Shown piece after piece: positions 1 through 64,000 of a stretch of 64,000 nucleotides of DNA. Within the stretch, counting starts at the first letter, position 1; each line of letters begins with the position of its first letter. The position numbers and the translations under genes were made by a program. Under the pieces are notes generated by a model. It searched no databases. It saw only the letters and a program-made list of their open reading frames with translations, and was not told the DNA's origin. This DNA is from Monocercomonoides exilis PA203 (taxonomy: Eukaryota > Protista > Preaxostyla), in the NCBI GenBank assembly GCA_001643675.2, contig LSRY02000008.1, positions 186,001 to 250,000 of the forward strand, given 5' to 3'.

Positions 1-2
1 CT

Positions 3-2282
3 CATGCTAGACCTTTCAGCAACTATCCTGAAGATGCTAAATTAATGGTGAGATGGGAATCTCCAACTGTAACTTTCGAAATGCTTAATGAGGCAATTTC
101 CAGAATTGGCAAAGCATCCATAAAAATGTTCACAGCAAGAAATGGAAACGAAGCCCCTAAATGCGCTTCTGTCTTTATGGAAACATCAGAATTAGCGAAA
201 GAAGTCATAACTCAACTTAACTGGACTGATTTTCATGGAGGAAAGATTTATGTTGGTCGATTTTTTTCCAAAACTGCTCGAGAAGAACATAAGAAAACCG
301 AAAAGCCTGCACCTGCAAGCGAGAATTCATCAAAAACTGTGGCACCTTCAATGGAAACTCAGAGCTCAAATATGGGATCAAATCTTTCTGGGGGTTTTCA
401 ATTTGATCCATTAAAGGTTATGGGAGATATGGGGCTACTGAACAGCATGATGGCGCCTGGACCCGGTTTTGGTGCGATGGGTCAAATGGGTCCATATGGT
501 TCTTTTGGGCCAATGAATTCCATGCCGACGATGGGACCAGGAATGATGGATGATGGAGGGATGATGATGGGTGGTTATGACGAAGCAGACATGATGGGCA
601 GCGGGATGGGAGGTATGGGCATGATGGATGGAATGGGAGGGATGGGAGGGATGGGATATGGAAGAGCAGGAGGGATGATGGGAATGAGAGGCGGAAGGGG
701 AGGGATGGGTGGAATGGGGAGTGGATTAGATGAGCGAGAGATGATGGGGATGGGAGGAATGGGTGGGATGGGAGGAATGGGGATGGGGATGCGCCGTGGT
801 GGAGGAGCAGGTGCAGCAGGGAGGTTTGGGATGCGTGACATGGGAATGGGAACGGGGATGGGGATGGGGATGGGGATGGGAGCAGGAGCAGGAGCAGGAA
901 GAAGAGGAGGAATGGGAGGAATGAGTGGGATGGGAGGAGCGATGGGGCCGATGGTGCGTGGGGGCAGGAAGAGCGGGGCAGGGATGATGGGAGAGGATCG
1001 AATGTGGTATGGCGAAGAGAAAGGGATTGGGGCAGAGGTCGGGGAAGATGATGGAATTGGCATGGGAGAAGGGAGGGTGGGGGCAGAGTATGAGGAAGGT
1101 GGGATGTATGAGGAAGGAGAGGAAGGTGTGGGTGCGATGGCACAGGGGATGGTGCCAGCGATGGCGGGAGGGATGCGCGGGATGGCGCTTGGGAGAGGAA
1201 GAGGAGGGATGATGATGAGAGGGGGAGGAGAAAGAGGAGGAGAAAGAGGAGGAGAAAGAGGAGTTAGTGGGGCAGCAGGGATGCCGATAGGGATGGGAGC
1301 AGCGCGGAGAGGAGGGAGAGGGCTCGGTGTTGGAGCAGGAGCAGGAGCAGGAGCAGGTGTTGGAACAGGAATGGGGCCACAGATGGGGATGGGGATGGGA
1401 ATGGGGATGGGGATGAGTGGAGGCAGTGGAGCAACGAGAGGGATGATGCGGCGCTATGCAGGTCAAGCAATGGGAGGAGCAATGGGCGGAGGGGTGCAGG
1501 CGAAGGAGCTGTATCCAGAAGCTCCTATGCCTCCTCACCAGCGCCATCGCCCGCAGGCACAGGGAATGGGATATGGCTCAATGCCTCGTGCAGCAGGTGG
1601 GATGGCTGCTCCTCCTCAGGGGATTCAGGGGATTCAGGGAGCACCTTCTCCTTCATCAGCCTCCAATTCGTATTCTTCCTATTCTTCTTCTCCTTCTGGT
1701 TCTTCAGAGCCAGTGCCGTTCTATTCACAAGGCAAAGAAATCGACAGGAGAATGCCAAATGCTTCTCGTAGAGGAGCTCCTATTCAACAACAGCAGATGA
1801 ATCCTTCTTCTTCTTCTTCCTCTTCTTCTCCTAATTCATATTCGTCATTTCCACCACCCTCATCTCAAATGAATGCACCCTCAGGAAGTGTTGGAATTAG
1901 CGCAATGCAACCGCCTTCTGGTCAAATGACTGCACAAGATGTGAATGTCACACAAACAGCATCATCATCATCAGCAGAAGGAGGAGGAGGAGAAGGAAAA
2001 GATTCTTCTTCTTCTTCTTCCTCATCTTCCCCTGGTTTCTCTTTATCTCTTCTGGAAGGCAAAGACGAGAAGGACCAGAAAGAAGCGCTGGGGGAGTTTA
2101 TATTTGAGCGGGCGACGCAGCACAATGCGAGTGACCCGGGGAAAGTGACTGGGATGCTGTTAGACATTGACAGGGGCATGTTGCTGTCTATTGTGGTGGA
2201 TGGAGAAGAACTGGACAGGAAGATTATGGAGGCGATGGAGCTGATCAGGAGGGCGGAGGAGAGGAGGAGGCAGATGCAGTAG
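3..2282 (+). CDS. Divergent poly(A)-binding-protein-like protein, 5'-partial: one RRM, long Gly/Met/RGG low-complexity linker, C-terminal MLLE/PABC domain
   Basis: Frame is open from the window edge. The RRM ends in KIYVGRFFSKTAR (PABP-like). The C-terminus QKEALGEFIF...PGKVTGMLLD...ELDRKIMEAMELI matches the MLLE signature KITGMLLE. Confidence 0.8.
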   Translation, partial: HARPFSNYPEDAKLMVRWESPTVTFEMLNEAISRIGKASIKMFTARNGNEAPKCASVFMETSELAKEVITQLNWTDFHGGKIYVGRFFSKTAREEHKKTEKPAPASENSSKTVAPSMETQSSNMGSNLSGGFQFDPLKVMGDMGLLNSMMAPGPGFGAMGQMGPYGSFGPMNSMPTMGPGMMDDGGMMMGGYDEADMMGSGMGGMGMMDGMGGMGGMGYGRAGGMMGMRGGRGGMGGMGSGLDEREMMGMGGMGGMGGMGMGMRRGGGAGAAGRFGMRDMGMGTGMGMGMGMGAGAGAGRRGGMGGMSGMGGAMGPMVRGGRKSGAGMMGEDRMWYGEEKGIGAEVGEDDGIGMGEGRVGAEYEEGGMYEEGEEGVGAMAQGMVPAMAGGMRGMALGRGRGGMMMRGGGERGGERGGERGVSGAAGMPIGMGAARRGGRGLGVGAGAGAGAGVGTGMGPQMGMGMGMGMGMSGGSGATRGMMRRYAGQAMGGAMGGGVQAKELYPEAPMPPHQRHRPQAQGMGYGSMPRAAGGMAAPPQGIQGIQGAPSPSSASNSYSSYSSSPSGSSEPVPFYSQGKEIDRRMPNASRRGAPIQQQQMNPSSSSSSSSPNSYSSFPPPSSQMNAPSGSVGISAMQPPSGQMTAQDVNVTQTASSSSAEGGGGEGKDSSSSSSSSSPGFSLSLLEGKDEKDQKEALGEFIFERATQHNASDPGKVTGMLLDIDRGMLLSIVVDGEELDRKIMEAMELIRRAEERRRQMQ

Positions 2283-3480
2283 AAGAGGAAGAGGGAGGGA
2301 GGGAGGGAGAGGGAGAGAGGGAGAGAAGGAGGAAGAGAAGGAGGAAAAGAAGAAGAAGAAAAATGAAAAAGAAAAAGGAAGAAGAGGAAAAAGGAAAAAG
2401 AAGAAGTAATCATAATTTACAATGAAAAAGGATAAACAAAAAGGAAACTTCAATTTGATGAGGTGTGAAAGAGGGGATTATTTTGATCTGATACAATTTA
2501 TTTTTGAAAGAAATTATTTTTTTTTTCTTTTTTTTATATTTTAAACTATGTGATTTATTTCTTATTTCTTCTTTTGCTTTTATTTTATTTTTTATTGTTT
2601 TTTTTCGTCATAATCAGCTTCTTCATCTTCATTATCAAGTTCTTCACCTTCATCCTCCTCCTCCTCCTCTTCTTCTTGTTCTTTCTCTTCCTCTTTCTCT
2701 TTCTGCCAATTAATCCATCTTCCAATTATTCATCTGCTTTATCAGCCATCGCATCCACGTCACAATTCTTTTTTCTCTCTTTTTATATTTTTGTTTAATT
2801 TTCTTTTTTTCCTTTTCTCCTTTTTTTCTCCTTTTTTTCTCCTTTTTTTCTCCTTTTTTTTCCCTCTTTTTTTCCTTTTTTTATCCTCTAATCCTTTTTG
2901 ACTTTTCTTCTTTTTTTCCCTCTTTTTATCCTCATTTTTCTCTCATGCGTATAAATTCTTCTTCAAAGATTACAAACATTCATTTCTCTTTCTTTCTCTT
3001 TCTTTTTTTTCTTTCTTTTTCTTTCGCTTTCTTTCTCTCTTTCTCTCTTTCTTTCTCTTTCTCTCTTATTAAGTACTGAAATTTCAATGTTTTTGCATCT
3101 GTGAATACGTCTTTGCGTATCTTCTGGCTTTGCTTCACTCACACTCATTTCATCAATAAACAGAATGCTCACTTCTATTTGAATGAATCTTCAATTATTT
3201 AATTTTGTTTTTATTAGGTGTGTTATTAAATGCAAAGGGGATAATTACAAAAAATATTTTGTTTAAAAATACATACACGCACACACTCGCTCACACACGC
3301 TCAAAAGAAAAAAAACAACTTAATTTTTATTGAGATTTTTACAAATTTAATTCTATTTTGAGTTTGACACTGGTTTATTCAAAAATAAAAAGGAGCAAAA
3401 CAGAAAGAAAGAAGTATTTGAGAAGAAGTTGGTGGTGTTAATATGAAATGATCATGCTTGCAAGCCACATTTTTGCTTTA

Positions 3481-3542
<62 letters not shown>

Positions 3543-3948
3543 CTTTCTCTCTTTCTCTCTCTTCCTCTTCCTCTTCCTCTCTTCTTCCTCTCTCTATCAA
3601 TGAAGCTGCAAGCTTTATTAAAGAAATAAACATTACGTGAAGGATGTACAACGATACGAGCGAATGGATAAAACTGAAAAAAGAAAGAAAAACTTAAAAA
3701 AAAAAAGATAAAAATAGATAAAAATTAAGAAAATAAAAACAAAAAATTAAAATTAAAAATAAAATAGCAACTAAGCAAATAACATCTCCAACTTATTTTA
3801 TAATTTTTTTCAATTTTTTATATTAGAAAATTTATATTTCTTTGTTTTTTTTTTCTTTGTCAATTTCTTTCTTTATTTTTTTTCTCAATCTTTTTCATTT
3901 TTTTATATCTTTTTTGCTCATTGAAGTGGAGAATGCAGAAGCCATCCA

Positions 3949-5425
3949 TTATGAATAAGTACTCGACACAGCAGAACGGCGCTTCATTGATGAAGACAGG
4001 AAACTATTTGAAGAAGAAGGAGAAGAAGGAGAAGAGGAAGAAGAATATCCATAGCCAGACGAAGAAAGGCGGGGAGATGAATAATTCGGAGCAGAAAGAA
4101 GAGCTTGATTGGACTTCTGGATCATTTCCTGCTTTTGCTGTGAACGCCGCTGCTTCAGCTGCTCGTGGTATCTTTTGTCGAGGCTGAGGAATTTGTGTGT
4201 GAGAGTGTGTGGTGTGAGTGAAAGAGAGAGAGAAAGAGAAAGAGAAAGAGAGTTAAAGAGGAAAAAAAGAAAGAGAGAAGGACAATTGTAAAAATAAATT
4301 TGTGCAGAAAGAAATGATTATCAATGGAAAAATGAAAAGAAAGAAAAGAAAGAAAAAAGTAACAAAATAAAAATGAAAAGGAAGAAGAGGCGATTGAAAA
4401 GGTTAAATAAACAAAAAAGAAATAAAAACGAGTATATATATGTTACCAGCTTTTTATAGGAAACATTCTTTTATCTAAATTTGATGAAAAAATTCCAATA
4501 TTTTTTTTTTTTCATTTCCCCTCAGTCATCATACATTGCTTCTTCATCCGTTTTCCTCATTGTTTCGTCTTTTCTTTGTCTTTCTATCCGCTTAATCAAT
4601 CCGTTGAGTTCTTTCTTCTGCTCTTCGCGCAAAGCGTCAAGCCTTCGCTTTTTCCTACTCTGCAAATCGCGCTCATATCGATCTCTCTCAACTTGAAGCT
4701 GATTTTTTTGTTTATTTGAAAAAAAACAAAAAACATTTGAAATTCAAACATATGTTATCAATAAAACATAACGTTGTAAGATGCAAACCATTGAATCCGC
4801 AGCAAGTTTAGCTCGTTGTGCTTCTTGAAATCGCCTCATTCTTGCAAAATCCTTTTCTGTTGCCCTGAGAGTAACAAGTTCCATTGACTCCTTAAATGGA
4901 GGGCATTCCCTTGCTTCAAACTGTTCTTCCACTTCTTTTATTTGATTTGCATGCAGCTCCTATTGTTATTAACATTTTTTGTTTTGCGTTTTATTTTAAA
5001 TTTGAATTTTGAAGAAGATATGGAATCGAAATAATAAAAGAAGCAGTAAAAGCAACTCAAAATGTTAAAAAAAAACACTTTTATCACACTTTCATTGTGT
5101 CCAACTGTTCCTGTGACTCTTTTTCGAATTGTGAAATTTTTTCTGACCATTCTTGTTCGAGAGAAGCTTTCATCACCTCAAAACGATGTCCAAGCTCTTC
5201 TATTTCCGCTTTATGCTGTTGCGCTAACTCTATCTTCTCTAACTCTAACAACTGCTTCTCCATTTTCATTAGTTCTCGATTATGCCGTTCTGCTTCTTCA
5301 TAACGTGATTCATCTGCAAGCTGATCAACCATTGCTGTCTTTTCTTTGATTTGCTCACGCAGAGTTTCAATTTTAGAGGATTTTTGTTCGACATTACCAC
5401 TTTCTTTTTCCTTTGGTTCTTCCAT
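3949..5425 (-). CDS. Four-exon coiled-coil hypothetical protein
   Basis: ATG at 5425; exon 1 is 5425-5090. Further GT-AG introns join ELHANQIKEVEEQF..., LQVERDRYERD... and LDKRYHEQLKQRR... in frame to a TAA at 3949-3951. The protein is E/K/Q/R-rich and helical. Confidence 0.7.
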
Positions 5426-5850
5426 CAAATATTATAATGGTTATCATTTAAACAAAACAATTTTTCATTCACTCTTCTTTTCATTTAACTTTGTCCAAAG
5501 TGTTTTCAGAAATTTATTAATTTATTTTCATAAGTTTAAAACAAAATATCTTTTTTTAGTTTTCACATAATCAAAAATAATCTAGATTTTTGATTATTAA
5601 TTTATCAATTCATTTTTTCCAAAAGCAAAATTAAGAAAATTCGAAAAATATCTGTATTTTTTATGTCAGCAATAATAAAAGAAGTGATAAATCCACAACA
5701 ATCCTCAAATAAACTGAACAAAAAATTAATCAAAAATAATTGAATACCATTACTTTAATCTTTAACATATTTTTATTTCATTTTTTAAAATAAAGAGAGA
5801 AAAAGAAGGAGGAGGGGAGAAGTAGAAGAGAATTTTATGATGAAGTGGCA

Positions 5851-5912
5851 AGAGAAGAAGAAGAAGAAGAAGAAGAAGAAGAAGAAGAAGAAGAAGAAGA
5901 AGAAGAAGAAGA
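5851..5912. repeat. (GAA)n microsatellite
   Basis: Pure GAA run of about 20 units. Its lead-in GATGAAGTGGCAAGAGAAGAAG recurs near 6043. Confidence 0.9.
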
Positions 5913-6242
5913 ATTTTGTTTGTGGCTGAAAGGGAAGTAATGATGAAGGAAATGAAAATGATGAGAGGAAGAATAGAAAGTGAATTCAGACAGGAAAAGA
6001 GAGAGAGAAAGAGAGAAAGGGAAAGAAGAAGAAGAAGTGAACGATGAAGTGGCAAGAGAAGAAGAAGAAGAAGATTGTATGTAAATATTAAATCCTTCAG
6101 CCAACTCATATAATACTCCCCCTCCTTCTTTCTTTCTTTCTCTCTTTCTCTTTCTCTTTCTCTTTCTCTCTTTCTATCTTTCTCTCTCTCTCTCTCTCAT
6201 TCTCTCTCATTCTCTCATTCTTTCATTCTCTCTCATTCTCTC

Positions 6243-6274
<32 letters not shown>

Positions 6275-6279
<5 letters not shown>

Positions 6280-9007
6280 CAGCAGGCTCCAGCAAGTTCT
6301 CCAGCCGCATCTGGCAGAACGGACACACCCCAACTTCTTCACTCCACTCGCTTCCACACTCCCTGTGAAACGAATGCCCACAATGAAACACCTTTGCGCT
6401 GGATGGCTCCAATGAATTGTGGCAGATTCCACACACGTCTGGCACAGCCACATTGTACAGAAGGGTCGGATGCATCTTGATGTTCTCCTTCGGCACTGCT
6501 TCGATCAACAGATGGATGTATTTGCCATTCACTTCTCCCTCTGGCACGCCTTCGAATGGAGTGAAACCTTCCTCTTCTGCCTCCTTCCACGGCTGGTGCG
6601 TCACCGTCCCGTCCTTCTTCACCGACGACACCCGCCAGCAGCACGAGACACAGCCCAGGCGCAGTTCATCGATCCTCTCCAGACAGCAAGGGCAGAAAGC
6701 GCCACTCTCAGCAAGATCGTACTGCCGCATGCCCCACCGGCAGATCACTCTCTGCCCACACCCGGGGCACCCTTCGTTGTGGCACGTGCCTTCGATGCAG
6801 ACACCACGCTCCTTCAGACGCCACAGCTGCGCCGCACTGCTCGCTGCCTGCTCCACAAGCACACCAGACGCTGTCACATCCACATACGCAAGATCACTCT
6901 CACTCATGTTGCTCATCTCACTCATCCCATTTGTACATCTCATCCCACTCGTTCTGCTTCTTTCACTGCCTTCATTTCTTTCATTCCTTTCTCTCCTTTC
7001 ACTCCATCCACATCTGCTTACAGACACCAGATACACCATTGATCCTGGCCCCACCCCAACATCCTTCAGCACGTGTGTGTCCTTCAGCAGCCTTCCTTCA
7101 AACATCATCCTCATCTGACTCACCTCCACTCCTTTCGCTTCTGCTCTCACTTTCTCTTTCACTTCCCTAACTGTCTCTGTCCCATTCACTTCCACTTCCA
7201 CTTCCACTTCCATCTCCTTCTCTATTCCCTTCTCCTTCCCTTCCTCCTTCTCCTCCTTCTCCTCCTTCTCCTTCTCTTTCTCCTTCTCTTTCTCCTTCTC
7301 CTTCTCCTTCTCCTTCTCCTTCTCCTTCTCCTTCTCCTTCTCCTCCTCATTTGCCATCCTTCCATTGATAATCTTCACACGCATCCCAAACCAGCCCTTC
7401 TTCCTCATCAGCAGCTGTATCATCTCCCCCTCTCCTATCCCACACTCCCTCAGCTCCACCTCGTCTGCCAGCTCCTTCTCTCTCCACACAATCTGCTGCT
7501 GCTCCACCAGAATCCCTTCCTTCTCAGCCACTTTCTCCTTCACATCCTTCACACGTGCCACTGCCATGTCCATCTCAAGCCGCAGCGTCTGCCCGCTGCT
7601 CGTCTTCACCAGCACCTCCCTTTTCACCCCTGTTTGCGCTCTCACCACAAAATAGATGAACGAATTCTTCCCAATCCCAGCGCTCGAGACAGTGGCTGAA
7701 TCGTCCAAGTCTTTGCCTTTGAAGACCAGACGCTGCAGCGCAGAGGGCGTGCCGTCTTTCTCACTCACTTTCCCTTTCAGCTCCCTCACAGTTGTATGCG
7801 GACACACATCGATTTTGTAGTTCTTTCCTGTCATCGCTTTCACAATGACACTGAAAATGCTGCTTTCCTTCTTCTGCGCATTGAGTGTGACTTCGCTCTT
7901 CAAGCTGAATGAAGAAATTGGCTTTTCGTCCTCCATCGGCTTCCCATCCATTGCGAGTTCAATCTCATCTGCGCTGATTCCCATTGAAGGTGCTAGCTTC
8001 TCTTTTATTTCTGCCACTTTCATTGTACCTTCAGCTTCAATGCAAACATTCTTTCCTGCTGCATACTCAATTTTCAATGTATATGTTTTTAATCGTTCTT
8101 CGTATTCTTGGCATGTTGATTTGACAATTGAAGGTTGTGAGCTCGAGGAAGGACAAATAGAAGAAGAAGTTGAGGAAGAGGAAGAGGAAGAGGAAGAGGA
8201 AGAGGAAGAGGAAGATGAAGAAGAAAAAAAAAGGAATGGAAGAGATCCATGTGCAGGAGAACACGCTGGAGAAATATGTTGATAAATGCAACATGACATC
8301 CCGCTTTGTCCACAGTAAGTCAGCTTAGAAACTAGCTTTTCCTCGATACTTTCCTGAAGCTCGAAATGTCCACTTTTCCATTTCCCAACAAATTTGGAGC
8401 CCATTTCTGATACAAGTGTCATTTGCCCCGAATAAATTTGTAAATCCTCAAATATGCGCATGGCTAAATACGCAACATCCATATGCGGCTTAACATTTTC
8501 AACAACAATTATTTTTCCTTTTGCTTCTTTTGTGCAAACAGTCACACGAACAGCAAATGGTTCAACGCAATGTAACCCTGAAGAAAAAATTTCTCCAGCA
8601 TGTGACAAATGACTTTCTGTGTCCAACATAACGGAAGCACCAGCATTTGAATGTTTTTGCTTGATAAGAAAAATAGGCTCTTGAGATGACTATCATTGAA
8701 TAAATCCATTCAAAATGTTTTTCTTTTAAAAAAAGGAATTAAATTGAATTATTAATATTACCTGATTAATGTTGAAAACTTTGGCATTATCACAAATTTT
8801 CCTTTGCTTTTGAGAAAAGCATAAATCTCTTTCATCCATATCATATTTATCAGCAAATCCTCTTTTTACCCCTTTCATCAAATCATTAGAATTTAGTAGT
8901 AGTGTAATATTTTCTCCTTTGAACGTGCAAAATCGAAATAATCTACTCAAATTTGACATTTTTCGTTTATCTCTTTTTTCGATTCCCATAACTTTATCAA
9001 AAAACAT
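6275..9007 (-). CDS. Multi-ubiquitin-like-domain protein with a Cys-rich domain and C-terminal RING-H2 finger (putative E3 ligase)
   Basis: Exon 1 (9007-8762) and exon 2 (8689-6275) are joined by a phase-0 GT-AG intron at 8761-8690. Four clear Ubl units (e.g. TTVRELKGKVSEKDGTPSALQRLVFKGKDLDD) plus two divergent N-terminal ones. RING-H2 is CGIC...CGHSFHREC...CPFC. Confidence 0.85.
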
Positions 9008-9169
9008 TGATTCATAACGAATATCATTTTAAGCAATTAACAACCTGAATAATTTTCATTATGATAAAAAAAGAACAGCTTTTTTATTTTTGTTGAAGGT
9101 TGATGAATGAATAGTTTATTTGAACAAGGATATTTGTAAGTTTGATAAATATCAAAAAAGGAAAAAAAG

Positions 9170-9206
<37 letters not shown>

Positions 9207-9480
9207 TGTTTTTCTACAATATAGCTGAAAAATCCTTCAATTGTTATCCCAATCTTCATTTTAAAACTTCCAATCTTAATTGAAAAGAATTTTTAATAGC
9301 CTTTGACTCTGAGAAAAAAAGAACAAATAAAGAAAATTTCTATTATACCATAAGGATATAAATTTGCTTCATTTATCTTTTTCGTTCTAATCACTGGAAA
9401 TTCCTTGTTGCGGAGAGTGTTGGGAACTTTCCTTGTAAAAGCCACATTTTGCGCAATTGCTTTTAATTAAACTGAGTGAA

Positions 9481-11244
9481 ATGCAAGACGCTGAATCAGA
9501 AACATCCGAAGAAGATGTGTTTGTGACTGACTACGAAAAGACATCAGACACCGAGCTCACTGATGCGCTGAGCCCGGACGATGATTATCTGTTATGTGTG
9601 CTTTTGCTGATTTTTGGGTGTTTCAAGGGCTTTCATTTTTGAATGATTCTGAAAGACGAGATTCGCGAAGCATCGGACAGCATGGACCGTGACAGCTGGT
9701 GTACGCTGATCGGCCAGATGAAAAACATATACAGGATGATAAAGGGAAGCCGATTCAAATTTTGGAGCGAAGAAAGTTCAGAAGATGTGTTTAATGAAAT
9801 GATATTTCAGCACCAACCTCTGGGCAAAAAGAAGTCTGTTATAGCGGCAAAGGTGTTGGCACTATTTTGCTCGAGGATGGAAGAGGCAATGCACCAAGGG
9901 AAGTTTGAGCTTTATCCAGAAAATAAGGAAGAATTTGCATGTCGTTTGATGAGACTGAGGACTGATAAGGATGCGCCCAGGGAGATGAACTATTATGACT
10001 CGATGGCGTTGGCATTTGTGCGAAGAGCAGAAGAGCTGGCGGACGATGTCTTGTCGCTGATTGTGCCAGACCTGATTGCTGTTGTTGGGGTGGGGCGAGA
10101 CGAGCTGATGGAGGATGCTGGGGCTCGGGCGATGCTGGGGCTGAAATGCCTGATGGAAAACGAATGTTTGCCTTTGGCTTTTGTTTGCTTTGCGTTTATT
10201 TGTCGAAACGATGCTTTTGTCTTTTTTGCTGCTTGTGCGACTGGACTGCCCGAATGAATTGGTTGCGGTGCTGAATGTGGAAATGCGGGAATGGTGTGAT
10301 GGACTGGGACGGGAGCAGCAAATGCACAGCGAATGAAGAAATACGAGGTGGAGAAGCTTCTCCCGTCTGCGCTGCAGAATGCAAAGGGGGCGTTTGTGGG
10401 AGCTGGGCTGGAGCTGGTGGGCGTGCTTTTGAAGAACAAAATGGTTGGGGTTGGGGGAGCGATGGGGCAGCTGGAGGAGATGTTTGAGAAAGGAGAGTTT
10501 TTTGAGAAGAAAGTTTTCAAAAGAAAGAAAAAGAAGGTGAGGCGTGTGAAGAAGTGGATGTTGGAGGAGGAGGAAGAAGAGAAGGAGGAAGGGCATGCGC
10601 TCAAAAGAAGCGATGTGAGGGACCGAATTGTGGGAAAGCTGGTGGAGATGGCAGAGGGCTTCTTGCACACGCGGCCGGGCAACGGTCAGGCAGACAGAGC
10701 AGGTTCCAAAGAAGATGAGCTGAGCTTCATCCGCTTTATGGAGGAAACGAAGGTGTCAGAGCATTTTGCACGCATCCTGTTTTCGAACCAGCTGAAGATG
10801 GAAACAAAATGCGATGTTGCACATTTTCTGGCACGCTGTGTCTTGCGCTGTCCCTTGGAGCAGCTGGGCGTGACGAAAGCGCTCCATGTTCGATGTGAAG
10901 GCGATGCTTCTTGTTCAATGAGTCCAGCCAGTGGTGCATTGGGCTGCTGTCCTTTTTTTGAGATCTTGCTGGTGCTCCTGGCTGAACTGCTGGACCGCAA
11001 TGACATTGCAGATTTTGTTGCTGCTGCACCGCTTGAATTGATTGGGAACATTTGCTTTTTGGAGCTCATGAAGAAGCAAACAGAGAAGGATGCAGGAAAA
11101 AAGAAGAGGCTTGCCATTGTGGAGATGGTGAAAAGAGCAGAAGAGGAAGGGATGGCTGACGGAGCACTGTCGCTGGTGCATTCGAAGTGCAGGGAAGATC
11201 GGATGAAGGCGCTGACCTTGCACAGGCTGCTGGGCTGCTTTTGA
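9481..11244 (+). CDS. Three-exon helical (ARM/HEAT-like) hypothetical protein
   Basis: Introns at 9596-9655 and 10183-10329 (GT-AG) join the ORF-track segments in frame. The C-terminal EEEG motif resembles that of the pseudogene at 28.1-29.0 kb. Confidence 0.65.
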
Positions 11245-11580
11245 CTTTTTTTTGTTGTTTTGAGCAGCATTTGAGCCAATGCTTTTCTTTTGATTTGCCT
11301 TCATGTTGCACTTTTCACTTTTAATTTCTTTTATTTTCTTTTTTTTATTTCTTTCCTTCAAACAAAAGAGAAATCTTTAGAGTCGAGCACAAACGCTGTG
11401 TTTGCTGTTGCCTTTGTGAAGAAAAAGCAATTCAAAAAAGAAAAGCCGCACATTTGGCACAAACAAACAATTCGATTTCTCAAAGTGCATTTTGACATAA
11501 AACTTGCTTTCAGCCATGTATCGCAGCGGTGCTTGGCGAGTGCAGTGAGCAGTTGGCAGGCAAAACAACTGCACCTCCAA

Positions 11581-12173
11581 TCAGCCCTTGCTAGGCTCCT
11601 CCTTATCCTTCGAATCATCCTCGCCTGCTCTGGCCTCCGCTGGAATCTCGTCAAGCATCTTGAAAAACGCCTCTTCTATTTCTGCAAGCTCCGACTCGTC
11701 TATGTCCCCCTCCTCGTCTTCTGTGCTTTTCTCTGCGGGGGACTCTCTGCAAAGAAGCTCGTTCTCGCCGTTTGGCCGTTCTGGGCTGATTCTGCTCGAA
11801 AACAGCGGAGACGAACAATCTCCAGCTGCGCTGGCTGATGCTGATGTCTCCAAATGTGGCAAGTCTTCGCCACAAATGTCTGCGGAAGAAATGGTGGTAT
11901 TGGCTGTTTTTCTGTCGCAGGCATCATTTGCATCCAAAAGCGTGTAATTCTCAAACAGCTCGCTGTTCGGTCGATTCTCAAAGAGGAGGCTCGGGCCAAT
12001 AAGACAGAAGTCGCATGTCCGGCCTTTTGATGCACAACAAAAAATGTGGCACATTGTGTCCAACGCAAAAAAATAAAAAATTCAAAATAAAAAGTCAAAA
12101 GTGCTGAACGGCAGAACAAAAATCAACTACCTCTGATGCACTCCTGCTCTGTAAGTGTAATCCATCTGTCCAT
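11581..12173 (-). CDS. Small acidic two-exon hypothetical protein
   Basis: ATG at 12173; a phase-1 intron at 12130-12024 gives MDRWITLTEQECIR-G-RTCDFCLIG..., ending at TGA 11581. Confidence 0.6.
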
Positions 12174-12489
12174 TAACGGAGGGAAGTGAAGCTAAACTAA
12201 GGAAAAAAAAGATAAAAAAGGGAAAAATCGGAAGAGCAATAATTTAATAAAGGTTTCCATGGAAAACAATAAAAAGGAATAATTCGCAGGACAAATAAAT
12301 GCAAATGTCACACAATGAAGCAACAAACGCATCAACACCAAAAAAGCAAAAAGAAATGAAAAATAACAAGCTCAATCAGAATGCACAAACAGCAAAAGAA
12401 TCATTTTGTCGAACAATCACTTGAGCCAAAAGCTCACCACGAAGCAGGTGAAGCGAGTCCTTCAGTGGAGACGAATTCCTGCATGTGCT

Positions 12490-14340
12490 TCATCTGCTTC
12501 TCCCAAGGCGCGTCTGCATGTGCAGGTCCAGGAGAGTGAGCAGCCGCCGCGCATCAGTCGCCAGAAACCCTTCTGTGCTCGAGCGCACAATCTCCACCAG
12601 CTTCTTCCTCTCCACCGCACAGCACACGCACCGCCGCGTCCGCTCTCCTCCCCGCACAAACAGCACCCCCAGCACTTTCAGCGCCAGCGACGCCACAAAC
12701 GCCGATCGGTGCGCCATCAGCGCAGCACACGCAACGTGCACCCCGCTCTTCAGCAGATACACGTGGTTCTCTGCTGCCCCACACACATAGCACAGCGCAT
12801 CCAGAATCTCGCACAGTGTTGATGTTCTGCTGCCTTCTTCCTCTGCTTCTTCTGCTTCATCTTTCCTGTTCTTCCCGCTCCCGTCCAGCTGGCTGCACAA
12901 ATGCCACACGATGCGTGTGCAGCTGCGCGGAAGAGGCAGCTCGTCAAACAGCAGACACACAACGCACCCAGCACACGTCTTTTCCGTCTTGTCCTCTGCT
13001 CTCTCGAAATGCTCCATGAGCACATCCACCCCGCCTGCTGCCACAACAAACGGCAGATGGCAGTGCCCCCTCCGCTGCCTCTCAGCGCGCCCTGCCCTTT
13101 TCTCTCTGCCACAACAGTCGCGTCTTCTGGCATCGCATCCCCTGCTCAGCTCATTCTCTGCTGTTGTGCTGTGGGAGAACAGGTTTTCACACTCGACCTC
13201 TTGTTGTGCATGAATGGCTGAAGGACACGAGGCAGCCGATAAGCTGGCACTGCTCTGAATTGTTGTTGTTTTCCCTGAGCTTTCATCCGTTCCACAAGCA
13301 GTGTCACTGCAAGTTGAAGCAGTTGAAAAGGCTGTCTCCTTGCTGCTTTCGCATGTTCTCCTTTGTTTTTCTTCTTCTTCTTCTTCTCCTCCTTCTTCTT
13401 CTCCCTCCACAACTTCCTCATCGCTCCACTCTGCAATGTCTGCTGTCGTCACAAGCTCCAGCCGTCTCTTTTGTCGGTCTGCCCAGTCGTACACCATCCG
13501 CAGCGCCAGCCAGCTCACATCCTCCTCCCGGTGCAGCACAAGCGGCAGCACAGTCTCATACAGCCCGTCCCACGCAAACACAGACACCCCGCTCCACAGC
13601 CCCTGCCCCTCTGCTTGCTTCTTGTCCTCTTTCCCAACTCCAATCTTCGCACTCAAAAGCGCGTCCAATGCTATCAGCGCCTCGTACATGTTCAACGAAG
13701 ACGATGATGGCTGCGAAGTTGGCTCATCTCCCTCATCCTTTCTCTCTTCCTCTCTTCCATCTTCGCATCTGCCTTCTTCAGAGCAGCCACCTGCGTGTGT
13801 TCTGATCAGCAGAAGAAGCGAGCGCCCAAGTGTGCGGTACACAGACAGCGGCACAGGCCAATGCTCCTGCAAAGCCGAATGCTGGACGTGAGTGTCAGAA
13901 TAATGGCTGCTCTGCTCTTCCTTTTTGCTGGCACAATACATCTCGTCTGCAACAACAAGCACTTTTTCATCGCCTCTTTTGCTGCTGCCATCACCTTCGT
14001 CAAAGCCCTTTTCTTCTTCTCCTTCTTCCTCCTCCTCCCCATCCTCTCCAAACACCTTCGCCACCACCCCGCAGATCAGCTCTGCTGGCTGCGCAGCTGT
14101 GCATCTCCGCAGAATCCACCCGAAATGGTGCAGAACAGATGGCACCACAACCCCCCGCGCTGCTGACGCACTCATTCCGCTGATCTGCTCTGCCAGCCGC
14201 CGCAGCATCGAAACCAGAATTTCAGCCCCTCTGCTTGTCGGCAGTCCAAAAAACACATCGAAAAACGGGAGTGGCTCAAACACGCCACTCACTGGCAGGC
14301 TCCGCATCTCCAGCCACACTGCAATTGCAAATGCGCCCAA
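12490..14340 (-). CDS. ARM-repeat-like hypothetical protein (5' exons unresolved)
   Basis: 616-codon GC-rich ORF with armadillo-like segments (FVVAAGGVDVLMEHF, LLKSGVHVACAALM). There is no ATG at the ORF start, so it is probably spliced upstream. Confidence 0.6.
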   Translation of the reverse strand: MGAFAIAVWLEMRSLPVSGVFEPLPFFDVFFGLPTSRGAEILVSMLRRLAEQISGMSASAARGVVVPSVLHHFGWILRRCTAAQPAELICGVVAKVFGEDGEEEEEGEEEKGFDEGDGSSKRGDEKVLVVADEMYCASKKEEQSSHYSDTHVQHSALQEHWPVPLSVYRTLGRSLLLLIRTHAGGCSEEGRCEDGREEERKDEGDEPTSQPSSSSLNMYEALIALDALLSAKIGVGKEDKKQAEGQGLWSGVSVFAWDGLYETVLPLVLHREEDVSWLALRMVYDWADRQKRRLELVTTADIAEWSDEEVVEGEEEGGEEEEEEKQRRTCESSKETAFSTASTCSDTACGTDESSGKTTTIQSSASLSAASCPSAIHAQQEVECENLFSHSTTAENELSRGCDARRRDCCGREKRAGRAERQRRGHCHLPFVVAAGGVDVLMEHFERAEDKTEKTCAGCVVCLLFDELPLPRSCTRIVWHLCSQLDGSGKNRKDEAEEAEEEGSRTSTLCEILDALCYVCGAAENHVYLLKSGVHVACAALMAHRSAFVASLALKVLGVLFVRGGERTRRCVCCAVERKKLVEIVRSSTEGFLATDARRLLTLLDLHMQTRLGRSR

Positions 14341-14553
14341 TCCGCGTCAGATTCCAAAAGCAGCGTGAAAGAATGGAAGTTGTGTTGAAAGCAAAAAAAA
14401 AAAGAAAAAAATTGCGCAAACCTTCTAATTGCCAGTTGGAAGCATCCGTCGCAAAGCAAAACGGCAGCAGAAAAGCCAGCAGTCAATATCCGCCCACGAA
14501 AAAGTCGCCATTCCAAACGCGCCCCACACGCGCAGCCAAATCGAACAAAACAT

Positions 14554-15207
14554 TTACAGCAAGAGAGATTCATTCGTTGCAGAAAATGAGTCAAAATGAA
14601 ACGCACTTGTTCGCTTTTGCGCTGCCTCGTCCATCGCCAGCTCTTCTTCCTCTTCTTCCCCACCCTTCCCGCTTGCATCCATTTGCTCGTGAGCCTGTAT
14701 GTTAAAAATCAATTCCCAGGCACAAGCATGCAAACAAACGGATTGGCATTTGAATTTTGAGTAAAATAAGAGATGAAAAAAATTCAATTTGGCAAATAAA
14801 GCAGACAGAGCACCCACACACAAAAAATACAAAAAAACATAGAGTGCAAATATTTTGCTTTTGGCACACACATCAATCGCCTCCAGCACTTCTCGCGACT
14901 CTTTTTCAAATTCGGATATCTTTTCTGCCCACTCCTGCTCCAGCAATGCCTTTCTCGCCTCGTAGCGCTGCCCCAGCGCTTCTATTTCTTCCCTATGCTG
15001 CCGCTCCAGCTGCACCCTTTGCATCTCCACCAGCCGCCTCTCCACTTCCAAATACTCAAAACGCTGTTTTGCTTCTGCCCCGAAGCAGGCTGCCTCGGCC
15101 AATTCACCTGTCGACGTTGTACTTTTCTTTTCCTTTTTGTTCGGCCCGGACTCAGCACCCCAAATCACTTCGTCCCGCCCAGACAGCCCTTTTTCATTAT
15201 TTGCCAT
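14554..15207 (-). CDS. Paralog of the 3949-5425 coiled-coil gene (3' end uncertain)
   Basis: LEQEWAEKISEFEKES versus LEQEWSEKISQFEKES. Exon 1 (15207-14872) is 336 nt, as in the paralog. Intron at 14871-14695. Confidence 0.6.
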   Translation of the reverse strand: MANNEKGLSGRDEVIWGAESGPNKKEKKSTTSTGELAEAACFGAEAKQRFEYLEVERRLVEMQRVQLERQHREEIEALGQRYEARKALLEQEWAEKISEFEKESREVLEAIDVCAKSKIFALYVFLYFLCVGALSALFAKLNFFHLLFYSKFKCQSVCLHACAWELIFNIQAHEQMDASGKGGEEEEEELAMDEAAQKRTSAFHFDSFSATNESLLL

Positions 15208-15325
15208 TCGTTTTTTAATAAAGGGAAAATCACTTTCTTGTTCTTTGTTTTCTTTGGTGAATTGGGCACAAAAACACAAAACACTCACACGGCACACACA
15301 TCCACTGCCGCCGCTGTCCTGCCCC

Positions 15326-16083
15326 TCAGTTCTGCTTCTTTGCCTTGCTTTTCCCCTTTTTGCCTGTTTGCGCTTTTGCCTTCGGCTCCGCCTGTGGCTG
15401 CACCGACGACGCGTTTTTCGCCTTCCTGCTCCTTCCCTTCCACGGGTCCTTTCGCGGCAGCATCCGCGCCAGGTTCAGCGCCGGCATCACCAGCCACGGC
15501 ATGTTCAGCAGAATCACAAGCCTCAAGTTCTCCGGCCTGTGCACCCCATACACCTCCTCGCTCAGGATGCACAGCACATTGATGATCAGCGCGCTCGACC
15601 ACACGATGCTCACATCCCGGATCCACGCCCGCTTCCGCACAAACGCGTATATCGCAAAAACATAAAACGGCCCGAAAAACAGCGCATCCACCCATATCGT
15701 CGTCATCCAGAACGGCGGGCGCGCAATCAGCAGAGGGTCAAAGTTCTTCCCGTACCAGTGCACAAGGTCTGCCCAGCGCCGCCCCCGCCCAGTTTCCCAG
15801 CATGTGTTTTAAAAAGCCCGCAAAACATCACAATGAACTGCATCACCACCGAAAAAAACAAAGCACCCACACCTACCAAGCGCTTCGGAGGCCACCGCGG
15901 GTACTCGAAGTTCGACGGGTCTCTGATCGCAATCTGCTCGAAGTCTACAATATATGTTATCTGCGCCAAACACAGGTTAAGCTCATCGGCCCGCAGGACC
16001 AAACACGCTCAAAAACATACAAAAAACAGGTTGACCCCGAAGAACAAAACGAACACGTAATCTATCAGCCGCTGCAGCTTCAT
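15326..16083 (-). CDS. EXPERA-domain (TMEM97/TM6SF/EBP superfamily) membrane protein, 197 aa
   Basis: Exons 16083-16021, 15960-15873 and 15768-15326 splice in frame. Motifs include WYGKNFDPLL, IWVDALFFGPFY and NMPWLVMP; about four hydrophobic helices; C-terminal KKQN (KKxx). Confidence 0.8.
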
Positions 16084-16396
16084 TTCTGCTTCTCTGCCCC
16101 ATACTTTTCTCTTTCTCTCCCAATTCCCATCAAAAACACACACCACAAAAATGAAAAAGAAAGCCAAGAATAAAAAATAAAATAAAATAACAAAGGCATT
16201 TCTCTCACTTTCCGCTTGTTTCTCAAAACATCATCAACACAAAAGCATGAAAACATTTTTATAAATGAAATGACAACAAACAAATTAAACATGTGACAAA
16301 TACGAAAATGTGAAAAACACAAAAACGCAAAACTAGCAGTCACAAGTGCGCTACGCAAAATAATGACAATAAAACAAAGGAAAGCTCTTTGGGTAT

Positions 16397-17396
16397 TCAG
16401 GGCAGTGCCAGAGGCGGGTCGTTGCTTGTTGGCTGGGCTGGCGCCTCTTTGCCCAGCTCTCCAGCTTCTGGCATTGCTGGTGGCGAATATGCAATGTTGG
16501 CCGCCGGCTCTGCTGGATATGCTGCAGACACGTTCTGCACAACTGCCCCGCCAGTCGTGTACCCTGGTGCATATCCTGGTGCATATCCCTGTGCGTATCC
16601 TGGTGCGTATCCTGGCGCCTGGTTCGGGAACATGGCTGAGCGGAGAGCTCTCCGCGATCCATAGTTCACCCCTCCCCTGTTCCCCCGCCGCATCAGCAGG
16701 TCCATCTGGTGGAACTGCGCTGCCACCTGCACATCCCCCGGCCGAGTGCGCGCGATAAAGTCGTTGACCGCGCCGCTCAGCCTTTCCACATCGTCTGCCG
16801 AGAATGTCGACATCACAGAAACAAACACCCCGCTCTTCTTCACCACCCGCAGCCCCATCGAGCAGCACACCGGGCATGCAAACACCCCGCACATCTCCTC
16901 GAACCGCAGCTGCTGCTGCCGCATCTTCCGCACTCCGCAGCAGCAGCAGCAGCAGCTGTGCAGACACGTCCTCCGCTGCTCAATCCTCAGCACCTGCTCC
17001 CGGAAGTCTGCCACAAGCACTGCCTGCTTGTCCTGGCACATCAGCACCAGCCCAAACACCAGCGACACAATCGCAAACGCAAGAAACACCCCCAGAAACG
17101 CAACCCCCAGCAAAACGGTTATCAGCACCGTCCCGACCGTGAACAGCACCCCCAGCAGCAGCAAGATGAACGACAGCTGCCAGCACCCGCTTCCTGCGCC
17201 AGGCCATCCGCACGCACAAAGAAGGTCGCCAGCACACCCAATTATTAATCAAACACAAAACACATTTGCTGTGAAAAAACAACGAAAGCTCCTGAGATGA
17301 CAAACCTTTCCCAACTATTCGATCTGCAAATGCACCTTCCCCTTGCTGCACAGCAGGCTGTGCATTTAATGCGTTCTGTGCTTGTTGATTCATCAT
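16397..17396 (-). CDS. Two-TM membrane protein with poly-Cys tract and (APGY)n tail
   Basis: Exon 1 is 17396-17306, followed by a phase-1 intron at 17305-17194. Hydrophobic hairpin, then CCCCCC and CPVCC, then PGYAPGYAQGYAPGYAPGY. Confidence 0.7.
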
Positions 17397-20208
17397 TTAA
17401 ACTCGCTTCTGCAATAGATTATGAATTGCTCGATCACACCCAGCATTACTTGATTTTGGAGATAAAATTGATTAAAACATCAACTTTGAATATTGAATCA
17501 ATCATAAAGATAAGGAGATGTTTATGTTGTTTTATTGATATATAAATGTTGGAATTTCTTTTATTTTTTATTATTATTATTATTATTACTGCTGAAATCT
17601 TTTTTTTTTTTAACAGATTTTTTTGTAATAAAAAGAAAATGTTTTTTATTGTTTTGTCACCATTCTGCAATATTCTTGAAAATCAAATTGGTTCAAATGA
17701 ATGAAAATTTTTAGAAATTGAAAATTTTTTGTTTCAAAAAATAAATTTTTTAAAATTATAAAATCAATTTTCGATGATGTGATTTTTCATTTTCTGAATA
17801 AAAATTGAATGCTTGTTGTTTTCAATATTTTTCCAATTTTTATGATAAAAATTTGAATAAGTGTTTTTCTTATTGAAAAGTTGCAAATGCTCAATTTTCA
17901 GGTTTAAAAAAAATAGAAATTTTTTTCATGAACGTTTGTTTTTCTAAGGAAAAATGAACACTATATCTTATTGGGACAATGAAAAATTTCCAATGTTCAA
18001 TAACCAGCTATCTGTTCAATATTGAAAGTTCTATTGAAAGAATTCTAGGGAAAATGAATATATTCAATAACCCTGAAAACATACACATGCAACTTTTCAA
18101 AAAAAATTACATACATGTGGGACAAAATATTTGACTTCAGGCATTTTCATTAAAAAATTATGCATCTTGGATGATCTTTTTGTGATTAAATAATTTGAAG
18201 AAAATGGGTTTATTTTTTGAAATACGTTTGAGGAAGCAAAACATAATGTTATTATATAAATGATGTTTGTTTATAGATATGAAAATCATATTTATTTTGA
18301 AATCTGGCTAAGTTCAAAAATGTTGTAAGTGAAACAGTTTTTTCATGCTTTGTGCATAAAAAGCTTGAAAGCCCATATTTTCCCCCATGTGTTATTCCAT
18401 AATTTCTTATATATCTCTTTGATTGACAAATTTGATTCTTAAAAACAGAAATCGCTCAAAAGAAAAAATAAAAATAAATATAATCTTGAAATGACTTTTT
18501 TCACACAGAAAAATAAATGGAAACATAATTCAAGTCTGATTCAAATAGAAATAGAAAATAAAACGTATTTTGATTTGTGCAAGAATCACAAACATTTTCT
18601 CACAAACCTATTCAAATATTTAAATTCAGCAAACAAAAATATCAAGAACATGTTTTTTTTGACAATTTTTGGGTGATTATTATTGAAATCATGTTTATTC
18701 TGTCAAAATATTTTGTTTTTGAACTTGTTTTGCCTTCTTGTTTATGAACATTGGAAAGTGATTTCATTATCAACAAAAAATTTTTCATGAATGCATCTCA
18801 AACGAATGTTTTTGTGACAAATGCAATTCATAAAATATGGATATGATAGTTATCCAGCCATCCCCAAAAGCATATTTCAAATTCAACACACAGAAAAAAG
18901 TAATTATTATGAAAAAGAATAACCAGTGAATTCATTTCACAACAAAAAAGAATATCATTTCCTCCAACAAAAAGCAATTTGAAAATGTTAAAGAATAACA
19001 ATTTTTTTATTTTTTAGAAAAATTGAGAAAGAAAAAAATTAAATAAAATAATTGACTGTTTGCTATTATTCAAAAGATGTTTCTCATTTTTCCAAATATA
19101 TTATTTTTTATCATTAAGTATTTTTCATTAAAACTTCTGTTCCTTCATTATTTCAAACAAAAAAGGCAATCTTTGTTTCACTGTTTGTAATTCTGAGTGA
19201 AATGCACTTATTGTCTTTGAATCGCTGAAATGAAAAATAATGCTTCATAAACATCACCATTTGTTGCAAACACAGTTCAGGAAAGTTCCTTTTCGTTTCA
19301 ATCCTTCATCTTCCTCTTTTATTTTTCATTTATTCATGTTTTATTTCATTTGTTTATTTTTCTCTTTGTCTTTCTTTTCCTTTTCATCTTTTTGATAATC
19401 CTCTCATTTTCACAATTAATTTTTCGACTTTCACTTCTAATTCTGAATGATGCTGAGAATCACATTCATTTCCTGTCCATTTGCTCTGAACATTCACATT
19501 TTCCATTCAAACATCTTTTTTCTCTCTTTTCTCTCTTTTTCCCTTTCGCTTTTGTCTTTTCATTCAGCCATTTCTTTTCCAAAGGCAGCATTTCAGCCTC
19601 TCTTCAGAATATACATGTTCTCCATCAGAGTGAATGGCATTTATCTTTCCCTTCTCTTCTGCCATACACTCAGACACACACACACACGCACACTCACTCA
19701 CTCACTCAACTGTTGCTGTGACTGATACAAATGAATGCATCCCTGAGGAGATTTGAAATGTGAATGAAAAAATAAAAAAGAAATGACTTGGTTAAAAGAA
19801 ATGTCTGAATTCAATTTTTCGAATGTTTCTGAGAGTTTTGGTGCAAAAGCAAAAGAGCAGAAAATATAAGACTCATCATTAATTCACAGGTTTGCTATTT
19901 TTCACAACTTGGCTTTTCATTTTCATTCACTTATAATTTGTTAAATGAACGTCAAAAAAAATAAAAATATGAATAATTAATCTTGAATTTTTTTCTGTTT
20001 TGAAAAAATTGTTTGAATAACAAAATACCACACTGCCAAAAATCATGCAATCACTTTATGCTCATTTTCTTATTTATTTAAAAAATAAGTTTATTTCAAA
20101 ATATTACTAACATTTTTGATCATATATATAATAATTATTTGAAGACTTTTTTTTAAAGATTGACATTTTTTCTGCTTTTATTGCAGGGCGAGCAGCAAAA
20201 CTGAAGCG

Positions 20209-22677
20209 TTGAGCGGTAAAATAAGATATACAACAGATATGCAAAAATTGAAAAGTGATCCATTGAAAAGGGACAAGGATGGAAGAACAGAAGCAATGCG
20301 ATGGATTATTGAGAAAATGACAGAACCTCCGTTGAAAATGAGACATGAAACAACGCTTCATGATAAAAATGGTTGGACAATGGCAATGCTGTGGATTGGA
20401 TTTACCCATACGGAACCTCCACAATGGATGAGACATGAAAGTTCACTTCGCAACAATTATGGATCGACAATGGCAATGAAGTGGATTCAATTTGTGAAGA
20501 AAGACCCACCAATATGGATGAGACACGATAAAACTCTTGGTGATGAATATGGTGCAACAATGGCAATGATATGGATTCAATACGTTAAAACAGATCCTCC
20601 AGAATGGATGAGACATAATATTACACTTAGCAACAAATTTGGGTCAACCATGGCCATGCTATGGATTAATAATGTCAAAACAGAACCACCGGAATGGATG
20701 AGACATGATAATGCATTTCGCAACAATTATGATTTAACAATGGCTATGATATGGATTGAATGTGTGAAGACAGAACCACCGGAATGGATGAGGCACGATA
20801 AAACTCTTGGTGATGAATATGGTGCAACAATGGCAATGATATGGATTGCATTTTTGAAGACAGAACCACCAGAATGGATGAGACACGATATAACACTTGG
20901 AAAAAGAAGCTGCGGAACAATGTCCATGCATTGGATTGAATATGTAAAGACAGAACCTCCAGAATGGATGAGACACGATATTACAATAAAAGGAGCTATT
21001 TGGGAACGAACAATGGCCATGTTTTGGATTGAATATGTGAAGACAGATCCACCTGAATGGATGAGACATGATATAACACTTCGCAACAATTTTAAATCAA
21101 CGATGGCTATGTTGTGGATTCAATTTGTTCAAACAGAGCCACCCGAATGGATGAGGCATGATATTACTCTTGGAAATAAGAATGGAGAAACGATGGCAAT
21201 GAAGTGGATTGAATATGTCAAGACAGAGCCACCAGAATGGATGAGACACAACAATGAAATTGCTGACAAAGAAGGGCGGACAATGGCCATGCACTGGATT
21301 GCAATCGTCAAAACAGAACCTCCTTTATGGATGACAATGGATAACACACAAGGCAACAATGATGGGAGGACATTGTCAATGAAGTGGATTGAGGAGAAAA
21401 AGAAGGAACCTCCTGAGTGGATGAGGCATGATATTTCGCAAGTGGACAAGGATGGAAAAACAATGGCAATGTACTGGATAAAACATACAAAAACAGAGCC
21501 ACCAGAATGGATGAGACATGATATAACACTTGTTGATAATAACGGAAGAACAATGGCCATGATGTGGATCACAAACGTCAAGACAGCGCCTCCGGAATGG
21601 ATGAGACATGATATTACACTTGTTGATAATAACGGAAGAACAATGGCCATGATGTGGATTGAATATGTGAAGACAGAACCACCAATGTGGATGAGACATG
21701 ATATTACACTTCGCAACAATAATGGTGCAACGATGGCTATGTTGTGGATACGTGATGTTCAAACAGACCCACCTGAGTGGATGAGGCACGATATTTCACA
21801 AAAAGATAACAAAGGAGAAACAATTGCGATGAAATGGATTCAATATGTGAATTCAGAACCGTCAAAGTGGATGAGGCATGATATTTCGCAAGTGGACAAG
21901 GATGGAAAAACAATGGCCATGCAATGGATTTCAAATGTGAAAGCTGAATTACCAGAATGGATGACTCATGACATTACACTTCGCGATAGCGATGGAGAGA
22001 CAATGGCATTGTTGTGGATACGTGACGTTAAAACAGAACCATCTGAATGGATGAGACACGATGCAACACTTACTGATAAGGACGGATTTACAATGGCAAT
22101 GATATGGATTAAATATGTGAAGACAGAACCACCGGAATGGATGAGGCATGACATTACACTTCGCAACAATTTTGAATCAACAATGGCCATGCTGTGGATC
22201 AAATATGTGAAGACAGAGCCACCAGAGTGGATGGCTCATGAAATTACGCTTCGCGATAGCGATGGAGAAACAATTGCAATGAATTGGATTAAATATGTCA
22301 AAACTGAACCTCCTGAGTGGATGAGGCATGATAATGAACTTGCTGATAAAGAAGGACGGACAATGGCGATGAAGTGGATTCAGTTAACTGAAACTGAACC
22401 ACCAGAATGGATGAGACATAAAAATGAATTTAAGGATAAGGATGGAGAAACAATGGCAGATTATTGGGAAAGATTTGTTAAAAGCGAGGTACCGGAATGG
22501 ATGAAGTGTGATGAATTAATTTCCACTGATGAAGCTCTTGATGAAATTGATGTTGAAGTTTCAAGTGAAACTGATGATGAAGGGATGACAGAGATAATGG
22601 ATTTGATCAAAGAAATGTTACAAAAGCATCAGAACAGAAGTGGAAAGAAAATACACGTAGCGATAAAAGTCGAATAG
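20209..22677 (+). CDS. Tandem-repeat protein with 25 x 30-aa repeats (consensus GxTMAMxWIxxVKTEPPEWMRHDxxLxxxx), loosely ankyrin-like
   Basis: Intact 822-codon ORF; first ATG at 20239, with a possible acceptor AG at 20185-20186. The 90-bp periodicity spans about 20281-22510, followed by an acidic then basic C-terminal tail. Confidence 0.85.
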   Translation: MSGKIRYTTDMQKLKSDPLKRDKDGRTEAMRWIIEKMTEPPLKMRHETTLHDKNGWTMAMLWIGFTHTEPPQWMRHESSLRNNYGSTMAMKWIQFVKKDPPIWMRHDKTLGDEYGATMAMIWIQYVKTDPPEWMRHNITLSNKFGSTMAMLWINNVKTEPPEWMRHDNAFRNNYDLTMAMIWIECVKTEPPEWMRHDKTLGDEYGATMAMIWIAFLKTEPPEWMRHDITLGKRSCGTMSMHWIEYVKTEPPEWMRHDITIKGAIWERTMAMFWIEYVKTDPPEWMRHDITLRNNFKSTMAMLWIQFVQTEPPEWMRHDITLGNKNGETMAMKWIEYVKTEPPEWMRHNNEIADKEGRTMAMHWIAIVKTEPPLWMTMDNTQGNNDGRTLSMKWIEEKKKEPPEWMRHDISQVDKDGKTMAMYWIKHTKTEPPEWMRHDITLVDNNGRTMAMMWITNVKTAPPEWMRHDITLVDNNGRTMAMMWIEYVKTEPPMWMRHDITLRNNNGATMAMLWIRDVQTDPPEWMRHDISQKDNKGETIAMKWIQYVNSEPSKWMRHDISQVDKDGKTMAMQWISNVKAELPEWMTHDITLRDSDGETMALLWIRDVKTEPSEWMRHDATLTDKDGFTMAMIWIKYVKTEPPEWMRHDITLRNNFESTMAMLWIKYVKTEPPEWMAHEITLRDSDGETIAMNWIKYVKTEPPEWMRHDNELADKEGRTMAMKWIQLTETEPPEWMRHKNEFKDKDGETMADYWERFVKSEVPEWMKCDELISTDEALDEIDVEVSSETDDEGMTEIMDLIKEMLQKHQNRSGKKIHVAIKVE

Positions 22678-24048
22678 TGAAGGGAATAACGCAGATTTAT
22701 TGGTTGAAGTGAGATCCATTGCCATCACGAATGAAACAATGCATTTCAGCTGAAGACGAAGGCGAGAGGGCGAGAGTTGAATTAGATACACCAGAAATGG
22801 AAGAAGACTGATAATACCGCAAGAGTGATTGAATCATTTGCATTGAAGATATTATTTCTGAAGCATTGAGCAAACGAACCAACAAATTTGCATGTGTGTA
22901 AATAAAGGCTGTTTAGCAACATTTCTAAATTCATGATTTTTCTTTTTTTTCTTCTCTCCTTCTTTGAAGGCACTTTTTCTGTTTCAACAAATACTTGGAC
23001 ATGCTTCGAAGATATCTCATTTTGATCTCCTTTCGATTTGCTTTCGATTGTTTTTTCATTTCAGCAGAACAATTGAAGCTGTTCATTTCAAAGTTTTTAT
23101 TTTTGTTGATTTTTCAAAATATATCTTTTCAATTTTTATTTGATTTTGTAAACAATGAATGACAAGCTCAATTCAAATCATCTTATTTTCTTTCTTTCTT
23201 TTCTTCTTCTTCTTTCTTTCTCTCATTTTTTCAATTTGCCAACGTAACCGAAAATTCACTTTGGCATTTTGAAAATGAAATGAGCATTTCTGTGATTTGG
23301 AGTTGAGAGAACTGTTATTTTCGGTTGTTGTGCTTTGACGATTTTGTTGCAGCCATTTTGATCAGATTCAACAGTTGCGATTCAGTTAATTATTGAGTCA
23401 TATCTGTTCATTTTTTGGAATTGAAAGTGTTTCGTTGCTGTCTTGCAAAAAACGCAGGACGTTCTCAAAGACAACATGAACTTTGACATTCAGATGCTTC
23501 ATTTGATTTCACACGAAGTGACGATTTTGAGAAAGACATAACAAATATCTGTCAGTGTCACATTAATGATTTATAAAAAAAAGCTTCGAAGAAATACACA
23601 TTTTTATATCGCATTGACAAATCACATTACACAATAATATGGGGAAAAATTTTTTCCTTTAGGACTTATGTTCCACCCATTATTTAAAAATTATATTTTC
23701 AATATTCTTTATTGTTTATTTCAGAATGTTTATTTATTCAATATCAAACAATATTAATATCTGTTTCGAATCCAATTATTTTCATTTTTTAAGTTTTTTT
23801 ATCAGAAAAAAATTATAACTCACTTTCCTGGGAAACTAATTCTGAGCCCAAACTCTGCAAGTTATTTTCTTTTTTAAAAAAATTGAAAATAACAGGATAG
23901 AATTAGTCTAGCTCTCAACCTTGATTTTTTGAAAAAAATTAAGGAATCATTGAGAAAGCAAAAGTGAGTTACAATTTTTTTTCGAATATGAAATATTTTT
24001 GCAAATAAGTTTTATTCATTTGGAGTTTATTTGAAAAATTTGACAATC

Positions 24049-24090
<42 letters not shown>

Positions 24091-24091
24091 A

Positions 24092-24723
24092 TTAATAATC
24101 AGTAATAATCACATCATCATCACTCACATCCATTTCAATTGAATCAGAACAACACATACCATCATACCTTTTATCGGAAACAGAATCAGCGAAACAGTCT
24201 TCAAGTGGTTGGCTAAATAATAAAGAATCAAAGGAATTAAAATCTGAATTATTATTATATGAAAAAGAATTTGAATTAATTGATGATTCTGAAAAAGAAC
24301 ATACCTGAGACATACCTGAGCTGTTCTTCACGTAGTCGAGTCTGTTAATAAACATAGAATTAGAATAAAAATTATCATTAAAATTATTTAACTTTTCATA
24401 GTTTTTCTTTTCAATTAATTTTAATCGGTTTTCTATCACTTTTTTCACATTTTTTCCGAATTTTCCTTTTTTCACACTATAAATTTCATTCAAATCATTT
24501 TCTTTTCTTTTAAATATCTTTCTAATTCTTTTATCTTCCACCATTTTTTCTTTACACATCATTTCATCCATCTCTTTTTCATCAAATGTGCTAAGAGCAG
24601 CCGAACAAAGTTTTCCATCATTATTTGAGAAATGCAAATAATTTTTCATTCCATTGAGAGTTAGCTCTCCCCAAATAGTATTTTCCATTTCTGTGTGTCT
24701 GAAAATTTTAATTAATTAATTAA

Positions 24724-24767
<44 letters not shown>

Positions 24768-27700
24768 AAAATTGAGTCAAATACTTTAAAAAGAAATGCT
24801 CCGTATTGCATTTTGTTTCAATTGATTTTGTCAATTGCAAAGAAGAAGCCGATGCTGACGAAGAAGAAGCTGATTCAAAAGAAGAAATATTTCTTTCAGA
24901 CAAAAAAATAGTTGAATTGTCGGAATCGATATTAAATAAATAAGTATGAAAATAACAACAATAAAAATCTATTAAATCATAAATAGTGTTAATTTCTTTG
25001 TTTCTTAAATAATGATTCAAAATGTTTGTTAACAATCCAAACTCACTGTCACAGTCGTTTTTACCGTGATGTTCGGCAAAAAACGACAATGAACAATGTT
25101 TGTTTTTAAACAAAATTGAATTTGGAGAAAACAATGAATACAAAATATGCGAATTACGGAAATGTGGACCATTATCACAAAAAAAAACAAAAATTATTAA
25201 CCTTCATAAAAATATCAAAACGTAACAATTTATTCAAACATTCCAAAACAAAACGGTAATCATGAGATAAAATCTCAGAAAAAAAATTAAAACAACATTT
25301 TTTCATTTTTCCATAATTATCAAGACAATACACAACAAAACATAAATGAGAAATCTGTTTCTTTTCAAAAAAACTTCTTCCAGTTTCATTAAAAGAAATT
25401 GGGAGAGACCAATTTTCTTTAAAATCCATTAATATAACACATTCATTCATTTTCAAATTATTTCTTTTAAAATTAAAAAAGTCTCTCTGGCTTTGTGCCA
25501 TTTTCTTATGCTCATTTATCAATCTTATTTCTTCTTTTTCTTCCTCTTTCAACTCTTTCTTGTTTTTTCTCAATTCTTTTTCTTTGTTTGTTAAAAAATC
25601 TCCTCTCACACACAACTCACAAAGATCAGTACGTTTTTTTGCTTTTTTGAAGTTTTTTGTCTTTTTGCAGAAAGAAGAATAAGACATTTTTATTTCAACT
25701 TCTTTTTTCATATCAGAATATAATTCTTTTTTTGTTTTCTCAATAATTCTTTTTTCTGAGAAGGAGAATATTTTTTCTTTGTTAAATTTTTGATATCCTT
25801 AGTTTTTTTCTTTATTATTAATATCTTCTTTATTTTTTTCTTCATTGTTTTTATCTTCTTTATTTTTTTCTTCATTGTTTTTATCTTCTTTATTTTTTTC
25901 TTCATTGTTTTTATCTTCTTTATTTTTTTCTTCATTGTTTTTATCTTCTTTATTTTTTTCTTCATTGTTTTTATCTTCTTTATTTTTTTCTTCATTGTTT
26001 TTATCTTCTTTATTTTTTTCTTCATTGTTTTTATCTTCTTTATTTTTTTCTTCATTGTTTTTATCTTCTTTATTTTTTTCTTCATTGTTTTTATCTTCTT
26101 TATTTTTTTCTTCATTGTTTTTATCTTCTTTATTTTTTTCTTCATTGTTTTTATCTTCTTTATTTTTTTCTTCATTGTTTTTATCTTCTTTATTTTTTTC
26201 TTCATTGTTTTTATCTTCTTTATTTTTTTCTTCATTGTTTTTATCTTCTTTATTTTTTTCTTCATTGTTTTTATCTTCTTTATTTTTTTCTTCATTGTTT
26301 TTATCTTCTTTATTTTTTTCTTCATTGTTTTTATCTTCTTTATTTTTTTCTTCATTGTTTTTATCTTCTTTATTTTTTTCTTCATTGTTTTTATCTTCTT
26401 TATTTTTTTCTTCATTGTTTTTATCTTCTTTATTTTTTTCTTCATTGTTTTTATCTTCTTTATTTTTTTCTTCATTGTTTTTATCTTCTTTATTTTTTTC
26501 TTCATTGTTTTTATCTTCTTTATTTTTTTCTTCATTGTTTTTATCTTCTTTATTTTTTTCTTCATTGTTTTTATCTTCTTTATTTTTTTCTTCATTGTTT
26601 TTATCTTCTTTATTTTTTTCTTCATTGTTTTTATCTTCTTTATTTTTTTCTTCATTGTTTTTATCTTCTTTATTTTTTTCTTCATTGTTTTTATCTTCTT
26701 TATTTTTTTCTTCATTGTTTTTATCTTCTTTATTTTTTTCTTCATTGTTTTTATCTTCTTTATTTTTTTCTTCATTGTTTTTATCTTCTTTATTTTTTTC
26801 TTCATTGTTTTTATCTTCTTTATTTTTTTCTTCATTGTTTTTATCTTCTTTATTTTTTTCTTCATTGTTTTTATCTTCTTTATTTTTTTCTTCATTGTTT
26901 TTATCTTCTTTATTTTTTTCTTCATTGTTTTTATCTTCTTTATTTTTTTCTTCATTGTTTTTATCTTCTTTATTTTTTTCTTCATTGTTTTTATCTTCTT
27001 TATTTTTTTCTTCATTGTTTTTATCTTCTTTATTTTTTTCTTCATTGTTTTTATCTTCTTTATTTTTTTCTGCGATATAAAATACAGAATAGATTTTTAT
27101 TAATAAGAAATATTATTGAAGAAGAAAGGATCACACTTTTTTTTGAAATTCTATCGTTTTGACAACTACAAGAACTATGGGCTAAAAGCCAACTTTCTGC
27201 CAATGTGAAATCATTTGCTTTTTAAGAAAGAAAGAAATAAAGAAAGAAAAAGAAAAATAGAAAATTTAACACATTTCATATAAGAAAATCAAACCTTTTT
27301 GTAAGCTTTTTTCTGACATTTCAAACTGTTTTTCTTCGTTTGGATCACAATGTTTTCTTCTTGAGTAATAATACTCTGCTTTCGTAATATTCCATCCGGA
27401 GTTTTGCAACTCCTGGAAGGAAAAATCAGAAGAAACTGAGTTCAAAATGCAGACTTTGGCATTGGTTTTTGACGAATTGTACAGCTACAATAATTTGTTT
27501 AATATGTTCGTGGTTTTTTCTTTATATGCGAAGAAATCATAAAAAATTGAAAGATAAAATAAACCAATGGATCACAATGAAATAAGTGAAAATAAAATTA
27601 AAAACAAACTATTAAAGAGAGCAAAAATCTCATCGCGAAACGGTTTTCCTTTTTTGGAGTGGTATAGGAAATTTAAAAAACACCCTTTGGGGTCATCTTC

Positions 27701-27793
27701 CGCAAGATATATCAATAAGTCGTAGATTTTTGTAGAATGACGGCTTTTTGTGGAACGAGGACGAAGAGAATAATCATTTTTTCCAGTCTGCAT
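24092..27793 (-). mobile_element. Intron-containing Sola-like (DDD) transposase gene, disrupted
   Basis: Motifs TDLCELC, MDFKEN, SEILSHD, CDNGPHFRN and FFAEHHGKNDCD. At least four GT-AG introns restore one frame. Lesions: TAG at 27485-27487, TAA at 25799-25801, and one extra base in the A9 run at 25179-25187. TIRs were not identified. Confidence 0.7.
25822..27070. repeat. Perfect 30-bp minisatellite, about 41.5 copies (TATCTTCTTTATTTTTTTCTTCATTGTTTT)
   Basis: Directly visible. It reads (EDKNNEEKNK)n in the spliced transposase frame on the minus strand. Confidence 0.97.
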
Positions 27794-28140
27794 CTGATTA
27801 TTTGGATAATGGTTTTAATACCTTCATAAGTTTTTTTCAAACATTGATTTCACTTTTTAACCTTCTTCTTCTCCTGCTTTTTCTTTTGGGTGATTTCTTT
27901 ATTGCACATGAACTCACTTTTTTTGTATATCGCAGGATTATATTTTCATTCAAAATATCGCAGCCGATGTATCGTCGTAAGTTTTGTAATATTATACCAA
28001 ATTGAAGTTTCGTGCAGTTTACAATATCATCTTTTTTTTTTGCAGAAAATCAATGAAAATATCTGCTTGTTCCAATGTTAATAAGAAAAAACCTTACTCT
28101 TCAGCAGTGCTTTAACTTGCATGCGTGCAACTTAACAGTG

Positions 28141-29010
28141 TACACAAGCATCTCAAACATTCTCAGGCTGTCGCAGATCATCAATCAAAGTTCTTCGCGA
28201 ATATAATTTAAGGTGCGTCATCCTTATTCATTTGTTCTCATGGAACCAAAACCGTATCTGAATGAAATCAAAGAGATAATTCAATATCATCAGGTGCTTC
28301 AGAATCTGACACGACTTGCGTACCAGTCTGCTTGGGAGCTTTTGATCAAGAGGTTACACGAAGAAAGAGAGCTGGAGTGTGTTATTGGGAATGAAATGCA
28401 TTTTGTGAGAGAAGTTAAAAGAGAATTTGAAGAGTTGGCAAGAAATGTGGATTTGAAGAGAGAGAAAGAAGGAATAGGAAAAAATAGGAAAAGAAGAGAA
28501 AAAAGAGCTTATTATATTGAGATGGATCGTAACATTGAAGATTTATTTTTGCTGTTGTCGGTCGAGGAATGAAGAATACGTTGGTCTTTTCAGCAGAATT
28601 GTTCATGTGTCTCGAGCGGCAAGAGAAAATCAAAGAGAGATTTGCGATTGGGTGCATTTATTCCTTGAGAATTGCAGCAGAAAGAACAGTTGTGAAAGAT
28701 GAAGCGCTTCTTTGTGACGGAGCTGTTGATGCTGTTTTGGAGTGGATACAGCGTCCAACATTGGATGACAAGATGGCATATGAATGCTTCACATTTTTTC
28801 AAAATTTTTTATTGGAGATTTAAAGTTGAGGAGAAAGATGAAATAGAAGAAGCGAAAAGAAAAGAGATGAAAAGGAAAGCGCTTGAAAAGATGGAAGAAG
28901 AAGGATACGAGGATTGTATCATCGGATTGCGCTGTTACATTAACAAGGGGGAATTTGGGGAAAATATTTTGTTAATAATAGAAGAATTGTTTGTTCGTGT
29001 TAGAATATAA
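28141..29010 (+). pseudogene. 5'-truncated, frameshifted member of an expanded helical-repeat gene family
   Basis: Three overlapping ORF fragments (YLNEIKEIIQYHQ...AYQSAW; GAVDAVLE; KRKALEKMEEEGYED) that join only through frameshifts or stops. Confidence 0.65.
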
Positions 29011-30411
29011 AAATAGTTTATTGATTATTTTTTTTTTTGTCTTTTCACTTCATTCATCTTTGAATAATTCATTTGTCCTCTTTTTTTAATGTTCGAGATA
29101 AAAAGATTTGCATGTTCATGAATGATGTTTTTCTGAAATGTCAATCAAAAGATTAAAAACAAAAACTTAATAATGCGTTTTATTTATCAAAAATGAGTGT
29201 CGATGAAAGATTATTATTTCTCAAGTTTGTATATTTTCTCGATTGTTAAATTCTTACAAAAATCTTGCTGTTCTTCAGACAAAATCACTAGCCTGCAAAG
29301 AAGCACCAGAAGATTGTTAACAGAAGATGTCTTGTTCATTCCCCATTCCCACTCCTATTCCTCTCCCACTGCTTTCAATGCTGTTGTTGTTGCTTTTTTT
29401 GCTATTTGCAGAATCACTTGATCCACCTTTATTATCACTTGCATAAGGACTTCTATTATCTTCACAATTTCTATTGCTATTCTCAGTTTCATTAGCATAG
29501 ATGTGAGAAGAGAGCGAGTCTGCTGAGTAATTCGTCACAACAGCACAAAACAAGGAGGCAGCTTCACTGGTGAGAAGGATGAGATGGGCATTGAAACGAG
29601 TATTGGTCGATACAACAACAGAAATTGGGACTGATAATCTGAGTAGAGCACGAAAGAGAGATTAAAGATTTTCAGCTGCACTGCGGCTGAGAATCTGTCG
29701 AGGAAGATGGACAGGTGCTAGAAGGCAAGAGTTGAGGGAGAAGAAGACGAGGAAGAGAAAGACCATGAAGAAGATGATGATTTAAAAGGGAAGCCCGAAG
29801 AAGAAGATATGGAGAAAAAGCAGTGACAGCAAAAGAAAACGAAGAAGATGAAGATTACATAGGAGACGAATGAGGGAAAAAATGGAGGAATAGAAATAAT
29901 GAGATGCGCTCAGAACAGCAGTGGATGGAATTGATGATGCCTGTGATAAAGACGAAGGAGAAAACGGAGGAGAGCGCAACGACACAGGCGACACTGGAGA
30001 CATTAGAGACACCGGTGATGAAAGCTATACAGGAGAGATCGAAGAAGACTGAAAATGTGAAAGGGAATGTGTGGATGTGTTGACAGCTTTCGCAGGCTCA
30101 GAAAGTGCATCCAGATAGCGCAATGGATCAGGACGAGAGGGAAATGCAGCATTGCCTGTCTTTTGGAGTGATGTCGATTAATGCACACTGCACACAGCGG
30201 CAGCCGACATGCTTTGTATTGTGGTGTTTGTGGTGTTACCAGCAGTTGACACACTTTTCGCTGATGTCATTTCCATCTTCCCACTCCTTCCTCTCCTTCC
30301 TCTCCTTCCTCTCCTTCCTCCTCTTCTTCTTCTCCTTCTTCTTCTCTTTCTTCTTCTTTTTCTTCTCAACAAGACAGCAGACTGCAGCGAAACAAAAAAG
30401 GAGAGAAAGAA

Positions 30412-31532
30412 ATGGCATCTTCTTCTATTGCAGCAGCACAGCTGTCGTCGATGAGATACAAAGTGTCCTCCTTCACAACGCCTTCTGAGCGTCTGGGACT
30501 TGTTGTGCTGGGCGTGCACGAAGCGCTCCTCTTATCTGTGATGCACAACTCGTCTCCTGTTGTCCTCGCATCGGCTGCTCAAGCACTGTCTGCCTTGGTG
30601 CGTGCAGTGACGGTGAAGGAGAAGTCTGCCTCTCTTCTGCTGAGAGCATCCAACACCGCAAAGATGCTCCTGTTCCATGCGCCGAGAGACGAGGCGCTGC
30701 TATCGTCGGTCTTTCGGCTGCTGACGGAGGTGTGTGATGCCAATGTCATCCTCACTGAGAAGGCATTCATCTGCTCGCCAGATGCGGCCAAAGAAACAAC
30801 TGAGACAGCAATTGTTAGTCAACAAACGGTGGCACAGCAGAAACACTCTCATTCCTCAAGTGCTTCATCATCAACAACATCATCATCTCCTCCTCCTCCT
30901 TCTTCTTCTTGTTCCTCTTCCTCCTCTTCTCGTTCTCTTTCTCTTCATCCTCATTTGGGTCGCACAAGCACTTATCAGCGGCTGAATGCCCTTGCAGCAA
31001 AAGTGCATGAAGACATAACGCCAGGCGCTGCTGAACAGTATGAAAGGAATGTGGAAAGAGGAGAGAATGCGAGGAAGGAGAAAGAAGAGAAAATGAAGAA
31101 GAGAGAAGAAGAAGAAGAAGAAGAAGAAGAAGGCTGGACAAAAGGAAAGAACAGCAAAGAATGAGAAAGCAAAACAAGAGTCGGAAACATCAAGTGACTC
31201 TATACAGAAGAAAGCTGATAATTCTTCACAAATAATTTCTTCTTCTTCTTCTTTATCATCCTCTTTTTCCTTTTCTTCCTCTTCTTCTTCTTCCTCTTCC
31301 TTTTCTTATCCATTTATTGTTCCAGATGAAAATGGAGGAGAAGAAATCGAAGAAGACGAGGAAGAGGTTTATGATAATGAAGAAGAGGAAGAAGAAAGAA
31401 AAAGAAGAAAAGGGAGAAAAGGGAAAAGGGGAAGGAAAAGAAAAAGCGCAAGTGAAATTGATGGCAGAAGAGTAGAAGAAGGATATGGAGATGAAGAAGA
31501 AGATGAAGACAATGATGAAGAAAACGAAGAAG
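30412..31532 (+). pseudogene. HEATR6/DUF4042-like fragment plus acidic tract; 5' part of a gene interrupted by the element at 31533
   Basis: SFTTPSERLGLVVLGVHEALLLSV...LASAAQALSALV resembles the HEATR6 conserved block (from memory). In-frame stops follow 31164. The E-rich frame resumes at 36431. Confidence 0.4.
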
Positions 31533-32362
31533 GGCATAGGTGTATTTAAGGTCCTTTTCCATTACTAGATTATTCATTAAAACATTATGATATATAAAAA
31601 GTAGATTTAATAATAAAACATTTGTATGGACTGGATTTTTGAAATTCTTTTTAAATCTTGTGAAAAAGCGATTTTTAAAAATCACCCATAAATCTGAGTA
31701 TTTTTCCAAAAAATATATAAAACAAGATAATTATGAAACAAAAAGTGGATTAAAGGTTATTAATTATTATCTACTCTTATTATATTAATGATTTTTCAAA
31801 AAATAAAACATTAAAAAAATAAATTATATAATTAAGATGTTTTGATCAACCCCACAATTATATTTTTTATATCTAGTAAATTAGAATTTGCTTTCTTTCG
31901 TCAAGAATTGAACCCTCGCTTTCGAACATATAACAAATCATATATATAAATATAGTTTTAAAGTGAATGTTGAATTATTATCAATGTGTCATTAAAATCT
32001 TTATGAATTTTGTTTATGATTTTAAAGATGAAAACTTTTGTGCAGCGGTTGGATATTCTATTTAAACCATGTTGATAATGAATATCGAAGCTCTTACAAA
32101 GTGTGCGAAACTTTCTCATTAATAATAAACACTGTTTCATTAAAATTTTTGACAAAACTCATAAAATATCATTTATTTTCGTTTAAGCATAACGAATATT
32201 GAAGTCGAGGCTATAATCAACATAGCGGCATCAGAATAAGAGGAAGAGAAATTAAGATAGATAAAAGAAACGAATAATAAAAGACACACGCAGTTAAGTT
32301 AAAGGTCAATGCCTACTCTACATAAGCTCTAAAAGATATTTTTTGAATGAGACAATATTGGA

Positions 32363-34232
32363 TTGAAGAACAATTTAATGAAATTCCAGTTTAATCTTTG
32401 GGAAGGCCGTAATGCACGGATGAATGCGATTTATGGAATTGATGGTTGTAACCACACAAATGATGCAGATCTTATTGATTTTGTTACGATCCATCAGAGC
32501 GAAATGGTCATTGTGAGCAGTGGGAATGAATTGAACGGGAAGCAATGTTGAATTAACACATTTCCATATGATTCGATTGATTATGGACTGATGCATTTAA
32601 CTTCAGATTTCATGAGTCTGATGCTCATTGTTGAGGAGAGTGTGATTTGTGAAGAGATAAATCTGGAGGAGATGAGTTTGAGCTCGAAGAGCAGAGGCTT
32701 ATGTGAGGTTAAAGTGAAAACTGGTATTGAAAAAACAAAGGATGCATTGGTTACAACAACCGGAACAGTCTCATTGGTGAGAATGAGTTTTGTGTTTGAT
32801 TCGAATTTCATTTCTTCACATGAATCGCTGATATCACCAGAGGGAATGATTCTAGAAATAATGAATTGCTCATTTGACTCAAAACAGTTGATGGAAGAAG
32901 AAAAAGTTGCTTTTGCATATGTTCAGTTCCACATAATTAAAATGGATAATGGAGAATTACAACTTGATGGATGCACTATATCAAATCTCATTCTTCATAA
33001 ATCGATTTTATATCTTTCATCTTCACTTCTGTCAACAGTTGATTCGATAACGATTTGCAATTCAACAATCTCTCATTCACTTATTGAAATTATTGAATGC
33101 GGACAATTAAAAATGGACAGATTTAATACTGAAAACATTTCAGTTGAGGGAAATGGAGAATCACTGATATCGTGCCTGTCAATGAAAAAGACAATTCAGT
33201 TGACAAATTGCACAATTGGTGGAGTCAGTTCAAACACCGCAAAAGGAAAATTGATAAAACTGGAGAATTGCACAGATGTGAAAATGGACAGTTGCATTTT
33301 TAATGGAAATTCAAAGGAAAGAAACGAGAAGAATTTGAATGAAGGGGAAGAGATGTGCAGATGGTCAGGATCTCTTGTTGATGTTGTAAAGAGTTCTTTA
33401 ATTATGAAAGTTTCAACATTATCAAATTCACCAGATGGTGGAGTCACAATGAGTGGAGGAAATGTTATAATTGTTAAAGGAGAGTTTATAAATAACAATC
33501 CATCCATTGAAGGATATTCATCAGTGAGAAGGAATATCATTTGCACAGATTCAGGAACATTGAATGTGATGAGTTTGAAGGGAGGAGATGGATTGAAGGA
33601 TAACACATCTCTTTGGATGTTGAATGAAGGGTGCAGTTTTGAAGGGATTGTTTCTGAGAGAGATTCATCATTTTTCATTCCTGTTCTGGAGAGTATAGAA
33701 GCCAAAGAAGAGATTGATTGAATGAAGCTTTCATTCAAAGGATTGCTTCTTGTTCCATGCAATCTGTCATTCTCAGTTGTGAAGAGGAATGGAGAAGAGA
33801 AGGAGATTGAACATTATGATTTTGACTCAATTGGATTCTTGTCAGAAAGAGAAGCAGAAGGGAGCGTGGCAAAAGATCTCCTCAACAGTTGTGGAGATGA
33901 AATTGAAGTGAGTGTTTCAATTTTGTTTGGGAATTCAAATACTCTCTTCTCAACAAATTCATTCATCCTGAAGAATGCAAGTGAAACAAATGCAAATGGA
34001 AATGAAAGGATTGTTGAAGGAGGAAAAGAAGGAAAATCTTATTGGTTGTTGATTGTTATAATTATGCGTATCACATTGACAATCGTTCTTGTTGTATCCG
34101 TTGTTCTTACATTCGGTGAAGGAAAGTGAAGGAAAGAAATGAAGAATTGCAAGAGGTTGTGAATGAAACAGTGAAAAAAGATCCGGAGCTGATTGAGATT
34201 GTGACTACGAATATGTCACCAAAAGAGCGATG
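32363..34232 (+). pseudogene. Cargo: fragment of a receptor-like gene (ectodomain, TM, juxtamembrane), kinase-like region missing
   Basis: Homologous to 48650-50649 (SSFFIPVLE; ERIVEGGKEGKS; TM; NETVKKDP). In-frame TGA at 32549-32551 and 33719-33721; frameshift near 34110. Confidence 0.8.
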
Positions 34233-34242
34233 AAAGAGAGAG

Positions 34243-34273
<31 letters not shown>

Positions 34274-34497
34274 AAGAAAGAGAAAGAAAGAAAGAGAGAG
34301 AGAGAGAAAGAGAGAGAAAGAGAAAGAAAGAAAGAAAGAGAAAGAAGAGATAGAGAGAGAGAAAGAAAAAGAGAGAGAGAGAGAGAGAGAAAGAAAGAAA
34401 GAAAGAGACAGAAAGAGAAAGAAAGAGAGAGAGAGAGAAAGAGAAAGAGAAAGAGAAAGAAGAGAAAGAGAAAGAGAGAGAGAGGAAAAAGAAAGAA

Positions 34498-34534
<37 letters not shown>

Positions 34535-34575
34535 AGAAGAAGAAGAAGAAGAAGAAGAAGAGGAAAAGGAGAGAG
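34233..34575. repeat. GA/GAAA/GAA-rich simple repeat at the junction of the two cargo fragments
   Basis: Nearly purine-only tract on the plus strand. Confidence 0.85.
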
Positions 34576-35450
34576 AGGCGATGCATGTGGAGGAAGGGGA
34601 GATGGAGAAAATGAAAGGGGTTGGTCAACAAGCTCAGGAGTTGCCGAGCAGCTTGGCAAAGGATTGTCTGAAGCAGAAAGATGCGCATTCTGTTGTTGAA
34701 GCAACCGAAGTGGCAAAGAAGAGGAGGAAGAGGAGGAAGAATTAGACAACCATTGAGTTGAACCATTAACCAAAGCAGGTCCATCCCCTTCGTGTCCATG
34801 TCTGTCTCTGCTTTGGCTTCTGCATCTGTCTCTGCCCCTGTTTCTGCTGCTAGCGTGCTCACAAACTGTGGGTTGTCCTTCGGAAAAGGAGAGGGCGGAA
34901 GAGATTCCTTCTCAAACCGATGCTCGCTCGCAAACAGCTGCTCTGCAGGCACAATTATGTCCATCCGCTTCGCTTTGTTCCTGGGGGAACAAGATGATGC
35001 AGCCATCTCAGCTCCATGTGAACGCTCATCAGAGCAGTTGTGCCTGCGATGCTGCCTGTTGACTCCCTGTGAATGATGATGATGATGATGGTCAGACGGC
35101 AATTGTGGCTGCTGCCGAGATTGTTGTTGAGATTGTTGCTGCAGCATTTGCCGGGACTTGTGGCACTGTTTGCTGCCTTGATTGCTGTGATGGTTGTGGT
35201 GTTGGTGGTGGTGGTGGTGATGATGATGCAATTGATGTGGATGACAATCTTGAGGAGCGCGTGCATGTCCATTGCCTGTGTTCATTTTCGTCTTTGACTT
35301 CAATTTCTCTTTCTGTGGTGATGGACCTGTTCCAGTTTCTGTTTCATGTCGCTGTTGTGTTGCTTTCAGAGCGCGATGTTCGCATGAACAAGTCGAAGAA
35401 GAAGATGATGATGATGAAGATGATGATGAGGAGGAGGAGAAGTGATGCAA
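34576..35450 (-). pseudogene. Second cargo fragment: His/Gln/Ser-rich coding-like sequence
   Basis: Higher-GC open frame with poly-S, poly-H and Q-rich tracts, unrelated to the receptor gene, lying inside the TIRs. Confidence 0.45.
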
Positions 35451-36429
35451 TTTTTGAAAAAGGAAATAAAGTTGACAGAGTTTCTGGTTATCATTGAATT
35501 AACAAAACTTTTGTTATTATTTTTGAATGATCCAACAATTGAAACATCTATTTGATAGATATACCTAGAAAAAGAGCACTTGGTATGCGTTCAATGAAAT
35601 AACAATTTGGATTTCGGAGTGAAAAAAACTGTTTTCACAATTTTTATTTACATTTTATTTTTTTTGTTAAAAGTATTATTATTTTTAATCTATTCATTTA
35701 ATAAATAAAAAAGCTACAAAAATATGAAAAGTTACTGGTATTGACCAAAAAGAAAACAATTATCATCCGTATTTTGCTGAAAAAAGCAATAAATTGAAAA
35801 TGAATAAATCAAAACAAATCAAATGAACTTTAAAAAAAGTTATAATCTTATAAAAAAACATTCATTATCAATAGTGATCGTTCATCAATGCATATTTGAG
35901 AAGAAAGCCAATAAATATTAACAAAAAAATCCTTTGTAATTCAATGAAGCTATGAAAAAGCAGTTTGAGTGAATTTTAACATGGAATCACCTGCGTATAA
36001 AAGTTTAAATATATATGGAAAAGAAAAGGTGGCATCGGAACACTTTGACATTGTGAAAAATAAAAAAAAGCAAATACTAATTTTTTGGTTATTAAAAATA
36101 TAATTGTGGGATAGATCAAATAATTTTATAGTTTTAATTTATTTTTCAAAATGTTTTATTTTCTGAAAAATCATTAATATAATAAGAGTAGATAATAATT
36201 AATAACCTTTAATCCACTTTTTGTTTCATAATTATCTTGTTTTATATATTTTTTGGAAAAATACTCAGATTTTTGGGTGATTTTTAAAAATAGTTTTTTC
36301 TCAAGGATCAAAAAGAATTTCAAAAATCCAGTCCATACAAATGTTTTATTATTAAATCTACTTTTAATATATCATAATGTTTTAATGAATAATCTAGTAA
36401 TGGAAAAGGACCTTAAATACACCTATGCC

Positions 36430-37761
36430 CGAAGAAGATGAAGAGGAAGAGGAAGAGGAAGAAGAAAACAAAGGCGAAGAAGAAGAGGAAGAAGAAGATG
36501 CTGACAGCACATTCAGCTTCTCCTCTAAGCCTCGCCATCGTCGGCGCACCCGCCACACACAACCTCCTGTTGTGCTTCCAATCTATCAGACATCTTCTCC
36601 GCCTTCGAATTCTCCGACTCCTTCGCCTACAATTGCTGGAATTGGCTCTTCTCCTTCTTCTTCTCCTTCTTCTTCTTCTTCTGCTTCTGCTTCTTCTGTT
36701 TCGTTTCCACAAGTTCCTGATGCTTCTCTTATTCCTCATTCAAATGAAACAATTTCATTATCATCGTCGTCGTCGTCATCATCATCATCATCTTCTTCTT
36801 CTTCTTCCCCCTCTTCTTCTTCTTCTTCTTCTTCTTCTTCTGCCAAGTTTCCTATTGTCCCCAGACGCTCCTGCAAAAACAGTGGCCCTGTGCCAAACCC
36901 CAACTCCATTGACGAGTTAGACAGAAGTGAAATGAAATGGGTATCTTCTTCTGTTTCCTCCTCTTCTTCTTCTCTTTCTTCTTCTTCTTCCTCTTCTTCT
37001 TCTGTCAATCCCAATACTTCCTCCATCACCTCCTTCCCTCTCTCCTCTGCATCTGCTTCTCAATCACACTCTCTTCCTCTGTCTGCCTCTTCTCCTGCTG
37101 CTCTTCTTGCTCAGTCCATCTCTCACTCGCCTGCTCTGACTAAACAGAACAAAATCATTGCTCAATCTGTCGTTGGCTACCCCTTTCCTCTGTCATCTGT
37201 CAATCAAAAGGCTGTTTTTGCTTTTTCATGTGGCTTTTCTCCAGCTTTTGCTGCTTCTGCTGCTTCTGCTGCTTCTGCTGCTTCTGTTGCTTCTTCCTCT
37301 TCTTCCTCTTCCTCTTCTTCTTCCTCCTCCTCTGCCTTGCAGCCTCAGATGTCTGCTGTCCCTGTGAATGCTCCACTGTCTGTTCCTGTCACTTCAACTT
37401 CCTCTGCTGTTCCTTCTCCTTCCTCCTCCTCCTCCTCCTCTTCTTCTTCTTCATTCACCTTCATCACCCCACCCCTCTCCTCCACTCCTTACCCCCACCG
37501 CTACCAGAACTTCGATGCAGGCCCCTTCAACAACCCCAGCCCCACTGCCATGCTCCTCAATAAAAAGGCTCTTCAGCCTTCGATCGCTTCTTCTGGTGCA
37601 GTTTCTGTGAAAGCTGCTTCGGCTGCATCTGCAGCTTCAGCAGCGTCTGTTGCAACACATGCTAACTCAGTGGGTGGATTGGCTGTGATTTCTGGGTTGA
37701 GTTCACAGGTTGGTGGGGCTGTTGTTTCTGCTGCTCCTTCTTCTTCTGCAACTTCTTTGCC

Positions 37762-37797
<36 letters not shown>

Positions 37798-38380
37798 TTC
37801 TTCTTCTTCTTCTTCTTCTTCTTCAGTTCCTTCCTCCTCTTCTTCCTCTTCATCATCATCATCAACAACAACTTCTCAGTCTCCCATCGCATCCTTCTCT
37901 CCTTCTTCTGTTACTGTCTCTGCCTCTGCCTCTTCTTCCTCCAATGGCTCAATCGTCTTCTTTGCTCAGAAGGCGAACGGCGCACCCACATACTACCATT
38001 CATCGTCAAAGACAACTGCCCTTCAGTCTCATCCGTTCCCTTTCATAAACTCGGCTTCTCCTTCTTCTCCTTCTCCTCCTTCTTCTCCTTCTCCTTCTCC
38101 TTCTCCTGTTCCTGCTTCTGCTCCTGCTCCTGCTTCTCCTTCTCTTTCTTCACCTTCTGCTTCTCCTGCTACTCCTGCTTCTACAGCTCCTTCTTTTTCT
38201 CCTCCCCCTCCCCCTCCTGTTGTTGTTATAACAAATACATCATCTTCTTCCACTTCTGCTTCTTCTTTGCCTGCTCCTTCTGCAACTCCTTCTTTAGCAT
38301 CTGCTTCTCCTTCACAACAATCATCGTCATTTACTGCTCCTTCTTCAATATCAACTCCAACATCAACATCTTCTTCTTCT

Positions 38381-38426
<46 letters not shown>

Positions 38427-38548
38427 TTTCTTCTTCTTTTTCTTCTTCTTCTTTTTCCACTTCTATTACAACTCCTTCTTCAGTTCCTTCAACCCCTTCT
38501 TCTCTTTCTTCTTTATCTTCTCAGCTTCCTCCTATTTTAAGCTCCTAG
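36430..38548 (+). pseudogene. Ser/Ala/Pro-rich low-complexity coding region; 3' part of the gene split by the element
   Basis: Removing the element and one TSD joins ...EENEE to DEEEEE... in frame. The ORF-track ATG at 36425 lies within the TIR. Confidence 0.6.
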
Positions 38549-38878
38549 TCCCCCCAGATGCCTTTCTCTGCATTGGTCACTGTGAATGTCAATAACTTCA
38601 CTAAAACGCCCCATGCTTTTTTTTTCAATGTTCTGCAGTCACAAAATGCGGCTGCTCAGTTTCAAAACTAAAAAAATGAGTCTAATTTGATCGATAATGC
38701 AAAAAACTCGTCGTAAAAAAACGGTATTGATGCAAAGCAAATAGCTTTGGCGAATCAAAAAAAGAAAGCAGCTCGTAAAAGAAAAACGAAAAAAAATCGG
38801 GTAACTCCAAAAAAGCCTAGAAAGAAAAAACAAACAGATCCATTAGATTTTGAACGGATGACACCAGAGTAAGAAGCT

Positions 38879-39616
38879 ATGGTCAAATCGATGCATAATG
38901 TGGTGATAAAAAACAATTATCCAATGCAATTCTCAAAAGCAGATCAAGAAAAGTCCATCCAGCAAATGCTGTCAGCAACAAGCATGCAGAAGCTGGCAGA
39001 GCAGTTTGGATTGGCCCAACGGAAAGATGAATTTCTTGCTCAATTGCCAATGTCTCAAATGGCTTTTCAAGGCACTCCTGATGTTTCTTATGTTTCCTCT
39101 TCTTCTTCCTCTTATCCTCCATCATCTTCTATCATTTCAACGATTTCATCATCATCATCTTCTTCTTTGCACCCACCACTTCATCCATCAACATTCACTT
39201 CAATGCAAGAGCCCCATCCATCTGACCCTTCTGCTTATCCAATTCACACTTCAATCCAGCTACCTTCAAGTTTTACTCCTCTTCCTTCATCTTCTTCATC
39301 ACCATCATCTTCGATTTCATTGTCAATTGATGGCACTTCATCCGCTTCAGCTTCTTCTTCTGCATCTACAATGAATCAACAAGCTTCTTCACCTTCTTCT
39401 TTGTTTCTTGACCTCATTTCGAGTAGAAACAGAGCATCGACCTTCAAATGCCTTTATGTCATTCTTTTTGGCAGAGCCGCCATGTGGTCCAAAAATTATT
39501 ACATTCACATTTCTTCCTCTCAACGACCGTTCACCAAATGCGCCTTCATTTCATTTTTCATTCATTATTCTGATGAGAAAAAAAGCCATCTGGACGATTC
39601 ATTTCATTCATATTGA
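38879..39616 (+). CDS. Ser-rich hypothetical ORF or gene fragment
   Basis: 245-codon ORF with an ATG; no recognisable domain. Confidence 0.3.
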   Translation: MVKSMHNVVIKNNYPMQFSKADQEKSIQQMLSATSMQKLAEQFGLAQRKDEFLAQLPMSQMAFQGTPDVSYVSSSSSSYPPSSSIISTISSSSSSSLHPPLHPSTFTSMQEPHPSDPSAYPIHTSIQLPSSFTPLPSSSSSPSSSISLSIDGTSSASASSSASTMNQQASSPSSLFLDLISSRNRASTFKCLYVILFGRAAMWSKNYYIHISSSQRPFTKCAFISFFIHYSDEKKSHLDDSFHSY

Positions 39617-41578
39617 CTTCTTCTTCTTCTTCTTCTTCTTCTCCATTTTCTTCTTCTTCTCCCTTTTTCCCTTCCCCTTCTTCTTCTTTATCTCGAATTC
39701 CTTCTTCTTCTTATCCTCTTTCTTCAGAAAATCACTTCACAATTTAATCAACCTTACTATCTTCATATTCCTCCTTCTCCTCCTTCTCTTCTTCTTCTTC
39801 TTCTCTCCCTCTTCCTGATCCTTCCTCTATTATTCCTTCAATTGAGTCTTTACCCGATCGTTCTTCCATTCTTCTTCCGGATAATATATCAAATTCTCTT
39901 CCTCTATCTTCTCCTTCTCTTTCTCCTCACACTTTTTCCGAAACACCATCTTCCCCACTGCAAACAGCGCAAGGATGTTTCATTGTGTTGAATGGGCAAG
40001 TGTAATTAGCAGCTATATTATTTTGTCGTTCTTCTTATCTGTTTAATAGAGTGAGACATGCTCCACAAACACATCCAATGGTAGTGCTGAACTGGTATGT
40101 GAAGAACAAAAGCATTCTGTAAATGCAGATATCTCAGAGAAAGGGAAGACAGGGAGAAATAAGAGAAGTGACAGGGGAGCAGAAGTGTGCTTGAAGAGAA
40201 GAGACAAAAGCTAAGAAGCAGATGATGCTGCTTGATGAAGTGTTGCATTGGGAGAGTGTAGTTGATGGATTAGGTGTTGTGCTAACTTTGATGAAGAAAA
40301 TGCCAAAGATGACGAAGAGAAAGAAGTTAAAGAAGATGGCGATGACTACGCCAATGCATGAAAAATGGATGAGTATTGAATGAAGTCGAAAAGCTTTTTC
40401 TTTTTTAAAAATAATTGTTAAAAAAAACAAAATCAATCAAAAAATAACAAACCTTTTTGTTTAAACCTAAATTTCATTATTCTTCCACTCTTGATTTCTT
40501 TTATTTCATCCTTCAACAGCCCAATCTTCTTCCATGCTTTTGCGCACTTCATCTTTCCCTCAGCCAAAGAGTGCATCAGTAGCACTTTCCATTTTTCTGT
40601 TGAGCCAGTCGTTCTTCGCATCCACAACTGCACCCACTCCATGTAAGAGAACGCCAATGCCTTCAAATACAATCATCACAAAGTTGACTGATTTGGCAAA
40701 GAATCGTGTGGATAAAAAAGAGATGCCTGAAATTGAGACGAGGATGGAGAAGACGATAAAAAAGGCATACTCCTCGGTGATAATAAACAAAAGTGAACAA
40801 CAAACACATAAGATAGAGGAGAGAGACGGATATGTTTGAAAGGAGTGAAAAGAATTGGAGAAAGAGGAAGAGGAATATAAATAAGATAATGATAAAGGTG
40901 GAAATGAAGCTATTTCTATACAGACAGTGATTTTTCTTCTTCCTTTAATTTTAACTTGAAAATTTTGAGAATCCAACAAATCCTCATGTTATTGTATCTT
41001 CATCCACTTTTCAGTTCGAATGAACAAATTTTCCACATTCTATAACAATAATAAAACGCAAATAGTTCCTGTTAATATGAAATCAATAAAAGAAGCATTG
41101 ACAATTCAGTGAAACTTCTATACCTGTTCAAATAATATATTAATGCAAACAATTTTCTAATTATAGCCTTTCACTCATTTACTTTGGTTATTTCCTCAAA
41201 TATCGAGCTTGTATCCAAAAATAAAAATTAATAATAATTATGGATTTCGTTTCAAATATTTTTTTGCATAATAATGTTATGTGCATTGATATATGAATCT
41301 GGAATAAGTTTGGAACAAAACATGATTTTTTTCATAATTAAAAAAAATTTTCCCCATATGTGTGAAAAAATAAAATTGATTATTAAAAAAGGAAATCCTT
41401 TTGTGAAATAGGCCCCATTGTCGTTGTTGAAAACTCATTTATTGAAGTGTGAGAAATTCTCTTCAAACATATCTGAATGACAAAAATCAGAGTTCCGATT
41501 GAATACTGTCTCTTTCGAATTGTGGAAGAAGGCAAGCTGAAGAACAGATGAAAACCTCGAGGAGAGAGCGTGAATGAT

Positions 41579-43119
41579 TCAATGAAGAAGACTCATGAAC
41601 TGTTTGAGATGGAAACTATGGAAATTCCATTGAAGAAAGGAGAAAAATAAATGGATCGGACACAATCTTCTGAACATCTTTTCCGCTGAAGGAGGTTCAG
41701 TTGAATGCATCTTTAGCAAAATGTTCAGACATGATTCTTTTAATGAGAATTGGAAAAGATTTTCTTTTCCATTCACTTCAACAACAGAAACAGGTTCCAC
41801 ATTTGCCATGCAGGAGGATTAATATCCAACCACTTCATTCGTGTTGAATCTGATTAAACCAATCACTAGAATGTGGATTTGAGGGGTTCGCTGTTTTTGT
41901 TGTTGGGTGGAAGAAACGAGATGAATGAGACGAAAACAGCTGTTCAATTCCCACTTGTGGTGGGAAATAATATCTTCCATTCATTTCACGAAGACAAAGA
42001 ATAATCTTCAATGACTCATCAATATTCTCACACTTCATAATTCTCTGAGCATGCGATGTATTCATCCATCTCTTCATCAACAGCCATTCTGTCCATGAGT
42101 GATCGTGAGGAGGAGGAGGACGAAATCCTTCTGCCCTCATCAGTCTTTGAGGTGGAAGGTTTTAGAGCTGGTGATGGGGATGAAGATGTGAATAACAAAG
42201 GAGGGTGTGATATGCTCAATCTGGACAATCCTTTCAGAGCATTTGATGCTGTTTGTTCACTTTTGTGGGAGAAATGTTGGCAGATACGCTCCATCTTTTA
42301 TTTGTGTCTGTTCTGTTGTTGACTTTGATGTTCAATCTGGCCAACGAATTAATAAACATGAAAGATGGCCAATTATCGTCTGCACAACTGATCCAACCAT
42401 TTCCTTCTTTTCTCCTTCAAATACCTCTTTCTCTTCGCCATGTTTTTTCTTTTTTCTTCTTTTGTCTTCTATTATTTCATCTTTCCCTCCTTCCCTTTTT
42501 CGGTTCTTCCACATATTCGTTAATGGGTGCATGAATTTCTGTGGTTGCATCTCTGCTGCAATCAACATCTCTCACAGTCCTGACTCCAATTTCTGCTTCT
42601 CTTCATTCCTCTGAGCAGGCTTCTCTTTCACTTTCATTTTCTTCAGCTCATCACTCCTCATCGTAGATGCTATCCTTCTTTCCCTTCTTCTTCTTCATCT
42701 TCTTTCCCCTCTTCTTCTTCATATCCTTCCTCTGTTTCCAACTTTAATCTCTTCAACTCTCTCTTCTTCGTGCTCAATACCATAATTTGCGCTTCTTCTG
42801 TCAATTCTGCATGCCTCATCCCACTTCCATTGTGTGTGTCTGTCTTCAAATGAGTTGCAGAATTATTGAGAGAAAATAACTGAATAGAAAAAGGGAATGT
42901 ATTTCTTGATTTGATTATTTTTTTTTGAGTCAATTGGAGAAAAAGAGGATATTGAAATATCATTCGGGGAATCCGCTTCGGAGAAGAGAGAAAGATGGGT
43001 TTATTGATAATCTTGTTTGAAAGGAAAAGGAAATGATTCAACAATGGAAAAAAAGAAGCAAAAGAGAAAGCAACGAATGGAGAAGGTGTGGGAGTACACA
43101 TGAAGCTGAAAAATATCAA
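41579..43119 (-). pseudogene. Decayed coding sequence (several frameshifted fragments)
   Basis: Chain of short coding-like ORFs in shifting frames with internal stops. Confidence 0.35.
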
Positions 43120-43962
43120 ACAATAAATCCTCTTCTTTTCTTTCAGAGAGAATCTTTATTTCCTGTTCCACTCCTCCTCACTTATCAATATTTCTATATT
43201 TGCAATTGTTTTTTCACACAAAAAAGTGCTATCAGTCACAAAACATTCATCTCTCCTCTTCTTCTCTTTCGCTTTCTCACTGACTTCTCCAACGCTTTCC
43301 CCAAATGATTTGTCTTTGTCCAATCTCATGTTGCACAAACTTCCAATCAAAACTTCTTCCTCCTTTTCCTTTTCTTCCTCATCATCATCGTCTTTTTTAT
43401 TTCTTCCTCTTCTTTTTCTTCTTCTTCTCCATTTTTTCTTCTTCTTCCTCCTCCTCTTCATTTTCTTATCACTTTTCTTTTCCTTCATCTCTTCTTCTGT
43501 GAAGTGATGATCTTCTTTAAGGGCGAGCTGTGTGTAACAAGCATTCTCTCTTCCCTTTTCAGTTTTCTTCAGCATTTACAGTGTAAAAGTTCTCAAGATC
43601 AAACAAGGCACACATGATCGAAGAAAACATCGACGTTTTCTGTTTCTTCTTCACAAAACAAAAAAGCATTTGAAAAAAATTAACATATTTTGTAAAATAA
43701 AAAAAATAATTGTATGAAACAAAATCTTGAAAGCAAATAATATCATCCGTTGCATCTCCGCATATCTGTGAAGAAATACACTTATAATATAAATTATATG
43801 ATAATATGTCATCATATAAAAACGTGAACAAATATGCCAAGTGCAAAGAAGAGGAGGAGGAGGATAGTGGGCTTATTCACAGAGAACGGGGCAGCTTTGA
43901 TCTGACTCAGTATTTTTTTATTTTTTGGGTTAAAATTCCATAATAATCACTGTATTAATAAA

Positions 43963-44096
43963 TAGGTTTAGGTTTTAGTGTAAGTTTAACAGATCTTGGG
44001 TTTGGGGTTATGTTCCCGTTCTTTTTTTTAGGGTTAGCACTCAAAAATACTTGATCTTTTTTGGATTTTTTAGGGTTAGGGTTTAGCCAGGTTTAA
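43963..44096 (+). repeat. Degenerate TTAGGG-like repeat cluster
   Basis: TTAGGG at 44028, TTAGGGTTAGGG at 44070-44081, plus TAGGTTTAGG and TTGGGTTTGGGGTTA variants on the same strand. Confidence 0.5.
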
Positions 44097-45547
44097 GTTG
44101 AGTCATAAGAAAGAAAAGCTGGGCTTTGGCTCGAGTATAGTGTGTAAAAAATCCAAGACATGTCATGAACCCGGAACTCGACTATTTTTTATTTTCTTTT
44201 TTTTTCTGTGGAGTATTTTTTCATGTCTTAACAACAAATTGACACGGAAATGCTTTTATTATTAATAAAAAATTTTCAAACATCGCATTGTTTCAAAAAA
44301 AAAAAAAAGAAAAATTTTGGAAAATTTTTAAAAAAAACTTATATCACACTTATTAATTCAAAAAATACAAAACAAAACAAATGATTAATTTTCTTCCAAC
44401 TTAATTGAAAATGATACTTGAAAAATAACATGTTTCAAAACAGATAGAAAAAAAACAATGATTTAAAACCAAAAGCGTTTAATTTTTGAAACAATAAACA
44501 ATTCCTCACCAATGGTTTATAAAAAAAAATGTAAAAAACATTCAAACAACATGAATAGAGAACAAAATTTACACCAAAGGACAAAGAAAAGACTCAGGCT
44601 TTTCTTTAACTTTTGATCATTTTATTCTGCACACTTAATATGGCTTGAAGTCAGGAGTTGAAATTTACACTTCACCAGATTAAAAATTAATTCCGATTTG
44701 TACTGATGCACATTAAATAAATGTCTAACTTTTTCAAACCAAGGAAAATGGCATTCCTTAGTTGAATGAGCAGCTCCCGCTGCTGGCAAATGGATGGGAT
44801 GGACAAAGAAAATATCCTCGTTCGAGTTTCTAATGGAATATGTCCAAATGAAGTTCATCTGAATACTTTGAGTTTTTTTGTGTTGATCTTCAGCTATTAC
44901 GTCTATTGCCTAAAAAATACAAGCAAGAAGATATTAACACAAAAATTTTAAAAAAAAAAGAAAGAAAAATCCAATTATATCTCACTTGTTTTGCACACGG
45001 AAAGGCACCATGTTGAATTATTTTCTTCAATTTTTGAGAAGAATGTAGTTTTGTTTCGCTTGTTCAGAATTGGGCGTTGTCCTATTCTGCAGATGTACGT
45101 TCCTTCCTTGCCTTTGCAGAACAATAGAAGCTGCTTTTCGTAACTAATCCGTTCTTAAATATATCTGCAGGCCTTTGTTTCTTCGATTCTATTGCACCCA
45201 ACAATTCAAACAACATCTCTTCCCTGTCGACTTCATTGATTCCAACAGCATTGTTATCAAGCGTCATTGAATCATTCTCTCCTTCGACAGCCTTCTATAT
45301 AGTATCTTCTTGATGATTTTCATTTTCTAAATATATCCATTTTTTCATCATCACAAAAATAAAGCAAAGGGGGAATATCAACAATGATTCGTTTAAGGTT
45401 CTTTTATTCATTTCCATAATAATTATAAAAAAATTCTTTTTGAAAGAATATTCCATCGATTATTTTTATTTTTCAACTTGGAGAAGAGTTCAGGTTTTCT
45501 GCAAATTTCTTTGGAAAACTTAGACAGATAAATTTTATAAACATATT

Positions 45548-47897
45548 TCATAAAAACAACTTTTCGTTGGTGCATGAAACGAGGTTTGTGACTGAAAAAT
45601 TTGAGGGGTTCGAAAGCTGCAAAGCCAGCTGGTTGACGGAAGAGCTGAGGGAATGTTGCTGAGGAGGTGGAGGAGAAGGAGATAAAGATGAGTGTGATCT
45701 TTCAGGAACGGACAATCTCCCATCATTTGAAAACACTTTGTCTTCCAACAATGTATCTATATCCTCATCTTCATCACTGTTGAAAGCGGCCTTTGAGATT
45801 TGTGGAGAAGCAGAAGAACACGCCTTCAGTGCAGATCCATTTGCCACATTCATTCCATCCACAGGAACACCTTCCAAAATCTCAATCAGCACCGACACTA
45901 AGCTCACCACAGCTGCTGCTGAAATCCCCACCGATGCGACTCTTCCGTCTGATGAAGCAGCACTTGCCATTCTGAACACACATCTCCTTGCCATGCTGAA
46001 CACGTGGCTCTGTTGGTGCATGGCTGTGATGCGCGTTTCCATCGACTGCTCACATCGCTCCAAAGACTCCTTCACTGTCACCTGCTGCCTGGGCGTGGCA
46101 AAGGAGGTGAACTGCTCAATAACAAAAGGGCGACCGAAGTCAACAAGAGGAGGATGAAGAGGGAGGAGATAAGTGTGATGATATGTGTTGACTGCATAAT
46201 GATTAGCAAATGAGGAAGAGGAATAGGGTGAAAGCTGTGTGGTTGTTGGAATTGGGCGGAGGGAGATACCAGAAGTGTTGTTTTCTTCACTCGAAGAAGA
46301 GGGAGGCTTTGTGGATGTGCTTGGATGCATCACAAAAGTTGCCACTCGTACGTAGTGAACAGATAAAGTGGAAAAAGAGTTTAGAAGAGAGGATGTATTG
46401 TCAGATAAAGTGTTGGTTAATTTGGCCATTGAAGTTGAACGAGAAGAAGCCGCGCCTGTCGAAGAAGAGGAGGATGACGTGGTGGAGGAAGATGATGAAG
46501 GAGAAGTTGGCATTATAGGAGCCAGTAATACAGAAGACGATGAAGCAGAATGTGAATAATCCAAAGCACTGCTTTCACACCCAGCCTCTTCTGCGCCAAA
46601 GAAGTCATCTCCTTGAAGAATGCCAGTGGAGACAAGATCGGGTTGACTGCATCAACCAGCAGATTGAACACCTTCTGTGGTCCACTGTTGATGATGCTTT
46701 CGTCCATCATCGTCCGCATCAGAGACGATGGGGCTGCGCTGTATGCCTCGCTGATCTTTCGAATGCAGTGCCCGCTGAGCATCCAGCCAGCACTGCTGAA
46801 CAGCTAAGATTGCAGCTGGCTGCTGTTTGTGGTGAACATATCGTGCTGCTTGGCTGTCTTGCCTGCTCTGCTCTCCATCTGCTGTGATGCACAGGAGAGG
46901 ATTGGATTGACCAGTAGCTTGATGTCTTTGGTGAGTGGTGAGAGGAGAAGAGGTTGTTTGAGGTGGAGAAGAGGGGGACAGACAGATGCAGGGCAGTTGT
47001 GGCAGAGACAACTGCATATGAACCTGTGTTTCAGAACTTGTGTGGTATCTCTAAAAGCTCTCAAATCTGAAGTGAAGAAAAGGATGGAGCACGAATTGGT
47101 TTATAAGCATGTGATGGTGATGTCTTGAATGATGATGAAGAAGAATCACTCTTTCTATCTGCACTGCAATGCCCATCTTCTACCGAAAGAGTGGCAAGTG
47201 TTGTGACATTTTCAGATTGATAATCGAACTGTTTTGTGCTTGCCTTGAACCCTGACTTCGTGCATCGTCGACCTCGCTAAGTGTCCCCAGCACTGCAACT
47301 GTGACGTCAATTACTTCAATTCTGTCCAAAAGTGTTTACGGTTCAAGCTGCAGTCCACTTTCTGAATAAGAATCAGCTGATCTTCTGAGTGGAAGGGAAG
47401 CAGCACGGACAGAGAGAGACTTATGCACAGAGAGGGAGCTGAGGAAGGCAGAGGGAGAGTTGGGTGAGTTTGACTGTTCAGAGGAAGTGATGGAAGATGG
47501 GCTGTCAGCGTAGCCGGGAGATGGGGTGAGTGAAGAAGAGGGACAGATGGCAGAAGAAGAGGAAGATGTGGAAGAAGAGAATGAAGAAGGAGAAAGAGGA
47601 ATGGGAAATGGAGAAGGAGGCAGGGATTGGGGAGTGGACATCTGGGAGGAGATTGTTTGGGGTGGAGAAGAGGGGGAAGGAGAAGATGGCAGATTGGTGG
47701 GTTGTGAGGGAGAAGTTTGTGAGGGTGATGGAGGCATGGGCAGAGAGGAAGAGGGGGCAGTGGCGGTGGTGGTGGTGGTTGGGGAATGGTGGGTGGATGG
47801 TGCAAGTGGAGGAATAGATGGAGGCAGCAGAGTTGCGTTTGGCAGTGAGGAGTGGACAGCCGCTGAAGGGGATGATATTAAGTCAGCATATTCATAA
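45548..47897 (-). pseudogene. Fragmented Ser-rich hypothetical gene abutting the fold-back element
   Basis: Consecutive minus-strand ORFs (47737-47336, 47064-46804, 46782-46513, 46564-45548) linked by frameshifts. Confidence 0.4.
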
Positions 47898-48649
47898 TGA
47901 GGTGTTGATGATATTGAGACTTGTTATTTCACAGGCGAAATAATTGCATATTGAATTTTCGGCATATGTGTAACTGCGTCCCTTTTGTAATTCTTGTTTT
48001 TAGACATTAATTTTGTGATATTTGAAATGCAAAAATTATTTAAAAACTTTTGTATGGACTGGTTTTTCGAAAAATTTTTTGTTTCTCATGAAAAAACCAT
48101 TTTTAAAAATGACCCATAAATATGAGTATTTTTACAAATTTTCAATAAAATAAGATAATTATGAAACAAAAAGTAGATGAAACGTTATTAATTATTATAT
48201 ACTCTTATTTTATTGATAATTTTTCAAAAAATAAAACATTAAAAAAAATAAATTATAAAATTAAAATATTTTGATCAATCCCACAATTAAATTTTTAATA
48301 TCAAAAAAATAAAAAATTAGTTTCTTTCATCGTGAATTGAACCCTCGTTTGCGAACATATAACGAATCATATATATAAATATAGTTTTAAAGTGTGTGAT
48401 AAATAATTATCAATATATCATTCAAATCTTTATGAATTTTGTTTATGATTTTTAATATGAAAATTTTAGTGCAGTTTGAGGATGTTTATGTTACACAATT
48501 ATGATCATGAATAAAGAAGAACGAACAAATCGTGTGAAACATTCTTTTTAATTATTAACATTGTTTTATTAAAATTTTTCGCAAAACACATTAAATATCA
48601 TTTATTTTCTTATGAAATTAAATAGATGCTAAATGATAAGCATTAATCA

Positions 48650-50649
48650 ATGCAGCAACATAAATGCGTATGGAGGAATGGTGTATTTTCAACAATAGAG
48701 ATCGTGAAGTTTTGGTTTATATCTATTGAAGAAAAGTTCAATGCCACAACAGCAACAGTTGGAAATGAATTTTTTGTTGAATATTTCAACATCTCAACGC
48801 AGATCAATGAAAGCCAATTCCAGTTTGATTTTCGAGAAGGAAACTTCAATCAATTCAATGCAATATATGGAGGTGACAGTTGTGAACACAAAGAATACAC
48901 AAATCTGATTGGATTTGTAACGATTCATCAAAGTGACACAATCATTGTGAGCAGCGTGAATGGAACGAATGACAGACAACGTGGAACAAACACACTTTCA
49001 TGTGATTCAATTGAACGGGGTTTGATTCACTTGACATCAGAGCTGATAAGTCAGATTCTCATTGTTGAAGAGAGTGTGATTGGAGGAGATATAAATCCGA
49101 ATGAGATGGGTTTTAAAGGGGGAGAAGGAATGGAGAAAAACACATCTCTGCGGATATTGGATGAGGGATGCAATTGGGAGGAATAGCGAGTGAAAGAGGA
49201 TCATCATTTTTCATCCCTGTCTTGGAAGAAGTGAAGAGCACAACACAGGCGAGTGGGAGCATGGACTTGAGCATTCGTGGGAAGCTGCTTCTTCCTCACA
49301 AATTGTCACAAGAGATAAGTATGAAAGATGGGGATGAAGAGGAGATTGTGAGAAAAGGGATTGAAGAAGAAGGGTTTGTGTCAGAGAATGAGATTCACTC
49401 AGTTATTTCATGTTCAGAATGGGAGAAAGTGAGAGAAGAGACAGAAGTGAGTGTGTGGGTTGTGTTTGGGAAAGCAGATTCACTGTCATCAACAGACCGA
49501 TTTATTGTGAAGAACAAGAGTGAAAGTATTGGAAAAGGAGATGAAAGGATTGTTGAAGGAGGGAAAGAAGGGAAGTCTTCTTTGTTGTTGATTATTATTG
49601 TGCTTGTTGTGATATTATTGATAATTCTTATCTCACTTGTGATATTTGTTGTCAGATGGAGAAAGGCAAAGAATGAAAACAAAGATCTGAGAGAGATTGT
49701 GAATGACACTGTGAGGAAGGATCCGAAGGCATTCGAGATGGTGACGATGGAGATGTCACCAGAGGAGAAGTGGAGGAGAGCGGAGAGAGAGGCAGAGAAG
49801 AAGAATGAAGAAAGGATAAAGAAAAGAATATATGAGACGAATATGGAACATTCAGAGTCATCTGAGCATCTTCTGTCAGAGAGCGGATCGACTGAATACA
49901 TATTGGGAAGAGATTCAGACAAAATTCCTGATTGGGCATTGGAAAAGGTGGATGAAAAGGAAGAGGAGGAAGAAGCAAGAAAGAGATCGCCTTCACCTTC
50001 CATTTCATCCAATTGTTCAACTGATTCAGACTCAACGTTTGTTCGATCGGAGAGTCTGTGCCCAACCACCTCATCTATGTCAAACTTAGTGGATGCAATG
50101 GCCTGTTCATTACCCCACGAGAAGCTGATTGTGGATTTGAGGGATTCACTGTTCATGCTGCTGCATGGAAGGAACGAGAAGAAAGAGATGGCGATTGGCT
50201 CATTGAAGGAGAGAGAACAAACAGCTGCCCAAATCCTGTTCTGTGTGGCGAATCTCGCACTCCACTCCGTTGACGAGATGGAAAATCCTCTCTCATCTCT
50301 TGCCAATCTCAGCCCACACATTGTGTTGTTCTCTGAGCACATGGTGATCTGCATTGCCCTCCACTCCGACTTCTCATCTGACGATGATTCCGATTCCTCA
50401 TCCATCTCCTCGTCAACTGTTGCGACATCTGCCAGTGATGAGGAGGAGGAGGAGGAGGACTCTCTGCCCTCGTCTGCCTTTGAGGATGAGGATGACAATT
50501 TCAAGAAGGAGTGCCTGAGGTGGAAGGCGCCAGAGCTGATGATGAACAAGAAGATGGGAGCAACAAAGGAATCAGTTGTGTTTTCGCTTGGGATGATGTT
50601 GTGGGAGTGCTTGACACTCAAAGTTCCGTTTGGGGAGGATTCAGCATAA
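48650..50649 (+). pseudogene. Receptor-like tyrosine-kinase-type pseudokinase, truncated and frameshifted (left arm)
   Basis: TM helix LLLIIIVLVVILLIILISLVIFVVRWRK; kinase subdomain VIII/IX motifs LRWKAPE and VFSLGMMLWECLT..PF; no HRD or DFG. Frameshift near 49175 and premature TAA at 50647. Confidence 0.8.
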
Positions 50650-51399
50650 GCAGCTGGGCAGAAGATTTTGAATGGAGAGAGATCGAATGTGAAAAAAGTC
50701 GAGTGGTTTCGACTGAAAGGAATGGTGGAAAAAAGTGTTCTGGTTCAGATGCCAGGCAGAGTATCATTTTCAGAAATGAAAGGAGAATTTATTTGGTAAT
50801 TACTTGCGAAGGCAGCAATGCTGATAGTGTCAAATGCGATGTGCTATGCAGGGGGAATTTGAGAAGAAAGAATCGATTTCTTTGCTCAAAAAGACAACAG
50901 AATAGTGGAGTGTGTTCTGATAGATGAGCACAAAGACATTATCGTTGTTGGCAACGGGAACAGCACAAACAACAAAAGCGATAGAAATTGAAAAGACAAT
51001 TTTGAAACAAATGAAATGTGTATTTGTGAGTGCATTTATGCATGGATCGTTGCATGAAAATATATACCTCAAATCGAACTGAAATGAGATGATGTTTATT
51101 ATTGTTTCGAATTTGTATAATCGTTTCGTTGGACTAACTCTTTAATTATATATTAATTGATGAATCAAATTGATGCTATGAATAAACCACAAGCATTTTT
51201 TGAATTTTCATTTTTTTGATGTGTTTTGAAACAACAAAAAAATGTGCAAATAATATTTAAATAAAATATATTTTTCTTTCTTTAAAAATTCAAAATGAAA
51301 AAGTGCATATTTCACTCGAAAACATAAAAAAAGAGAGCCATTATTAATATATATTAATTCAAATTTTTAAAACTTTTGCAAAGTCGATCCATATCACAA

Positions 51400-52886
51400 A
51401 TGGTTGAAAACAAATCATTTGAAAAAGAATTAACATTCAGTGAGTTTTAAATGCGATCGAATGGGAAAAAACAGTTGGCTATTGAATTGCTTTCCAAATT
51501 TGGGATAATAAAAAGGAATCGAATGTGCTGGAAATGCGAAAAAGCAATGGAATTTAGGATGCAAAAAAAGAAAGTGATTTCTATGCTTATAAATGCACGA
51601 AATGTGGGAAAAATTACAGCTTGAATTATGATTCAATTTTTATGGAATTTCATCTTTCACCATTCAAACTTACATCATTGTTATATCATTTTTGGTACAA
51701 ACACTCAATAAAGGAAGTCACTTTTGAATCGAAAATATCAAACAAAACAGTAATGAAATTATTTGAAAAGTTAAGAAGAATATGCTGTTATTTTGAAACA
51801 TTCGAAATGGAAAAAATCGGAAAAGATCGAATAATGGAAATAGATGAAACTTTAATTCACAAAAGAAAGAACGGTGTTGGGAGATGCAGAGAACAGCAAT
51901 GGCTATGTGGAGTAGTAGAGAGAAAAGAAATTCTAAAGCCACAAAAATTGATTGTCGAATTTCTTCCAGATCGAAAAGCTGATACCATATTATATTTTGT
52001 TAAAAAGAACATTGAAAGATCTTCAACTATTATGTCTGATAAATGGTCAGCATATAACTGAATTAGTGAAAACGGCTTCACCATTGAAAGTGTTTATCAT
52101 TCTCTCAATTTCGTTAAGCCTGAAAATCCTAAAGTTTTCACTCAAACAATCGAAAGTGTGTGGTCTCATCTGAAAAACCACATTCCAAAAAAAGGAAGAA
52201 CATTCATTAAGACGAAAGAATATGTTTATGAATTTCAATATAAATTCAACAACAGACTCACACTTACAGCGTATATAAAGGAACTTTCAAAAATCAGCAA
52301 GAAAAGTTTGGATATTTTTCTTCGTTCTTACAACGAAAGCGTTGCAAGTTTGAAAAGCATTCTTCTGAAAGAAAGGAAATTTAAACTGTCTTCTTATTTA
52401 TTAAAGAAATTGGAATTGAGAAAAAGAAACAACTATGAAATGTGTGATGAAAATGAACTTGATGAAATGTTGAAGAAAAAAAGATCATCAAAGCTAATAT
52501 CAAAAATAAAAGAATCAACAAATTCAAAAAGAAGATAATTAGATGATGAAGAAGTGAAAGAAGAAAAAGAAGAGAAAGAAACAGAAACAAAAGTTGAAAC
52601 TGAAGATGATATATTTTCATCAGACTTTGATTACAAAACTGCAAGAAAGAAGAAAAAGAAAAGATATAGATCATGCGAAGGAAGATTTTCGAAAAGCAAC
52701 GACAGCCAACAGTCAAAAACGTTAGAGTTTGAAACCCTATAGTTTTGTGAAAAAAAAGAGAGAAAGATTGAAGAAATGGAGAAAAAAGAAAAAGATAAAA
52801 CAAGTGCAATTCTTAATCGAAAAATACTCAGAAGTTTTATTAAATCAACAAATATTGGAACAGAACAGTCTCCAATAAATTTGTGA
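51400..52886 (+). mobile_element. Merlin/ISXO2 (IS1595 family) DDE transposase, decayed
   Basis: Zn ribbon CWKC...CTKC (with a frameshift in an A run), then EIDET, RKNGVGR, WLCGVVER, SDKWSAY and TQTIESVWS. In-frame stops at 51448, 52059, 52536 and 52740. Confidence 0.9.
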
Positions 52887-53310
52887 ATTTTTATTTCACA
52901 ACACTATCAATCACATCACATAATGATCTCGTTGCAAAAAAAAAACTGATTAACACAAGTGTTCGTAAATGAATTTCAAATAAAAACAAACTTCATTTCC
53001 TTTTCGTGAAATGTGAATTACACATTTCGATATAAATGTGCAAACATTCTTTTGATCGTAAACATAAATAAGTCCATACGTATATCCATCTACATATAAA
53101 TTATCATTTGCTTCATTATGTTGTTCCAATTATGCTTCAGAGACACAGATTGGCATTGACATTTGCTTCACTTATTTGTTCCATCTTCACGCACAAGACA
53201 CAAAAATGCTCAGACAATGCACTCTTTCCAATGGACTCTGCTGCAATCCCCATTGTATCAGTCATTGTCTTCACAGTTGCACATTCCGGAAAATCTTCAA
53301 TCAGCACACA

Positions 53311-55436
53311 CTATATTTCCACGTGCGATAGTCCGTCTTCAAGATCCGATAACACACTCATCTTCATAACTGCCTCAAATGTGTTCCTTGAAACCCCCTT
53401 CATGTCTGGCCTCTTCCCATTCACAATCTTCTGTCCTTCCATTTCTGCCTCATACTCCCCAAACGGAATCTCCAGTGTCAAGCACTCCCACAACATCATC
53501 CCAAGCGAAAACACAACTGATTCCTTTGTTGCTCCCATCTTCTTGTTCATCATCAGCTCTGGCGCCTTCCACCTCAGGCACTCTTTTTTGAAACTATCTT
53601 CATCCTCAAAGGCTGACGAGGGCAGAGAGTCACTTTCATCATCATCATCACTTGCAGATGTCACAACAGTCGATGAAGAGATGGATGATGAATCTGAACT
53701 ATCATCAGATAATAAGTCAGAATGCATCACAATGCAGATGACCATATGCTCGGAGAACAGCACAATATGCGGACTCAGATTGGCAAGAGAAGAGAACGGA
53801 TTGTCCATTTCATCAAAGGAGTGGAGAGCAAGATTAGCCACCCAGAACAGGATCTGCGCAGCTGTCGCTTCTCTCTCCTGAAAGGTGCCAATTGCCATCT
53901 CTTTTTTCTCGTTCCTTCCATGCAGCAGCATGAACAGCGAATCCCTCAGATCTACAATCAGCTTCTCATGAGGCGATGAACAGGCCATTGCATCCACTAA
54001 GTTTGACATAGATGAGGTGGTTGGGCACAGACTCTCCGATCGAACAAACGTTGAGTCTGAATCAGTTGAACAATTGGATGAAATGGAAGGTGAAGGCGAT
54101 CTCTTTCTTGCTTCTTCCTCCTCTTCCTTTTCATCCACCTTTTCCAATGCCCAATCAGGAATTTTGTCTGAATCTCTTCCCAATATGTATTCAGTCGATC
54201 CGCTCTCTGACAGAAGATGCTCAGATGACTCTGAATGTTCCATATTCGTCTCATATATTCTTTTCTTTATCCTTTCTTCATTCTTCTTCTCTGCCTCTCT
54301 CTCCGCTCTCCTCCACTTCTCCTCTGGTGACATCTCCATCGTCACCATCTCGAATGCCTTCGGATCCTTCCTCACAGTGTCATTCACAATCTCTCTCAGA
54401 TCTTTGTTTTCATTCTTTGCCTTTCTCCATCTGACAACAAATATCACAAGTGAGATAAGAATTATCAATAATATCACAACAAGCACAATAATAATCAACA
54501 ACAAAGAAGACTTCCCTTCTTTCCCTCCTTCAACAATCCTTTCATCTCCTTTTCCAATACTTTCACTCTTGTTCTTCACAATAAATCGGTCTGTTGATGA
54601 CAGTGAATCTGCTTTCCCAAACACAACCCACACACTCACTTCTGTCTCTTCTCTCACTTTCTCCCATTCTGAACATGAAATAACTGAGTGAATCTCATTC
54701 TCTGACACAAACCCTTCTTCTTCAATCCCTTTTCTCACAATCTCCTCTTCATCCCCATCTTTCATACTTATCTCTTGTGACAATTTGTGAGGAAGAAGCA
54801 GCTTCCCACGAATGCTCAAGTCCATGCTCCCACTCGCCTGTGTTGTGCTCTTCACTTCTTCCAAGACAGGGATGAAAAATGATGATCCTCTTTCACTCGC
54901 TATTCCTCCCAATTGCATCCCTCATCCAATATCCGCAGAGATGTGTTTTTCTCCATTCCTTCTCCCCCTTTAAAACCCATCTCATTCGGATTTATATCTC
55001 CTCCAATCACACTCTCTTCAACAATGAGAATCTGACTTATCAGCTCTGATGTCAAGTGAATCAAACCCCGTTCAATTGAATCACATGAAAGTGTGTTTGT
55101 TCCACGTTGTCTGTCATTCGTTCCATTCACGCTGCTCACAATGATTGTGTCACTTTGATGAATCGTTACAAATCCAATCAGATTTGTGTATTCTTTGTGT
55201 TCACAACTGTCACCTCCATATATTGCATTGAATTGATTGAAGTTTCCTTCTCGAAAATCAAACTGGAATTGGCTTTCATTGATCTGCGTTGAGATGTTGA
55301 AATATTCAACAAAAAATTCATTTCCAACTGTTGCTGTTGTGGCATTGAACTTTTCTTCAATAGATATAAACCAAAACTTCACGATCTCTATTGTTGAAAA
55401 TACACCATTCCTCCATACGCATTTATGTTGCTGCAT
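53311..55436 (-). pseudogene. Receptor-like pseudokinase, right-arm copy
   Basis: Identical in translation to the left copy up to ...DAMACS, including the frameshift; diverged in the kinase-like region. Confidence 0.8.
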
Positions 55437-56125
55437 TGATTAATGCTTATCATTTAGCATCTATTTAATTTCATAAGAAAATAAATGATATTTAATGTGT
55501 TTTGCGAAAAATTTTAATAAAACAATGTTAATAATTAAAAAGAATGTTTCACACGATTTGTTCGTTCTTCTTTATTCATGATCATAATTGTGTAACATAA
55601 ACATCCTCAAACTGCACTAAAATTTTCATATTAAAAATCATAAACAAAATTCATAAAGATTTGAATGATATATTGATAATTATTTATCACACACTTTAAA
55701 ACTATATTTATATATATGATTCGTTATATGTTCGCAAACGAGGGTTCAATTCACGATGAAAGAAACTAATTTTTTATTTTTTTGATATTAAAAATTTAAT
55801 TGTGGGATTGATCAAAATATTTTAATTTTATAATTTATTTTTTTTAATGTTTTATTTTTTGAAAAATTATCAATAAAATAAGAGTATATAATAATTAATA
55901 ACGTTTCATCTACTTTTTGTTTCATAATTATCTTATTTTATTGAAAATTTGTAAAAATACTCATATTTATGGGTCATTTTTAAAAATGGTTTTTTCATGA
56001 GAAACAAAAAATTTTTCGAAAAACCAGTCCATACAAAAGTTTTTAAATAATTTTTGCATTTCAAATATCACAAAATTAATGTCTAAAAACAAGAATTACA
56101 AAAGGGACGCAGTTACACCTATGCC

Positions 56126-56903
56126 CTAGTGTAAGTGCATTTCAAATGTTGCAACAATCCTTCAATTGTATTTGAATGCACACCAGTTTCAGTATTCCGG
56201 AATGTCTATCATGGCATACAGTTTGATGTTTTTATCCAAGAGTTTCCAGTGAAGAATGAGCGCTCCATTGATCGGAAATTATTATTATTCCAGCTTTTAT
56301 GTATTTGTGGATAGTTGGAATCAAAGTTTCCTTTTTTCTGTTTGGAACGACAACCATAAACCGTTTCCCCGCTCCCACACCCTCTAATCTTTCCACCCCT
56401 CCGAAAATCCACACTTGCTTTTTCTTTCTTCCTCTCCTGTACTTCCGTTTTCGCCAAATTGCTTCATCAATTTCAACTGTTGTTCCCTCGCCTCCAATAA
56501 CTTGCTGTCTTTCGTTCCACATTTGTGAGCAAGCGCACCGAATCACACTTCCCCAGTATCCGACTGTGTCCTTATCAACAGAAAGAAGCAAAGAAATTGT
56601 TTTGTTTTGAATCCCTAGCCAGTAATATAAACAAATCAGAAGAGTGACTCCTAGTCCAATCTTTATTCTGCAAAAAGATGTCCCTGAAAGAATGCTTTTC
56701 TTAATCTTGCATTTTGGACAAGCATAATAGTGATAATTCTTTTCATGATATATTCGTTGATAGCATCTGTGAACTCTGCACATTGGGAGGTTCATGGCTA
56801 TTATTTCTTTTTTGAACCATTCCCATGCGCTGGTTTCGTTGAAGAAGAGTTTGTTCAGCGAAGAAATGTTTTCTTCATCATGAAGGTCTCGTTCGCGTGC
56901 CAT
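56126..56903 (-). mobile_element. Second Merlin/ISXO2 transposase, 3'-truncated at the end of the fold-back element
   Basis: CRVH...CPKC, VEIDEAIWRKRKYRRGR, WIFGGVER, SDQWSAH, then a stop and frameshift to GVHSNTIEG. The frame runs into the TIR at 56125. Confidence 0.9.
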
Positions 56904-57829
56904 AAGATCAAAAAAAAAATACGAACACTTAATACAAATAATTAACAAAAATTATTATGAGAGAAAATATTTTTCTTCAAAATTTCATTCAAATAATAAA
57001 ATTTTCTGTGGATTTTTATTTGTATATTCTTTAATGATAATATATAACAAATTGAAATATAATGATAATAATCATTTTTGGTTGTGCCGATATGATCGGA
57101 TCATTACAAGATGACTAACACATAACACATTAACATTAACATTTCATTTTTCAGTAATTTCATAACGTGAATTAAAAGAGCCCATAATCAATGTTTTTTT
57201 GACTTTGGAATACTTTTGTATTTTCATAAATCATTTTTGAGCAAATAATTGAACAACGCTATTCTAATGTCAAAAAAAAAGGGAATGAAATGAATGCTAT
57301 GAATTCAAAGAGGGATGGCTGTGATATTGCAGAGGCTGTGCATTGCAGGTTCATATTTTTGAAAGATCCTATTTATTTTTATTCGATCCTATTTTTTTTA
57401 AAAATCAATAATTCAGCCACACACATTTTGATTGATTGAAAGTTTTTTTTTCGTATTTAAGAAAAAACGTTATCAGCTGAACAATTTCATTTTAATTCAT
57501 CGCCTGGTTTTCGTGGGAGAAAATGAGGGAGTTAAAAGCCTCCCGTTGAATTTTTTATCGATTACAGATTGGTTCTAATGAATTAAATTCAATAAAAATA
57601 TGCAATTAATGTACAAAAAACTAAATTTCAATGAAAATTGAAATTTATAATAAAAAAATAAATAAATTGGCTCAATGATCATGACTCAAAAAATAAAAAA
57701 TAAGAACTGAAGCAGCTGAAAAATCTACTGCGTGTCAGCTAAAGCTGCGGGATACGATGATATCATTCAAATACAGACAATAAAGGATTTCGCTGGAACG
57801 TATTTCTTATATAGTTAACGATGGAGCTG

Positions 57830-59262
57830 TGTGTATGGTGGATTCATGTAACAACAAAAAATTAAGCAAAATTCGAATCAAGCGTGCGGTGAAGGCTATT
57901 CGGCAAGGAAGATTGGTTTTAAAAATTATTTGTCCAGCCATTGTCGATGAAGAAAAAGAACAAACAGAGCGGGTTGAAATAAAATTCGAATAACTATCTG
58001 GAGAAGACCTAATCATCAAGAAAATGCGTGAACTGGTTTGCAATAATATTCTTTGAAATGTATTAATAAATATTAATTGGATTGAAAATGTTGTAAATGA
58101 TTTGAAACCAGAAAACACTTCAGAAGAAAAAGTTTCTGTGTCAGTTGTCTAAGATTTCATCAAATGACATCCCAAGCTGAAGAAATCAAAGCCAAAAATT
58201 GTTGACGCAAACAGGGTTGAGGTGTCATGCCATCAAGTTCTGAAGCCCTTGTATGATATGCTCAACGGATTTCATCAGAACAACAGTTTCAACAACGCAC
58301 TGATTTTCAACGTGGACGAGTTTTCACTCAGGGTTACCGACAGCTCCAATCGGAATATTGTTCATCCAGCAAATGCATAACCAGGTGTCGCAAAATCTGC
58401 GGTGTGAATAGCGAATTCCACATTGATTTCATCGATTGCTTCTCAATGTCAATAACAAAAGGAAGTGATACTGCCAATAAGTCTCAGACTTCCTGATGAC
58501 TCGAAGCCTTTTCAGTCTTCAAATCTCGAGATTTTGGAGAACAAATTAGGATGGATAGAATCTTCGACGTTCAGAAAATACGCACTGACAATTCTTATTC
58601 CCTCAATTAAAGAAAGAAGACAAGGCATGTCACTCGATGAATCACACTGGTTGCTTCTGATCAACTCCAATGTTTTTCGTTCAGATCCAACAATCTGGAG
58701 AGAAATTAAAAAAGAAAATGTGGATATTGAGACATTCGTCCCTCACAGCACACACATTTACCAGCCACTTGACCTTGGAATATTTGCAGTCATGAAGTCT
58801 GAGATGAGTTCACAGGATGAAGCACTTTCTTCATTATCTTCAGTTGCAAAGAGAACAGCTCTGGTGTAAGCTCTCCAGCAATCAATTCATTCAGCTCTAT
58901 CACCTTCATTCATCAAAAGAGCATTCATATGAAGCGACGTGCTGAAACACTTGTCTGTACCAGTTCTGATGAAGCTTTCTCAATCATCGGCTTATCCCCT
59001 TCCTTCACATAAAAATCGATTTGACTTTAACGGTATAGAAATTACAGAAGAAAATGTGCTAAATGAGTTGGATGATTATTCAAATAAGAAAAGCGAAATG
59101 GAAAATGAAAAAGGAAACATTTCGGATAAAGAAAATGATGAAACAATGAATTTCACAAAAAAGCTTAAAAGAAAATACAAAATACTTCAAGATGAGAACA
59201 ACATTGAGAAAGAATCATCTGATGAAATTGAAAGAGGAAAGAGAAAAAGAAAAGTCATATGA
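57830..59262 (+). mobile_element. pogo/Tigger-like (DDE_1, CENP-B-related) transposase relic
   Basis: LIFNVDE, NKLGWIES and PHSTHIYQPLDLGIF motifs; many in-frame stops. Confidence 0.8.
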
Positions 59263-59345
59263 AAATTAAATTGGAGTTTTGTATTTTTTTTTAGAATTTA
59301 TTTTTTGAAATTTTTCATTTCGAAAAATCTGGGTTCTAAAAAAAT

Positions 59346-59606
59346 ATGACCCAAAAATGGAGGAAAAAATGGAACTGCCGGAAAAAGAGAGCGAATAACG
59401 ATCCAGCAATTGATGATAATAGTGGAATTACAATGGCTATGCAATGGATTTCGAATGTGAAAGCTGAATTACCAGAATGGATGTCTCATGACATTTCACT
59501 TAGAAATAAGTTGGGAGAAACAATGACAATGATGTGGATTGCGGTTGTCAAAACAAATCCACCAAAATGGATGAGACATAAAATAACACATGGAACAGAA
59601 AAATGA
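59346..59606 (+). pseudogene. Two-repeat fragment of the 30-aa repeat protein family
   Basis: TMAMQWISNVKAELPEWMSHDISLRN is nearly identical, also at DNA level, to repeat 19 of the 20209-22677 gene. Confidence 0.8.
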
Positions 59607-60034
59607 AGAACTGTAATCATAAGTGAACAGAGAATGCAAAGATTGAGTAATTTGTATGAATGAATATTGAAAAGTCTTTTTGGTTGTGAATATAAAAGAA
59701 ATGGAAAATAATTAAAATACTTTTGCGAAGAATCAGGAAAGTGAATTTATGAATAAAAGAATTTGCTGAACTTTTTTCTTTTAGTGGGAGCTTTCTATCT
59801 TTCTTTTTTTATAATTGTGAATGCTTTTTTAACAAATACATTTTTGTATCTCTGATTTTGTTTTATTCATTTTTTCATATCATTCAAAAGCTTTTGGTTA
59901 TTCTCATCACCATTTTGTTTGTATATAATTCTCATGAATATGGCTGATCCTTTTTGAAATCACACTTTTGTTTGAGTTTTCATCAAAATTTTTTTCTCAA
60001 TGAGATTTTTGAAAAATGAGTGAAAAAGTTAATA

Positions 60035-60484
60035 CAGTCTAAACCGGATATAATCACATCGGTTTTTGCACAACTTTTTGTGACTATATCCGATTGTGAT
60101 AATATCCGATACTGCTTCACACAGAAAAAATTAAAAATTAATTAAATAATAAATTAATTTTGGGTCGATTTTTTCATTTTTGTAAATTCTATCCAAATAC
60201 ACTTTTTTAACTTGCAAAATTAATTTTTTTCACAAACGCATATTATTTTGACTAATTTGAGCACATTTTTGAAAAAACGAAAAATTGAAATTTTTGATCA
60301 AAAAGTCGATTTTTCATTGAAGAAATCACCCATAATAATAAAAAATGTGATTATATATTTTCAGCCCTGTGATTATATGCGATGGAAAATGAATGAAAAT
60401 TAGGCCAAAAATGTCGGTGCATGGAAAAATGTGACTATATACGAATGTGATTATATTCGACGTGATTATATTCGGTTTAGACTG
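60035..60484. mobile_element. Tc1/mariner-pogo-type MITE, 450 bp
   Basis: 27-bp TIRs CAGTCTAAACCG(G/A)ATATAATCAC(A/G)TCG with TA on both sides, and multiple subterminal GTGA(T/C)TATAT motifs. Confidence 0.9.
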
Positions 60485-60899
60485 TACACACTGTTAATGA
60501 TGTTGTTATTGCAGAAACATAATTATTACGAAAATCCCATTGAGACTAAAATTTTGTTCAAAACTCGAATGATAAAATAATTTCAAGAAAAATCAGCCAT
60601 GAAGTTTTTCGAAATGTTTTCTTTATTTTGTTTTCTTTGAAACCATGAAAAATTCAAATATATTTTATTGATATGTGTAAATTTTTTTTGAAAAGATCCT
60701 TTTTTTATTTCTGATGAAAACCAAAATTGTGTATTTTGTTGAAATTTTCGTTCTAATAAACCATAAATTTTCAGAATAGAAATAATAACTTCATCAAGCA
60801 TTTATTTCCATTCTTGAAACTTTTGGTGAGAAAGAATGAAGGTTTGATGATAATATTGAATTTTCAATGATTTTTTCTTTAATTTTTGACAAAAGGAAC

Positions 60900-61460
60900 T
60901 TTTCAAAAAATTGAGACAACTTTTTTCCAAACATTAAAAAAAAGGTTATGAAAGATTCTGCTGCTGATTCTTTATTTCTTTATGGGGATACAAAATAAAA
61001 CTGCAAAGAATCTATTGGATCTATCATATAACAGCGTTAATTATTGGTATATTATTTGTGGCGTAGCGTGTTCGAATTTTTTGATTGAGCATCCCATAAT
61101 TTCAGGTGGAACTGGGATCGTTGTTGAAATCGATGAAGCAATTTTTAGGAGGAGAAAGTCCAAAAGAGGTCGCTCAAAATGGAAGCTATGTGTATTTGGA
61201 GCTATTGAGAGGAAAATAGATGGAACATTCAGAAAAAAATGATTTGCATTGAAAAATCGGGAAAAAGAATGCTCCTGTAACCTATTATTCAAGCCCACAT
61301 TTAAAAAGAATTTTCAAAAATGAGTAATGAATGGGCTCCATGTAAAGTTTAAAATAATTTGAATAATGAACACAAGATTGTCACACGTAAAAGTTTCTTT
61401 AGAGTTCCAATTTCATGAGCTTGTCCTTAAACCGTTCAATAAGTGTGTCTCAAGATGAAA
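60900..61460 (+). mobile_element. Third Merlin/ISXO2 transposase relic
   Basis: GGTGIVVEIDEAIFRRRKSKRGR...VFGAIER, similar to the 56126-56903 copy; heavily decayed flanks. Confidence 0.8.
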
Positions 61461-61810
61461 ATATTCTTTCATTAATAAGGGTTTTGTCATGAGTTTTTTT
61501 AATATTGTTTTGTTAACTCTTTTTGTTAAAAGTGTATTTAAAGAAGATCAAATTCAGATATTTGGAATGGTTTGTTAATTTGATCATCTGATAATTTAAG
61601 AAAAAGTTGATACAGAGGTTATCACATCAGGTGTTGCGGATTTCTGACGACATAATTGAAGATACATATTCATCAAGTGGAGAAACTGACAGTAACTGTT
61701 TAGGTGCTTGCAATGGCTCTTCTGCTTCAGGTTTCACCGAATAATAATTAATTTTCCTTTCTATTTTCTTCAAATTACTCGATTCAAACCCAATTATCAC
61801 ACATTTCGAA

Positions 61811-62218
61811 TATAGTATCTTTCATAATAGGCGGACACTTTCCTAATGACAGGACAGAAGCCTTTTCTCAGCAGCTAATGAATGTAGAATTTTGATTTTT
61901 TCCAACATCAATCGTAAGGTGAATATGAGTAATGAAGCATTCTGAGAATACTTCATTCTTGTTCATTCATTTTTTAAAAATAAATTTTGTTTTTCGGAGA
62001 AATAGGAAATCATTTGTTTTTTCGAATTCCTCCGAAATACAAAATTTATTTTTAAAAAATGAATGAACAAGAATGAAGTATTCTCAGAATGCTTCATTAC
62101 TCATATTCACCTTACGATTGATGTTGGAAAAAATCAAAATTCTTCATTCATTAGCTGCTGAGAAAAGGCTACTGTCCTGCCATTAGGAAAGTGGCAACCT
62201 ATTATGAAAGTTACAATA
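61811..62218. repeat. Long inverted repeat (hairpin): ~190-bp arms, ~30-nt spacer
   Basis: 61819-61999 pairs with 62030-62210 with few mismatches. Confidence 0.92.
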
Positions 62219-63190
62219 ACAATAAACTTAATTACGAACAAAATAAACAAAATAGGAAGTGGAAGTTGCTTTTTCTATTGCAAATATGTGATACAATATG
62301 TTTCACTTTACTGTTTTTTATCGTGATTTTTTTAATATAAGTTTATGTTAACTTTTCAAAAAGACATTCCCATATTACAATTAATCATATTTTTAGCTTT
62401 TTGGATAAAAGTTGATAATTTATGAAATACTTCGTTGAAGAGATGTTTTACATGATAAACTAATTTTTTATAGAAAAAATGAATGCTGAACATCGTGCTT
62501 ATGGATTATTTTGTGAAGAAGAACATTCGCAAACAGTTCTTTTTCGAATGGATTGTTCACTTCGTAAATGTCAATCGATCTCGTTTTATCACGGGCGTTG
62601 AATATTTCCATATTTTGAAGGAGAAAGGAAAGAAAAGAAATTAACCTTTTGTTGTGAATGCAGTTTCTATTCAGAAAATTGATTGAAAAATATATCATTC
62701 CTCATCATCTTACGCTTTTTCCAGTCACATGTGATTATGCTGGTTTTGATGAGTTTTTTCTTTTTGCAGTTTAGATTGTTTTGATTTTTACAATTTCAGA
62801 GATTGCGCCCCAATTGCTGGACATTATAAATAGAGAACTTGGAGGAAACGTTATTGAGAAAATTGAGCTGCACGGAATACACCTGGTGCGCAGTACAATC
62901 CATTTTTTAAATAAATATTTTGAACTTTGAATTTGTTGTGTTTTCAATTTCAGAAAAGTTTTTGGAAAGGATTAGTTTCGGGGCAGCAAGAGCTTTATGT
63001 TGAATTGATAAGATTGAGAGTGAATTGGCCTTTTTGTTTGTCCTGCGCACAAAATTCAAAGCAAAATGCGGATAGCAAAGAAACGAGCAGCAAAGAAGCA
63101 GACACATCAAAGCAGCAACTGGATGAAGATATCCTCCTGAAGAAAATTGAGAAACTGTTTGACTATTTTTTTACTTTATCTTTTAGATTC

Positions 63191-63252
<62 letters not shown>

Positions 63253-64000
63253 CCAATATTCTTTCTATCCTTCGAGCATTTCAGGATGCAGCGTTATTTG
63301 GACGTGGAGTTATTTTCGGCAGCTGTGATCAACCGGATCGTATTAGATGTGCATTCATTTAAGCCACCCCCGGAAAGAAAGAAGGAGAAAATTGGAATTT
63401 CTATTGTGATTGAGAACTTTCACGTGTGGAGAGGGAAAGAGAAAGAGAAAGGGAAAGAGAAAGAGAAAGAGAAAGAGAAGAAGGAGAAGAAGAAAGAGAA
63501 AGAGAAAGGGAAAGGGAAAGGGAAAAGGAACGAAACAAGAGAAAATCACAGAAATGAGCTGATAAAGAGCGAAAAATGGGTGACGATTGAGGCAGTAAAG
63601 GCAGATCTGGTTGTGTTTGCGAGTCATTGGCTGGTTTGTCCCTGTGATTCAGACAGAAGAGGAGGAGAAAGAGGAAGAGGAAGAGGAGGAGAAAGAGGAG
63701 AAAGAGGAGAAAGAGGAGGAAGTGATCAAGGAAGATATATTCGTTTGCCTTTGTTTTCTTTACTGCCTTCTGCTTCTGCCTCTGCTTCTTCTTCTTCTTC
63801 TTCTTCTCTTTCATTATCTTCTTCCTCTTCCTCTTCCTCTTCTTCTTCTTCTTCATTGAATTTAAGAGATATTTCAAATATTTCTCAGCCACTTCACAAA
63901 ATTCCTCATAATCCTCCAGAAAACAAGAAAGCTTCAAATAAAAAGAAGGAAAAAGAGGAAAAAGAGAAGAAGAAAGAAAATGAAAAAAGAGAAGAAGAAA

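What the first reader, a model, noticed from the sequence alone, without database searches (positions are those of the whole stretch)
20281..22510. 25 x 30-aa repeat protein with a fixed scaffold and hypervariable positions (TALE/PPR-like logic)
Seen: near-invariant TMAM-x-WI-xx-VKTEPPEWMRHD scaffold. Position 7 varies widely (L,K,I,H,F,Y,M,Q,N), as does the di-residue at 10-11 (GF,QF,QY,NN,EC,AF,EY,AI,EE,KH,TN,RD,SN,KY,QL) and the loop after HD. The ORF is intact in a region where most coding sequence is decayed. There is no signal peptide or TM segment; the tail is acidic and then basic. The DxxGxT start is ankyrin-like, but the 30-aa period and PPEWMRH half are not canonical ankyrin (33 aa). 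Inference: a modular recognition solenoid, possibly with a per-repeat code for nucleic acid or protein.
Basis: partly seen in the sequence, partly recalled or inferred. Interest (0 to 1): 0.78.

Follow-up and report, generated by a model that had tools for sequence, protein, structure and literature searches.

The report
Shortened ankyrin repeats, shuffled binding face
A single-celled eukaryote has an intact gene for 25 short repeats that are predicted to fold like ankyrin, a common protein-gripping module, with the variable residues on ankyrin's usual gripping face, so it is likely a protein binder from an unnamed family that also occurs beside likely virus shell genes, not a DNA-reading code.

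Summary
In detail: an intact ORF (20239-22677, +) with 25 repeats, 24 of 30 aa and one of 31. The TALE/PPR-like code is not supported. Folded with 114 aligned rows, six repeats give an ankyrin-type solenoid (pLDDT 95; best matches are ankyrins and DARPins) whose outer helix is cut to one turn. Profile alignment fixes the register: the variable positions are ankyrin 2, 3, 5, 10, 13, 14 and 33, the known binding face (PMC4308713). Scaffold dN/dS is 0.11; the variable sites give about 0.75, so positive selection is not shown. Half-repeats are mosaic. The repeat defines a family without a name in the Pfam copy held: 226 representatives; 14 of 161 fetched end in a RING finger; 2 of 13 metagenome loci lie beside a likely Polinton-like-virus capsid gene. 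The host holds many diverged copies, flanks included. Best reading: a shortened-ankyrin protein binder, ligand unknown, possibly of viral origin. New variant of a known kind.

The parts
20239..22677 (+). Intact ORF, 812 aa from the first ATG (822 aa from TTG 20209); almost wholly repeats
   Evidence: contigs of RNA libraries identical to parts of it, e.g. 21685-22077 with 0 differences in X5, X6, X7
20272..20361 (+). First unit, likely N-terminal capping repeat (KRDxxGRTEAMxWI type); its best matches among 161 relatives are the first repeats of the small proteins P0013 and P0155
20362..22434 (+). 23 internal repeats of 30 aa (one of 31 aa); predicted shortened ankyrin repeats; variable at positions 2, 3, 5, 10, 13, 14, 30 (= ankyrin 33) and 27
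22435..22524 (+). Last unit, likely C-terminal capping repeat (TMADYWERFV; relatives end their arrays with a similar polar unit)
   Evidence: capping role inferred
22525..22677 (+). 50-aa tail, acidic then basic; no RING finger (relatives often carry one at this place)
19240..24000 (.). Gene plus non-coding flanks, present as many diverged copies in the DNA run X1; left edge approximate, right edge not reached; no terminal inverted repeats found
59385..59606 (+). Second, two-repeat fragment of the same family (up to 81% nucleotide identity), just downstream of a broken DDE_1 transposase; no long ORF

Best explanation
The gene encodes 25 repeats that are predicted to stack into an ankyrin-type solenoid with a shortened outer helix, and it likely binds a protein partner along one long groove formed by the variable residues. 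Shown from sequence: the array, the fixed scaffold under purifying selection, the match of the variable positions to ankyrin positions 2, 3, 5, 10, 13, 14 and 33, and mosaic half-repeats. Predicted: each unit is a hairpin loop (DxxGxT), an inner helix (positions 7-15) and a Pro-Pro-led single helical turn (21-23) in place of the outer helix, three residues shorter than ankyrin; the conserved M/W residues would form the core. Inferred: new specificities arise by exchange of half-repeats within and between the many copies in the genome; binding is combinatorial over neighbouring repeats, as in DARPins, not one repeat per base; relatives with a C-terminal RING would use the same array to choose substrates for ubiquitination, while this RING-less copy would act as adaptor, decoy or inhibitor. 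The ligand is unknown. An origin in Polinton-like viruses of anaerobic protists is plausible but rests on 2 loci.
For: Fold: five of five models at pLDDT 94-95 with a 114-row alignment; Foldseek PDB best E 4e-7, 273 matches at E<=0.001, listed rows are ankyrins and DARPins; VIA best Z 14.0, rmsd 3.8 A over 176 of 180 residues, IkB-alpha; the Atlas's independent model (pLDDT 0.82) has only ankyrin clusters in its 10 structure rows, TM 0.44-0.58. Sequence bridge: 2 of 41 relatives of this divergent type pass the Pfam Ank_2 cut-off (P0006, P0026), a canonical ankyrin protein is retrieved at E 3.8e-9 (P0140), and HHalign aligns positions 1-24 one to one with a 3-residue gap after them, score 26.0 against 4.9-10.9 for 40 shuffled controls. 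Variable sites: with PMC4308713 (passages). Selection: scaffold dN/dS 0.11. Mosaicism: identical tracts of 54, 52 and 44 nt between units that average 69.5% identity; the 6 unit pairs closest on the hairpin side differ at helix-side synonymous sites as much as all 231 pairs (pS 0.77 against 0.68). RING fusions: 14 of 161 relatives by pattern, 12 of 114 alignment rows by Pfam. Many copies: 18, 12 and 13 contigs of X1 carry another letter at 19747, 19958 and 20335.
Against: The single-sequence model of 10 repeats was a beta-solenoid at pLDDT 74 in 2 of 5 models; both folds are predictions. The protein itself has no Pfam ankyrin hit at E<=1, TM-scores to solved ankyrins are only 0.3-0.6, and the tool warns that Z near 13 can be a common arrangement for repeats. 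dN/dS at variable sites is 0.72-0.77 with bootstrap ranges up to 0.99-1.13 and near-saturated synonymous sites, so relaxed constraint explains the variation as well as diversifying selection does. The variable sites are mildly basic and aromatic (42 K+R, 26 D+E, 26 F/W/Y of 168), which would also suit a nucleic acid. No ligand, no protein-level evidence. RNA evidence is contigs from one study and cannot show strand or exclude DNA. No capsid gene in the window.
Confidence: 0.72

Rival explanations
1. Passenger of a mobile or virus-derived element: the gene came in with a Polinton-like virus or rides in a transposable unit, and its many copies reflect spread of the element; the variable sites are merely tolerant surface positions and the host makes no use of the diversity. 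(Compatible with the ankyrin fold; it differs in why the copies and the variation exist.)
For: Non-coding flanks are multi-copy along with the gene; a second broken fragment lies beside a DDE_1 transposase remnant; 2 of 13 metagenome loci have a capsid-like neighbour; the ORF has lower GC3 (0.37) than four host genes (0.44-0.58); variable-site dN/dS is compatible with 1.
Against: Scaffold dN/dS 0.11 with synonymous divergence near saturation means long-lasting selection on the protein; 25 repeats against 1-12 in 158 relatives suggests growth of the array in this lineage; no capsid gene in the window.
Confidence: 0.3
2. Sequence-specific nucleic-acid reader with a per-repeat code: positions 10, 13 and 14 of each repeat would read one base, giving a 23-25 nt site.
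For: Long regular array with a near-invariant scaffold; variable sites are net basic and aromatic-rich; basic patch in the tail; selected DARPins can bind G-quadruplex DNA (PMC4132713, search listing and start of abstract only), so the fold does not forbid it.
Against: In TALEs the repeats are nearly identical apart from two adjacent residues (PMC3098256, passage); here 7-8 positions vary, with 17 di-residues and 24 different 10/13/14 triplets in 25 repeats, far more than a four-base code needs; the array is net acidic; most relatives have 2-6 repeats, too few for a specific site; RING fusions point to protein substrates; the variable sites are the ordinary ankyrin ones.
Confidence: 0.07
3. 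The repeat is a two-stranded beta-solenoid (fibre or structural protein), and the ankyrin likeness is limited to the DxxGxT turn.
For: Single-sequence AlphaFold2 model of 10 repeats: all-beta, pLDDT 74, pTM 0.79.
Against: Only 2 of 5 single-sequence models reached that confidence; with an alignment all five models are helical at 94-95; the Atlas model is ankyrin-like too; relatives pass the ankyrin Pfam cut-off.
Confidence: 0.04

Closest known systems
Ankyrin repeat (Pfam PF00023/PF12796) and designed ankyrin repeat proteins (DARPins; ANK-N5C library, PMC4308713, passages read)
   Same: D/N-x-x-G-x-T start, inner helix, stacked solenoid (predicted), apparent N- and C-caps, and variable residues at positions 2, 3, 5, 10, 13, (14), 33 on one face.
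   Different: 30 instead of 33 aa; TPLH replaced by TMAM; no Gly after the inner helix; outer helix reduced to one turn after Pro-Pro; two conserved Trp per repeat; not detected by Pfam ankyrin models in this protein.
ANK repeats with high internal conservation in fungal NLRs (Dyrka et al. 2014, PMC4986451, passages read)
   Same: Conserved scaffold, polymorphic sites on inner helix and hairpin of the concave face, repeat shuffling within a gene family.
   Different: No NACHT/NB-ARC or effector domain; units are about 61% identical, not above 85%; positive selection is shown there and not here.
Ankyrin-RING E3 ligases (e.g. XB3/XBAT, Mind bomb) and poxvirus ankyrin-F-box adaptors
   Same: Ankyrin-type array as substrate-binding module joined to ubiquitin-ligase machinery, seen in 14 of 161 relatives.
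   Different: The window's protein has no RING; the repeat type differs; ligase activity untested.
Metamonada-group Maverick-Polinton / Polinton-like viruses (Bellas et al. 2023, PMC10120064; bioRxiv 10.64898/2026.06.19.733378; passages read)
   Same: Two loci put a small member of the repeat family next to a likely capsid gene whose relatives occur in the parabasalid Histomonas meleagridis.
   Different: The word 'ankyrin' does not occur in the main text of either paper (supplements not read); the window's copy has no capsid gene nearby.
TAL effectors (PMC3098256, passage read) and PPR proteins (recalled)
   Same: Long tandem array with a constant scaffold and variable residues.
   Different: Period, sequence, number of variable positions and net charge all differ; no Pfam match.

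Membership tests
Canonical ankyrin repeat (PF00023) | 33-residue period | tested here: not met
   30 aa in 23 of 24 spacings; across relatives 272 of 539 spacings are 30 aa and 15 of 539 are 33 aa
Canonical ankyrin repeat (PF00023) | GxTPLH motif and Gly after the inner helix (PMC9611651, PMC4308713) | tested here: not met
   DxxGxT is kept; PLH is MAM; position 15 is mostly Val
Canonical ankyrin repeat (PF00023) | Score above Pfam's curated cut-off | tested here: not met
   No ankyrin model at E<=1 for this protein; Ank_2 cut-off passed by 2 of 41 relatives of the divergent type, and by the canonical P0140
Ankyrin-fold superfamily (works like an ankyrin) | Stacked hairpin plus inner helix plus outer segment solenoid | tested here: met
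   Predicted only: pLDDT 95; Foldseek and VIA matches to ankyrins, Z 14.0, rmsd 3.8 A over 176 residues; outer helix is one turn
Ankyrin-fold superfamily (works like an ankyrin) | Sequence profile homology in register with ankyrin | tested here: met
   HHalign probability 78%, score 26.0 against at most 10.9 in 40 shuffles; one ankyrin template stretch only
Ankyrin-fold superfamily (works like an ankyrin) | Variable residues at positions 2, 3, 5, 10, 13, 14, 33 (binding face) | tested here: met
   The six highest-entropy positions are 13, 10, 14, 30(=33), 5, 3; P = 2.4e-4 against the six positions of PMC4308713
Ankyrin-fold superfamily (works like an ankyrin) | Binds a protein partner through the concave face | not testable with these tools
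   No candidate partner; no complex was modelled
TAL effector | 33-35-aa repeats nearly identical except residues 12-13 | tested here: not met
   30-aa period; mean unit identity 61%; 7-8 variable positions; 17 di-residues in 25 units
TAL effector | TALE superhelical fold | tested here: inconclusive
   The fold lists are filled by ankyrins; no direct comparison with a TALE structure was made
TAL effector | One-repeat-one-base DNA binding | not testable with these tools
   Needs SELEX or EMSA
PPR protein | 35-aa helical-hairpin repeat matching PPR profiles (recalled) | tested here: not met
   30-aa period; no PPR model among the Pfam rows at E<=1
Fungal NLR with highly conserved ANK repeats | NACHT/NB-ARC domain before the repeats | tested here: not met
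   Only 11 residues precede the array and 50 follow it; no such Pfam hit
Fungal NLR with highly conserved ANK repeats | Positive selection at binding-face positions | tested here: inconclusive
Ankyrin-RING E3 ligase | C-terminal RING finger | tested here: not met
   Absent in the window's protein; present in 14 of 161 relatives
Gene of an endogenous Polinton-like virus | Capsid and other viral genes within the same 15-30 kb element, terminal inverted repeats | tested here: not met
   A profile of 60 capsid-like relatives hits L007 and L014 but nothing in the window; no convincing inverted ends among the 25 longest of 751 pairs in 17000-30000

The most novel reading that the evidence does not exclude
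A natural DARPin-like repertoire in anaerobic protists: Polinton-like viruses carry arrays of small 30-aa-ankyrin binders, some fused to RING fingers as programmable degraders of host or giant-virus proteins, and this host has captured the gene, lengthened it to 25 repeats and multiplied it into tens of copies that diversify by half-repeat shuffling, serving as an intracellular recognition system.
Probability: 0.2. Interest if true: 0.75.

Novelty: new variant of a known kind. Interest (0 to 1): 0.42.

Why it matters
It adds an uncatalogued, compact ankyrin variant (30 aa, outer helix replaced by a Pro-Pro turn) that standard ankyrin profiles miss, so such genes are annotated as hypothetical. 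Its constant scaffold with caps and a variable face is a ready natural counterpart of DARPin libraries and a possible engineering scaffold. The RING fusions and the capsid-gene neighbours suggest a role in conflicts between anaerobic protists and their viruses, which is little studied. It does not offer a new programmable DNA/RNA-binding code on present evidence.

Tried and rejected
No whole genome is held for this window, so paralogues could not be collected and dN/dS across paralogues could not be computed. Pfam, NCBIfam, PHROGs and PDB-sequence searches give no credible family for the protein itself (weak rows far below their cut-offs); a PDB search with the alignment found mainly RINGs from the relatives and one ankyrin at E 0.16. 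One relative (P0013) carries a precomputed PF26802 label that the Pfam copy here did not return; its name is unknown to me, so a newer Pfam entry may already cover part of this family. The beta-solenoid model was set aside after the alignment-based model. No TALE, PPR or PUF entry appears among the rows shown by the fold searches, which does not exclude them. IMG/VR scans: nothing or one 17-residue match in a phage contig, taken as chance; GTDB: one short match at E 2e-4, taken as chance; the phage collection gave only a 21%-identity match in one Sulfolobales virus, probably compositional. An upstream exon giving an MG- start like P0013/P0054/P0155 (MGTGSS...) was considered because an AG at 20185-20186 is followed by an in-frame xASSK; no ATGGG donor was found upstream and no RNA joint was listed, so it is unsupported. 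RNA contigs do not cover 18500-19235 or 23468-24000 in three runs while the DNA run does; this is only a weak control. Summed contig depth is not a copy number, so no count of copies is claimed. Literature: no paper held three of six terms on divergent ankyrins in protists or Polintons; searches listed nothing describing this repeat; one search was uninformative; only the open library was searched and no supplements were read (those of PMC10120064 may annotate such genes). No complex was modelled because no partner is known.

Full report
Observation. The ORF runs 20209/20239-22677 on the + strand. Splitting at the TMAMxW anchor gives 25 units between 20272 and 22524; 23 of 24 spacings are 30 aa and one is 31. 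Counting from the D of DxxGxT over the 24 thirty-residue units, entropy is highest at positions 13 (3.0 bits), 10 (2.95), 14 (2.74), 30 (2.70), 5 (2.67), 3 (2.49), 27 (2.01) and 2 (1.85); T6, W11 and M23 are invariant. The window is eukaryotic: it holds a PABP-like gene, a ubiquitin-RING gene, membrane kinases, an EXPERA-domain gene and transposase remnants. The lineage was not determined by any search; the gene style recalls anaerobic metamonad protists (recalled impression only).

Family. The protein has no credible Pfam, NCBIfam, PHROGs or PDB-sequence match. It has 226 relatives at E<=0.001 among 1.84 billion representatives, 128 at 1e-10, and further ones; 161 were fetched. A repeat profile finds 697 units in 158 of 160 of them (P0140 left out), 1-12 per protein, with 272 of 539 spacings of 30 aa and 15 of 33 aa. 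Many are short contig products, and longer proteins were not searched separately, so 25 is the longest array seen, not proven the longest. Fourteen of 161 end in a RING pattern; Pfam confirms RINGs in 12 of the 114 rows of alignment A1, of which 99 are relatives. Named sources are almost absent (JGI 'hypothetical protein').

Fold. A single-sequence model of ten repeats was a beta-solenoid at pLDDT 74, reached by 2 of 5 models. With the 114-row alignment six repeats fold at pLDDT 94-95 in all five models, with a helix at positions 7-15 and a three-residue turn at 21-23 of each repeat and no strands. Foldseek finds 273 PDB matches at E<=0.001, the listed rows being ankyrin proteins and DARPins (best E 4e-7, TM about 0.5); viral matches are mostly annotated ankyrin proteins; VIA gives Z 14.0, rmsd 3.8 A over 176 residues to IkB-alpha (with its warning that Z near 13 can be generic for repeats). 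The Atlas's own model of the protein (pLDDT 0.82) has ankyrin clusters in all 10 structure rows. Sequence agrees: P0006 and P0026 pass the Ank_2 cut-off (2 of 41 scanned, besides the canonical P0140), and an 88-sequence profile of two-repeat pieces aligns to a two-repeat stretch of P0140 with positions 1-24 one to one and three ankyrin residues missing after them (score 26.0; 40 shuffles 4.9-10.9). So unit position 30 is ankyrin 33. It fails the canonical tests (period, TPLH, Pfam cut-off) and is best called an ankyrin-derived variant.

Variable sites. The designed library of PMC4308713 (passages) uses DxxGxTPLHxAAxNG...x, randomising 2, 3, 5, 10, 13 and 33, states that these form a continuous binding surface on the beta-turn and helix 1, and lists 14 among positions of relatively high entropy. 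Five of the six most variable positions here are among those six (P = 2.4e-4) and the sixth is 14. TALE repeats are nearly identical except residues 12-13 (PMC3098256, passage); here there are 17 di-residues and 24 distinct 10/13/14 triplets in 25 units and the array is net acidic (91 K+R, 114 D+E), although the variable sites alone are mildly basic (42 against 26 of 168).

Evolution of the array. Over 22 internal units (first, last and the 31-aa unit left out), scaffold dN/dS is 0.11; variable sites give 0.72-0.77 (bootstrap 5-95%: 0.56-1.13 for 10/13/14, 0.53-0.99 for 2/3/5/30) with pS 0.62, near saturation. The protein is constrained; positive selection is neither shown nor excluded. Units average 69.5% nucleotide identity yet share exact tracts of 54, 52 and 44 nt, two of them between non-adjacent units; these tracts cover the hairpin side and stop at or just before positions 10-14. 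The six pairs most alike on the hairpin side are as diverged at helix-side synonymous sites as all 231 pairs (0.77 against 0.68). This indicates exchange of half-repeats, as described for fungal NLR repeats (PMC4986451, passages).

Genomic setting. A two-repeat fragment lies at 59385-59606 beside a broken DDE_1 transposase. In DNA run X1 (possibly the window's own source), non-coding flanks and gene are covered by many slightly different contigs: 18, 12 and 13 contigs carry another letter at 19747, 19958 and 20335, and exact-match contigs have depths of 30-48 against summed depths above 1,600 at 19825-20094. The tool cautions that depth is no copy number; many diverged copies with their flanks is the inference. 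No element ends were found. Four RNA runs of one study hold 32-43% of the words, with contigs identical to this copy, e.g. 393-399 nt at 21679/21685-22077 in three runs; contigs cannot show strand or exclude DNA.

Relatives' context. Thirteen metagenome loci were retrieved. At least 7 of 13 carry two or three repeat genes close together with short T-rich leaders. L007 places one next to a 574-aa ORF with 222 relatives, including Histomonas meleagridis proteins at 43% over full length; the Atlas scores such a relative 0.97-0.98 to clusters that include one with Capsid_N in 24% of members. A profile of these proteins also hits a cut ORF in L014 (E 4e-6) and nothing in the other loci or the window. 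Bellas et al. describe a Metamonada group of endogenous Polinton-like capsids in parabasalids and Streblomastix (PMC10120064, passages; also bioRxiv 10.64898/2026.06.19.733378). The capsid identity was not confirmed by a fold, and most loci are 1-3 kb, so the link is a lead: 2 of 13. The family was not convincingly found in GTDB genomes or IMG/VR.

Mechanism and verdict. Most likely (0.72) a shortened-ankyrin solenoid that binds protein along one groove, diversified by half-repeat exchange; RING-bearing relatives would be E3 substrate selectors and this copy an adaptor, decoy or inhibitor. A passenger origin with neutral variation (0.3, partly compatible) and a nucleic-acid code (0.07) are the rivals. 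Other papers seen: PMC9611651 (passages), bioRxiv 10.1101/2024.03.23.586382 (passages; no mention of ankyrin), PMC12220804 (passages), PMC4132713 (search listing only). No supplements were read. Earlier scan notes held nothing on this sequence; one search gave only other ankyrin cases. New variant of a known kind; interest 0.42.

Noticed in passing
L007:873-4999 (-) and L014:2136-2543 (+): Likely Polinton-like-virus gene blocks: a 574-aa capsid-like ORF of a large unannotated family (222 relatives, some in Histomonas meleagridis), preceded by a coiled-coil ORF and small amphipathic ORFs; no Pfam, NCBIfam or PHROGs match.
   Followed up: partly
L013:899-1381, L014:112-582; P0013: Small members of the repeat family start with MGTGSS/MGTFGS, an N-myristoylation-like start (motif recalled), 3 of 161 relatives.
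   Followed up: partly
L006:693-1358: A repeat gene sits in a 47% GC contig between bacterial-looking ORFs; may be a chimeric contig or a transfer.
   Followed up: no
window 25803-27071: 42 near-perfect copies of a 30-nt unit (99% match), open in several frames, on the minus strand reading (MKKKIKKIKT)n, upstream of a 178-aa ORF (25175-25711, -) that looks transposase-like from recall but has no Pfam hit.
   Followed up: no
window 24055-24088: Run of 34 A just beyond the multi-copy flank of the repeat gene; could be a retroposition tail or a plain homopolymer.
   Followed up: no
window 48600-50675 (+) and 53311-55500 (-): Inverted duplicate of a membrane-kinase gene (95.8% over 2,075 nt); the + copy has an earlier stop in the kinase domain; an ISXO2-like transposase remnant appears between them by eye and another scores at 56232-56948.
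   Followed up: partly
window 6275-8629 (-): 784-aa ORF with four ubiquitin-like stretches and a C-terminal RING finger.
   Followed up: no
window 15326-16083 (-): EXPERA (EBP/TMEM97-like) domain gene that appears to have two short GT-AG introns; several splice choices give an open frame.
   Followed up: partly
P0006, P0057: Longer relatives (714 and 535 aa) in which the repeats follow an unrelated N-terminal region and drift towards ankyrin (DxxGxTAMMxWI), bridging the two repeat types.
   Followed up: partly

Follow-up and report, generated by a model that had tools for sequence, protein, structure and literature searches.

What is the large inverted structure that surrounds a Merlin transposase in the genome of the gut protist Monocercomonoides exilis PA203, and does it multiply receptor genes? 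The window analysed here is 64,000 nucleotides long (contig LSRY02000008.1, positions 186,001 to 250,000), and an earlier note on it described a fold-back Merlin element that carries a receptor-pseudokinase gene in each arm and duplicates a receptor family.

Structure and state of the element

The inverted arms begin at 47961 and 56125 (Table 1). The claimed arm match of 2,150 bp with a T/G difference at base 7 is exact: this is the first mismatch, and the next is at base 2151. The outer 2,150 bp therefore contain one mismatch (at the level of the assembly, where polishing could hide a few differences), an inverted match far beyond chance. Only the near-perfect part ends there, as the alignment of the arms runs to 2,721 bp in total (47961–50681 vs 53411–56125), with identity dropping to 82–89% beyond the first 2,150 bp.

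Table 1. Features of the Merlin element and its surroundings (window positions)
Feature	Position	Strand	Basis
Whole Merlin element, 8,165 bp, dead copy (G000:C80:233961-242125)	47961..56125	.	end-to-end sister alignment; flank comparison
Left flank: different multi-copy repeat (236 candidates); other copies match as far as the element end	47400..47960	.	
Left arm, homogenised zone; outermost part with GG-starting terminus plus ~690 bp of non-coding, AT-rich DNA	47961..50110	+	
Left cargo, truncated receptor-pseudokinase fragment	48650..50800	+	profile match, translation
Left arm, inner zone; coding patch of the kinase remnant, 82–89% identity to right arm	50111..50681	+	
Merlin/ISXO2 DDE transposase pseudogene	51400..52886	+	profile match, translation, sister alignment
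Right cargo, same fragment; ORFs 54900-55436 and 53311-54918 (535 aa)	53311..55436	-	
Right arm, inner diverged zone	53411..53975	-	
Right arm, homogenised zone; family terminus at its end	53976..56125	-	
Right flank: transposase from a different Merlin family, truncated at the element end	56126..56948	-	
Second family member, 4,897 bp, no transposase, ~367-bp arms, perfect 8-bp duplication	31533..36429	+	

The central ORF is indeed a Merlin/ISXO2 transposase, matching the ISXO2 domain PF12762 at E 3e-9 (7e-21 in an intact sister). One base is lost from an A run near 51565, and in-frame stops stand at 52059, 52536 and 52740. A sister on contig C13 encodes an intact transposase of 513 aa, to which the pseudogene is 96% identical in DNA across the first 961 bp. 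The translation from the window has all three motifs with the D-D-E catalytic residues, as do the C13 and C20 proteins, and the intact transposases of the family (507–530 aa) have a dN/dS of 0.07–0.10. Relatives outside M. exilis are distant, with transposase identities of 42% or less among the best 150 matches. The copy is dead and was formerly autonomous, as had been proposed and as the intact C13 sister supports.

The reported lack of closer terminal inverted repeats also holds, as no inner inverted pair around the transposase is longer than one 14-bp AT palindrome. Likewise, no target duplication flanks this copy (the flanking bases agree at 3 of 8 positions). It is a rearranged copy, one of the two explanations offered earlier, since it is bordered on each side by a different repeat that breaks off at the element boundary. 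A search for a reciprocal partner for the missing duplication found none.

Receptor sequence is present in both arms, but as fragments and not as the genes that had been claimed. The cargo is 5'-truncated and has an internal deletion of ~300 codons, and a 1-bp frameshift near 49185/54901 is common to both arms. In the left arm an ectodomain piece (48650–49186) is followed by the frameshift, the ectodomain end, a membrane helix near 49580–49660 and a kinase C-lobe remnant, with a premature stop at 50647–50649. Likeness to kinases is limited to the last ~85 residues (best ILK and BTK, E 3e-6; Pfam positions 162–242), and the family consensus has none of the active-kinase hallmarks N-lobe, HRD and DFG. 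The predicted structure of the remnant (pLDDT 43.5) is too poor to use. The best 120 matches of the cargo are all from M. exilis; it is a host gene fragment lying within the element ends, and full-length parents occur elsewhere in the genome.

A mobile family with receptor cargo

The family termini are terminal inverted repeats starting with GG, and the terminal 12-mer occurs 63 times forward and 62 times in reverse across the genome (3 and 5 for a control pattern). Among 35 paired elements examined, out of about 60–100, perfect 8-bp target duplications were found in 20, and matches at 7/8 or better in 24, against 0 and 0.06 in a shuffled-flank null. Receptor-family sequence occurs in all 35. 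A transposase is present in ~24 of the paired elements, 11 of which were read, and these 11 large copies carry the same transposase subfamily. The association of the ends with one transposase subfamily and with receptor sequence is genome-wide, and neither of the two computable checks that could have refuted the earlier note did so.

Arms range from 0.2 to 3.7 kb (3.77 kb in one sister), with 0.2–0.5 kb in short members. Short derivatives devoid of a transposase use the same ends; the one within the window (31533..36429) carries a single receptor fragment that stops just past the membrane helix. The only internal tandem repetition in the arms consists of short two-copy repeats confined to the non-coding end. 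A promoter scan with bacterial models, which are not relevant to M. exilis, gave nothing above chance.

The C13 and C40 copies are 99.88% identical and occupy different sites with different perfect 8-bp duplications. Given this identity, the separate duplications and an intact transposase in one of them, the whole two-armed unit appears to transpose as one. The element at 47961–56125 aligns end to end with three sisters at 83–84% identity. It is one of six double-kinase elements, which form a single clade (97/98) of the midpoint-rooted transposase tree, apart from the one-kinase elements; four of the six align end to end. Double-kinase elements have ~480 bp behind the transposase in common, which one-kinase elements lack, and one deletion junction is common to six elements.

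The host receptor family

The family from which the cargo comes is the largest receptor gene family of the host, with at least 1,252 candidate receptor/kinase loci. Of the 140 best kinase matches, 114 sit in open frames of 2,000–4,200 codons and 3 fall in known elements. Ten identical neighbouring kinase pairs occur among these matches, all of them inverted, which shows arm-like copying to be general in this genome.

If the element were the main vehicle of receptor family expansion, delivering two working genes per jump, receptor sequence would be expected where it is found, in every element examined, and the 12.9-kb C25 copy does have open frames of 695 and 686 aa, one per arm. However, even the longest cargo (~1,870 codons) begins at an internal point of the host protein and falls short of the host frames, which have 2,500–4,200 codons, most cargo across the family is frameshifted, and ~24 transposase-bearing loci compare with at least 1,252 kinase candidates. 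The sample of 140 matches further suggests that most intact receptor genes have none of these ends less than 1 kb from their start. Because the cargo is 5'-truncated, mostly broken and accounts for at most about 4% of receptor-family loci, a role as the engine of expansion, which the earlier note favoured, is not supported and is very unlikely.

Concerted arms and probable paralogue patches

Within an element the arms are near-identical, while between sisters the transposases differ by ~4% and the arms by 12–34%. The arms at 47961–56125 are 66–90% identical per 400-bp window to those of its sisters, compared with 96% for the transposase. In a tree of the ends, left and right group by element in 10 of 11 elements. 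The C40 and C25 copies are 99.5% identical in ends and core and 80–83% in the kinase; the two C25 arms are 99.9% alike despite this divergence. On such patterns, the arms of these elements evolve in concert. Left-right mismatches concentrate in the outer 20 bp (21, vs 3 across the following 100 bp; p 5e-14), which fits homology-dependent copying, as this should fail at the extreme ends.

Within the C40/C13 copies, the sole difference between the two arms is a block at 1812–2318, with identity on either side. Cargo patches of this kind have a dS of 0.6–1.2 and a dN/dS of 0.07–0.13 (0.13 between the left and right inner zones of the 47961–56125 element), the changes falling mostly in third positions and the residues being mostly ones common in host paralogues. 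As dN/dS is about 0.1, the kinase patches probably derive from working paralogues; local hypermutation was rejected as their source because the differences are mostly silent. Near-identical donors for three patches were sought by scoring 40 of ~1,000 candidates each, and none exceeded 90%. The nearest non-element matches are 87% on contig C32 for the left inner patch and 89–90% on contig C36 for the right. A quick tree that leaves many forks open places the kinases of the elements at scattered positions among 120 host proteins (9 changes, of which at least 3 are forced). This arm-to-arm copying with patching from paralogues, which the earlier interpretation missed, is the real interest of the element.

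Near-identical arms in almost every copy could also arise if every transposition rebuilt the arms anew, a fold-back single-strand intermediate being one conceivable route, such that arm identity dates the last transposition only. But C13 and C40, which a jump separates, retain the same 500-bp patch in one arm, the arms at 47961–56125 are identical around a transposase with four lesions, and mismatches persist at the very ends; per-jump rebuilding is already strongly disfavoured, with a very low probability. Less probable still is a composite or chance structure, in which an unrelated Merlin transposase would lie inside a fold-back palindrome left by repair or between a pair of short non-autonomous elements. 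The missing target duplication, the many inverted receptor pairs in the genome and the left 1.8 kb shared with short elements would suit it, but end-to-end sisters carry perfect duplications, one transposase subfamily occupies all 11 large copies that were read, and the transposase lacks ends of its own. The composite reading is refuted for the family, and the earlier suggestion of two joined elements is not supported, given the single clade and end-to-end alignments of the double-kinase copies. The assembly is Nanopore (PMC8767320), yet a long-read fold-back artefact is the least credible explanation, given a 2.7-kb unique spacer between the arms, inner arms that diverge by 11–18% in the manner of sequence under coding selection, and the recurrence of this layout on several contigs, where the duplications differ.

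Proposed history

The most plausible explanation, held with good confidence, is that a cut-and-paste Merlin lineage captured part of a receptor/kinase-like gene and fixed it as cargo inside its ends, the arms then being copied mutually and patched by paralogues. The M. exilis lineage would have taken up this piece of a giant gene family long ago and carried it since just inside the element ends, the DDE transposase family moving the whole unit and leaving the 8-bp duplications observed. Layouts and the transposase tree suggest an older arrangement in which one arm bears the kinase and the other is a 5' stub, the direction of change being inferred. In one subclade, made up of the 47961–56125 copy and five more, replacement of the stub would have brought the kinase remnant into both arms. 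The observed near-identity of arms while sisters diverge may be kept by break repair or gene conversion templated by the opposite arm, in the way put forward for Galileo, which would also lengthen the arms. Cargo blocks are, as a pattern, replaced in one arm by divergent versions under purifying selection and later spread to the other, probably by conversion from working host paralogues, which number over a thousand. In the now dead 47961–56125 copy, a later adjacent deletion or recombination would have taken away one original flank. The element would thus be selfish, a passenger sampling the receptor family and not a producer of new working receptors. It is rather improbable that the elements serve as a mobile receptor archive, and not just as sinks, with arm patches converted back into expressed full-length receptors, or that transcription of the convergent arms yields long dsRNA or truncated membrane-anchored decoys that tune the family, the host tolerating or favouring them.

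Relationship to known elements and significance

Inverted arms that conversion keeps identical are also a feature of large palindromes, for instance on the human Y chromosome, but these are fixed chromosomal structures and not mobile. The elements described here agree with the Merlin superfamily in the same genome in having a DDE_Tnp_IS1595 transposase with D-D-E, GG-starting ends and 8-bp duplications (PMC8101967). Published Merlin arms measure 24–462 bp, and 23–29 bp for most of seven M. exilis families (Lopes et al. 2021, PMC8101967). In contrast, arms here reach from 0.2 to 3.7 kb and include host coding cargo; the reported 24–462 bp range, which is descriptive and not defining, is exceeded by the 2.7-kb arms in the window, while short members lie in or near it. 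Five peptide motifs of the transposase and the terminal 12-mer are absent from those parts of the Lopes et al. 2021 supplements that were available (PMC8101967).

Galileo/Foldback elements of the P superfamily likewise have long, variable arms, which extend by recruiting internal sequence and for which repair from the opposite arm is proposed, and post-recombination copies lacking duplications (PMC3573991). Galileo arms reach about 1.25 kb, consist of non-coding DNA or tandem repeats and are longest in non-autonomous copies (Marzo et al. 2013, PMC3573991), whereas here arms of up to 3.7 kb with host gene pieces surround intact transposases. Foldback/Galileo elements also differ in their P-element-type transposase, 7-bp duplications and internally tandem-repetitive long arms, as opposed to ISXO2, 8-bp duplications and arms not built in this way. 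Pack-MULEs, including the tandem-TIR PM-ZIBP, are terminal-repeat elements with host gene fragments (PMC3310237), but are non-autonomous, depend on a Mutator transposase and hold the fragment between the arms; here the arm itself contains the cargo, which occurs in autonomous copies too and is rewritten. The IS1595-family transporter IS MTnSag1 and tISCpe8 share the transposase family, 8-bp duplications and a passenger gene, but are bacterial, with 25-bp arms and a single intact passenger (PMC5704250). Mutually copied, paralogue-patched arms of kilobase length are not described for Merlin in the literature searched.

The known arm length of Merlin is thereby stretched about eightfold, and an autonomous Merlin is seen whose ends incorporate coding sequence of the host. 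Among the unclassified repeats (35%) for which the genome paper noted an overlap with kinase genes, a part can now be named, and the Galileo repair model of arm growth is tested in an unrelated superfamily. Three clocks run in every element (transposase core, arm vs arm, and cargo vs host paralogues), which makes it a natural experiment in which rates, tract lengths and end effects of conversion between the arms are measurable from sequence alone.

Structure of the window copy

In an ungapped comparison, the two arms of the element differ at base 7 and next at base 2151, in agreement with the earlier note (a match of 2150 bp apart from a T/G difference at base 7), and they stay alignable out to 2,721 bp, with 82–89% identity beyond the homogenised zone. 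Each arm has ∼690 bp of AT-rich non-coding DNA, followed by sequence from the giant receptor/kinase-like family (partial ectodomain, membrane helix and kinase remnant). The claim of a receptor-pseudokinase gene in each arm holds for the family and the non-coding stretch but not for a whole gene. The window cargos (the receptor-pseudokinase sequences within the arms) are gene fragments. Aligned with the family's longest cargo, they begin to match at residue ∼876 and skip residues ∼1010–1310, and both arms contain a 1-bp frameshift, to which the left copy adds an early stop. Similarity to real kinases is confined to the last ∼85 residues of the kinase part, and neither the N-lobe nor the HRD and DFG motifs are present, as throughout the receptor family. 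As had been noted, no inner ends were found flanking the central transposase, which is broken, and no target duplication was found outside the element. The window copy is a dead element.

On the right, the element abuts a transposase of another Merlin family that is truncated at the junction; on the left lies a different repeat, and its other copies match as far as the element end. Since two different repeats are cut at the ends, one original flank has been lost, via adjacent deletion or between-copy recombination, and the suggestion of a rearrangement is borne out to this extent. A genome search found no reciprocal partner for the missing duplication. Duplications are commonly absent from elements larger than 7 kb (6 of 13).

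Features of the window and of two related loci
Position	Feature	Details
47961–56125	Window copy, 8,165 bp	Arms start at 47961 and 56125
51400–52886	ISXO2/Merlin transposase, broken	Central ORF; one frameshift, three stops
31533–36429	Second family member	
6275–8629	784-aa ORF	Four ubiquitin-like stretches, C-terminal RING finger
20209–22677	822-aa ORF	About 25 repeats of 90 bp; Pfam search, no convincing match
25623–27100	15/30-bp tandem array	Long; several frames open
61811–62218	199-bp inverted repeat	94% complementary; 10-bp spacer
C25:1201151–1214079 (L006–L007)	12.9-kb double-kinase element	3.9-kb short member nested inside; both cargo frames open (695 and 686 aa)
C7:1625522–1636938 (L027–L028)	Third end subfamily	

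Family census and mobility

In the genome, the terminal 12-mer is present in 63 forward and 62 reverse copies (control, 3 and 5), mostly in facing pairs 2.5–14 kb apart. The genome-wide search with the first 300 bp, proposed earlier as a check, gave 194 candidates. The sample consists of 35 paired elements picked by end similarity (both window members and 33 others). Perfect 8-bp duplications were found at 20 of the 35, and at least 7/8 matches at 24 (shuffled flanks, 0 and 0.06). All 35 contain receptor-family sequence, and eleven large elements have the same transposase subfamily at their centre; ∼24 loci carry it genome-wide.

The window copy can be aligned over its full length, first base to last, with copies on contigs C13, C40 and C25 (83–84%), which speaks against two elements having been joined. 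Those on C13 and C40 are 99.88% identical, each with its own, different perfect duplication, and the C13 transposase is unbroken (513 aa, all three catalytic motifs); dN/dS of intact transposases is 0.07–0.10. The unit of two arms plus cargo is therefore a genuine transposon, and appears to have moved recently. An assembly fold-back cannot account for such copies.

In most short members lacking a transposase, comprising two end subfamilies (L004, L005, L013, L017, L018, L025, L030–L032, L036 and the second window member), receptor homology stops at one and the same point, shortly past the membrane helix. Arms of 200–330 bp characterise a third end subfamily, which carries other receptor-family parts (L021, L027–L029, L033, L034, L040); one of its copies has a related transposase (45–50%) directly beside the left end. 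The assembly holds 575 candidate ISXO2 transposase loci, well above the ‘over 100 copies’ reported on an older assembly, and several are identical inverted pairs.

Origin of the two-kinase layout

Six elements carry a kinase in both arms (window, C7, two on C25, C13, C40), and the transposase tree groups them in one starred clade; four with one kinase arm and one stub arm (only the 5' part of the cargo) make up another, and the most distant element is also one-kinase. The stub group has up to 2.2 kb of common DNA downstream of the transposase, where the double-kinase clade has its own ∼480 bp instead. One deletion junction is common to six elements, and such deletions are inherited. In the C20 element, one arm has a shortened start, and the other arm combines this start with the old stub. 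The simplest reading would be a single capture, followed by inward growth of the inverted region until the kinase was included, the direction being inferred from a midpoint root.

Cargo patching

Blocks of cargo (patches) have been replaced by divergent versions. Between the C40 element and the 8.2-kb C25 copy, identity is 99.5% in ends and core and drops to 80–83% in the kinase, while the arms of the C25 copy are 99.9% alike. In C40 and C13, the left and right arms differ solely at 1812–2318, and are identical on both sides of this block. Patches and the window inner zone show dS of 0.6–1.2 with dN/dS of 0.07–0.13, compared to a dS of 0.10 between the window and C13 transposases, and most changed residues are common among host paralogues. 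These values reject mutation in place, and we infer copying from working genes. In a quick tree, element kinases lie interspersed with 120 host proteins. What counts against such copying is a donor search with three patches, which found no match above 90% (40 of ∼1,000 candidates scored for each); the donors could be mosaic, made up of short tracts, or could lie among the unscored candidates or have been lost. The nearest host matches of a kinase patch group by contig, with at least nine on C32 for the left patch and about fifteen on C36 for the right one, which suggests chromosome-specific receptor subfamilies.

Concerted evolution of the arms

The window arms differ from each other at 1 of 2,150 sites, yet match those of the closest sister elements at only 66–90% per 400-bp segment; the transposases of these sisters are 96% identical to that of the window copy. 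When the outer 400 bp are placed in a tree, the two ends of an element pair with each other in 10 of 11 cases. Across the 35 elements, the outer 20 bp hold 21 left-right mismatches, compared to 3 over the following 100 bp (p = 5e-14), whereas between-element differences are evenly distributed. Copying that depends on homology should fail near the flanks, which explains both this excess and the T/G difference at base 7. If reads were ambiguous, polishing could mask a few inner arm differences, but it should resolve well over 20 bp beside unique flanks. Equalisation by jumping itself is rejected, as C13 and C40 retain the same one-arm patch.

Among the best 140 of at least 1,252 host kinase hits there are ten identical inverted pairs and none in direct orientation, suggesting that the arms are homogenised by a general process of the host and not by the transposase, and that inverted paralogues are homogenised genome-wide. 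The ten pairs of neighbouring receptor-kinase domains (C47, C36, C6, C9, C58, C22, C26, C70) are 4–27 kb apart, with identical scores and ranges.

Receptor family and known systems

The receptor/kinase-like family is the largest in the M. exilis genome (PMC6759080), and its overlap with unclassified repeats was noted in the genome paper (PMC8767320). The best 120 matches of the cargo protein are all from M. exilis. At least 1,252 candidate loci match the kinase part; among the best 140, open frames of 2,000–4,200 codons contain 114, and elements identified here only three. Even the longest cargo starts internal to the host protein, and the elements’ share of kinase loci is at most about 4% (the ∼24 transposase-bearing loci). 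The proposed vehicle duplicating the receptor family is thus not supported, and the elements are not the engine of this family.

In its transposase, its catalytic residues, its GG-starting ends and its 8-bp duplications the family conforms to Merlin, but its arms (196 to 3,766 bp across the 35 elements) depart from the reported 24–462 bp (PMC8101967), and a text search of the supplements did not find it among the seven M. exilis Merlin families of that study. No close transposase relatives were found beyond M. exilis (identity did not exceed 42% in the top 150 matches), and a literature search of incomplete coverage found no reports of Merlin elements with captured genes. Galileo is similar in arm growth and arm-to-arm repair (PMC3573991) but is P-type, while Pack-MULEs (PMC3310237) and bacterial IS1595 passenger elements (PMC5704250) likewise carry cargo, though between short arms. 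The giant-armed Merlin is a real variant, with gene-bearing arms that evolve in concert.
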